Made by a program: the position numbers and the translations under genes
In this document: positions 1-64,000 of the stretch, in pieces
Position numbering within the stretch: position 1 is the stretch's first letter
Layout of the letters: each line of letters starts with the position of its first letter
Notes under the pieces: generated by a model
Database searches by the model: none
What the model was told of the DNA's origin: nothing
What the model saw: only the letters and a program-made list of their open reading frames with translations
From: Azolla caroliniana
Lineage: Eukaryota; Plantae; Polypodiophyta
Direction of reading: 5' to 3'
Assembly: GCA_043228905.1 (NCBI GenBank)
Contig: JBHGNT010000006.1
Span: 21,080,001 to 21,144,000 of the forward strand
DNA: 64,000 bases

Positions 1-1068
1 AGCCGATTCAGTATTGTCAACTGATTGGTAATCATCCTGTATGTGGATGATTTGGTTATCGGAGGAAAGAATCTAACCGACATTAACAAGGTAAAATCGA
101 TTCTATCCGGCAGATTCAGAATGAAAGATATGCATGAGCTCCATTACTTCCTCGGTATCGAAGTAATTTGGACAACATCCAGGATATTGATCTCTCAACG
201 ACACTACATTCTCAAATTACTCTACAAATTTGGGATGACTAAGTGCAAACCTATGTCGATCCCTCTTGATCAAAATCTCAAGGTTGATGCCGATTCGGGA
301 ACAAAAGATTGTGAGCCGATTCAATATTGTCAATTGATTGGTAGCTTAATCTATCTAACCATCACCCAACCCGATCTTAGCTACTCCGCCAGTCTACTTA
401 GCTAATTTATGCAAAAACCTAGAGACACACATCTCGATTGCACTAAGAGGGTACTCTGGTACATCTATGGGACAATGGATTTCAGCATCCTATACAAATC
501 GAACACAATCATTTGGCTCGAAGGGTACATTGATGCAGACTGGGCCGGTTTCAAAGCTGATCTATGATGCACATCTAGATTCGTCTTCTCCCTCGGTCGC
601 GGAGCAATCTCCTAGAGCAGCAAAAAGTAGCTGACAGTCGCACTGTTGAGCACAGAGGCCGAATATAGGGGCACGACAGTCAAACTCTTGACATGACCAT
701 GTTATAATCAAGTGATATGTGTTAACCAACATATCTAGTATACAATCATGTGTGTAATTGGTCCTTGTAGTTTTTAGCTAGCATCATGTGCATAGTTGCT
801 CCCTTGTATTAGTTACACTTGGCACATGCATGCGTACCTACATGCTCTATTGTATCACATGCGTGCAATAGGTATGCATGCCACTTAGTATAAATAGTTG
901 AGTTCACCTTGAAGGAATTCAAGGTGAACAACACCAATTATGGAGTCTTTTAGTTAATATCACTTATCCATTTGGTTATCTTCTTTCTAGTCTCTTGAGC
1001 TTATGATCTATCCGTGACAATTTGTTCACCTTCCATCCTCATAGTCCTCCCTCTCATTAGTTGTAGCT

Positions 1069-2304
1069 ATGTCCGACCCAACCATTGACTTAAGCCAAAT
1101 AATGATAGCCTTACAACAAATCCAGCTTGAAGATGTAGCTCTTCGGGATTCTTTACGAGAGCTTCAAGTAGGTGCCTCCCTATACTCATAGCCCGTGGAG
1201 CCTAGTCTCCCACCGCAACCTAGCCTAGAGCTTGATCTTCTACAAACATCTAACCTAGATTCTTCTCATTTTATTGAGCCTAAGGTTAGCTTCCTAGAAA
1301 TATTTGATGGAACGAGGTCACGTTTTCGGGGGTTCATCAACCAAATTTGTCTTATCATTCGGCTACAACCTCAACGGTATGCAGACTATCTTCGACAAGT
1401 CGGCCTTGTGGGCACCCTCCTCTCCGGTCTGGCCCAAGCTTGGTTTGCACCAATAGTAGAAACTTCTTCACCTCTATTGGAGGACTTTCCCGCCTTCCTC
1501 ACCGAGTTAGAGGCCACATTTGGAGAGACAGACCGGTAATGTACAACTCTCACCAAGTTTTATGCCCTTGAACAAGGTTCGTGTGCAGCATCTATCTATG
1601 CTTTAGAATTCTGACAACTAGCATGTGACGTCAACTGGGATGATCAAGCCTTAGTTTATCATTTTCGATGGGTCCTCCGGAGCAATGTCAAGAATCTTCT
1701 CTTGAACTTTCCTGAACCGACCTCATTATCCCAAACAATCTCACAAGCAGTCCATTGTGACAATGAACTTTTTGAATTTCTCCATGAAGAGTGCGGGACT
1801 TAGGGGACTCGTTCCCTTCCATGACACGCCCCGGTAGTACATCACCAAGTATCATTCCTGCCGGTTGCGTCATGCTCCCCTACTTTGGCTGATGCTCCAA
1901 TCCCCATGGAAATTGATCAAGCCCGATTTCGTCCATTGACCGATGCCGAATGACAACATCAGTGGACTAATGGCTTGCGCATGTATTGTGGTGCCTCGGG
2001 TCATCTCCTTCGCCATTTTCCTAGGACTAATCGCCCTCAATTCCATCGAGCTAATGGACCCCAACATCCGGAAAACGACATCGTTTGGTTGCAGTAGGAG
2101 CTATGCAGCTGGACGTCTCCCGTCACCCACATTCTCTTGGTTCCATTGCCGGACCATTAGGCAATTTCACATTGGAGGTATGGCTTTCTTTTAATTCCAG
2201 TTCCATTCAGTCTGTTGCTTTACTTGATTCTGGGGTGTTTTCTTGCTTCATCGACGTCGTGTTCGCCCAAGCACATGGGGTACTTGTCGTTTGCCTCTCA
2301 AAAC
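1069..2304 (+). pseudogene. Gypsy C gag and protease N-half (disrupted)
   Basis: ORF fragments 1195-1539 and 2085-2393, with in-frame stops. Candidate -1 slippery site GGAAAAC at 2070-2076 between gag and protease. Confidence 0.8.
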
Positions 2305-5300
2305 TGTTGAGAATCAAGCTCAACTTGTGTGAGCATGTGCTTATGAAGAAAAGGACAATGTGTGAAAAAGTGTGTGAGCACACTTTATTGTAATCCGTGT
2401 AGTTGTCGAGTGTTAGTGTGGTCAAAGAAGATTAGATATTCTTTTGACAAAATCGCAGTCAAGTGGATATCTTGGTTAGATTCCACCAACACATTTAATA
2501 GGGCAGACCCTTGAGAACTTGTATATAAAACCCCCTTTGGCCATTTAGTTTAGTTGATGATCTTTAGTTAATTAATATAGCTCTCTTCAGTGCATAAGCT
2601 GTCATTCCCCTACTGTGTATTTTCTTATTATTTTCTCGTTTTTCTCTCTGATTTCTTCTCTTGCTTATTCACCCACTCTCACACAAACACACTACACTTC
2701 TGAATACTCAACTCTACTAGAGTTAGATTCTTTACATGGTATCAGAGCGTGAGGATTAGAGATCCTTCATTGAGCTCTACCATTGAAACTATGTGAGCAG
2801 CTAGAGTCGCTGTTTCAAACCAGCTATCATCAGTGTAGTGTTGCATGGCAAGAGGCTCACGTTAACAGGAGCATACGAATCAAGCTAAATCAGAGAGATG
2901 AATGCATAGATGGGTAGCGCACTTCCAATAGAGAAGTTGGACAAGCACAACTACGCATCTTGGGAATATAAGATGTAGCAGTACTTAGTTGGCCAAGGGT
3001 ATTGGAGTTATATCGAGGGAGCTCATGAAACAACCCCCGATATTACAAGTTCCAACTACCCCACATGGCAGCAAGGCGCCGGTAGGGTAATGTATTGTTT
3101 GGCAACATGTGTGCAAGATCACATGTTAAGCTATATTCGAGATGTGAAAGCCCCAACAGAAGCGTGGAAAAACTTGAAGAAGATTTTCGCGGCTTCAACC
3201 ACAACGAGAAAACTTCAACTCCGGCAGGAGTTGAACAATATTCGGTAGGGGGATATGTCCGTGACGGACTATACCCTCCGGATCAAAGACTTATGCGATT
3301 CACTTGGCTCCATCAATGTCGTAGTTGATGATGACGAGATGGTGCATATTTGTCTTGGTGGCCTTGCACAAAAATATGGCTCATTTCGAACTGTCATAAC
3401 AAGGGAGAACCCCCCGAGCTTTTTCGACTTGCAATCTATGGTAAAGGTTGAGGAGAACCATACACAGTCGAAAAGCACAACATCTGATGGGCAAATGCTA
3501 TATACACATGATGATCTCAGTAAAGGTCACGGTCGTGGTCGTGGAAATCGGGGGAGGAATGGCCGAGGAAGAGGTGGACGAGGTCCACAACAGTTTAATT
3601 CCAGGCAGCAAGAAGGTTGAAACAACCAAGGGAATTCCGGTAGAAAGGGGAGCTTCCACTAGCCGGCATCAACCAGGCAAAACCAGCAAACCGAATGTTG
3701 GTATTGTGGAAAGCCTAGCCACATTGAAGCCGAGTGTCGGAAGAAGAAGAATGACTCAGTTGCCTCATCCCGGCATCAAACAAACTATGTTGTGATGGCT
3801 GACATAGAAAACAAAGGGCCAATGTTTGTTATGCGACACTGGGTGAATAGCATGATAACAAGTGTTTCCCAAACTGATGATGTCTGGTTCGTGGACTCAA
3901 GTGCCTCAAATCACATGACAAGTCATCAAGAATGGTTCATGAATTTGAGGGAACCCAAGAGACCCAGCGTGGTGGAGACTGGTGATGACTTCACACACAT
4001 GATTGAGCACATCGGAGATGTGGCCCTTAACAATCACGACAACAAGGGCTACATGAAGGATGTACTGCATGTCCCGACAATCACAAAGAATTTGGTCTCG
4101 GTTGGCCAAATTGTCGAGCAAGGAATTCAAGTATGATTAAGCCAGGAAGGTTGCTTCATCAAGGATAAGGGCCAATTTATCGCTCATGCAAGAAGAGAAG
4201 GTCACATGTTTATTCTTGATGCGACCAAGGTGAACACAACAATGTATGCAAAGGGACTCAAGGTTGAGTCTGATATTGAGTTGTGGCACAAAAGGGTTGG
4301 CCATGTAAACCTTGGTAAACTCCGATCAATGCAAACAAAAGGGGTTGTGCATGAATTGCCACAATTTACTTCGAAACATCTTGATAATCTATGTGAGGCG
4401 TGCCAACTAGGCAAGCAACATAGGCATCCATTCCTAAGTGAAAGAAATGTGAGTAAAGGCTTGTTGGACGTCATCCACTAAGATGTATGGGGCCCAGCTC
4501 AAACAATGACAATCGGTGGGTGTAGGTACTTCGTTACCTTCATTGACGACTATTCGCGGCATACTTGGATATGCCCGATGAAGTCGAAAAGTGAAGTCTT
4601 CTCCCACTTTCTCAAGTTAAAGAATCACGTGGAAAATGAGACGAATCACAAGATTCGATGCTTATGGTCTGATAGTGGCCAAGAATACTTCTCAACCGAG
4701 TTCAAAGCCTGTCTAGAAGAGAAGGGGATTCGCCGGGAATTCTCTTGCCGGTACACACCACAACAAAACAGTGTTGCTGAGCGGAAGAATCATACAATTC
4801 TTGAGATGGCCCGCGCCATATTGTAGGAGAAGAACATGCCCAAGATCTATTGGGCAGAGGCAACAGTTACGGTTGTGTATCTCATCAATAGGTGCACGAC
4901 CGAGGGTGTCCATGACATCACCCCTCACGAGAAGTATTTTGGGACAAAGCCAGACCTTTCGCACTTGAAGGTTTTTGGCAACATTGCATTTGTGCATGTC
5001 CCCAATGAGAAGCGGAGAAAGCTTGACCCAAAATCGGAGAAGATGATCCTCATCGGTTACTCACTTTAGCAAAAGGGTTATGAGTGTTTTAACCCCATCA
5101 CTCGACAGTCACGAGTAAGCCGAGATGTGGTATTTGATGAGGTGACATCATGGTATGGCCCAACATCAATGACCCCCGCCATGCTCGAAACAAGCAGATC
5201 TGGAGCAGATTCTCAGAGTGAAGAAGAAGAGATGCTAACAACCATTATGGGTGGAGAACCAGCAGAAAGTTTGCCCACACTCCAGCTGACTGGACCTGAG

Positions 5301-7893
5301 GTGTCGTCCAGTAATCAGAGTCTTGCACAACATGAAGAAACCTCTGATGTGTTGTCACCTTGGTGTTACACCCATAGAAAGAAGAAAAAGGTCAAGATGC
5401 TTGAGCAAGAGGCCAAAGACATGACATATGGTGAAGACTCAGGTCATTCACCTTGATCGGTCCACAACAAGTATGAAATGAAGAAGGCCCCGGAGGTGAC
5501 CAAAGGAAAACTCCGTCAATCGAACTGACAAAAGAACCTAATAGTTAGGTTTGGGTACAATCAGTACATGGCTCACCACTATGCATTCATGATGAAGGTC
5601 GTAGTAGACCAAGAACCCGAGACTTACAAAGAAGCTGCTCAAGATCCCCGGTGGATCGAGGCAATGAGGGAGGAGATTCGCGCGTTGTTTGACAACGATA
5701 CTTGGGATTTAGTCCCATCCTCTGAAATCAAGAAAAAGCCAATTGGTTGCCACTGGCTATTCAAGATAAAGTATAATACAGAGGGCACGGTCAATCAGTT
5801 CAAGGCTCGGCTAGTCGCCAAAGGGTATGCTCAAATCCATGGCATAGACTATGAGGAAACATGTGCCCCGATGGCAAAAATGAACACCGTGAGGACGGTA
5901 ATTGCACTCGCAGCAGTGAAAGGATGACACTTGCATCAAATGGATGTGAAGAACGCATTCCTCCAAGGTGAGCTCGAGGAGGAAGTTTACATGATGCAAC
6001 CACTTGGCTTCGAATAAAAAAAACATCCACATGCAGTTTGCCGATTGAAGAAGCAGCTCTATGGACTGAAGCAAGCCCCAAGAGCATGTCATTCAAAGAT
6101 CACATCATATCTTCACGACATTGGCTTCCGAATGTCAAAATCTGATAACTTGTTGTATGTTCAAAACAATCCCAAAAACCCCATCTTCTTAATCTTGTAT
6201 GTCGATGACCTTGTCATCGGTGGAGAAAGCCTCACCGAGATACAAAAGATTAAAAAGCTGCTTTTACAAAAGTTCGAGATGAAGGATCTGAATGACTTAC
6301 ATTATTTTCTCGGCATCAAGGTCATTCAAACTCTAGAAGGGTTCCTAATCTCACAACGACACTATGTGTTGAACTTGCCCTACAAATTCGTAATGATCGA
6401 GTGTAAGTCCATCTCAACACCCCTTGATTGAAATATGAAGCTAACTGCAAATTCTGGAAAATTCTGCGAGCGAACACAGTATCGCCAAATAATTGGGAGT
6501 CTTATCTACCTACCTATCACCCGACTAGACCTCAGCTATCCGGTCGGGGTTCTTAGCCAGTTCATGGAAACACCCCGCGACACTCACATGGATTGTGCTA
6601 AGTGAGTGCTACGTTATATTAGTGGAACACTTAATTATGGTATCTTCTATAAGCGTGGAGCACCACTTCGACTCGAAGGCTTCACGGATGTTGATTGGAC
6701 AGGCAATGCATTTGATAGGCGATCGACTTCAGGATTTATGTTTTCACTCGGTAGTGGAGCAGTCTCTTGGAACAACAAGAAACAAGCAACAGTCGCTCTA
6801 TCGAGCACTGAGGTGGAGTATAGGGCCGCAACTGTAGCTGCTTGTGAAGTTGTATGGCTTAAAAGACTACTGAAAGACTTCAACGAATTGGTGAACAAGC
6901 CAATACTAATCCACTACGATAATCTCAGCAACATCCAGCTTGCAAAGAATCCAGTGTTTCACACGCGGACTAAGCACATCGAGGTGCACTATCATTACAT
7001 TCGTGAGTGCATATTGGCCTGGTGACATTGACCTCCAATACGTTGGCACCAACATGCAAGTGGCTGATATTTTCACTAAGGCGCTAGGTCTCGACAAGCT
7101 ACGGGAATTCTCAGTGGATCTAGGCCTTAGAACACTCGATATGTTGAGCTTGGGGGAGAGTAAAAGTACAAAGACGAAGGAAAACATGGAGAATCATCAC
7201 GATACAAGAGGAAGAGTGAGATCGGCATCGGCAAAGTTCTAATTCGACTTGACCTAGCAAGTTAGAGGAAGACTTTCCAAAGCTCCAAATTTTTGAAGCT
7301 CGAAAGTTTGGATTGGCAAGATCAACATTGCTAGATCAAGATCAAGTACATAGGAACAATGGGAAAACCACGGTCTAGTAGTCCGACCAACTGTAATTGG
7401 GTCTTCAACTACACCAAGACAACCAAGCTTAAGAGGACACACAATTGACCTTGAGGGGGCGTGTTGAGAATCAAGCTCAACTTGTGTGAACATGTCCTTA
7501 TGAAGAAAAGGACGATGTGTGAAAAAGTGTGTGAGCACACTTTATTGTAATCCGTGTAGTTGTCAAGTGTTAGTGTGGTCAAAGAATATTAGATATTCTT
7601 ATGACAAAATCGTACTCAAGTGGATATCTTGGTTAGATTCCACCAACACATTTAATAGGGCAGACCCTTGAGGACTTGTATATAAAACCCCCTTTGGCCA
7701 TTTAGTTTAGTTGATGATCTTTAGTTAATTAATATTGCTCTCTTCAGTGCATAAGTTGTCATTCCCCTACTATGTATTTTCTTATTATTTTCCGGTTATT
7801 CTCTCTGATTTCTTCTCTTTCTTATTCACCCACTCTCACACAAACAAACTACGCTTCTGAATACTCAACTCTACTAGAGTTAGATTCTTTACA
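2305..7893 (+). mobile_element. Ty1/Copia element B, full length, decayed; 432-bp LTRs 2305-2736 and 7462-7893, TSD AAAAC
   Basis: TG...CA LTR pair, tRNA-Met PBS TGGTATCAGAGC at 2737, PPT TTGAGGGGGC. TSD AAAAC at 2300-2304 and 7894-7898. The host protease rejoins as ...VCLSK|PIPIEAIDGR. Confidence 0.95.
2910..7150 (+). pseudogene. Copia B gag-pol polyprotein (gag, CWYC knuckle, protease WFVDS, GAG-pre-integrase, integrase, RT, RNase H), disrupted
   Basis: Consecutive ORF fragments 3255, 3792, 4206, 4506, 4836, 5568, 6045, 6606 carry LWHKRVGH, FIDDYSR, TPQQN, KARLVAKG, LYGLKQAPR, LYVDDL, TKHIEVHYH; many stops and frameshifts. Confidence 0.92.
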
Positions 7894-10800
7894 AAAACCC
7901 ATTCCCATTGAAGCCATCGATGGGCGCGTCCTCTCATTAGGAGCAATTACTCAAACTATGATCCCATTAGGGCTTCGTGTGGGCTCACACCAGGAGAAGG
8001 TCTCCTTTTACCTCATCGCATCTCCTCGACATCCGATCGTCTTAGGACTAACGTGGTTGGAGGTGCACAATCCAATAGTGAATTGGTGCAATCACTCGAT
8101 CACATTTAGCGAGCCAGAATGCTCACACAAAACTATGAAGGTCAATTCAGGTTCACATCCTTCGGAGAAGATCACGTCCAACTCGAACACCCCATTCTCG
8201 GCCCAGGATGGGGTCGTTTGTGGCGCCGATTCTAACACACTCCACGTTATTCGTGACAAATACAAAGACTTCTCCAATGTATTTGAGAAATGTAATGCAG
8301 ATCGTTTGCTCGAACATTGGCTCTACGACTGTCCGGTTGTTCTTCAAGAAGGTGTGTGTCCTTCCTTTGGTCCTCTATATGCGTTGTCTGCACGAGAGCT
8401 AACAACCCTTCATGTGTATCTCGATGAGAACCTCGAGAAAGGATTTATTCAACCTTCTAAGTTGTCGACCAGGGCCCCCATATTATTCATGAAGAAGAAG
8501 GATGACTCTCTATGCTTATGCGTCAACTACCAGGGTCTCAACAAACTCAGTGTGTGCAATTGCTATCCGCCACCTCTGATCCCCAAACTCCTTGATCCGC
8601 TCCGCATTGCGCGTGTCTTCTCCAAAGTTGATCTGCGTGGTGCATACAATCTAGAACACATCAAGCCGGGGGATGAATGGAAAACCGCATTCCAAACAAG
8701 GTATAGGCATTTCGAATACAAGGTAATGCCTTTTGGTCTTACTAACGCCCCAACATTTTTTCAACATATGATGACTGATATATTCTGGGAATATCTCGAT
8801 CATTTTGTCGTCATTTACCTTGATGATATTCTCATTTTTTCACCAAAAATGGAGGAGCACACTCGCCAAGTTCGATTAGTTCTTGCTAAACTTCGCTAGC
8901 ATGGCCTTTATGCCAAAACCGAGAAATGCGAGTTTGACCATACCTCGATCGAATTCCTAGGCTACATCATCTCTCCCACTAGCATCACCATGGATATGAA
9001 GCTCTCTGTCATTCGGGAGTGGGTGACTCCAAGTCGACTTAAAGATGTCCAATCCTTCCTCAGCTTCGCGAATTTTTACCGTCACTTCATCAAGGGGTTT
9101 TCAACCCTAGCACAACCTTTTATCGCCCTCACCCGCCAAGGTACTCCTTTTTTATGGACCTCGACGGCACAAAAGGCATTCGACTCACTCAAACACGCAT
9201 TCATCACTGCCCCAGTGTTGCTACATGCCAACCCCACAAAATCCTTCCAAGTGGAAACTGATGCATTTGACTTCGTCATTGGCGCCATCTTATCCCAAGC
9301 AGACGACACCAACCCCTAATGCACCCAACGGCTTACTACTCCCGGAAATTTACGGCATCCGAAATAAATTATCCCATATACGACAAGGAGCTTGTTGCTA
9401 TTATTGCTGCTTTTGAAGAATGGCGACCCTACTTGGCTGGCGCACAACATCGTGTCCAAGTAGTAATTGATCATAAAACTTTAGTTTATTTTTCCACCAC
9501 TCGTCCTTTGAATCGAAGGCAGGCCCGTTGGTCAACATTTCTTGCTGACTACGATTTTGAGATCATATTTCGATCTGGTGGCCAATATGGGGAGGTTGAT
9601 GTTCTTTCTCGTCGAGCCGACCTTGCACTCCACCCTAGGGATGCCGCTTATGCTCAACAATCTAGATGTTTGTTGATACCCAACCAATTGCATCTTTTTG
9701 CCGCTTGTATGTTGCAGGATAATTCATTACTCCAACAGATCACCGATGCCAACGAGATTCGAGATAGTCTGCAAAACTCCTCCAAGGAGACCAAAAGGAA
9801 GGACCTTGACCACTTCACCACCATACAAGATGGTTTGCTATTCCGAGATCATCTCTTATACTTCCTAGAGGGCCTGTGTCGCACCCGAGTGTTGCGGGAA
9901 TGTCACGATGACCCACTTGCGGGTCATTTCGGGGTCGCAAAAACCCTTGAGCTAATCTCTCGAGGGTACTAGTGGCCACAACCATGGAAGTTGGTCAAAG
10001 AATACATCAAGAGTTGTGACGTTTGCGCTCGCTCCAAAGCCGCTCATCATCGGCCATACGGCTTACTCCAGTCGCTTCCATGCCCCAATGGGCCTCTATC
10101 TCTATGGACCTGATAACTTATCTACCCTTGGTCAATAGCTATGACTTGGTGTTGGTCTTTGTCGATCGGTTTTACAAAGATGGCTCACCCCACTCCATGC
10201 TCCAAAACCATTCCCGGCGAAGGAGTGGCGCATCTACTCCTCAACAATGTGGTCTGCTTGCATGGATTCCCCGACGATGTCATCTCTGAACACAGACCCC
10301 AATTTGTCTCTCACTTCTGGTAGCACCAGCTACAAACTTTAGGCATCTCTATCAAGTTTTCCTCCGCCTATCACCCTCAAACTGACGGGAAGACGAAACG
10401 TGTCAACCAAATCCTTGAGCAGTATCTTCGGTGCTCCGTTAGTTACCAGCAAGATGATTGGGTCAACTTAATTTCACTTGTGGAATTCTCCTACAATAAT
10501 TCTCTCCATGCATCGACTGGCGTCACTCCCTTCTTTTCAAACTATGGTTTACATCCTTGCTTCAACGTTTCCCTCCCTACCACTTCTGTGAACCCTTCAG
10601 CGGAAGGTTGCGCTCGCGTTTTAGAAGAGCTACATCATGATTTATCCTTGGAGCTTAGTCTTGCTGGTGAACGATACAAGAAGTAGGTTGATCGCCATTG
10701 ATCTACCACTCCACACTTTTTCATCGGAGACATGGTCTGGTTATTACGATGACACATCTCTACCACTCGTCCATGTGTGAAACTTGATTACAAGAAGTTG

Positions 10801-11140
10801 GGACCATTCCGTATCATCGAGTGCATCAATCCCATCGCCTTCCAGCTCACCCTTTCGTCCCACTTCCAGATTCGCATTGTTTTTCATGTCTCCCTCCTTG
10901 AACCCCATTATGCTTCACAACTCCCAGGTCGCCAGGCCCCACCACCACCACCTGTGCAATTCACGACAAGGGAGGAATATGAGGTCGACCAAATCCTTGA
11001 CTCACGTTGGTACCGTCGACACTTGCAATACCTCTTCTTGTGGAAGGGTTACCCCATGCTTGACACCACGTGGGAACCATCGAAAAATTTACAAAATGCC
11101 CCGGAGGTGGTCCAAGATTTTCATCATTGATATCCCCACA
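7894..11140 (+). pseudogene. Gypsy C pol (protease C-half, RT, RNase H, integrase, chromodomain), disrupted
   Basis: ORFs 7772 (from PIPIEAIDGR onward), 8990, 9319, 10141, 10480, 10777 carry MPFGLTNAP, YLDD, YDKEL and a chromodomain. Confidence 0.92.
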
Positions 11141-12238
11141 AAGCGGCAGCCGATTTCGGAAGGCGACGTAGAAGTGGGGATAATGCCAAGATTATGACAT
11201 GACAATGTTGTAATCAAGTGATATGTGTTAACCAATATATCTAGTATACAATCATGTGTGTAATTGCTCCTTGTAGTTTTTAGCTAGCATCATATGCATA
11301 GTTGCTCCCTTGTATTAGTTACACTTGGCACATGCATGCATACCTACATGCTCTATTATATCACATGCATGCAACAGGTATGCATGCCTCTTAGTATAAA
11401 TAGTTGAGTTCACCTTGAAGGAATTCAAGGTGAACAACACCAGTTATGGAGTCTTTCAGTTAATACCACTTATCCATTTGGTTATCTTCTTTCTAGTCTC
11501 TTGAGCTTATGATCTATCTATGACAATTTGGGCATTCCCATCAAAGATCCAATTCTCCTATATTGTCACAACATGAGTAGTATCTACCTAGCTCGGAACC
11601 CCGTGTTCCACGCGCAAACCAAGCATATCGAAGTGCACTATCACTTCATCCGAGATCGCGTTCAGGCTAGAGATGTCGATTTACAACACATCACAATGAA
11701 TCTTCAGGTGGCCGACAACTTCACAAAAGCCCAGGGGGTATCGACAAGTTGTGGCAGTTCACGACGAACCTTTGTATCTTGATCACAGACCAACCGCGCT
11801 TGAGGGGGAGCACTGAGAAACAAGATACCAAAAAATAGTTGTAGTTGCCACGATGTCGAACAACATCCGATCTATGCCGACCAGAGGAGTCAAGTACAAT
11901 GATAATCGAGCTAAACAAGGAGAACGAACCACCCGAACAATCAAAGCTATGTTGACTAACCTTCTGAAAGATGATTCAGCCGAATCGAAGATTTTCGAGG
12001 ATCGAACTGAACCAACTTTTTGACATCCGGAAGTTATGTTCGAAGGGGGGTGTGGAGAATCGAACTCAACTTCCCTTAGACATAGTGTTCACACTAGCTA
12101 GTGGACTTTATACTAGGCTAGTTTTGTAATTAGTAAAAAGGGCACTTGCCCTAGACTAGTTGGTATTTAAGCCAACTCTTTGTAACTTAGTTATTGTTGG
12201 ATGTATTCTATTTTGTCACTAATATACAACTTCTTGTT

Positions 12239-12278
<40 letters not shown>

Positions 12279-12525
12279 TCACTCTAGACATCATTGTTTA
12301 CATTCTATAGCTCATTGGAAAGCTCTTTCAAAAAGCTTTCTAAGGAATGTTCATTTACTGAATTCCGTTACCGTGGCGAGAAGTTATGAGCATTTTCGTA
12401 TGCATCCATCTTTGCCCCACGGCTCCTCAAACACAAGGTAGATTTTGAAGCCCTAAATCAAGTGAAAGGTACATTTTCTCTCTCCCTCTCTCCCTCTCTC
12501 TCTTCTCGTAGGGTTTGGTCCTACA

Positions 12526-14676
12526 ATGACACACACTTGTAAGGCCACCTCAATGTTCAGGAGTATGATTGATAATGAACCAAAATCACCAACAAATGTT
12601 GATTCCAATGCAATAAACACAATGGACAAAAGGCTTATAAGTCACTTGATTTATCTTTAAGAAACCATAAACAAGCAAGGTGAAGATATTAGGATGTTAA
12701 TGAAAGAGAATGCCAAGCTCCAAACTATTGCCATTGAAAATGAAATTCTTAAGAAAGTGGTTGCAAATTTTGAAGAAGAGATTCAAGAATGTAAAAGAGT
12801 TTTTTTCGAAACAAATGAGCGCCTTAATAAGATTGAGTTAAAAGAAACATTAAAAGAAGAAAAATTAGACAAGATGAGGCGGGTGTAAGTGAGATGAGAA
12901 ATGTATGTACAACGAAATCATGGGCCGATGTATGTGGTGGGGATGGGGTATCAAACTCATCTAATATGCATGTGATGCATCAAGAGAAGAATATAGAAAG
13001 CATAGATGCCCGAGAATTGAAAGAGTGTGAACAAAGATCAAAGAACATTGTTATCCATGGGATTAAAGAGGAGAATATGGAAATACCCGCTTCCCTTGGA
13101 AAGGCCATTGGTGAATTTTTTAGCATGCATTATGGGATGTCGGATGTGAATGTATATGAGGCACACCGAGTTGGGAAACATGGTGTTACTCGCTCCAGAG
13201 AATGTCCCATTGTATGCACAATGACATATGATACAAAGCAGCGGATCATACTCGGAAATAGTTGGGTATACCTCAAAGGTACGCAATGCTTTGTGAGTGA
13301 AGATCATACTATCTCACAACAAAATGCCCGTCATAAAGCATATGAAGAAAGATTTAAAAATAAGGTTAAGGATGTGCTTAAAAATGGAAATGTAGGCAAA
13401 TAGGGACACGTAACCTATGAGACTAAACCACGTCTTTGACGACTATGTTTTTGGAATTGCAATGGATACCCATGAAATGCAGGATTCGGCACAGAGGAGT
13501 TCATCGATGACTCGGATATCACACTTCTTGTTGAAACATGGGAGAATGATACTCAAAGGATTCAAGGTTTAGGAAACTATAATGTAAACTCTTTGATATG
13601 GGAGAAAAATCCAAGACAAAGAAGAGGCCAAGGAGGGGTGGCATGTTTGATTAAGAAGGAAATAGAGAAATATTTGTCAATCGTAAAAAATGATGAACAT
13701 AAATGCTACATATGGATCAAAATAGAAACACCTAATGATTTGCCCACTTTTGTCGTTGGATGTTACATTCCTCATCAAGATTCTAACTTCTATGCTTGTT
13801 TGGATAAAGATCAACCTTTTGCAAATCTAGAAGTTGATATTGCTTATTTCAAATCCAAAGGGGAAGTTATTGTCTTTGGTGACATGAATGCTCGTACAAG
13901 AAGTTTCCAACTTGATTCACAAGAATCTTTCATGCCACATATCTCAAGGATGCAAGAGGATATGCAAATGTATAGTCGATCTTCTAGCGATGAAAAAGAT
14001 CCGGACCAATTTGGGAAACTACTCCTACAAATGTGCAATAGTAGCGGATTGCTTATTGCAAATGGTGTTTCCTTATGGCCCAATACTAACGGCTTTACAT
14101 GTAGAAAACACAATGGAAATAGTGTGATTGACTATGTGCTACTTTCCGAAGGTATTTTCGATCGTATACATAAATTCTCACAGGGGGAATGGACACTGGA
14201 ATCTGATCATATGAATTTATGTATTGATCTCAAATGTATGCATAGGTTTGATTGCGAGAAGTTCATTGAAGATAGTAAACAAACACACTTGAGCATGAAT
14301 CTTAAGCAAGCATCCATGTATTCCAAGATGGTTGAGGATATGTTACAAATGACAAAGACACAACATGGTGCCACACTAGAATGCAAATGGGAATCTTTTA
14401 AGAATGTCATTCTCTCTTGTACAAACAAATGTTTTTCGACCAATTGCACATCATGGAAATGCACCAAGAAATGCAAGAAAAAATGGGTTGATAAAGAATG
14501 TCATGAAGCTCGAAAGTGCCTTATGGTTTTGGTGTAGTTAAGGATAAAGAAAATTATCAAAAGCATTTGCATGACTATAAAAGGCTTATTCAAAGAAAGA
14601 AACGAATTTGGGAAGTTACTCAACAACTTCTCCAAATGCATGTGCTAAATTTTGGGGAAATCTAAAGGGGAAACGT
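12526..14676 (+). mobile_element. Non-LTR retrotransposon (RTEX-like LINE), 5' part: ORF1 (~12526-13403) and ORF2 apurinic endonuclease (~13440-14676)
   Basis: ORF1 has a coiled coil plus EQRSKNIVIHGIKEE/HRVGK/PIV motifs. ORF2 has APE motifs ETW, GGVA, GCYIP, GDMNAR, SVIDY, SDH (ORF 13593). Cut at 14677 by an LTR. Confidence 0.85.
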
Positions 14677-14785
14677 TGTCGCGTTGATACGCACGTGCGT
14701 GTAAAAGGGGCGGGACCACGGGGGTCTTGGACAAGGGAGAACGAGACGACAAGAAAACCGACTCCGGGCACGTCCCGGAGGCAAC

Positions 14786-14837
<52 letters not shown>

Positions 14838-14936
14838 TGGAGACCAGGTGGTCATGGGTTCGACCCCTACATTCCACAATGGCATCTAGTGAAAAAGAGA
14901 TATATATGAAGTATATAACAGTGAGGTGAGAAAATT

Positions 14937-14993
14937 GGATTTCGAACCCAAGACACAGTGCTTGTAGTGTTATCAACTTACCACTAGGGTAAG
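14937..14993 (-). other. tRNA-like Pol III A/B-box cassette (not a complete tRNA)
   Basis: Minus strand TACCCTAGTGGTAAG ... GGTTCGAAATCC, with 43 nt between box starts. A second B box GGTTCGACCCC faces it on the plus strand at ~14857-14867. Confidence 0.55.
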
Positions 14994-17900
14994 TGAAAAG
15001 AGAGATGATGATAGAAAAGAGAGAGAAGGAAGATATAGAAACCCAAATCTACAAAGATATATTAATAAGGAGTGATGATCATAGAAACAAGAGAAAGAAG
15101 ATACATAAACTCAAGCCTACAAGGATGAATTGATCACTAGAAAAAACGCACTACATGAATAGGCAAGAAAAACCCCACAAGAAAAAAGCCCCTTCCTCAC
15201 CACCTCACTCTTCTTGCTTTATATGAAGTTCTCCTCTAGTAGATAAGTTTCGCTTGCTTTCTTTTCCACGCTTTTTTTAGAGCTTTTCCATCTCCTATTC
15301 TTAGCTATGACACAATGATCTTCTAATCGTCATATCTCCCTCATCCATGCTCCAAATTTAGAGTTTTAAAAAGCTACGAATAGCTCTCGTCATAAGCTTT
15401 CCAACCCATATTTACACATTATATTTGGCTTCCAAACGAATGAGTTATGAGCGTTCGTTGTAGACTGCATTTTGGTGCCCACTTTTTTCTTCTTTTACTT
15501 TTCTCCACGTGACTTGCTTTTTGTTTGACTTATCCTCAAGACCTTAGCTCGTGATCTTGCCTTCCGGATGTGAACGCACCATACCTTATATTCTTGTAGA
15601 CTTCAATACCTTGAATTCTAAAAACACTTTCACAGTAAGCCCTCCCCCTTGCTTTTTTGTGAACCATTTATGGTGAACCCTAAGCTACTAATAAAACTAA
15701 AGGTTCTCCTTCGCCTTATTCATGGCTATAGACAAAGAAGGAGAAAATAAATAGAAAAGAAACAAACTATGTGAGTAAAACCCCCGCTAGTCGATAGGAA
15801 AAACCTCACACTTCTAAACACACACACATACACATTGACAATTGCCATCACCATCTTTCTCCTTGTCAACACAAAGAAAGAGGTTACAACAATTAGTATA
15901 TCTTCATCAACTTTCCAAACAGAAGTAGGTCTATGTGATACATAACTCTTGATAGAAGTAAGCATGTTAACATATGAATAAATCTTTCGAGCGAGCGAAC
16001 CTTTTGTACAAATACCTTCAAAGCTTCGAGACTTGTCAGAATTGTCATATTTTGAATTATGTCAATCTTTGCTTCATCAACATGACTTTCTTCTTGGCAC
16101 ACCACATTCTCCACATTACCTTGTTTTTTATGTATGACCATTTCATCTAGAATCTCATCTCGAAAAGGAAGCAAAAATAAATCTCGTTTGGTTGAATCAT
16201 TCAAGGATTGGAAGTTGACGTCTTTCTCCTTTGGAACAACCACAATAAGTGAGACAAACTTCAAATTCTCCAACTTGATGTGGTGCTTGATGCCTTCTAC
16301 TCTTATCTGTGAATACTCATTTATGAATAACTTTGTAAACTTAAAAAAGAGAGAAATAAACCTTAGATCCTCTTCTCCTTGGACATCGTTTGAAATCATC
16401 TTCTTTTTCCCCTTTAGGGTGATAATACTTTTCTCTTCAATGACTTCTTCTTCCTCCTTAGACACCATGTGGAATGATTTGTTTTCCCTATCCCACGAAT
16501 ATTCATCAATTGTTATGCTTTCCTCTTCTTGCTTGCCAATGTCGATAGATGATTCCTTCTCCTTTATACATTTGATTAGTTGTGGTGGATCCTTTGATGG
16601 TGATAAGTTAATGATACTCCAATCATGCATTACAAGTAAATCTCTTGGCTCTTGGTCAAATTGTTGTTGAAGAGTTGATGCCCACATAACTTTGTTGCTA
16701 CTCAATGCAAATCCAAAACATAAATCATGCACGAACACCTTCATACACTGCAACTTGGCACTTACCAATGCTTCCTTACACGCATTGATCTCCAAAAGCC
16801 AATCTCCAGCTATCACTTCTAGGTTACCTTCTTCATCTTGCAACTTCGTTGTGGGTACTTCACCATCAACAACTTCTTTTGTCATATCTTCCATTTCATC
16901 TTGCACATATTCATCATCAACCACCATATCACTTGTTGTATCAATAATGTCCTCAACATGATGTACATTGGCATCACCATCCATAACATCGCTTCTCATA
17001 ACTATCACCTTAGATTCGTCTTTCACATCATCATTCTTTATATCATGGTTGTCCTCATGAACTAGATGGGGGGACTCCACATTCATCACCTCTTCTTCAT
17101 TGTCTCTGGAATCACCTTCATAGACATCATTATAACTCCAAAAATTAGAATAATGATATGAGGAAACCTGTTGAATCGGACATTGCAAGTAGGCGGGTTG
17201 TTGGCTCATGACCGATCCACAATTATTATAGCTTGGATTTATGGTATATGACGCCGATAATCCATATGCTTCACCGAATAACAACTTCTTCAATTGTTGA
17301 TCATAACTTTGACATACTCGAAGCAAATCATGGAAAGACCTTGGGTACTTCATATGCACTTCATATTGAAAATATGGATCTAGCCCTGCTTTGAATCTTT
17401 CCATCTTGAAGTATACATCTTCAACGCCTCCAACAAGTCCAATCCAAGTGGACCATATATCCAAAAACGTCTTCTCATACTTGAGGTAGCACATTGGTGA
17501 AACCATACGCAATTGGAAAAGTTCTCTTCGTAGATTTGTCGCATCGCGAACTCCATATCGTGCCATTAGTTTGATGATGAATCGGTAGATCCAACCATCA
17601 ATTAGTGGACAACCGTTCCTCCCGTTATACAGAAAGGATCGACCCTCCCTGGAGCGCCAAAAATGAAAAGAGAGATGATGATAGAAAAGAGAGAGAAGGA
17701 AGATATAGAAACCCAAATCTACAAAGATATATTAATAAGGAGTGATGATCATAGAAACAAGAGAAAGAAGATACATAAACTCAAGCCTACAAGGATGAAT
17801 TGATCACTAGAAAAAACGCACTACATGAATAGGCAAGAAAAACCCCACAAGAAAAAAGCCCCTTCCTCACCACCTCACTCTTCTTGCTTTATATGAAGTT

Positions 17901-18304
17901 CTCCTCTAGTAGATAAGTTTCGCTTGCTTTCTTTTCCACGCTTTTTTTAGAGCTTTTCCATCTCCTATTCTTAGCTATGACACAATGATCTTCTAATCGT
18001 CATATCTCCCTCATCCATGCTCCAAATTTAGAGTTTTAAAAAGCTACGAATAGCTCTCGTCATAAGCTTTCCAACCCATATTTACACATTATATTTGGCT
18101 TCCAAACGAATGAGTTATGAGCGTTCGTTGTAGACTACATTTTGGTGCCCACTTTTTTCTTCTTTTACTTTTCTCCACGTGACTTGCTTTTTGTTTGACT
18201 TATCCTCAAGACCTTAGCTCGTGATCTTGCCTTCCGGATGTGAACGCACCATACCTTATATTCTTGTAGACTTCAATACCTTGAATTCTAAAAACACTTT
18301 CACA
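14994..18304 (-). mobile_element. Young non-autonomous Gypsy-type LTR element (TR-GAG-like); 641-bp LTRs 14994-15634 and 17664-18304, TSD GTAAG
   Basis: LTR copies differ at only one position that I could find (15467 G vs 18137 A). PBS TGGCGCTCCAGGGAGGGTCGA (minus, ~17659-17639) is complementary to a tRNA 3' end, Asn-like by inference. PPT AAGGGGGAGGG at ~15640-15650. TSD at 14989-14993 and 18305-18309. Confidence 0.92.
15893..17566 (-). CDS. Uninterrupted ~557-aa gag-like protein with acidic linker and vestigial RT-derived segments
   Basis: ORF 15893-17716; first ATG downstream of the PBS is at 17566 (MARYG...). Retrotransposon gag-like RFKAGLDPYFQYEVHMKYPRSFHDL. RT-like remnants IVVVPKE, VNFQSLNDSTKRDLFLLPFRDEILD, VDEAKIDII; no YxDD, protease or integrase. 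Confidence 0.75.
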   Translation of the reverse strand: MARYGVRDATNLRRELFQLRMVSPMCYLKYEKTFLDIWSTWIGLVGGVEDVYFKMERFKAGLDPYFQYEVHMKYPRSFHDLLRVCQSYDQQLKKLLFGEAYGLSASYTINPSYNNCGSVMSQQPAYLQCPIQQVSSYHYSNFWSYNDVYEGDSRDNEEEVMNVESPHLVHEDNHDIKNDDVKDESKVIVMRSDVMDGDANVHHVEDIIDTTSDMVVDDEYVQDEMEDMTKEVVDGEVPTTKLQDEEGNLEVIAGDWLLEINACKEALVSAKLQCMKVFVHDLCFGFALSSNKVMWASTLQQQFDQEPRDLLVMHDWSIINLSPSKDPPQLIKCIKEKESSIDIGKQEEESITIDEYSWDRENKSFHMVSKEEEEVIEEKSIITLKGKKKMISNDVQGEEDLRFISLFFKFTKLFINEYSQIRVEGIKHHIKLENLKFVSLIVVVPKEKDVNFQSLNDSTKRDLFLLPFRDEILDEMVIHKKQGNVENVVCQEESHVDEAKIDIIQNMTILTSLEALKVFVQKVRSLERFIHMLTCLLLSRVMYHIDLLLFGKLMKIY

Positions 18305-18320
18305 GTAAGCTAATTACGAT

Positions 18321-18363
<43 letters not shown>

Positions 18364-19759
18364 ATGCGCAGGACGCCGACTCTTATGCATAGGGAACAAG
18401 GGCTATGTTCCCGACACTGCCAAATACACCAATATGCACAAACAGGTATAAGTATATATATTACAGGGAGAAAGATACAACCCCGGCTTCGAGCCGGCTA
18501 CGCTCCCAAGAAAGGAAGTTAACCTAACAGCTTTGCCGCCATAGCTACGGTGCCCGACTTCTCAAGAAGGAGAAGAAGAAAAAAAGAAAACATGAAGTTA
18601 CTAACCCTAGGAACTCTTAACAAAGAAATACCCTCTACAAAATGGTATACCCTCACAACTCAAAATGGGCAACCCTTCTACAAGGGACGATCCCTTCCTT
18701 TTATAGAACTAGGAGAGGGATGCGTTACAATGTGGGATAAATCCCAATTTACATGGGATTCTTTGTCCCGACTTGACTCCCACTCGGCGCCATAAAGGCA
18801 CCCCTATTATTCACACGTTTATACAAGGGTGAGTGCACATGATGCACTCCGCCGATTCTTCCGATATTCCCCGGTTTCTCACCATGGCCCAGAATCTTCA
18901 CAACATCCTCCCCCACCAAACCGCATGTCCACCGGTACGTGCCAAGTTCGGAGAAGTGTGAGAGATTCCGGTCGGTAAGGAACCGGTCTTCCGTAATCCG
19001 CATTCCGGCTGCTGTGTTGCCCTCGCTGGTCCGAACCGTCGGCTCCGGTTCCTTTTCCGCGTTTGCCTCGTCGTAGGCTTGTTCAACCCTTTGATAGGTC
19101 ATTCGCCACGATCCTGTAGTGCGCGTGCTTCCCCGTTGGCCCTTCTCTTGACCACATGCAAGCCTCTCGTTCCTTCGGTTACGCTATCATGGCGTGGCTT
19201 GCCTAGAAGCGTAGCGTTGCATAGACAAAAGATATCGTGAAAGTGAGGAAGGAATCATTGGGATTATGGGCAAAAGAGACAAAAGAGTAGAGATAGAGTA
19301 AATAGAGATCAACAAGATATGACAAGATAGGATATTGAATGATATTTGAAGGAATAAAAGAGATTTATAATTATTTGATGAAAGAGTTACAAAAGTGGTT
19401 GTAAGTGTCGTTGATCCTTCGAACTTGGTCTCACAAGATAATCTCTCTTCTCTTTCTTGATAGTAGGCCACAACAATCTTCACTTCAATATTTTGATGAA
19501 GATAAGTCTCAAACCGCCTCCCTCTTGTTGAGAGTTGACCACCACGATCACCAAGCTAGAGCTCCACCTTTATGTTGAACTTCTTCCTTTCTTTTTCTAT
19601 TTTATGGTATCTCTTATGTAATATATATTTGATTGATATCTCATACCTCTCCCCCTTTGATCTTCTCTTTCACCATTTAAATAGGTGCCCCCATGCATAT
19701 GATGCATTGGAGGGTACAAGTCATGCATGTAGTGCATGAAATGCATGTGATGCATGATC

Positions 19760-20898
19760 GCCATGTCCACCATGCCCACGGGGCCGATCCGCCTCCGTGT
19801 ACAGCATCCGATTGTCGGTGGGTGCACTTGTTGACGCACTAGCGTGGTTCTCCTCTACAAGGAGCATCGACTGTAAGTCGAAAAATGATGGCGTATTCTC
19901 CTTTGTACATACCGCCGTTCGGAACACTCTGAACTTAGACGTTAGGCCCCCAAGACAGATCTACACCATCTCATCTTCCTCTACAGTGACGTTGATAGAG
20001 GCAAGTGAGTCACAAATCTCTTTGATTCGGGACGTGTAATCGGCTACCGACATGTCCTTTTGTCGGACATTGCTCAACTCCTGTCGGAGTTGCAGCTTCC
20101 GGGCCATAGTGCTTCCCGCGAAAACCTTCTTCAGGTTTCCCCAAGCTTCTTTTGGCGTCTCGGCATCTCGGACATGGCTCCATGGCTCAGCAGCTGGTCT
20201 CCGACACTGGACGCAAAGTAGTACATTACTCTGCTTGTCGCTTGTTCCCACATTGGAAAGTCCTTGTGTGCCGCATCAGGTGCTGTGTCGTGAGCTCCGT
20301 CGACATAGCTCCAGTAACCATGCCCAAGCAGGTATCGGTGCATCTTGTAAGACCAAGATGCATAGTTGGATCTGTCGAGCTTCTCCACTGGGACCAAGCT
20401 AGCCATTCCTTTGTCCATCACTTCTCTTTCTGTTCTTACCGGGTCTTAGGGTTTGTCTTCAGATGCTGATGTCAGTTGCAAAGGTTCTTAACCCTTGTGC
20501 TCTGATACCATGTGAAAGGAATAGCGTGCGGAAGCGATAGAAGGCCAAACACAAAAAACACAGGTTTAATGGAGAGCTTGAATATACACAGTATGTGGGA
20601 GAGACAGAGAAAAATAAAATAAAATTCTATTACAAGACAATAATAGTTTTCTCTGTATATGTATATACAACGTGCTCAACAACACTACTTATACGAGTCC
20701 TCAAAGGACTGACAGAAGTATAACGTACTTCAATGCTCACACAGGAGTCTGACACTAACTACGAGACTATTAACTTCCTAGTAGTCTAGGCTACTACTAG
20801 GCTTCCGGTTACTGCTGGATCTGGCTAACCGGCTCCCCAACTCACCGGCTCATCCTTCCGAATGCCGATCCGGATCTGGTTGAGCTTGCCGCTCAACA
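19760..20898 (-). mobile_element. Truncated Copia D: 5' LTR 20511-20898, Met PBS, gag fragment 20421-19760
   Basis: Minus-strand PBS TGGTATCAGAGC (20510-20499). gag PVEKLDRSNYASWSYKM / RKLQLRQEL is homologous to Copia B gag. pol and 3' LTR absent. Confidence 0.85.
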
Positions 20899-21854
20899 TT
20901 TTGGGTCCTCAAGAAATATCTTTTTGACACTTTGGTGACCCTGGTTCTTCTCTATGGGGTGGAAGTATGGGGCGGTAGCATCCCTAAATCTACGTGGAAA
21001 GAGTTTGAAAATGTCCAAAAACATTTTCTTACAAAGTTTCTACAAGTTAAGAAACAAACACCCTACACCCTCCTCCTCCTTGAGACGGAGTCGCTTCCCA
21101 TTGAGATCATGGCCATGGAAAGGATTGTTGAATACATGCTTAAGGTTCAAAAAAGCCCCTCACATCGACTTCCTAGAATTGCATGGGAAGCAAGCAAAAA
21201 GATCTAAAAGACGCATAAAAGCAAAATTTTATGTTCCGGTTGGATGCAAGATTTAGAAAAATGGTTTGGTAGATGGGATGCAAGACACTTGCTTCATGAT
21301 GCGTCACTAGATTCCTCTGTAAATGAGGCCTTTTTGCAACGCAAATGTATCATGACATGGGACAAATGTGGTGGCTCATGCTTCACACATTATACTACAA
21401 ATGTTGCACCTAACTACAAAACCATATTCTTCGCGGAACGGGGAAGCCATACACATTGATACATGTTAGAGCCCATCCCAATATCTGCCATTCAAACCAT
21501 TGCTTCCATGCGACTTAGCTCACACACATTGAGATGTGAGACGGGGCGTTGGGGCACAAGTGATGAGAGTGGCCGACTTGCACACTTTGCCTAAACAAGT
21601 TCAAGAGCCTGAGTATCACATTTTGATACAATGCTCTACCTTTGATCATATTCGACCGTGCTTTCCACATCCCTTCGATCGAGCCCAATCCTTGCACAAA
21701 TTTCTCTCACAACCACGATGTGCACTCTCGATTGCAACATTCATTGGTAAAGTTCTTGAACATCGAGAGTCGCTACTCACCTTCACATGTATCACGTGAA
21801 ATGTAATATTTTTGGTCTCATAGGTCATATTTGACCTCCGAAGACGATAATATA

Positions 21855-21898
<44 letters not shown>
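20899..21898 (+). mobile_element. RTEX-like LINE 3' part: ORF2 C-terminus, 3' stem-loop and (ATCT)n tail
   Basis: LLYGVEVWG, LLLET, MRLSSHTLRCETGRW...CTLC...EYHILIQC CCHC-type C-terminus. Hairpin GGTCA-TATT-TGACC at ~21823-21836. (ATCT)n tail ~21855-21898. Confidence 0.85.
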
Positions 21899-21977
21899 CT
21901 ATTGTCCTACGAGTGCACACACAGTTCACCTCCACTGCATAGCATCACCTACGCCTCTCCTTCTTTACACAAAATCA

Positions 21978-22245
21978 ACCCTAGTAACATAATTTCTAGA
22001 ATTTGATTAAAATCATTACTTTATTGGTTCCAAAATAAACCTTAATAACATAAATTCTAGAGTCTAATTCTAATTAAAGTGAGCTTTATTGCTTCCAAAT
22101 AAACTCTAATAATTCATTTATAGAATCTTATTCTAATCAGAACTTTATTGCTTCCAAACACAACCCTAATATGAAATTTCTAGAATCTGATTCTAATGAG
22201 AGCTCTATTGCTGCCAAAATAAACACTATTTACATCATTTCCAAA
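21978..22245. repeat. Degenerate ~60-bp tandem repeat, about 4.5 copies
   Basis: Recurrent units AACCCTAATA...TTTCTAGAATCT.ATTCTAAT...CTTTATTGCTTCCAAA. Confidence 0.8.
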
Positions 22246-23591
22246 AGTTGAGGAAAACTCACCTATTAGACTGAGATTTCCGCAACATCCTGGTTTGCGA
22301 CTCCGACGACTTTGCCATAAACCATAACCATATAAAAACTATTATAAGAGAGTCCTAAAAGAAAAAAAATGATATATAGGTGTGTGTGGTATATATTTTT
22401 TAATTGATACATACCTATATGAGGAGGGAACTAGTTGTGTGTTAATGGTAGTATGGTAGTCTATTAATTCTAAGTTTTTCTGTTGCTATGAGGGCTTCGT
22501 CTACATCTAAATTATCATAGTGGTCCATCTGTTTGAATTTGGGTGCAAAACTCGCGATGGGGAGGAATATGATGACATTAAAGGCAATAACATGAGTGCA
22601 GGAAACCCCATGTTCCATTATGTGTGTGTCCGAATTCAAAAATTTCCCTCCCCATAATAAATTATATGTATCTTTTAGATTTTCCCACTAAATATTAGCT
22701 AAAACAACAGCTAATCAGCTATGGCCATGTTAGCTACATATTAGCTATATCAATGTTTCCATTCCCATGCTTTTACCGTATAATATTTATCATAGGGGTA
22801 AGGCTTCGTCTTGTGTACTATAAGGTCACAGGGTCAATTCTTATTTGTGGTTATATCGTGACACTATCCCCTTCTTTGAACAACAAGTATTACGAGTTGT
22901 CCAAGGTGGAGGACCTGGTTTGTCTGGAGTTGTCGATGAAATTCTTGAACAAGACCTCGAGCATTTTCAATATTCTCTATCGGTTCCCAAGTACAATTAG
23001 TTGGACTATATCCTAGCTAATCCACCAAATAATAGAGCTATTTGTAAAAAATCTTGGAAACATTTTGATGTTGCTCCAATGTCTAATTTGTACATTTGTT
23101 TGTTGATCGTACCTTGAGCATTGTGAAGAGAGTCAACGGGAATGCAAAGTTAGGGAGGAGGGAATGTTGAAGGGAGCGCAAAGTTGAGGGGAGCGCAAAA
23201 ATTAAGAATAAGGGGAAAGGTGGCATTTAGTTTACTGCGGAGCATAGGGAAATTGTATGGTTAGTGGGCTAACCACTAGGTGATTAAGGGGTGAAAAAAA
23301 AAAAAACAAGAAATGCATCACGTTCTTAGTATCTTCCTATGATAAATAGCTTGCCTCGCGAACTTATGTAAAGCTCAGCAATCACTTCAACGGAGGGTCT
23401 TAGTCCTAGGTAGCGGCGCTGAATAGATATGTTGCTTCCAAGTACATCAACGAACGTATCTATACATCGATGGAGTTATGCCTCCCATCAATGTCATTAG
23501 CCTTGAGTCCGGACCAATGAATACCCTTTTGATAGCGAATTGGGTGAAAGTGGTTTTCGAGCTACTAACTTGTTTAACGTTTATCTATTGG

Positions 23592-23693
23592 CTCTCTCTC
23601 TCTCTCATGCTTTCCTCTCTCTTTTACAAAAAAGATATATTATTATTAACACCACTTCTTAATACAATACAAAGAGTTTTCGCCCCATACAAG

Positions 23694-23786
<93 letters not shown>

Positions 23787-23850
23787 AAAAAAGATATATT
23801 ATTATTAACATCACTTCTTAATACAAAGAGGTTCCGCACCATACAAGAGG
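23592..23850. repeat. (CT)n microsatellite flanked by a local ~80-bp duplication
   Basis: CTCTCTTTTACAAAAAAGATATATTATTATTAACA..CTTCTTAATACAA occurs at ~23615 and ~23775; long CT tract ~23697-23780. Confidence 0.85.
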
Positions 23851-24453
23851 AGATTAGGGTTCAGCTTACTTAACTCTTAATCTTAATCTCTTTTAACTAT
23901 AATGAAGGATTAAGTAGATAGAAGAGGATCTCTTGGCGTACTAATAGAAAAGGTGAATGTTGGAAGAGGAGAAGGTTCGATGAGGTGAAGGTTGGAGGAG
24001 GAGAATGCTCCAACTTCTTATCTCGTGATTGGAATCATGTTTAGAAAGAACCAACATGAACCTTGCGACAAACTCGTCTTGTCAACCATGCGAGTTTCAT
24101 GAAGCAATAATTTGAAGACTTGTCTTTTGCAAATTTTGTTCCAAATCATGTAACTTCGCGTCCCAAACTCGAAATCAAAAATTCAAAATTTTAACACAAC
24201 CGCCCTATTCAATAGAAAATTGATTACAAAATTTAGATTGGTATGGGTATCAAAAGCAAACTATATCAAAGAATAATGTGGACAATTCATAATATTATGG
24301 GAGGATCACAGAAACAAAATTAGCACATGTTAGTGCTAGGTCATGTCCTATTAGAATAATTAGAACAATGACATATTTGAGATTGATACTAGTTGTAATG
24401 TATTTCTTTACATTTGGTGGTTGGCTAATGATGGAACTACCAAGCCAGTGTGC

Positions 24454-27233
24454 TTTTTTTTCTTTTTTTCTTTTCTTTTAAAAAGATTTTCTTCAATAGT
24501 ATTAAGAACAAAACGCCCGAAGGCTACAACTTGAACCTAGCTACCAAGAAGGTTACAAGTTTCTTTATACAATGATATAAAATACGAGGATGTTTACATT
24601 TGTTGATATTCAAAGAGTCCATGGAAGTCGATATTGCCTTTGAGGCTCTTGAGCTACCTTGTAAACAAGGGCACCTTTTTCCATAAGTGAAGAAGCTTTT
24701 TCCTTTTCTTGTTCACAATATCTGGGGAACCCTGCATATTGTCATACTGACCACGGATTACAGCCAGCAAGTTCTCCCATAACTCAAACAACACATCTAA
24801 GAGATGAATGTCTACCCCATCATAAAGTCGGTTACATCGATATTTCCATAATACCCATAATGTTATTGTGGACACAGTTCTCCAAATTTGGACAGATTGC
24901 ACCTGCTTTCGAGGTTGCTGGAAGGGACTAACTAATATCAATCTTCTATTATGTATTGTCATTGCCTCATGAACATCGTTTGCCTCATACAACATTAAAC
25001 CGGAGTGTAATACTCCCCACATCGTTGATCCCCATGAGAATAAGCAACCTACATTTATTGTTAGGAATAAAGACACGACTTTCTTCCATACTTGTTGAGC
25101 AAAAGAACAAGACTATAAGACATGCTTGGTAGTCTCTTGAGGTTCATGGCAAATGGCACATTGCTGCAAATTGGGTGTCACATTCCCTTTCAATGCATGA
25201 CCAACTGGTAGAGCCATATGCACTAATAACCATCGAAAGAGAATAAATTTAGTTGGCCCCTTGAATGACCACATCCATTTCCAATAGGTTCTCAAATGCA
25301 AAGTGGAAACACCCCAATTGGTTCAATGTTTCTAAGCTGATGGTATCTTTACATTCTGAGAGAGCAGTAATGATCTTCCAAGTTTTACTGAGTATTGAAA
25401 AAAGGGAACCTTTACGATCTTTTCCCCCAAGGAGTGTGACCAAAGCCAACCCCATGGATCCCATGTTAATCTTGCAACAAGATCTTTTGAATATAGCCAC
25501 ATGATATCACACATATGAGCAATTGATGGATAAGGATCAAGGATCCATTTCTTTCCGGTTTTAGCAACCACTCTAACTAGTGCACTTAGTAAGTCCTGTA
25601 GATAATTGCAATCAAAGGTATAAGATTGCAATCTATTGTTGTCTAGGACCTGAAAATAAGACACACGCCCATTAGGTGAAACACCCTTAACAACCATCAA
25701 TATATCATTTGTGAAGCATCCAAACCATAGATATTCCTGCCTCGGTTGGAAGGTTGTTAAAAATGAAGAATATGTTACTGATAAGGTAGTCGTCATTATC
25801 TTGGCACAATGAACTGATTGTAGATGTACAAGTCGATCTTCTTGTGACATTTGTTGAAACTGAGTCCACGTTCTTACAGATGTAGCTGGCCCATTATCCA
25901 ATTTACCCCAAGCCGGGTGAGGACGCAGGCCCAATACTTTTCCTGCATTATCCCGAAGTAGAGAATTGGCAAGCATAGGTTGATTAAGTAATGCATCCCA
26001 GGTAGAAGGTTTGTCCTTTAACAAAAATGATTTAATTGCATCCCACGCTCTTATGATTCCTAGCAAAAATCTATTGGATGCAAGATTTCTCCTTGGTGTT
26101 TTCATGTCATTCAAGAAAAACCACTTTAAAGAGGGTGACCATACTCCTCCTGTCTTAGGAGTTAATTGCATTAACTGATTTAAAAACATTCCTTTCCAAG
26201 CTTCTGATCCTGGCAACAAACCTCTGATAACAAACTTAGTCAAGAGAGCTCTTGACTGCATCAAACGATCTATCAAACCCAACCCTCCATTAATTTTAGG
26301 TTGAATCAACACATTCCACGCAACTTTGGCTACTGTAGGAGTGCCATGTTTTCCCCCCCAAAGGAAATTCCGGATCACACTTTGCACTTTTGTCATTGCT
26401 GATTTAGAAAATAGCCACACATATGTTATAAACCACATTGATGCCAATAGTAATGTTTTTGCTACTACAACGCGACCCGCAAAAGACAATTGTTGGGCAT
26501 CCCAATACAATAATTTACGTTTTATTGATAATAGCAACGGAGATAGTATTACTTCTGGCCTTAAATCTATTCCAACCATACATCCTAAATATCGAACTAG
26601 CTCACCACGATGAAGCCATCGGAAAGCATGACCTAGATACCACTCAGGATGATTTTCTGCACCAACCTAAAGGCCAACTGACTTATTCCAGTTAAATGAT
26701 GCACCTGTAGCATCTGAGAAAACTTGCAAAGCATTTTGTACCCGACCGAGATTACTGATCTCCTCGTCAACATAGAGGGTTGTATCATCTGCAAATTCAA
26801 CATCCAGTACAGTGGATTGTGTAATAGGTAATACTAATCCTTTGATACTAGTAGTTAATGATCTTAGGTAGGAGGACAAAGCTTCCCCAAACAAGATAAA
26901 AAGAAATGGGGCAAGAGGGCATCCTTGCCTAACAAACCTGGATATAGGAAATAGTGTCCCGTATTCTCCAGTAAACAAAACAGAACTAGAAGCATGCTTG
27001 TAAAGGGATGAAACACCTTTTATCCATGCGGCTAGAAAACCTAATCTTGATAGCACTACCTCAAGAAAGTCCCAATCCACTTTATCATATGCATTTTCAA
27101 AGTCAAGCAATAATACTGCAAGTTGTTGTTTATGTTGCTGAGCTAATACAACCATTTCCCAGAACAAAAAGATATTATAAAAAATACTTCGATCTTGTAG
27201 GAAGCCACATTGTGTAGCATGAATAATAGATGA
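24454..27233 (-). mobile_element. 5'-truncated L1-clade LINE (RT and zf-RVT-like C-terminus), decayed, with 13-bp TSD
   Basis: RQGCPLAP and FADD (ORF 26667-27260), YLG, GGLG (ORF 25332), CAICHEPQETTKH (ORF 25113). A-rich tail reads as a T tract at 24454-24480. TSD CAAGCCAGTGTGC (24441-24453) / CAAGCTAGTGTGC (27234-27246). Confidence 0.9.
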
Positions 27234-28957
27234 CAAGCTAGTGTGCTTTATATGAAGCACCTACAAAAATGGGCTCACAAGGAGCATGTCTTGAACCTAT
27301 AGTCACCCTTTATACATAGAAAAATTGATACATCTATAGGAAGAGATTAAAAACAATATAAAGAAGTATGACAATGTGGGAATACTAATATAATTTCAAT
27401 TGTTCGTGAAATTGGATTTGAAAATTTGGCAAACAAATGTTCATATGTGTACGTTTTCTTCAAGTCAAGTTCATCAATTAACTCCAATTGAGTCTTGCCA
27501 TCGGTAACTTGGTCTTGGTACACCACTCAACATTTGATATATCATACATATGCCAATGGTTCCAGTATTCCAAACAAGTTGGATAATGTCAGGTCCAACA
27601 CAGAATGCACATTATTGCACCTATATACACAAAGCACAACAAATACCACGTGGTAGATTGAAATTCTTTGGTGTTACTAATAAGCATAGCACATGGTGGT
27701 CATATGATAATGGTGCTAGATTTTAGCATAAGAGTTTATAGATCAACTAGGTTCAAATCAAGATGGATGACATGAATGATTTATTGACAACATGAAATTG
27801 GAGAAGGGATGATTGTAATGGAGCCAATAATGATAGGTTACTCTCCAACAACTCCTAGGAATAGCTTGACTAGGTGATCCTCTTGAACCAAACAATAATT
27901 GTTTCCAAACTTTCTTTCTTGCTATTATGCATACAATAAGTATTCATCAACCATTCTCTTTGACTAATATCACTTCTACATAATTGTAGGTTTGTGTGTT
28001 GGGAGTTCTCGTGTGTTGTACCTAGTTCGGCATATGTGAATATGTTTTTGTTATCTCTATTTTTATGATCAATGTTTATTGTTAAAACTTAAAATAAGAT
28101 ACATTGCACAATTTTTTATGTGATTTATAAATGTTTGCCATTCTTTCGAAAAAATTGTTATTCTTGATATTTGTTTCTCTCCATTCCCCCAATCGCATCA
28201 AACTTTTCTTTTTATGTTAAATCGAACATATACGAAAATTTTATATTAAATTTGTTTTCCCTTTCAATGAAATTTCTTGTGCTAATGTTGTTTTGTTTGT
28301 TTTATTTTGTTTGTTCCAACGTATCCTTTGGTTTACTCTTAAATACTTTCGAAATCACGAGTCTCTAGATTGCATGAACTTATAGAAAACGAACTATCCA
28401 CCACTCATTGATTGAGGGTGTGCTAAAATAACCTAATCATTTAGCCCACATAAAAAGAAAATATTCATATTTGAAGAAGTGTTGTGATCACCTTGAGAGG
28501 GATTTGTACATGAAAAGATTTTTAACTTGGACAAGGAAGTAATTCAAAACCCATGATGTTTTAGAACTTTGTCCTATTATTGTTAAACCTTGTTCATACA
28601 AAATTCTCACAATTTGGTATAGAAGCACAACCTATTTGATGAGACACTTTAATAAAAATTCCACAATTTGGCATAGATGCACAACCTATTTTTATGAGGC
28701 ACGTCAATCAAAGTTCACTGGCCATTCACCTCATGTTATTGTAATCTTCTATATGTATTTTTTGCCATGAAAGATCTTTTACATATAACTGAAAAAGTTT
28801 TTATGTATAATTTGTGTTTCTTGCGCTCTACCATGGTTTTGAATCTAGTTGTCTAACATATTTTAGAGACGGAGAGATATACATATCTCAAATGTGTACA
28901 TATATCATACATATATATGTTGTACCCACAAACTTATATGCCTCTTTTACATGCTAC

Positions 28958-29200
28958 TACATGATGTTCCATTGAGCTCTTGTTTGGTTGTAAACAGATT
29001 GAAGGGGAAACATGGAATGTTTTTAGGGATGTGTATCCATACACCTTTGAGCTAACTCTACTCCAAGAATACCCACAAAATTATATGTTACATGATGTTC
29101 CATTGAGCTCTTGTTTGAGAGTAAAAAGTTTGAAGGTGAAACATGGGATGTTTTTAGGGATGTGTGTATAGGTCCTTTGAGCCAACTCTTCTCAAAGAAT
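28958..29200. repeat. ~130-bp tandem duplication
   Basis: TACATGATGTTCCATTGAGCTCTTGTTT...GAAACATGG.ATGTTTTTAGGGATGTGT...CCTTTGAGC occurs twice. Confidence 0.8.
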
Positions 29201-32200
29201 TCATGAAGAATTTTTTTGCCATTACCTTTATTCACGGTACACTTTCTTTACTAGAAGAGAAGTTAATGCAATGGAAAAATAGAAAGTAATGCATTCACTC
29301 TATATACTTTAGTGTCAAACATTTCATTGGATGATAAGATCATTAGAATGTATATTTGTAGGGATAGATAAGTTCTTGAAAAAAGGTGTTATTGCATGAA
29401 GTGCCATAGCTTAAATATCTACCAAATGAAGTACATTTACTTGAACTCTACACTTCAAGAATTGTTATTTGTGTTGTAACTAGAGTTTCTACAATTATTT
29501 GCAAGATTAACTTTTTCTTAGTCTTTAGTTGTTGGGTTTGGACACGAGATGTAAAAAATGAATTCCTTACGAAAGTGGTCGATGTTGAAATGGGTTATGT
29601 GTTAGCTTGTTGTTCCTTCTTGAACAAGGGAGATGGATTCTAATCAAGATAATTGTGAACTTTGAAATAATATTTTCCCTCCTAGCTTTATATATATTAG
29701 GTCCTTTGGATTTTATTGTACAAGTCCATGCTAGAAGGATTAAGAGATGGATTATGATGTTTCTTAAGTTTTTATGTATGCCTTATTTGATCCACCGTAA
29801 AATAATGTGGTGCTTCGACCATTCCTCAATACTATTCAAATAATATCAAGCAAATGTCTTTTGATGGCCTTATGTGATGGTACAAAAGTAGATTATGCGA
29901 AGTCCATTGGGTATTTATTCTCTTGAGCTTTCTAAATGGAAACTAATCATATATCTTATTATGTAAGAAGCAATGTTGGATTCACCAAGTGAAGGCAATA
30001 CATGTGTCCTTAATCTTTTTGAATAGAAACCAATGGCGTATTTAGCTATGTAACGCATAGTTCATCAAATACATAGCATAATGCAATATGTGGAGGAGGT
30101 CCACCAACTGTGCCAAATATATCTAATTGTAAACAAATTATGTACTTTGTTATGCAATGTCAAAATCACAAAATAAAGGTTACTACAATTGTTGGCCGAT
30201 TATTTTCATCCAGAAAGGCTATGTTTATCCCTTAAAATACCCTTTTTTTATCATAGAATCAAGCATATACTGACATACTAGTACACGAGGAGGAATATTG
30301 ACCTGCTCTAAATATTCCCAATTGTAACCAAAAAATCATGTACTTTGGATGCCAAATATGATTGTGAAGAGAAACTATGGTGTGGTCTACACACTCTTTA
30401 ATGCTATATGAGATCCTTTGAACTATTAGTTGTTTTTCTCCTAGAGTCAAAGTATGCATTGGCCTATTAGAACTATTATAATATGCTCTCAATGATAATC
30501 TTGCTTTTGTGCACTCGATATAATTTTGAAGAGCAATTGCATGTGTCTATTTGTCGATGCACACATTAATACCAATGAAAATAATCACTTTTTCGTCCCA
30601 AATTGTTGACTTTATACATATAATTTGTTAGTATTTATTAAGGGAGCTACAAGAAGTGACTGACCTAGCAAAGAGATGCTCAAACTTATTATTTTAAATA
30701 TTGTGAACATTTTTAGATTTTATCGGTTATTTTCCTCATTAGTCGTCATACATGCACATTGTCCACATATGGGGTTGTTGGTAAAGTACATCATCCATGA
30801 TACTTATGTCATGATTTGGCCTTTTTAGTTTGAAATCCATACACCTACCATTGGTTAACATGACAAAGTGTAATAGATGCAATCTTCAAACACAATTACA
30901 CACATATTAATGTGTAGCATGTTGCAAATGTATAAGCATATATATAATATATGTGCTTAGCCTACAAATATAGTGCTTCACATATTTATGACCATACAAT
31001 AGAGGCAGCTATCATAGGTAGTGAGTTTTGTTCTTTAAAAAAAATAAGAACATTGATTGGAGCGGTGGTTTTGGTTATTAGGAACAACATGATCTTAAAA
31101 AGCAAATGAGGCCATGAAGTGGACCGACAACATCGAAGAATGCTATTTGGCATCTCTCATGAAATATTTTAGATTCACGAGGATAACATTCAACGATACA
31201 TTTTTTGGGACTATGATTGTGGCAAACCTACAAGTAGAAATCTAGAAGCTTTTGGTAAAATGCCCATATCAAGGTTGATGCGTTGGAAGGGTAGAGCTCA
31301 CCATTGTAAGTCGGGCCAAATGTTTCCTCCAAATTACATGGACTTACAATGCATGCGAGGAGTATATTACTAGGTTTAACACACGAGTTTGAGGTTGTGA
31401 GGAACAAGGAAAGTGCCAAAGCATATGGAAGTGTGACATGGTTTGAGTGATAAGGTTCCATGGTCATTAATTTGCCAAAGAAGGACAACAGTCATGTAAA
31501 GAGGCATCGAGAACACAAACATCGGCACGAAAAGTGGCGAAATTGCACGTTAGGAGAGGCAAAGTTTGTCAATACTAAGATGATAATGGTAAAGATAAGG
31601 CGTTATAAAATAATTTTCAAAGAAGTTGGGCCATGTGGGGGGAAGAGAAGGCCAGCTATAAGTCAGAAAGTCTTGGAAAGTATTATTGGCACATTGTATT
31701 ATTTGTTATTTGGACTCACATGTTTCTTTGATCCAAGCAAATTCCTTAATAACTACCGATCCCTAGACACCGATGCCATTTTAAATGTACAACCTGATTT
31801 TCAAAGGTCCACAACCCCATGCAGGGTTTATTTATAAATACAATATACCGTTATTCTTGTAGCTAACTCAATTAATTAGCAACTAAAACCATTCATGAAT
31901 ACTTGTTTTCATGACAACCTTATTGATGTTTTTATATTTCATTAAAGTAATTTTCATTCAAGGATAAAAAAGTTGCAACCCATCTTTTAGCTTCTTTCGA
32001 AATATTTGGAGACTTTAGGATATTGAAATATACGTCACTAGGTATAGTAAATTACACCCCATTTTGGTAGGATTTAGAGAAGGATGGTTTATTGCTCATC
32101 TTAAACTTCTCATTTATCATGGCCATGTAAAGAATGGTTCTTAAGTCCATGCTTACAAGTTAAAAATAATCCTCTCATTGATTTCTTAACTGCTGCTTAC

Positions 32201-34121
32201 AAAATGGTGACCAACTGGATACAAGATATGAAGAAATCGTTTGGAACACAACTTGGAATGAACATGGGGGCTTATGCTTGCAACTTAACATTACAAAGGT
32301 TGCGCAAAACTGTAAAACCATTGTCTTCTCCCATTCGCTGCCATTCACACCATTACGTCAATACTTTAGCTCACATTTTCTTAGATATGATGGTTGACAT
32401 TCACACACAAATGAGAAGACTCATGGACTACATATTTTGTATTGAATAGGTTGGTAAGTTTAAGTATCATACTTACTAAATGCTCCACTTTCAACTCCAC
32501 ATTTTCAATATAGACCTTCCCTATGCACATTTTTGTCTTAGTCATGATTTTGCATTCCCAATTGCAACATTTGTTCATTAGCAAAACTTTCTGAGTCACA
32601 TACCAACTCCACACAGAATACATGAAAATGTTTCGATTTGGTGTCATAGGTTATATTTTACCTTTGAGGATGATAGTAAACTCCATTCATGTCTCTCCCC
32701 CTCTCCCATGACATCGTGGATATACATGATTAAGTGAAGGAAACGTCATCACATCATCTACAAGTGTGTTGTTGAGTGTTGCACAATCTACACTTGAAAA
32801 ACGAAAGTAAATTGAATGCATTTTAATTAAATCCATCTTCTAAATGCTCTTAAAACCAAATTGAAAGTGAAACGAGAATGCTACTAAAGCCCACATACAT
32901 GGGATGCTTGTTGAGCAACATCTGAATGTACCAACTCCACCTCATCAACCCCACATTGAGGATTTTTGAGATGGGCTTATCCTAGTCGTAACATATCAAA
33001 CTATTATCACAAGGTTATGGGTTCAAAATATTTAATACTTTCACATGTATTTGCTACATTATGCATCACTTCTCCTAGATTGCATGCCACATCAGTGTAT
33101 ACAATTGCTAATAAGTTCACAATCTCAACCTAATCTCAACTTTAGTCATACATATCTTTGGTGTATTGTATACCACTTCCATTATATACTACATGATTGC
33201 ATATAGATATATCACGCTAATAACCTAAGGGTCTTCATCATGTACCACTTTGTCTATACACCATGGAACATCGGTGCATCGACCTAATAGTCTCTAACTA
33301 TTTGACACACTCATCTCAATTATAGCTTTATATATTTCAATTCTCCTATACTAGGCTACTTATCAGTGTATCGAACTAGTGACCTACGGGTCTCCAAATA
33401 GTCAACTATGCATGGCTTGATTGCATCCCTTAATCTTCTTTCTCACACACTAAATAAATAAATAAATATATATATATATATAAATCATGAGAGTCTCACA
33501 ACCCAATCATGCCCATGTTATAAGTTTTCTCATACTTGGTCCCATACATAAGTCATGTTTGTAGCCTTTCCATGATGTGAAAACACCATCTTTCTCTCAT
33601 AGACACCAACACACACACATAACGAGACTCTCATGGCCCCACCGAAACACATGTTATCTTTCTCTAATATTCGGTTCTATAGTCCCCATTTGGCCTCTGA
33701 TGATGCTAGTAGATCTTAGATCTCTTTCTCTCTCTCTCTCTCTCTCTCTCAATCACTTTCACGTTCTCTTTCTTTGAGAGAGACCTCATAACCCCATTGA
33801 AACCCATGACATATTTTTTCTCCAAGTCGGTTTGTAGTCCATATATTGGCTCCCCTATGTGAGAAGGGTGGCACATATGTCAATACATAAGACCAACTAG
33901 CCTCTCTATGATTTTACTTATTTATTAACGCAACACATAATTCATAGAGGAGCTAACTCAATCTACTACTCACTCGTAAACTAATTAGGGACTAGCTAGT
34001 GTATGGTGTATATATGATGATTAGTTGACTAATTTATACTTCTTGTCCAAAGTCATGAAAGAATGTGAAAAGTACATTGCACAAGGAGACTCCAAGCCCA
34101 TGGGCCATAGAAAAGTGTTGT

Positions 34122-34154
<33 letters not shown>

Positions 34155-34642
34155 CAAACTATACACATATAGATATACACACCTCATCAACAACTATCAA
34201 AACCTTGGAGATTGGAAGCCTATTGAAAAGTGTACACACATACACTATACACATATAGATATAGATATAGATATATACACATTATCAACCACCACCACAA
34301 CCTTGGAACTATACAAACAAGTCTTCTTGTAGTTTCCCAAGGCTTCTTGGCACACTATGCACATATAACATTCATTGGTACTTCTACTTCTAATACTCAC
34401 AAATAATACTCACAAGTAAACCCTAACATGATCATTTTCTTCATGCTTCCACATTTTCTTAACCACTATACTTAAAACTACTTAAGATCATTTGTGTACT
34501 ATGTATACATATAATTCTCTGATTCCTTTTTGTTATTTTCTTAATAACTTGATGGGTTTTGTCCTATTAATCGCCTTGTAATAAATACTTTCCCATGGTT
34601 GACATAATTATGCCCTAATTGGTGCACAATTCGTTATATAAT

Positions 34643-35992
34643 ATGGATCTCTTGGATAACTATATGGCTATGGATTTTAATCCACTAAATGTCATGGGCA
34701 ATCTAACAAGCTATAGTTTCAATGCCAAGCATGTCTTAAATCCACAAGATCTGCATGATTTCATTACACCAGTGTCATGGAAGCAACAATCACCTATGCC
34801 GGCGCCCCATGATCATTCAGTATTGGGCAGCATTAATCATTATCCCGACAATATCATCGTTGGACATGATGCCGGAAACATTACTAATATCGTCATCGAT
34901 TCACATGCATTGGCCTCTCATCATCATCACAATCATCATCATCATCATCATCATGGTGTTATGCTATCATCACCCCATGACATGCATTATAATAGCAATA
35001 GTACTATGCATTCACCTAGTCCTGCCACTGATTATGATTTGAGCAGAGGAGGAATCACTAATGCTAATAATGTTGATAATGATGATGATGGTCGGGTGGA
35101 CATTCTTAATTTCGGGATGTCAAGTACAGGGAATTTCCGAGAGATTCTTCTCGACCCCGGAATGACCACGACGGCCATAGAACCCGATGACAATGCGAAT
35201 CATGATAACATTGGATTACCGCGCCAACATTATGATCCTCAAATTCAATTATATCTTGATGGCCATCATCATCAACAAAAATACAATAATGATGCTAATA
35301 ATGCATCAAGCAATGTAATAATAATCAATGGAGATATGAACATGGGTTCTCTAAGGACCACTCAATCTAATGCCAGTCATGGCCATGATCATCTCATTCA
35401 TAGCAACAGCAATAACAATAATGATATGAATGAAGATGATCATGGGAGCAATATAGAGGACATATTAAATTTAGTTAGTAGAGGAATTCACATAGATCCT
35501 ATAGATCACATGATGAGCAATGACACCAACATTGTGAATCATGATCCTACAAGTTTAAGCCTAGGTAATTACCCTAATGGCATGTCTAGCAATGGGATTA
35601 GTGCTAATTACCAGTCCTTAATCCACGGAGGAGCAGCGGCGATGACATTAGGGGATCATGTGGGCTACAATAGCATTGTCGGTACGAATCAAAAGGTAAG
35701 TGTGAAGAATAACAAGAGTCGGATTAGTGCCCATGATGGAGGCGATCAAGCGGGAGAGGGATCGATGGGATTTAGCGGGGCAAGAAGCTCCACAATTTGC
35801 TTCGGCCAACCGCCTCCTCCGCCTCCTTGTATCTATGACATGATGGGCGGCAATGATGACACGATCGGCCATCATAACTCGCCCAATGTTTTCCCGACCA
35901 CAACATCATCCGCGAGAAGACGCCGCTCTTCGTCATCCACTTCTTCATCTTCGTCGACCATCATCTCGACATCGGCAAAGTCCGACCAACTC
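34643..35992 (+). CDS. RSL1: RSL exon 1 (low-complexity N-terminal region)
   Basis: 450 open codons. Donor CTC|GTAAGG at 35992/3; alternative in-phase donor AAG|GTAAGT at 35695/6. Confidence 0.75.
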
Positions 35993-38482
35993 GTAAGGCC
36001 CCCCCTTCCCTTTAGAGTAAAAAAAAACTACAATGAAATATACCGATTCGATACCTCGTCTCCGTATATATAACATTCTTAATCCTCAAACCTAATCATG
36101 CCTTAGATCTAGTAACCCACCCCTAGATCAAAAATTTTGCAAGTTCCCTTCCCAATTCTTTTTTGGTTGCAAATTGTGAAAGAAATAGGATCTGAAAGGT
36201 TTAGGAATGAAAGGATTAGGGTATGAAAGCATTGGGAATGAAATGATTAGGAGTGGAATGATTAGGAATTTGGAAGGATTAGGAGTGAAATGATTAGGAA
36301 TGAAATGATGAGGAATGAAAGGAAGGATTAGGAGTGAAATGATTAGGAATGAAAGGATTAGGAATGAAATGATGAGGAGTGAAAGGATTAGGAATGATTC
36401 GCGAATCTAATTTGGTGTATGTGAATGCCAGAGTTCGCCGAGTGCCGCATGTATCGACTACGCAACCGTCGCGTCACTATTGACGCCGTACTCGCGTCCG
36501 AAGAAGTCGTCGCGGCACCCACTAGGACCCGCTCTCAACACGAATCTAAAGCCTCGTGCACGCCAAGGTTGTGCAAGTGACCCCCAAAGCATGGCAGCAA
36601 GGGTATGTTTGTCTTCATTGGGATCTACTGTATTTTAAATGTTTGATTAGCCATTAGCAAGATGTGCCCAAACCATTCTTTGTGGAATAGATTATCTAGC
36701 TTGGCTTCACTAATACTCTCCTAGGACAAACTTAAAATCCAAATTCCATTAAGAGACTATGGGAATCCTCCCCTAGAAACACACATGCCTCAAATGATCA
36801 TCGGAATTGCTACTAGTCGAGTGCCTCTCATGATTGTGCATGGCTTCGCAATATTGCACATATAGTAATTTAATTCATTTGCGACGATGAACTAGCTTTC
36901 ATATCCATAACAAGTTACATAATCACAATTAGCACATGGACATTTATAGGAAACTTAACTATGACTAGAGCATAATCAAACATCAATTAATGTCCATGTT
37001 TTGTTTGCCAACTATATGGAAATTTGTTTCTCAAATGGTGTGGTGCTTTCGTGGAATCTATATTGCATGTGTGATGATGATCGCATTGGATATAATTACC
37101 ACTTCACACAACTCAATACACGTAGAAAATATAGATTTTACCATGCAAGGATTGATCAAATTAAAGAGTCTAGATTAGTTAGTGTCACCCCAAATTGTAT
37201 GGAATGTAACATACATTATTGTACAAACACAACTTGTGTCCATGCATGGTTGTATATTTTAGACATAGGAAATATAGCATACAATATTATAAGCCATGAT
37301 GTAGGATAAACCCTTGGCACGATTATAGTAAGGGGTCCTTAAGTATGTGGGTTAGTTTACACACAAATAGCTAGTCATTTGAAAGGATATATTGGGAGAT
37401 GGGTGGTGCACAAATTCTTATGAGTCAATATTGTGCTCCCTCACTAATTGCTTAAATTGGAAATGCAAGGTGCAAAGTAGAAGCATATAACATGAAAGCT
37501 TATTGTTTGTTTCATACCTATATATATATTATATCGTATTACTCGCCTTAAATTACCATTCTATAGGAGATGCATAAATTCCACATCATAATTATAGAGC
37601 TTTTAACATAAAATTGCAAGCATATTAACATGCACACACACACTTGATGTAAATTTAGCAACTCAATCAAGTCTCACACATCAATAGAATGCCATGTGAA
37701 TGATTTAAAAATGGTCACATCGTTGAATCATGCTAGTTATCCAAAACCTAAACCTTGCGTTTATTTCCAATGTGTAACTTCACCATTTTTTCCGGATTCA
37801 AACTTCTAATAGTTGGTTTTGTAGTTGTATAAGGGTATTAGATCTTTGGTATGTTATAAAACATGATTTCAAATTCACTTTCCTACATTTTGAAATAGAA
37901 ACGGACGAGCTCAAAATGTAAACTATTTGTGTCATCATTCTGTTTTGTATAAGAAAATCTGTACATGTTTTGTATATGCTTTCAAAATGTTTTATGTGTG
38001 TTATCAAAGACATTAAACATATACATTTTTACATTGTCTTGTCTAGCAACGACGTGAGCGTATAAACAAACGTCTTAAAGCTCTACAGGAACTTGTGCCC
38101 AATGGGTCAAAGGTTAGAAATTAACTTTTCAATGAAGCCAAATATGATGATGGTTGCATATTATCAACACTAATGAAATTTTGGTTGAATAGGTAGACTT
38201 GGTCACAATGCTTGAGAAAGCTATCAACTATGTCAAATTTCTACAACTTCAATTGCAGGTACAATCATTGCTATAGTTAATATTAGTCTATCATGATAAT
38301 GTCGAGCTGCAAATCAAAGAAGTTTGATTTTGTAGGTTCTTACTGATGATGAGTTTTGGAGTAATCCGCAAAACCTATTTCAATCCAACAATGATCAAGT
38401 TGTTAGTGAAGAGAAGCAACTACAACATGGGATTCAATCTTCATCTCCAAATTCAACCAATCTTGTACCTAAAGTAGCTTAG
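34643..38482 (+). CDS. RSL1: Class I RSL (RHD6/RSL1-like, bHLH VIIIc) transcription factor, ~599 aa; exons 34643-35992, 36432-36602, 38047-38112, 38193-38258, 38336-38482
   Basis: Manual splicing at GT-AG, all phase 0, gives ...GPALNTNLKPRARQGCASDPQSMAAR|QRRERINKRLKALQELVPNGSK|VDLVTMLEKAINYVKFLQLQLQ|VLTDDEFW..., i.e. the RSL bHLH plus the RSL C-terminal motif. The long His/Asn/Ser-rich N-terminus is ORF 34619-36073. Start codon and exon-1 donor are the least certain parts. Confidence 0.9.
36187..36399. repeat. 15-bp minisatellite (GGAATGAAAGGATTA)n in RSL intron 1
   Basis: About 13-14 degenerate purine-rich copies ending ~30 nt before the exon 2 acceptor. Confidence 0.9.
36432..36602 (+). 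CDS. RSL1: RSL exon 2 (pre-basic and basic region)
   Basis: Acceptor GCCAG|, encodes PALNTNLKPRARQGCASDPQSMAAR, donor AGG|GTATGT. Confidence 0.88.
38047..38112 (+). CDS. RSL1: RSL exon 3 (helix 1 and loop)
   Basis: TCTAG| QRRERINKRLKALQELVPNGSK |GTTAGA. Confidence 0.93.
38193..38258 (+). CDS. RSL1: RSL exon 4 (helix 2)
   Basis: AATAG| VDLVTMLEKAINYVKFLQLQLQ |GTACAA. Confidence 0.93.
38336..38482 (+). CDS. RSL1: RSL exon 5 (RSL motif and C-terminus)
   Basis: TGTAG| VLTDDEFWSNPQ...VPKVA TAG. Confidence 0.9.
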   Translation, partial: VLTDDEFWSNPQNLFQSNNDQVVSEEKQLQHGIQSSSPNSTNLVPKVA

Positions 38483-40299
38483 ATTATACTTTGAATATGT
38501 CTTTTTTTATGTACTCATGAAAGCCCTCAAATTTGAAGGAAGACCCATTTTCTATTTATTTATTTTTCCGAAAAAAAACTGCTTCCCATTAGTTAGGTGA
38601 ATCGCATATACAAATCAGGCTATGTACACTCTAAGTATCTATAGATACTCTACTATTTACAATTCGCTTCCATATATATAATATCTATCCCTAGGTCTAG
38701 TAAAGGATGACAACATGTAATATGTAGGTTTGGCATTTCCCTAATCATGTAGGAATCAACTGTAAGAAGGGTTTTCTTGCCTTCAAATTTGAGGGTTTAC
38801 CGATGAAGTATTTGATAAGATACACATTTTTATTATTACAAGCATTTACTCCACAATAAAAGAATTTGGTGAAGGTGTGCTCATATTAAACAATGTAATG
38901 AAAAGGTTTAATAGTCGTGAATCGTGATATATCTAACTTGGTGATCTACTTATGAGGGAGTGTATGTCCAACAATGTATTTTCCAATCGCAATTAAATTT
39001 ATAATCAATATTTATGAAGATGTGCGTCATTGGAATCATATCGAAATAATGAGTATGTGCACATATTCGTCATAAGGTTAAATGCACAATTTAATGTAGT
39101 TTTTAAGGGATGTGGAATCTGGATTTGCTTGTGCATCTATCCAAAATTAAAACTAGATTTCACTTCACTTTATAGATTTCTAATGTATCTATAGGTTTTT
39201 TTTAAACGTTCTATGTGTGTAGCTAATTTTTCCAAACACTAATTAGTCCTTTTGATATTGTTTCAAATATATGTTTAGTCAATTAGGGAGTACTAGACTA
39301 CAAGCATGTCTCAAGTCTCTCTACGCACAAAAAACCTTCATGAGATCAGTTACTCCTATATTGCGCTACCTATTTTAATCAATACACATGAAACCACCTA
39401 TAAGTCGTTATTATAGGAGACCATTTGGCTAAATTGCGATAGTATGCATATTTTAGAAAATAGAGTGTCAATATTTTAGAAAAGTAGAGCATATCTATAT
39501 TCTCAACTAGATTTGTGTGGGTTGTTTGTAAACATTTTGATAATGACAACGCAAAGTGATGTGGCTAAAGGCAATCAACCAAACATTGTCCATGATAAGG
39601 TGACTCGTATTAGTCTTGCCAAAACGGTGGCAATTGTGAGTTTTTTCAATATTAAAAGTGAGAGTTTGCCTAGAACAATGCAAATTATTGTTGCAGGGCA
39701 GTTTCCATGATCAATTGGTTGAAGAAGATGGTGAAGTAAGCCAAGAGGAAGGTGGCATTAAGAAAAAGTAGATTTGATGAAGAAACTTGAAAATATGGTT
39801 TGCTGATGAAATTATGGTTTGTGACCGCTAGTGTGGAGATGAGCAATAACTCCTACATTTTATTGATGATGATTTCCTTTCTAATGGAAAATTAAAGAAA
39901 GTGGTATTATACTACAAGACTAGGTCTAACTTCTTGTTTTTGAACAAGGTTCAAACAAGCTATAATAAGATGTTTATCATTTTGGTCTCTCATAGGCCAC
40001 ATTGTCTCCTCTTTAACAGGGAGACGTTGAAACACATCTTTCTTCTTTTTCTTTTATATAATCCACTTGGTTTGACTTGAGGTAAAACATATATATATAT
40101 ATATATATATATACCCATTTAAAAATAGTTTTGATTTATTATTATCATAGAAAACTAATATAAGGGAAGATAATCCGGAATATATTAGTTTTTGAAAAAT
40201 CTTCATATGTATAAACTAATAGTATATATGCCAAAGTTCATGTGAATAGTTGAATATAAATAGTGAGAGTATGCCAAAGTTGAGACATCACATGTACAA

Positions 40300-41230
40300 G
40301 TATCATTGTCACCATGATAGAACTACATCCTCAAATGTGTGTGTATTTTAGCTGGTCCTTGACGATAGTAAGATCACGAGTACCAATGGATGGGTAGTTT
40401 TTTCTCCTTGTGTAGTCAGGTGTTTAACAATAATCTTCACTGTAGCTTTTGAATAGCGCAATAGAGAAGAGGTATCTCATTGGGCTTTGGGATAGTCAAC
40501 ATGATCAATCTCACCTCCTCATCTTTAATTTTTTTCTTGCCTATAAATTTTCATTTCTCAAACAATTGAACAAACTATTTATATTGTTTTGGTTTTTTAC
40601 CTTGCCAACATTTGGCTTCTTTAGAAATGTTGGTACTCTACTACTTCTGGTATTGAGGATTTCCTTTTTATCTAAAACTTCATGAAACTCATATCAATTA
40701 CCATGTTGGAAAGGATATTCCTAATTTTATAGGTGCTCCTCCCACATTTGGGAAATGAGTTATTCCCAATCCTACCATTGCAATTTGCAAGAGTTGCTAA
40801 TAGTTTCTTATTGTCTTTCTCCACCATCTAAAAGTCACCAAATGGAACTTATTTTTAGTTTCAAAAAATAATCTTTGGATTTTAAAATCTAAGAGCCATC
40901 ACTCATAGTCCATAAGTGATTCTAATTCTTCTTGATTTTATTGAATTTGAATGCCTCTTCATGACCATGCATTCCTTGCATTAGAATCCTAGAGATATAC
41001 ATGTATTCTAATATCGCAATCCTTAGTCCAATGTGTGCATCATGCTCTTTGGCCATTGGAGCCCTTGCTTTTCTTGTTTAGATAGGCATCAAAACATTAA
41101 AGATATCATAATTCATGAAGCATGTTTCATCACTTATGGTTTTAGGAATATTCCTCATACATCAAATTAGTGAGGGGATTTATAATTGGTGAGCAAGCCT
41201 CCAAGAGTAAGCAAGTTAAGGTTGTTTTGT
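40300..41230 (-). mobile_element. Possible highly eroded LINE RT relic
   Basis: Only faint residual similarity on the minus strand (e.g. DHVDYPKA resembling DFxKA); no usable ORF. Confidence 0.25.
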
Positions 41231-41620
41231 CATAGCATGTTTCATATAGATGTTTGATACACGATCCACGCTTTTAATGAAGTCATGAATATAGTGATTA
41301 TTGAATTTTGTGAAACTCATTTAAAGACATTTATAATCAAGAAAAATGCTACAATTGGAAGTCATTCGAAAATTCAATTGATATTTAGATTTTGAGTAGA
41401 AATTGCCAAAGTTATGAAAAACTCGGATAATTGGAAAATCAAAATGGATGATGCTTAACATAAGGAGTATATACATTCTTATAATCCTTTCAACCATCCA
41501 TGCTTTTAATATTTTTATGAGGAGAGTGAATATCTATGATCATTGTGAAATCCTATATAGAGAAACTCCAATAACTTCATCACAGAGCAATGATTAAAGT
41601 TTCACCTCATATCAAGGAGT

Positions 41621-41925
41621 TGTTGTTACCTATAAGTTATAACCAATTAGCAACACATCTAATGAATTTTGAGTGCCACACTATGAAATCGTGAGCATCT
41701 TAGAAATTAGGAGTTTCACAAAATATTCTAACCATACGAGTGTGTGATTATCACGTTGAAAATTTTAACAATACAAGTGTGTTGCTAATCATGTTGTTAC
41801 CTATAACCAATTAGCGACACATCTAACGAATTTCGAGTGTGACACTATGAAACTGTGAGCATATTAGAAATTAGGAGTTTCACAAAATATTCTAACAATA
41901 CAAATGTGTGATTATCATGTTAAAA
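41621..41925. repeat. ~165-bp tandem duplication
   Basis: TATAACCAATTAGC.ACACATCTAA.GAATTT.GAGTG..ACACTATGAAA...TAGAAATTAGGAGTTTCACAAAATATTCTAAC occurs twice. Confidence 0.85.
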
Positions 41926-44900
41926 ATTGAAAATTTAGTGTTATGGAAAAATTATTTTGCTATTCTAGCGAAGATAATATTTTGTCGCACCATGAGTATA
42001 TAACTATAATATCCATTGACTTTTTTGATTACCTGTTCAAGACTTGAACACTTTAAGTGACATGGGTTACCTCCACTAGTTCATCATAACAAAATGTTTG
42101 GGAAACTTGTATCAATTCCATTAATTATGTATATTTTGCTTCAACAAAAGAAAATGAATGAGACTCCTTATTGTTGTGTTTTTTTTTTTCAAAAAGATAC
42201 TACCTCCATTAGTTAAGACCATGTACATAGGATAATATATAACTCATATGTTACAAACCAATTTACATGGCTACAAAGAAACCAACATGTATAAGGGAAT
42301 CAACAAAGCCTCAAACTGACCGCTTCATCCGATGAGCACAATATCACTTGACAAAATCCCCTCAACATGAGCCTCACACAACCCACAATCAACATAGACA
42401 TCCTCCAATCTCTTTACATTTCAGCACCCACCTCTATGTTTGGTACCCTCGGAGGAAACAACCATTGGAATGGCTGATAAATCCACTTTGCATTGCCATC
42501 CACCATTTGCAACATTGAAGAACCTCTCCATTTTAGAAGGAAACGGCCTCTAGCTTCTTCACTCGCATCAGAGGGCTCCTGAAGGCTGTCAAACTCTCCT
42601 TGTAAGTAACGTAGAAATAAGATTAAACCAAATTAGCATTAAACTCTTAGCCGGTGGGGTTCGCTTACCGGTAAATGACTCCTTGCACCTAGATACCCAC
42701 ACTTGCCAAACGTAAACAATGGTCAAAACTAGATAGACCAATTATACATACACATGTAGTTGGATTATTATTCATTACCACATTATATATATGGGTTCCA
42801 AAGTATGCCTCTAACTAGATACCAATAGCTTAAAATATCGTAAATAATATAGCATAAAATGTAGCAAAAAATAAACCGTCTACACATAAAATGTAGATAT
42901 GAGTAGCTTGAAATATAGTAAATAATATAGCATAAGATGTAGCCTTAAGTGGACAGTGTAATAGTTAACATAACAAATCTGGTAAGTTTACACATCCTAT
43001 AACATAATATTGAGTATATAGTATATTATACCCATTGACTAGTTACATTATGGAGATTGATTATTTAACTAAAAATGATTTCTTTTATTGATGAATCATT
43101 ATAAATGTTTTGGAGGAACTCAACCATTGGCTTACATATAATTTTCTTTGATCATATGGGTTCTAATGAGTTCCTTTAATTCATTGTATAACTCTAACTC
43201 AAAATATCACAAAAGGATGAATGACAACAAAAAACCTAAACTTTATAATATATTGAAATTGGAGCAATACTTCTCACCATAAGAATCCTATATAAGTTCA
43301 TCCATACTATGTTCTACTATCCAAACTTTACTAAACTCTTGCAGTTGTGTTCATAACGTCCCAATGCTAAATAATATCATCATGTGATGTGCTAATAGTT
43401 TCTGTTCAATACAACAACAATTAGCGAATATTATCTTTAGATTATCAATTAGTTTTTAACGTAGATTCTTAGATAGTAATCTCATTTGGGATTAACATAC
43501 ATTTATTTTATTTGGAACATTACTTTGACCCTATGTCTTGCGAATAATATTGATACGTTTCTGACTCTTAATATTTAGTTTTACAAATAATTTGCAATTC
43601 TCTAAATATATTTCACAGTGCATACATGTGCCACATTTGATGTTTGATTTTTCGTTTTCATTTCCTAAAAACTTTAAACCCATGCATGTGCCATATGAGA
43701 ATGTGCACATGTGCACCACACGACTTTTCTATTTTCCATTTGTATCAATGTGGATAGACCACATTAGTATATATTAATAATGTAATCTCCAATTTTATTA
43801 TACATTTCCCATTCGAATGCACACATAGACATCAATCATAGTGAGATGTGACAATTATTAAGAAGCGTAGAAGATTTGGTAGCGTCGGTGGTTCTTAATG
43901 AGTAACGTGAATAACAATATTTATGTTAGCATCTCATTACCCATATTCCATAATCCTATAGCTAAATACTTGTGTTTATAATTGAGTTCATATTGTCTAT
44001 TGTCCTTAGGTTATTCAACTCCATGTCCAAAATTTGAAGTCAACCAAACTTGTGAGCATTATAACGATGATTTGTTTGTTTTGACAACATTAATGCGTTT
44101 GGAAATATTAGAAAGGTCGGTTCATTGCTCATGGACACATTTCTCTTTCATATAAAGGGAGAAAGCTCCTTTCAATGGGGGAGGTGTTGCTACTAGAAAC
44201 TAGTAATATGTGAAGTCGATAGAATAAGGACTATTTTGTTGCAAATTGAGGTGCATATGCATTATTTATAACCTGCTTGAAGAACAATTACACATAACGA
44301 CAAGCCAATGGAAATCTATGAGGAAAACATCAACATATTATAATTCAAGAGAGGAACTTCCCGTTCTTGTATTTGCATATAGTTATGTTTGTGTATGTGG
44401 TTGTGTCTGTGTCTATATCTATATGTATATCTATGAGTAAATGTGGATGTGGATTTGGTGTAGATGGAGAATGAAGCATATGTAGATGTATCATGTATAT
44501 ATGCACTTCTATGTTCATTTGCAAATGCACAATGCACATGTGTGTGTACATGCTATTAACAAGTACACCTTTAGAAGTACCAGACATGGTTTAGCACCAA
44601 TATGCTACCATATGTGCAAATGTGCCCCATATTAGGAGCAATATCAAAACCATCTCCTCTAGTTTGACACATATGACAATATATCTTTGGATATACACCT
44701 TTTTTTCCCCAAAAAGTGCTACTTTCCCATTAGTTAGGAGAGATTTTTACAAAAAGACTACGCAAGAAAACGGGGAATCACGCTCTGGCCAAGTTCAAGA
44801 ATATGAGACTATGTAAATATCCCCTCTTACTTTCTACTTAATGTTAGTAGGTATCTAGAGCTATAAACTAGTGGTAATCATCACCGGCCATCGCGAGCTA

Positions 44901-47900
44901 GATCCTTTGTCCTGTAACAGAGGGATGGTGGGAGGTGAGTAGGAAACAACCAACGTGTGGGCTGGTATTTTCACCTCGGGCCGTTTCCTCCTTGCATCAC
45001 CATCGACGTGTTCCTCCATTTTTGCCAAAAGCGTAAGCTAGCAGTGACCACGTCGTGGAGTGGTTGCAAACCTTGTCTAGTTGTCCTCGTAGGCAGTTGT
45101 TAATAATTAGGTAACTAAGCAAGGGTTAATTAGTACCTAATTATGTGATTAAGTTAAGCTGAAAATTAAGTGATATGTGTGTGTATGTGTGTGAGAGGAA
45201 GAGAGAGAGAAAATTAACGCTTATGAACGACAAGGCAAGATGGGGGATGATTAACTATATTAAAAAGCATCATCAAATACAAAAATACCCACAATGCGGT
45301 ATATATACATCTCATGTGCAAAGGTGCACATGTGAGTAAAATATAGGTACAAAGGTGTAAGTCCTATATTAAATGATCATGGGTGTGGAGGATCTACAAT
45401 GTATCCCACTCAAGTACCAAATCCTATTTAAGGCTTTAAGGTCAACAAAGTAACTAGATTCTATCTAGGTAACTACTAAGTTACGTGTGTTGACTAGCTA
45501 ACTAAATCCAGTTGAGCTTGATATCTCAACAACAACTGATAATCGTGAACCAAATCCATGATCAATTCATTTGGGGGGCGTACTAGATCTTGGACAACCT
45601 TTAGGCAATGTGCTTTCCACACATACCAAAGGTGAAGCCTACGATCAACATCCAAATCTCCTAAAAACGAGGGGATGCGGTCTTCAAGCCTCTCTCAAAA
45701 TGAGCCTCTCTCAAAATCGGTCTTGACGAGTTTACCTCTTGTGCATTCATAGCACCAACTGCTTGCATTGAAGGCATCCATCCAGCTATCGGCCAAGGGA
45801 TTGATCCAAGGCACCGCGCTCCACGATGTTGTCCCTTCCACTTCACAAGTAGCTAGGAGGTGAGTCATCCGGTTGTTGGAGATGAGGCTGTCAAAGCAGA
45901 CTCAGGAACAACATCTCGGTGTTGAAGAACAACAAGTTGATAGACTAAATCAAGATGAGCAACCAAAGACAACTTGATAGAGATCAAGATCAAAGAAACA
46001 TAATTTGTGAGAGAGATAGAGAGGCACACCATGTAACAATCTTACTCAAAACATTACAATACAAAAAAATGCCAACAAAAAAATCATGATGAACTAGGTT
46101 ACAACGTTAGTTATATAATAACTGAGCTAGGGCAACTGCCCTTTGGTCTAATTACAGATATATCCTAAACCTAGTCTGTCGGAGTGGGATAGTGTGAATA
46201 CGGCCTTTATACATCTGTATTCGACACTCCCTCGTAATGGGTGTATACATTAACAAGAGACTGGTAATACAAAACAAAAGATACATAATATACAAATAGA
46301 TGCTTGGATAGATCATCTTATAGTTGAATCGGTAATGGCCAAAAGAAATAGAGGCCGAATCGGCTGGTTCGAGAGTAGAAGCCAGATTAGATGTCAAGGC
46401 AAATTGTTCGAAGCTATCTCTGTTGTCTAACTCGATCAGACTGATTTCTCCTTAAACCCATATGGTGCCTCAATGACCTAAACCGGTCAGCCAAAAGACA
46501 CTTGGTCATCCCGTCTGCTACGTTGTCGACTGTAGAGATTTTCTCGAGGCCGTGCTTCTCGGAAGTTACGTCGTCCTAAACGAAGTGATACTGAATGTTG
46601 ATATGCTGGAGGCGTTTTGATGAAATGGGTTTTTCAACAAGGCGACAACACCCCGAACTGTTGTTGTAGATGTTGGGAATATGTCCCTCTAGTGGGAGGA
46701 ACCGACAGTTTGGGCCAAGAAGTGCCAATAGTCGAAGACAAGGAGGAGCCAACTATTTGGACTGAGTGCTGATGGTTGAAGATTCGACTGCGAGAAAGTC
46801 AACTGGGTGAGCCGATAGGACGGAGATCCAAGTCGAAGACACGATCGACTAGTCGGGCTGACCAAATGGTTGATGATTAGGCCAACTAGTCGGACGGACT
46901 GGACAGTCGACACTAGAGTCGGCTGATGGCTACTTATTATTATAGATAATAATAGTAGTGATGTGTAGTAGGGGCAACGTTTGTAAATAGCCCATATGAT
47001 GTATGGGTATAAATACAGCTAGGGCAAACGAGTAGTGTGTTGTGAGTTGAGAAGTGAGTGTGTGTGAGCGTGAGAGAGAGCGATAGCAAAGTTCAGTGAA
47101 TTTGCTAAGAACCCTAAGAGGGTTATCCTCTGTGTGTTAGAGAAGATTGGAACCGTTTTTCTATACTCTCTTGTGTATATGGAATCTTTGTTCCTGTGGT
47201 TTTCCCTGTTTAGGGTTTCCATGTAAAACTGTGTATTCGTGTATTTGTTGTGTTTTTGTCTTTCCTCGATATTATATATTCCACAATCGGTTTTTCTCAC
47301 GATTAGAAGGGAGCTAATCCCATCAAATTGGTATCATAGCTTGAGGTGCAAGCATGGAAGGAGGTGTGAGCGGCTTCCCAGGTATGATAGTTCTAAACTC
47401 ACAGAACTATGCAGACTGGAAGATAAAGATGGAGGACCTTCTCATAGTCAAAGACCTGTACGAGTTGATTAATAGAGCATAAATACCCATGGGGGTATTA
47501 GAGTCGGAATGGAAAATTCTTAACAGAAAGGCGGTGGCCACCATCTGACAGTCCGTCGATGTAAGTGTCCTTCAGCATGTGGCGAACGACACAAAGGTCC
47601 ACGAGATGTGGCAGAAGCTATTAGGTCAATACGAGCGGAAGAATGCTCTAAATAAAACCTCACTGATGAGAAAGATCGCACGACTGAAATACAGAGACGG
47701 TGAGAGCAACATCGAACACATCAACACATTCATGGGGAATGTAAATCAACTTGCTGCAACCAAGTTTCCCAATGATGATGCGATGCAGGCCATCCTACTA
47801 ATGTGCACACTGCCGGATAGCTGGGAGAACCTGGTGGTTACTCTCAGCACCTCCTGTCAAGAAGAGAACTTGTCTTTACAAGTGGTGAAGACAAGCATCC

Positions 47901-49344
47901 TGAATGAGGAAGCGAGAAGGAAGGACAAGGGTGTCCTGTCTCATTCCGATGCGAATGTGTCACAACATTCGGATAGAGGAAGGAACCGACAAAGGAGTCC
48001 ACCAAGGAGAGAAAAGTCCCATGCCAGATCGAAGTTCAAAGGTAAGCTAAAATGCTTTTATTGTGGAAAGCCTCAACATTTCCAGAAGGACTGCCGACAT
48101 CTTAAGAAGGACAAGAGTGTCGGTAATACTGTCGAACCCAGGAAGATTCCTGATGAAAAGAGCACTTCAGCCATTGCTACGAGCAATGAAGAACTCCTGT
48201 TCATTTGAGAACAGGCAAGTGCAAATATTGCAAGAGAAGAATGCACTTGAGTGATTGACTCCGGTGCATCTTTCCATATAACTCTGTCGAGAGAGTATTT
48301 CTCAACTTACATAGCCGATGATCATGGCTATGTAAAGATGGGTGATAATTGAGAGTGCAAGGTAGCCGGAGTTGGAAGTGTCTACTTGATGACGCCAACA
48401 GGGTGTTGGCTAGCTCTAAAGCATGTTCGAAACGTCCCCGATATCAGATTGAATCATGATATCGACTAGAAAGATGGACAATGAAGGCTAGAGTGGTTGC
48501 TTCCGAAACGACAAGTGGAAGTTCTGTTGTGGAAACCTCATAGTGGTCAGAGCACAGAAAGAAGGCACACTATACATGATGTATGCCCCCTTGTGCAAGT
48601 CAGAAGTGAATGTGGCAACCAACTCGAGTGGAGATTTATGGCATAAGAGGCTAGGCCACATGAGTGAGAAATGTCTGCATCTGTTAGCCGACCAAAAACT
48701 TCTGCTAGAAGTAAAGGGAGTGCACCTGGAGAAGTGCGTCGACTACTTCGTTGGAAAGTAGAACAGAGCAACATTCCACTCAAGACCACCAAGAAGAAGA
48801 GAAGTGCTATTGGAACTAGTACACACGGATGTCTGTTATGTGGATGCTCCGTCGCATCGAGGCGGACAATACTTTGTGACATTCATCGATGACTACAGTC
48901 GGAAGTTGTGGGCTTTCATACTAAAGTCTAAAGATCAAGTAATTTCTTTTTTCAAGGAGTTCCAAGCAAGAGCCGAACGGGAGTCAGGTCGGAAGTTGAC
49001 GGCTATTTGAGTCGACAATGGTGGCGAATATAAAGGGCAGTTTGAGGAATACTTCAAGGCCTACGGTGTATTCGAATCGAATACATTGTACCAAAGAACC
49101 CTGAGTTCAACGGGCTTGTAGAGAGGATGAATCGAACAATCATGGAGAGAGTAAGGAGCATCCTCTCTCATGCTAAACTGTCGAAATCGTATTGGGCTGA
49201 GGCGATGTACACCGAGGTTTACCTGAGCAACAGGTCCCCCTCAGTACCACTGAAAGGTGATGTCCCACAAAGGGTGTCGACAGGAAAAGATGTCTCCTAC
49301 TGACACCTACGGGTGTTCGGTGTCATGAAGACAACATTTTGGCT

Positions 49345-49407
49345 TATCAAGAATCGAACCCACGACTTCTTGGTCTATGTGTTGAAACCTTAACCATTGT
49401 AATAACA
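49345..49407 (-). other. tRNA-like A/B-box cassette in U3 of solo LTR H (antisense)
   Basis: Minus strand TATTACAATGGTTAAGG ... GTCGTGGGTTCGATTCT, 44 nt between box starts. Confidence 0.65.
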
Positions 49408-50001
49408 TATATGTTGTGTGATTATAATAATTATATTTTTAGTTATTACGAGATATTAGAATATTCTAGAACATTCTAGAATATTCTAGAACATCCTTTA
49501 ATATTTCATGATTATATTTCTTATCATAAAAATCTAAAATATTCTAGAACATTCTAGAATACTCCATAAGGATCTATAAATAAGTGTCCATACATTCATT
49601 TCAACTCATTTGGTTCAACACCAATCTTTAGCCCTTAGCCTACTCATTAATAGGATCAGTACTAAGACAGAGAAGGAATTAGTACTAAAAGATGAGGATT
49701 AGTACTAAGAGAGATGTAGAACTCTCGAGAGAAGGAAAGAGTGAGAGAGAGAGAGAGATAGAGAGAGAAAAAGGGTGAGAGAGAATGATGATATATATTA
49801 TGTGAAGAGAGTATACAATAGTAGCTAGGAGGCTTAAGACTGGCGTTGAACCGATTTGGTTCGAAATAATGCCTTGTGTCTCCTTTTATAGTGTTCTTAG
49901 GAGTACTCCTGAAGTTTCTAGAATGTTCTAGAGAAATCTGGAATATACATCAATTTTCTATAATAAAACTAAATGAAAATAATATTCTATGTATTACAAT
50001 G

Positions 50002-50065
50002 TATGGTCTAATGGTTAAGAGCTTGACCCATGTAGCATAAGGTCATGGGTTCGAGTCTTGCCATA
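50002..50065 (+). other. tRNA-like A/B-box cassette in U3 of the Gypsy I 3' LTR (antisense to element)
   Basis: TGGTCTAATGGTTAAGAG ... AGGTCATGGGTTCGAGTCT, 44-nt spacing; acceptor stem does not pair. Confidence 0.7.
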
Positions 50066-52654
50066 TCATGACATTTCTATCCCCCCTTTAAAACGACGAG
50101 TGTCACGAGTCGTTTTGGATTGAGCACCCGGTTTGTCTGGATATTGACGATGGAAGTCTTCAAGAAGAGCACGAGCATTGGTCACATTCTCTATCGGTTC
50201 CCAAGTACGCTCGCTGGGGTTATATCCTAGCCAATCGACTAGATAGTAGAGCTTGTTGCGAACAATCTTGGAATCATGGATGGTAGCAACCTCGTACTTA
50301 GGTCCATCTTCAAGCTCGATCAGGGGTGGAGGCTGCGTAATACGTCTTGGGATGGTGCTCTCTTGATAGGGTTCGAGGAGGGAACTATGAAACACCAGAT
50401 GTATCGGAAGTTGCGGAGGTAGATCGAGACGAAAAGCAACATCATTAATCTTTCCTATAATACGGAGAGGACCTAATCGCCGATAATCTAACTTCTCGCA
50501 TGGGCGAGTAGTCTTGATGTGTCGTCATAGTAGCCATACCCGATCTCCAATGTTAAAACCGGATGGAAGTCGATGACGATCCGCGTAAACCTTGTGTGTT
50601 TGTTGAGCTTGTTGGAGATGAGTAGATAAATCGGCTTGTATTTTGCGCAAGGATTTGTGGACAACTCTAGGGTTTCAAATACACACCACTGGGGGTGACA
50701 ACCCATATAAGCATAAAATGGCGTAACTTTAGTCGATGCGTGGATAGAGTTATTATAGGCAAATTCAGCGAAGTGGAGAATATATGCCCAGTCATCCTGA
50801 TTATAGCTTAGAAAGCACCGAAGATACTGCTCTAGAATTTGATTTGTTCGTTCTACTTGGCTATCGGTTTGTGGGTGGTAGCCGGAGGAGAGGTTACAAG
50901 TGACTTTGAGCATTTTAAAAAGGTGCTTCCAGAATTTCGATACGAACTGGGTTCCACGATCGCTGATGATACTATCGGGAAGGCCATGATGCTGACATAC
51001 TTCACGCATGACAATTTTCTTCACTGGAGATTTCCTTAGTACATGGCAAGAAATGAGCCATCTTCGTATATCGATCTACGACTGTTAGAATCGCATTGAA
51101 CCCCTTAGAGACTGGAAGATCTGTGATAAAGTCTAGAGCAATAGAGCAATGGATTTCCACAGCTTGCTCGGAATTGGTAATGGTTCTAATAAACCATATG
51201 GACGATGCCTTGGCATTTTCGCTCTGGAGCATGTATCACAAGTCCGAACAAAATCTTCGACAAATTGTCGCATACGGAGCCACCAAAATGATCGTTGTAC
51301 TAAATCTAATGTTTTAGTACTACCAAAATGCCCAGCTGTATATGTGTCATGATAGTTTTGGACTACTTGAAGCTGGCAAGAACCATTAGGAACATACAAG
51401 ATTTCATTAAAGAATAGTAATCCATCATGGTATTTGAATTGCCGATAGTCCGTACCTGGTGGTTGTGACTGTGAACAAGATGCTCGAGAGGGATCAATTT
51501 GTGCTAGAATGGCTTGGGCGAAAACATTGGTCTTCAAGTCCTCACGTATAGTATTGATAACGTGGGAATCCATGGGCATGCCAAAGATCTGTGTTGCTTG
51601 CAGTCGCGTCGGTCCCAAGATTACTTGCTTTTGGTTATCAAAAGCTGGCTCGCTGGGATGCGGTGATAGGTACAAACGCCGTGATAATGCATCTACCTTC
51701 CCTTGGTGCTTCCTCGGACGATATGTAATTTTGAAGTCAAAACGAGTGAGGAAGTGGGCAAGGTTTTTGTGGTCATTGAATACAGTGACTTGATGAGAGG
51801 ATCCCTCTAGAAAATGCCTCCATTGCATAAAAGAGTCCACTATTGCCAATAGCTCCTTATCATGAATTTCATAGTTGATTTTGGCGGCGTCAAACTTGCG
51901 TGAGTGAAAAGCCACAGGATGTAGCTTCTCATCATTACCCCATTGTGATAGAATGCTCCCTAATGCGAAATCCGATGCGTCTGCTTCAATAATGAATGGT
52001 TTTTCTAGATTAACATGAGCTAGAATTGGAGTAGATGTAAATGCCTTTTTAAGAATCTCGAAAGACATGTCCGCTTCTTCAGACCAAACGAACGATTGTC
52101 CCTTCCAAGTAAGCTGTGTGAGAGGCAAAGCGAGCTTTGAGTAATCCTGTATGAACTTCCGGTAAAAATTGGCAAAGCCTAAAAAGCATTGCACATCTCG
52201 CACCGAACGCGGAGTCTGCCACTCTACCACATTTTTGACCTTAGCTGGGTCCATGGAGATGCCTTCCAAGGAAATGACATAGCCTAGAAATTTCACCTGG
52301 TTACACCCAAAACTACATTTTTCCAGCTTTGCATAAAGACCATGTTCTCGAAGTTGTTTTAGTACTAACAATACATGAGAATCATGCTCTTCTTGGGTCT
52401 TCGAATCATTTGCCATGTGCTGGAAGACTACTGGCGCATTAGTGAGGCCGAACGGCATGACCGTATACTCGAAGTGCCCATATCTGGGGCGAAACACGGT
52501 CTTCCATTCATCTCATGGTCAGATCCGTACGAGGTTATAGGCTCCCCGTAAGTCGATCTTCGTGAAGAACCTTGCACCATTGATATGTTCTAAAAGACTT
52601 GAGATAAGGGGAAGTGCATACCTATTTCTGATTGTAACCTTATTCAAGCCATGG

Positions 52655-53983
52655 TGTCGTGAAGATTTTCGGCAATGGTGTGAAAATCACATAAACCTAC
52701 AAAAAGGTGGAGTTCTTGAAGAGTTTTCAAATGCACTTTACTATATAAGAAATAGACATCTAAGTGTCAACTTATGTGGGTATGAAGTTTTGCAAAAGAA
52801 AAAGAGAAAAATAAAACTGTGAAATATCTCACATAGATAGGAAAGTTTAGGCTCTAGCTATATAAGTAGATTGAGATCCATCATATTTCATCTGTGTTAA
52901 GAGCACATAAAAAAATAGTTGGACTTAAGCCACTTTTGTCTAGATGGACATATGTGGCTAAGTCGTTGGATGTGGTTAAGTGCCCGAACCGGCTGGTGAA
53001 GAAACTCAAACCGGTCGATGATAGAATCGAAAACCGGATGGAGCTGACAATCGGTGACCATATGCATCTGGCAACCGGTGATCGGATGGATCCGACAATC
53101 GGCAATGGAACCGATGAACGGTGATCCGGTGACGGAACCTGCGATCTACCGGTGTTGGTAAACCCGGTTGCTGGCATCCGACGACGGAGCCGGTGGCAAA
53201 TCCGGTGAGCCGGAGACGGTAAGCTAGCGGCAACCGGCGGCGGAGCCAATGAGCAGACAACATTGGGCGACCGGCCGGTGACCGGCAAGTGACTTGGGAT
53301 GCAGACTGGGCCGGACCAAACGGATGCAAATCGGACGGATCGGTCGGGTCGGTTGATCGCGGTGCATGGTGTGTTAAAGATGTTTGGTCCAAAAGCCTAA
53401 TAGTATTTTGTGCATAAAAGAAAAAGATGTAAGCAAGATGAACTTAACACCTCCAAGATAGGAAGCAATAGGCTTACCATTAAGCCAAACCATTTCTTTA
53501 GAGATTATATTTTTATCATTATAACTTTACATGTAAATTCTCATACATGAGAGCTAAAATGAGTGACGTGGTTATCATGCACCACATCTAATACATGAGT
53601 GCCAAATCGCAAACATGCATTTTATGCATGTCTTGTACCCTCAAATGCATGAGGGCATCTATAAAAGAGGAGGGGAAAAAGATGAAAGGGGTAATATAAA
53701 ATTCTTATCAAGAGCTTTGTACTTTATATCAAAATTAATATTAAGAAGAAAATTCGTTATCCTTTTGATGATATACCTTGTTCTTCAAATCTAAAGCCAA
53801 GAGTTCAATCTTAATCTCTCTCTCAATCTAAAATCAAGCGTTCTATCTTATCTCAATCTGTCTCTCTTTCAATCTATCTTAAATCCTTTCTCGCTAAAGC
53901 TAGGGCCAACTTCGAATCCTTCCTGTCCAGAACCCCGTTGGTTCCGCCTCACGATCCGCGTGTAGTGACAGATCTTCATGACA
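52655..53983 (+). mobile_element. 1329-bp solo LTR K inserted in the Gypsy I RT, 4-bp TSD ATGG/ACGG
   Basis: Termini TGTCGTGAAGAT...ATCTTCATGACA (12-bp inverted repeat, one mismatch). The host rejoins as VDYRGLNK. TATAAAAG at ~53660. GC-rich ACCGG repeat block 52985-53370. Confidence 0.85.
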
Positions 53984-56411
53984 ACGGTAATCTACAATGA
54001 GACGAAGTGATCCATCCTTTTTCTTGACGAAGAAAATGGGTGCGCCGGCTGGAGATTTCGAATGCCGAATGAAACCATTTTCCAAATTCTCCTCTATATA
54101 GGCTCACAAGACTTCTAGCCCGATTGGTGACAAATTGTAGATCGGTCCCCATGGTGGTTCTTTCCCCGGTTGTAAATCGATGGGGCAATCATATGATCGA
54201 TGGTGAGGAAGCATATTGGCTTGTACTTTATCGAACACATCGGCATAATAATGATACTTCTTTGGAAGTTGAACGATGGACTCCTCTTTAATGGTGTCTG
54301 AGGGCTTTACTGATATTGTGAAAAGAAACATTTCTTCCTTGCGTCCTTCTTCCCGCAACTGATGTAGCGAAATGGTTGCAATCTTATCAGTAGACCCTCG
54401 AGCTTTTCGATACCGGATTTCTCTTGTTCTCCAATCTATGTCTGGGTTATGTAATTCCAACCATGGTAATCCTAAAACAATGGGGTGTTTTGGGATGCTA
54501 ATTATATTAAATGATACTACACATGCTAGATTATCTAGAACAATATTAACAGGCTCTGACTCTTCTATGATATTTCCGGAAGCAATGGGACGACCATCAA
54601 TGACTACTATAGAGGCTGGACATAGGAGTTTTCATGAAGCAAAGTTCCTATCCATGAAGCAAGAATTAGCTCCAGAATCTAGAAGTGCTAAGACATGTAC
54701 TGGAGGGGTACTTTTAGTACTAGCTGTTACTTGGGCTACAAACAGATTGCTAACTTGCTTAGAGGGAATGGAACCACTAATGGGCTGCACAGATCTAGGG
54801 CTGTCCAACCAAACAACTCCTATTTTGGCTTGACTTAGTCGTTTAACTCTTCTTCTAACTAACTAAGGACATTAAATTTGTTCGCTAGGTTTCGGCTATT
54901 AGTACTATTAGGACTATCAGATATCCCTACTGAAATAGACTTGGGTTTAGTACAATCAGAACTAGCAACTATTTGGTTTACTTGCCTTCTTGGTCTATGG
55001 GGACAGTTTACCGCAATATGCCTTGGTCCACCACAATAAAGACATAGTCGGTTTGCTCGGCGTCGTTGCTTTTCTTCTTCCGATAGCGGTCCACGACGAT
55101 GTGTAGTGTCAATTTCCATCGGAGTTGGAGTACTTACTGGAGGCACATTATATGACTCCCTCGGAAAAGGTTTCGTTACCACTGAGGCGTAGGGAGGCTC
55201 AGATCTTGCCCTTGGCATATGGAACTGACGTTTCGAACACCATTCGAAGAGGCGATTGTCGCATCTCACTGCGCGACTAATTGCTTCTATTAATGACTTT
55301 GGTTCTTCGGGAAAGGTCAAGAGTAAATCTTTGACATCGTTACATAGACCATAACGAAATTGCTCCATTAACTCTTGATCATCGCAGGGGATATCGGAGG
55401 CGAGTAGACGAAAATTTGCATCGTATGCGGAGGCTGGACGATCGCCTTAACGTAGTCATCGGATTTTGTTGATTGCTGTCCTTATGCTGTCAGTATCTCC
55501 AAAATAGGCTTTAAACTCACTTATAAACTCTTCAAAATTGTTTAGTAATGGAGATTCTTTTTCTAACAGCGGAGCGAACCATACCAACGTTGAGCCACTT
55601 AACAACATGCCTACTAAACCCACTTGTGATGCATCGGTGGGATATCAGGAAGGATGCATTTGAATAACTAGTTGTACCTGATTAAGGAACCCTCTAAACT
55701 GTGATCGTGTTCCATCGAATTTCATGGGAAGGCCGATCTTGGGTTCTTTATGAATCCCTTGTGTTTCAGGTCCTTGTTGTTGCATCGCTACGATGGTTGC
55801 TTCGAGTTGTTGCATGCGTAACGCAAGTTCCCCATGTTGTTGCATTTGATGCTTTTCTAAGGAGATTTGTTGAAGATCCCCCAACAACCGTTGATTTTCT
55901 TGTTCCAAAGCAAGGAACTTCTCTTTCAAGCATTGCAACTCCGAGAAAACAGATTGATATTCTTGAGCGCTAACAATGGCCATGGGATGAGAGGAAAGAG
56001 GAATAAGAGATTAGTATGAAGGGAGGGAGATAGAAGAGGGAGAAATTGGTTCAAATTGTCAGGATTAGTACTAAGACAAAGAAGGAATTAGTACTAAAAC
56101 ATGAGGATTAGTACTGAGAGAGATGTAGAACTCTTGAGAGAAGGAAAGAGTGAGCGAGAGAGAGAGATAGAGAGAGAGAAAGGGTGAGAGAGAATGATGA
56201 TATATATTATGTGAAGAGAGTATACAATAGTAGCTAGGAGGCTTAAGACTGGCGTTGAACCGATTTGGTTCGAAATAATGCCTTGTGCCTCCTTTTATAG
56301 TGTTCTCAGGAGTACTCTTGAAGTTTCTAGAATGTTCCAGAGAAATCTAGAATTTACATCAATTTTCTATAATAAAACATAAATGAAAATAATATTCTAC
56401 GCATTACAATG

Positions 56412-56475
56412 TATGGTCTAATGGCCAAGAGCTTGACCCATGTAGCATAAGGTCATGGGTTCGAGTCTTGCCATA
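56412..56475 (+). other. tRNA-like A/B-box cassette in U3 of the Gypsy I 5' LTR
   Basis: Copy of the 50002-50065 cassette: TGGTCTAATGGCCAAGAG ... GGTTCGAGTCT. Confidence 0.7.
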
Positions 56476-58076
56476 TCGTGACACTCATTGTAATCTTGTT
56501 TCATCATAATATAATCTCATTTCTATTTCAACTCTTATCTCTCTCTCTCACTCTCTCTCATGCACACACACACACACACCCTCTCTCTTTCACTCTCGCT
56601 CTCACTCTATCTCCTACCCATGAGTCTCGACATTCAGATGCTTAGTGTATATGCATGTTGCAAATGATCAGAGGTCGAAGCTCGACAGTAAGTCGAAAGT
56701 GTGCATATTTATGGGATACTTGGAGGATGAGTTCGGCTACAGGCTATGGGACTTAGCCGATAAGAAGGCGGTGAGGAGTCGGGATGTAGTTTTCTTGGAA
56801 GACCAAACAATTGAGGACTGGAAGAAACAGAAGTCAGAATCGACTCCCTAGTCGCCCTCGACTACCACCTTTAGACTAGCTGAACCAACTCAGTCAGCTA
56901 ATCGGAGATAGCTCGATAGAAGAGCTGAATCGGAGTCCGTCGACTTAGAGCAACCGACCTATGAGTCAGAGTCGACGGACCTATTGAAGTCGATTGAAGA
57001 ATACGAATTGGAGTTAGTGGACATCCGACAACCGATCGACATGAATGAACCCAGGCCGAGAGAAGATTTGAGAGAGAGATCTGAGCCGGAGCCAACGACG
57101 AATGGAAGGAGATATCCTCTCAGAGAGAGAAGAGCACCGACAACATATGCTAGTCAATAATCCTCTCGACTGATGAAGGTGAACCAAAGTGCTATGACGA
57201 AGCCATTGCCGACAAGCACAGAGAAAAATGGTTGAGTGCAATGCAAGACGAGATGGACTCCTTGCATGAAAACTACACCTACGACCTAGTAGAATTATTG
57301 AAAAGTAAGAGAGCACTCAAGAACAAATGGGTCTATAAGGTGATGATTAGAGAAGTCGACAACGCGCCTAGGTATAAAGCCCACATACTGGCGAAGGGGT
57401 TCCAATAGAAAAAGGGTGTTGACTTCAACGAGATATTCACACCAGTCGTGAAGATGACATCCATCCGAATTGTTCTGAGCATAGCTGCCAGCATGGACCT
57501 AGAGATCGAACAGTTGGATGTCAAGATGACATTCTTGCATGGGGAGCTGGATGAAGAGATCTACATGCAGTAGCCTGAAGGCTTTGAGGAGAAAGGGAAA
57601 GAGAACTTGGTGTGTCAACTGAAGAAAAGCTTGTATGGTCTGAAGCAAGCTCCATGCCAATGGTACAAGAAGTTTGAATCCTTTATGACGGAAAATCGGT
57701 TCCAGAAAACACAAGCTGATCACTGTGTGTTCGTCAAAAGGTACGAAGAGGGTGATTTCTTGATTCTTTTGACGAACACATGACATGTTGATAGTCAGTC
57801 AAGACACAAGGAAGATCGGGAGCTTGAAGAAAGCCCTAGGCAAATCGTTTTCCATGAAAGATCTTGGACCGGCTAAACAGATCTTGGGGATGCACATAAT
57901 TTGAGATAGAACTAAGAAAGTGATGTGATTGTCACAACAGAAGTATGTGACAAAGATCCTAGAGAGGTTCAACATGTCGGAAGCAAAGCCGGTCGGCTTT
58001 GTGTTGCCGACCAACTGCAAGTTAAATGCTAAGCAACGCTCAAGAGGGGAGAAAGAAAAGGCTGAAATGAAGAAAG

Positions 58077-58774
58077 TGCTGGGAATATGTCCCTCTAGTG
58101 GGAGGAAGAACCGATTGATCGGAAAGCCGACAATCGATGACAAGGAAGATCCGACTGTTCGGAAAGCCGACAGTCGAAGAGTCGAAAACAGTGAGTCGAT
58201 TGTTTGAAGATTCGACTATTATTATTATAGTAGTAATAATAATGATGATGTGTGGAAACAAGTCCCTCCAGATGGGAAAGAGAGAGGAGCCGAGTTGATG
58301 AGTGACTCGTCGGCCTCAACCGAAACCAGAAACGTGTATATAGCCAACTCGGGAGACTATAATCGTGGAAGTCTAAGTGTGCGCCCCATGACAGCTACGT
58401 ATGTAAATAGCCGGAAAGTTGTGTAAGTATATATACAACTAGGGAAAACTTTATGTGTGTGCAGAGGTTGTTGTGTGTAGAATGAGTGTTAGAGAGAAGA
58501 AGTGTGAGCCACGCCATAGCTGTGTTTGTAACAGTAGATGCGAAGAGCCCTGTGTGGCTGATACACTTGACAGAGTGTTGTAACCTTCTCGCTGGTGTAT
58601 ATCCTCTATTTGTATAGTGAAGTTCTGTTCCCATGGTTTTCCCGTTTTAGGGTTTCCATGTAAATCTCTGTGTACATCTGTTTATCTTGTCTTTCTGGTG
58701 CATTTCTGTAATTCGTATTTCAGCGCGTAGTTCGTTTATTGTGATCTATTCCGCATCAATTTCTCTTCAAATTG
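58077..58774 (+). mobile_element. LTR M (related to the Copia E LTR) with PBS stub, inserted in Copia E RT
   Basis: Starts TGCTGGGAATATGTCCCTCTAGTGGGAGG, like the E LTR. Ends CTTCA followed by AATTGGTA. The host rejoins as EMKKVPYAS. Confidence 0.85.
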
Positions 58775-60417
58775 GTACCATATGCCTCAGCCGTCGGCAG
58801 TGTAATGTACGCTATGTTCTGCACAAGACCAAACGTAGCATTTGCTGTGGGAAGAGCAAGCTGATATACGAGTAATCCAAGACGAGAACACTGGGCAACA
58901 GTGAAGTGGATACTTAGGTACTTAAAAGGCACCTCGGGGGTATGCCTAAGGTATGGCTTCGAAAATCCATGCTCAAAGGGTTTACCGATTAGGACATGTC
59001 AGGGGATGCAAACACAAGCCAATCCACGTCAGGGTACGTGATGACCTATGCAGGGAGGGCAATGTCGTGGCAGTCACGACTGCAGAGGTCCGTGGCCTTG
59101 TCGACCACAGAAGCAGAATATATGGCAACGGTAGAGGCCGGTAAGGACTTGATTTGGATGAAGAGTTTCCTCAATGAACTCAGGATGAAGCAAGAAGAAT
59201 TCTTGCTACATTGTGATAATCAGAGTGCCATACATCTTACAAAGAACGCTGCATACCACTCTCGAACCAAGCATATACAAAGGAGGTATCACTAGTTGCG
59301 AGAGAAGGTAGATGAAGGAGATGTTTCTCGCGTGAAGATCCATACCGACGACAATGGATCCAACTTGCTCATGAAGAACCTACCAATGGACAGACTTAGA
59401 GTCTGTCGATAGATGACAGGATTGACCAACTCCCACCCACTGGAGTGAAGGGGGAGTATGTTGGGAATATGTCCCTCCAATGGGAGAAACCGACTGTTTG
59501 GGTCAAGAAGTGTCGATAGTCGAAGACAAGGAGGAGCCAACTGTTCGGACCGAGTGCCGATGGTTGAAGAGTCGACTGTGAGAGTCAACTAGGTGAGCCG
59601 ACAAGAAGGAGATTCAGGTCGAAGACATGACCGACTAGTCAGGCCGATTGGATGGTCGATGACCATGCCAACTAGTTGGACCGATCAGACAGTCGACACT
59701 AGAGTCGGCTGATGGCTACTTATTATTATATATAATAATAGTATTGATGTGTAGTAGGGGGCTACATTTGTAAATAGCCCATATAATGTATGGGTATAAA
59801 TACATCTAGGGCAAACAAGTAGTGTGCTCTGAGTTGAGAAGTGAGCATGTGAGAGAGCGATAGCAAAGTTCAGTGAACTTGCGAAGAACCCTAAGCGGCT
59901 TATCCTCTATGTGTGTCAAAGAAGATTGTAACCGTTTTTCTGTACTCTATTGTGTATAGTGGAATCTCTATTCTTGTGGTTTTCCCCATTTAGGGTTTCC
60001 ACGTAAAACTGTGTATTCGTGTATTTGTTGTGTTTCTGTCTTTCCGCAATATGGTATATTCCACAATCGGTTTTTCTCACGATTAGAAGGGATCTAATCC
60101 CATCAGTAGACAACTGGAGCCGATTTGGGATCGGCTTGTTGAAACGTACACACCAACCAACCATGAACTGGTTGTGCACTTCTAAAGTTTCGACTTCCAT
60201 GAAATTGCTCCATTGTTGAATTTGACGTTGTATCCGGTTGTTGACTTTCGATTGTCCACACAACCGGCAAAGTTCGAGTTAGTGTAGCCGACTATGCCTG
60301 AGTTATTTTCGTGTCGAAGAGGATGCCAAGGTCTTGTGTGCCCACCAGATATCTGAATATATGATTGATTGTGTTGCAAAGTGATCGGCCGGGGTTGTAC
60401 ATGAATCAGCTGGTGAT

Positions 60418-62446
60418 TGTCACATTCTAGACTCAAACCTCAAACCTATAACACATCTAGTACATAGTGTTGTGTTAAACCATCTGGAAACTCTTGTGAA
60501 CTTGAAAACGGTTTAATATTGTATAGTTAGTATATTCTAGAAATATTCTAGTCGTTAGTATATTCTAGAAATATTCTATGGTATATTCTAAACGGGTATA
60601 TTCTAGAGATATCTCTCGAGTATATTCTAGAGATATTCAATCTCAGAACTTGTATAAATACTTGTAACCTCCATGGTCCCTTTCAAGGGATTCATTGCAA
60701 GTCATTGATACATCAATCTAGTCTTCTTGTTGCATTCCATCTTGTTTCCTTCTTCATCTGTGTCTTCATGCTCTTATGTCGTTCCCAACTTCTTAAGTTC
60801 CACGCTCGTAGCCCCATCATCCATGCTTTGTCCAAGTTTGCTTTTGTTGTGTTCGTGATAGTTTCAATCCCTTCACAGTGGAAGCATCTCCCGTCTTTGT
60901 GATTGTCCTTGTTTCTAGAGTTACCATCGTCACCGTCCTTGCTTCCAGAGTTATCATCATCAACATCCTTAGTTTTAGAGACATCTTCGTCATAGTCATC
61001 GTTGCTTCTAGAGACACCCTCATCACCATAGTCACGATCGTTGTTTTTAGAGACAATTCCTCCTCCTCATCATCTTTGTTGCCTTGTCTTCGACATCATC
61101 ATTTTCAACACCTCTTGTTCTCTTCATCAAACACTACTTCACCCAACCTTCATCGTCATGAACACTACTTTGCATGGTCTTTCATTATCATCATTGTTCC
61201 GCCCTCTTCATTGGCATCGTCATCATCTATAGGTATCATTTTGCATCATGATTTTAGTGAGGCTTGATTTTAATTGCTCACCTTCATAGTTCCGGTGGGG
61301 GTTACAACTGCTCACTTTCCTGGTGGGGATTGAATCATTGCTTGCTTGCACTCCATTTTTATTTTGGTCCACATTTCACACCACTTTCCTTTGGTGAGGA
61401 TCGATTTTGATTGCTCACCTTTTAGTTCAACTGGGGGTCACAACTAACTTTTCAGGTGGGGGTCACAATTAACTTTTCAGGTGGGGGTCACAATTAACTT
61501 TCAGGTGGGGGTCACAATTAACTCTTCTGGCGGGGGTCACAACTAACTTTCTTGGTGGAGATCACGTCAGTTTCTTGCTAGTGCTACCATTTGTGCCGTG
61601 TTTTGGGTCATCCTTGGCTATTTACCATCTCATGATAGAAGAAGTCGAGTCAACCGCTTCACTTGCACTCATTTGCTCGTTGCTATTCCAATTCCCGGTG
61701 AGGACCGCACATGGTTGCTCACGCCCGTTCATGTTCCAGTTCTCGGTGAGGGCTACACATGGTCGCTCACACCAATTAATGTTCAAGTTCTTGATGAGGG
61801 CCGCACATAGTCGCTCATGCCCATTGGTGTTCGTGTTCCTTTTTCCACACCTTCAATACCTCGTCCTATGGAAGGGTTACCCCTTGTCTGATGCCACGTG
61901 GGAACCAACGAAGAATTTACAAAATATCCCGGAGGTACTCCAAGATTTTCATCACCGATATCCCCACAAACAAATGGCCGGTTTGTGAGGGCAGCATAAG
62001 AGGGGAGATAATGTCACATTATAGACTCCAACCTCTGATTTGTAGCACATCTAGTACATAGTGTTGTGTTAGACCATATGGAAACTCTTTTGAACATGAA
62101 TATGGTTTAATATTGTATAGTTTAGCATATATTCTAGTCGTTAGGATATTCTAGAAATATTTTGTGGTATATTCTGAGAAATATCTTGAGTATATTCTAG
62201 AGATATTTCTTGAGTATAATCTAGAGATATTCAATCTCAGAACTTATATAAATACTTGTAACCTACGTTGTTCCTTTCAAGGATTCAGTGCTAGTCATTG
62301 ATGAATCAATCTAGTATTCTTGTTCCATTGCAGCTTGTCTCCTTCTTCATCTCATGCTCTTATGTCGTTCCCAACTTCTTAAGTTCCACACTAGTATCCC
62401 CATCATTCATGCTCTATTTGAGTCCGTGGTTGGTGTGTCCATGACA
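60418..62446 (+). mobile_element. Non-autonomous chromovirus-derived LTR element N; LTRs 60418-60860 and 62012-62446
   Basis: Diverged LTR pair starting TGTCACATT, PPT AAGAGGGGAGATAA. The internal region consists of tandem repeats plus a chromodomain remnant LQYLVLWKGYPLSDATWEP (~61850-61985). TSD not conserved (GTGAT vs ACGAC). Confidence 0.85.
61430..61565. repeat. 24-bp tandem repeat (GGTGGGGGTCACAATTAACTTTTC)n inside element N
   Basis: About 5.5 direct copies without spacers. Further ~27-bp (60900-61050) and 48-bp (61690-61835) tandem units lie nearby. Confidence 0.88.
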
Positions 62447-62555
62447 ACGACTCCTGACATGGGCTATGTTAGGTTGTGTCACAACCATTGTGTACATCAA
62501 GGAGCCGACTACCAGTGCATATGGTACCAACTTCATATCTTCCCCCTCTGCACCG

Positions 62556-63451
62556 GTTTCTAGATCTCTTTCGGTTCTCGCCGGGTCCTCTTTATTCATC
62601 ACCAGATCCCATCTGAAGAGACCGATTTCCCAACAATCTCCCCCTTCACTCCGGTATGGGATGTCTTGTAAGTCCGATCTGTTTCCGGCATGCGTCCAAC
62701 TTATCGGGTGTCAGCATCTTGGTCACCATATCCGACCCATTCTCCTCTGTGTGGATCTTCGTCAGCACGAACTCTCAATCTTCAACTCACTCCCAGATCC
62801 AGTGGTACCTGTGCTAGATGTGCTTCGTTTTGGAATGGTATGCCGTGTTCTTTGCAAGGTGGATGGCACTTTGATTGTCGCAGTAGAGCCGATATTCCTC
62901 TTGCCGGATCCCTAGCTCTCCGATGAAGTCCTTCATCCATAATATTTCCTTGCCGGCTTTCACGGCTGCCATGTACTCCACCTCCGTGGTTGACAACGCA
63001 ACCGTCTTCTGCAACCTTGACTGCCACGAAACGGCTCCCCTTGCATAGATCATGACATATCCGGAAGTTGACTGGCTGGTGTCCACATCCGCCGACATAT
63101 CCGAATCGGTAAATCCTTCCATGAGGGGTTTACTGGAGCCGAATCGGAGGCACATACTTGAAGTGCCCTTCAAGTACCGGAGTATCCATTTTACCACATT
63201 CCAGTGGTCTTTTCCGGGGTTGGTCGTGAACCGACTCAACACTCCGACTGGGTATCCAATATCCGGTCGGGTACACACCATTGCGTACATCAAGCTCTCG
63301 ACCGTAGAGGCATATGGAATCTTCATCATATCCGCCTTCTCTGCCTTTGTCTTCGGGCTTTGCTTACCTGATAATCTGCAGTTTGCTGGGAGTGTCGATC
63401 CGACCGGTTTTTCTTTTGACATGTTAAATTGCTGAAGCACCTTTGTCACGT
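62556..63451 (-). mobile_element. Copia G 3' fragment (RT C-terminus, RNase H, PPT, truncated 3' LTR), related to Copia E
   Basis: ORF 62814-63449 carries TRPDI, FTDSD, ALSTTEVEY, YCDNQSA, TKHI. PPT GGAGTGAAGGGGGAGA precedes TGTTGGGAA at 62635. Confidence 0.88.
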
Positions 63452-64000
63452 TGTCGTGCCTTTCAGCGTCAGATCGTTACGTGAGTCGGGTGGGAACCGC
63501 TGGGGTTTTGGACTAGGAGAAAGAAGAATATGAGATAAGGCTCCTTATGAATGGATTGCAAGAAAGAGATATATTTGAAGGAAGATATGAAACTCGTGAA
63601 TCCCACGAGTATAGTGTATTAATTGATACTTAGAATGTAAGAGAGAAATAGATGGCAAAATCATGAATCCTTATCTTATTCAAACCTTATAAAAAAATCA
63701 ACCACCTATACATCTTTCTCTCTTCCTTATATAGTGTTGGAAGAGTCTAAGTTTATCACATGCAAGCATCATGCTTTTCCTAACTTTAGTTTTCATGCAC
63801 ACTGCATGTGCATGATTAGCTTTCTATCCCATCTTTTCTTTTAACTCGAGTGTGTATGCATGAATAACTTTTTGTACCATGCATATCTAGAATATTTACA
63901 TGGGATAAAGTTTAGTATAACTTTAAAATTCATAATATGCTAGTATAGTGGTAAGGCTTAAAAATCATTAACATGGAGGTACAAGGTTCGAATCCTGCCT
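63452..64000 (-). mobile_element. LTR J (minus orientation) interrupting Copia G; runs off the window
   Basis: Starts TGTCGTG at the break in the host ORF. Reverse TATA at ~63727-63734. U5 motif shared with K and L. Confidence 0.7.
63941..64000 (+). other. tRNA-like A/B-box cassette in U3 of LTR J (antisense)
   Basis: TAGTATAGTGGTAAG (63941) ... GGTTCGAATCC (63985), a perfect B box with 44-nt spacing. Confidence 0.7.

Follow-up and report, generated by a model that had tools for sequence, protein, structure and literature searches.

A lineage of self-priming chromoviruses appears to have kept a tRNA-derived A/B-box pair in reversed orientation at the outer border of U3, and comparison of the copies indicates that this cassette is probably a selected TFIIIC site. 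Its overall reading as a chromatin barrier against heterochromatin is a tentative one, to which we give slightly less than an even chance.

Within the window (the whole stretch of 64,000 nucleotides analyzed here), A and B boxes were found at all four sites named in the original prediction, each pair separated by 44 nt, the distance from position 8 to position 52 of a tRNA (Table 1). As had also been claimed, the cassettes run opposite to the TATA box of their own LTR in every case. A combined D-loop and T-loop pattern occurs four times in the window, whereas 200 block-wise dinucleotide shuffles average 0.12 occurrences and never reach four; the textbook A+B pattern occurs three times (0.025 in shuffles; 0/200). 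Seven window sites, these four included, were recovered by a weight matrix derived from 20 metagenome LTRs and no row of the window; the matrix found none in 10 shuffled windows. The sequence at the cassette of the 5' LTR of element I is TGGCCAAG, which corrects an earlier reading. The box residues had been said to be kept at each site, but H possesses only half an A box, with a T at position 10, and fails the textbook pattern. The cassettes were further thought to point outward through the LTR 5' end; this holds for I, where 15 nt separate the cassette of the 3' LTR from the LTR 5' end (50073), and for H, where 29 nt follow the end of the B box, but J lends it no support, and in the J-related LTR N the cassette lies about 780 nt inside the LTR. 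The A box of N looks intact (53487-53477, minus strand) and its B box near 53440 is broken, both judged by eye and below the matrix threshold. A fifth copy, K, had been overlooked; it belongs to a different minus-strand chromovirus remnant, whose 3' LTR carries it at the 5' end. Decayed copies in N, at 33.0 kb and in L had been missed as well. GGTTCAA motifs at 49612, 49852 and 56261 were rejected as B boxes since they represent the self-primer.

Table 1. Coordinates of the cassettes and of the elements that carry them, in window positions.
Feature	Position	Strand	Details
Cassette, I 3' LTR	50004..50058	+	A box 50004-50014, GTC 50042-50044, B box 50048-50058 (pair 50004/50048)
Cassette, I 5' LTR	56414..56468	+	Pair 56414/56458; pattern and weight matrix
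Cassette, H	49350..49404	-	Half A box 49404-49394, B box 49360-49350 (pair 49404/49360)
Cassette, J	63941..63995	+	Pair 63941/63985; pattern and weight matrix
Cassette K (fifth copy)	22788..22863	+	Spacing 43, B box worn; boxes 22788-22841
Element I, Tcn1-like chromovirus, decayed copy	49648..56483	-	Pfam domains, LTR pair, TSD CTCAT 49643-49647 and 56484-56488
Polypurine tract (PPT) of I	50074..50090	-	Directly past the cassette in the Pol III direction (sequence)
Self-priming PBS of I	56044..56056	-	11/12 nt complementary to LTR sequence 33 nt after TATA start
GAAnnTTC array, I 3' LTR	49910..49928	-	Between cassette and TATA
Solo LTR H	49321..56632 (49321-49647 + 56489-56632, split by I)	+	Inside a Copia; TSD TTCGG/TTCAG
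LTR J, 3' part	63452..64000	-	High-copy family, extends past window end
LTR N, nested in RT of I	52655..53983	+	U3 related to J

Element I had been described as a structurally complete chromovirus. Its LTR pair (95.5% alike), PBS, PPT, 5-bp TSD and all domains are indeed present, with Pfam matches to RT, RNase H, integrase zinc finger, SH3 and, after the integrase, a chromodomain (PF00385, E 1.8e-13), but the coding region contains many stops and frameshifts, as well as a 1329-bp LTR nested in the RT, and I is a dead copy. Nor do the box pairs represent three different LTR families of separate descent: homology between H and I extends across U3, H groups with 3' LTRs from the chromoviruses L032-L035, through which a chromodomain after the integrase is assigned to it as well, and by sequence comparison H and I are two families of one lineage. 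J has no assigned lineage; a comparison with chromovirus coding DNA yielded only an 80-nt match to a U5 end in L057, without PBS. The Tcn1-like label of I, H and K stands for a chromodomain and a self-priming PBS without tRNA PBS rather than for a place in a named reference tree; the tree of relatives is a quick one of 149 columns without reference Tcn1 elements. The self-priming layout of I recurs with 11-12 perfect nt in L005, L013, L015, L029 and L071, only matches at a true LTR end being counted. Primer read-through was rejected as the origin of the cassette because the elements self-prime.

Among related metagenome chromoviruses, which share kinship and come mostly from one set of assemblies, the antisense A+B pair is present at a spacing of 43-44 nt in 34 of 54 LTR starts and the sense pair in none (0/54). 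When the B box together with A14 and G18G19 was required at exactly 43-44 nt, 44 of 59 LTR-start segments scored and 0/59 on the sense strand (shuffle control: mean 0.17, max 2, n = 300), in a set that omits 19 of 76 loci, including 8 distant loci without cassette. Strict patterns reach 7 (A+B) and 11 (B) of the 19 single-linkage LTR clusters. Thirty representatives, about four of whose rows (L018, L027, L043 and L067) are mis-anchored by eye and were kept in the counts, show the tRNA-like A-B distance of 43-44 nt in 23 cases and a T at A-box position 10 in 12, H included. One subclade possesses a second antisense A/B pair, in frame, in the PR-RT linker inside pol. The cassette is a fixed part of high-copy families in sequencing runs of three organisms, and no tail lies between B box and LTR end; a copy-specific SINE insertion, named with the original prediction as an alternative, is thereby excluded. 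A weight-matrix scan found no cassette in 8 distant relatives, and chromoviruses in general can thus dispense with it; it is also lost or broken in copies L044, L066, M, L and N. In viral_contigs, a protein scan returned one irrelevant locus and an alignment scan none, and a PPT+B-box pattern found no match in viral_contigs or genome_contigs.

The boxes have drifted far less than their surroundings. Between integrase identities of 95% and 55%, spacer identity drops from 0.94 to 0.28, but box identity only from 0.99 to 0.82. Pairwise identity among 18 diverged representatives amounts to 0.80 for the A core, 0.82 for positions 44-48 and 0.90 for the B core, compared to 0.35 for the spacer, 0.37 for the upstream DNA, 0.37 for the free positions of the A box and 0.39 for positions 49-51 in the same set, although the box-anchored alignment inflates box identity and its control covers presence and spacing only. 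Equal conservation of boxes and flanking LTR sequence, which would have spoken against the original prediction, is therefore not what we found. In contigs with at least 10-fold coverage, the CpG of the B box reads CG in 21, CA in 10 and TG in 0; the change allowed by the consensus is common and the forbidden one absent. Where a repeat is methylated, however, a CpG within its B box may prevent binding, which counts against a TFIIIC site. The kept bases fit the TFIIIC B-box pattern GTCnnnnGTTCRAnYC, which is the pattern for B boxes internal to tRNA genes (PMC3159450). Since the boxes were kept while the surrounding DNA drifted, they likely recruit the host's tRNA-gene transcription factor. The alternative that the cassette is a passenger, either an old functionless SINE or tRNA insertion or the product of repeated fresh captures of different tRNAs, could account for its loss from L044, L066, N and M and for the distant relatives devoid of it. 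Yet the boxes outlast a saturated spacer, the forbidden CpG change is missing from the high-coverage contigs, position and strand are fixed, and the stems that fresh captures would have kept are gone. Box conservation thus appears to have largely refuted this alternative already, and we consider it the least probable of all.

In this protein-coding lineage the boxes rather than the tRNA have been kept, as had been proposed. ARAGORN called 0 tRNAs in the window, and Rfam gave no tRNA match either there or in the isolated I and J cassettes; ARAGORN runs with lowered thresholds made only scattered junk calls. Base pairing in the acceptor, anticodon and T stems does not exceed that in column shuffles, and only the D stem stands out (P 0.044); the cloverleaf is lost and the cassette is not a tRNA gene. 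Two eukaryotic tRNA genes (L028), compared as possible sources of the capture, had only universal positions in common with it. A rod hairpin in I (z -3.4) is not lineage-wide, and a register scan gave no clear shared helix.

Ty3 suggests another use for such sequences, one that the original prediction had overlooked: U3 of the genomic RNA would be the complement of tRNA T and D loops and might pair with a host tRNA in dimerisation, packaging or strand transfer. Place and polarity match the 3' part of the bipartite PBS of Ty3, where the T-arm and D-arm of the initiator tRNA pair with U3 (PMC5371799), and the kept positions are those common to most tRNAs. However, elements of this type self-prime (PMC6317226), so that a tRNA is not needed, and conservation is scattered, with free positions at 11-13, 49-51 and 59-60 and no contiguous helix. 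Changes that G.U pairing would tolerate (G53 to A, T55 to C) amount to 0/30, and positions 52 and 57 vary, a partly circular argument. Position 58, moreover, is invariant in the cassettes; in tRNAs it is methylated and pairs badly, which counts against pairing. We therefore regard a tRNA-pairing role as improbable.

We propose that the cassette goes back to one ancient event in which a tRNA gene or the head of a SINE was captured, that selection would act on the DNA rather than on the RNA, and that host TFIIIC, with or without Pol III, would bind it. In the weakest step of this scheme, the bound site would hold heterochromatin off the element's own stress-type enhancer and TATA promoter. The order along the LTR is cassette, GAAnnTTC array and TATA box; GAAnnTTC triplets lie between cassette and TATA in 14 of 21 LTRs, and we take the array in I to be a heat-shock-element pattern. 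In the 5' LTR the site has flanking host chromatin on one side and the promoter on the other; reverse transcription would remake it in both LTRs at every jump, so that each new copy would carry its own boundary. Were the cassette a barrier, this would explain why chromodomain elements can still be expressed after settling in silent chromatin, place thousands of mobile TFIIIC sites across these genomes and offer a starting point for work on TFIIIC insulation in plants, of which we know of no test. In fission yeast, barriers that depend on TFIIIC are formed by tDNAs and by B boxes, in either orientation (PMC2040200). With the linker pair included, this clade of heterochromatin-seeking, protein-coding elements may have captured a tRNA promoter at least twice, always backwards. 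It may employ host TFIIIC/Pol III as an anti-silencing boundary that travels with the element, perhaps combined with antisense transcription of the 3' end, so that a Pol II element would depend on the Pol III machinery; we find this broader proposition plausible but fall just short of thinking it probable. A barrier requires no fixed orientation, yet the U3 and the linker cassettes are both antisense, and the linker pair lies mid-pol, where one would not readily expect a boundary.

A TFIIIC site might also serve placement instead of protection, either by tethering the element to Pol III foci or by making LTRs landing pads for elements that target Pol III. TRE5-A does integrate at isolated B boxes (PMC3159450), and in L028 a truncated chromovirus adjoins two tRNA genes, a single case. 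Insertions in the window, however, are not at a Pol III start: I lies about 240 nt upstream of the A box of H, and the element at 14991-18310 entered a further tRNA-like unit at its A box. This option strikes us as very improbable.

The main rival to the barrier reading is antisense transcription. An active Pol III promoter in the 3' LTR would produce an antisense RNA over the start of U3, the PPT and the integrase/chromodomain end, and thereby tune the element's RNA or feed small-RNA pathways. In favor of this, both boxes and their spacing are kept, whereas a barrier can do with a B box alone (PMC2040200), and the antisense orientation is invariable, the linker cassette included. The DNA upstream of the cassettes is 81% AT. 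T4 occurs inside the cassette in only 1/18, but A4 runs are equally rare (3/18). Terminator-like runs are depleted in the last 399 nt of pol (18 versus 26.1 +/- 3.8 expected, P 0.025), unlike in cassette-less relatives (25 versus 22.8), but this was one of 10 tests, made on related sequences. A rod fold better than shuffles was obtained for 10/33 cassettes and 1/33 flanking controls, mostly in one clade, and the sense strand scores alike (11/33). A common terminator or length is lacking: T4 lies inside the LTR in 4/21, and none is found within about 400 nt in 10/21, which argues against a defined small RNA. We judge transcription from the cassette to be unlikely as the main explanation, though the most serious competitor of the barrier.

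In the literature searched, which included few subscription papers or Repbase reports, we found neither antisense A/B boxes reported for LTR elements that code for proteins nor a description of such boxes shielding the promoter of such an element. With the Tcn1 clade these elements share a chromodomain, a self-priming PBS, a PPT and a non-seed-plant-like host (Neumann 2019, PMC6317226; Novikova 2010, PMC2864245); Pol III boxes go unmentioned in the accessible portions of both reports, and 'polymerase III' has 0 occurrences in PMC2864245. The fission yeast barriers likewise have A/B boxes that bind TFIIIC and lie next to a Pol II promoter where heterochromatin ends (Scott 2007, PMC2040200), but are host loci of tested function, whereas the cassette is mobile and its barrier role a proposed one. 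Ty3 is a Ty3/gypsy element that also contains tRNA-complementary sequence in U3 (PMC5371799), but is tRNA-primed and pairs with one tRNA, whereas the present elements prime themselves and have retained no more than scattered bases of the boxes.

Among the closest known systems is Helenus (TRIMp3), whose LTRs contain tRNA-derived sequence with conserved A and B boxes that is mostly non-functional as tRNA (Kojima 2024, PMC10886601). As in element I, the boxes lie in both LTRs, and Helenus-1_SMo is known from a lycophyte. Helenus, however, is non-coding, 311-1263 bp long and tRNA-primed, and the boxes of Helenus-1_SMo run in the sense of the PBS as a proposed promoter of the genomic RNA (PMC10886601 supplement); the lineage studied here measures 5-6 kb, encodes gag-pol with a chromodomain, self-primes, has kept its TATA box and carries the boxes reversed. 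According to Kojima 2024, 'not a few' Repbase LTRs contain partial tRNA, but only TRIMs were analyzed, so that some such LTRs may already be on record, unanalyzed. Pol III promoters in the LTRs of short non-coding TRIMs drive the element's own RNA, and autonomous partners, it is argued there, must rely on Pol II (PMC10886601). Since an antisense pair cannot make genomic RNA, it must have another job. Cassandra TRIMs, too, carry a Pol III internal promoter in plant LTRs (PMC10886601; 10.1101/2023.07.14.548913), but theirs is of the 5S type, takes the place of the Pol II promoter and belongs to a non-autonomous element, whereas here a tRNA-type pair is added in antisense beside the Pol II promoter. 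Self-priming and the kept TATA box thus set the cassette apart both from a primer relic and from a sense promoter of the Helenus or Cassandra type.

All four A-box/B-box pairs that the original prediction had placed in LTRs H, I and J are present, with 44 nt between tRNA positions 8 and 52 in each; of the A box in H, just one half is present. A combined D-loop and T-loop pattern matched the window four times (0.12 in shuffles) and a textbook A-box plus B-box pattern three times (0.025 in shuffles), numbers that none of 200 shuffles reached. ARAGORN and Rfam called no tRNA genes in the window, and a matrix scan found no cassette in its Copia and other LTR pairs. The surrounding DNA is rich in remnants of Copia, Gypsy and LINE elements, as judged by Pfam domain matches. 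Element I matches RT, RNase H, integrase, SH3 and chromodomain; its LTRs are 95.5% identical and its coding region contains numerous stops and frameshifts. Since 15 contigs continue alike beyond 63999, LTR J extends past the window, as had been anticipated for its terminus. Exons near 38 kb, read by eye, presumably belong to a bHLH-like gene, which we take to be of RSL type.

Features in the window and in metagenome loci (L handles) with related chromoviruses
Feature	Position	Strand	Remarks
Element I	49648-56483	minus	TSD CTCAT; nested inside solo LTR H
Solo LTR H	49321-56632		Itself inserted in a Copia
LTR N	52655-53983		1329 bp; nested in YRG codons of element I's RT; U3 akin to J; long GC-rich central part made of short repeats
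LTR J		minus	3' part of LTR; within a Copia other than H's host
Fifth cassette, K	22788-22841		5' end of 3' LTR of another chromovirus
GAAnnTTC arrays	49459-49491, 49542-49559, 49910-49928		Dense; in H and I
Rod fold, I clade	50014-50062, 56424-56472		Spacer complementary to B-box side; z -2.7 to -4.5
Self-primer, I and H families	49852-49842 (-), 49612-49622 (+)		B-box-like in sense direction; probably chance
Second box pair	L012:960-1030 and 6285-6350, L013:2905-2975, L015:2605-2675	antisense	Spacing 42
Worn cassette-like sequence	32978-33030	plus	Outside any recognised LTR
Worn cassette-like sequences	60430-60500 and 62015-62075 (-), 680-745 (-)		LTR families L and M; boxes intact in relatives of both families (for M: L057, L068, L071)
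Repeat after (GA)n tract	14840-14990		Two partial tRNA-like units, face to face: one on the plus strand (B box at 14857), one on the minus strand (A/B-like, 14985-14940)
Tandem copies of this repeat type	L018:290-540
Young element	14991-18310		LTRs 99.7% alike; inserted in A box of 14840-14990 repeat
tRNA genes (Asn, Thr)	L028:552-1640		Immediately adjoin 5'-truncated chromovirus with intact cassette
Low-complexity ORF and exons	34619-38480		ORF long; short exons after it resemble RSL-type bHLH domain

Contigs from four runs (three organisms) were mapped on H/I and J, yielding 3612-6460 contigs per run on H and I and 1671-2691 on J. The cassettes of H, I and J are covered as part of very deep repeats (that of J thinly in the third organism), and none of the variants listed, among them 50005, 50016, 50024, 50035 and 63948, falls in any B-box core. 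The U3 of H aligns with that of I throughout, and the LTR family of H is carried by chromoviruses (L032-L035). The cassette is a trait of the family.

It is also a trait of the lineage. Aligning the SH3-chromodomain end of element I with 11 homologues gave 76 loci (best 80 of 152), picked irrespective of the cassette; PPT and LTR start were identified in 61. Among 54 LTR starts of at least 260 nt, including the window LTRs, a strict antisense B box occurs within the first 130 nt in 40 (sense strand, 3) and an antisense A..GG+B pair in 34 (sense strand, 0); the maxima in 500 shuffles were 4 and 2. By single-linkage LTR clusters, the B box is found in 11 of 19 and the pair in 7 of 19. In a B-box-anchored set, which leaves out 19 of the 76 loci (8 distant, 11 with the LTR short or missing), A14 and G18G19 stand at exactly 43-44 nt in 44 of 59 segments (sense, 0; shuffles, at most 2). 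A quick tree distributes the cassette over a 62-row clade and two outer clades; a matrix scan of eight more distant loci (L051, L055, L060, L063, L064, L069, L072, L073) gave no cassette matches.

The expectation that the boxes, rather than the tRNA, are retained was borne out. In a set of 18 diverged representatives, made up of J, K and 16 high-coverage loci, pairwise identity is 0.80 in the A-box core, 0.82 at positions 44-48 and 0.90 in the B-box core, compared with 0.35 in the spacer, 0.37 upstream and at 11-13, and 0.39 at 49-51; anchoring inflates the box identities and leaves the fixed spacing and GTC unaffected. As integrase-end identity falls from >95% to 50-60% (pairs among 30 loci), the spacer drops from 0.94 to 0.28 and the upstream part from 0.86 to 0.30, the boxes from 0.99 to 0.82. 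Pairing is at shuffle level in the acceptor (0.35 vs 0.34), which had been predicted not to pair, anticodon (0.42 vs 0.41) and T stems (0.63 vs 0.66), and marginal in the D stem (0.57 vs 0.50; P 0.044). The conserved bases correspond to the tRNA-internal B box GTCnnnnGTTCRAnYC, as given in the available part of PMC3159450, and the weight matrix recovers both real tRNA genes of L028. The B-box CpG reads CG 21, CA 10 and TG 0 in contigs of at least 10-fold coverage, and CG 3, CA 13 and TG 2 in low-coverage single copies. Judged by its sequence, the cassette is real and under selection; its function is putative.

Element I and five relatives (L005, L013, L015, L029, L071; the clear cases among 18 gag-bearing loci, most without a 5' LTR) possess a self-priming PBS, whose 11-12 nt can pair with an LTR stretch lying some 33 nt beyond the TATA. 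Self-priming has been published for Tcn1, which in plants is limited to mosses and club-mosses according to the part of PMC6317226 at hand; taken alone, the Tcn1-type elements would thus suggest that the window stems from a non-seed plant, probably a moss. Because the elements self-prime, an origin of the cassette as a primer relic was ruled out. Self-priming likewise disagrees with a Ty3-type pairing of this U3 region with a host tRNA; place and polarity agree with Ty3, as far as the accessible text of PMC5371799 describes it, but the kept bases are scattered and wobble changes are missing at the box positions.

From the terminus inward, the U3 comprises B box, A box, an AT-rich stretch, a GAAnnTTC array and TATA. 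Such arrays, presumably of heat-shock-element pattern, occur in 14 of 21 relatives as well as in I and H (expectation <=0.01), and LTRs carrying them may be heat-inducible. Chromodomains would direct such elements to silent chromatin. The cassette is probably recognised by TFIIIC, and a TFIIIC site at the U3 edge would, in every newly made 5' LTR, separate the promoter from host chromatin. That it acts as a chromatin barrier is a tentative reading by analogy with the tDNA and B-box barriers demonstrated in fission yeast (PMC2040200, in the part seen). Production of a functional antisense RNA seems unlikely: the constant antisense polarity, retention of both boxes, a rod hairpin formed by 10 of 33 cassettes and a shortage of terminator-like runs over the final 399 nt of pol (18 vs 26.1 expected; P 0.025, one of 10 tests) speak weakly for it, but the lack of a common terminator argues against a defined small RNA. 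The L029 rod has a change on both sides.

One subclade holds a second antisense pair, in-frame within an insertion of about 25 residues in the protease-RT linker. The sample is small and related: four sequences differ from one another, namely those of L012/14/16/17, L013, L015 and another element of L012. All four retain T-CGA-AC (B box) and T-ACC (A-box GG), and neighbouring residues vary; none of the 24 further linkers listed contains an antisense B box. This is, to all appearances, a second capture of a box pair.

In the literature searched, Pol III promoters in LTRs were found only for non-coding TRIMs; Kojima (2024; PMC10886601), in the portion available, cites Repbase LTRs holding tRNA parts, unanalysed. 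A promoter role for genomic RNA in the manner of Helenus or Cassandra was ruled out, since an antisense cassette is unable to drive that RNA. For Helenus, such a role of Pol III boxes has been proposed (Kojima, 2024; PMC10886601, same portion), and for Cassandra, in the source as partly seen, a Pol III promoter for genomic RNA has been shown, whereas the boxes described here are antisense.
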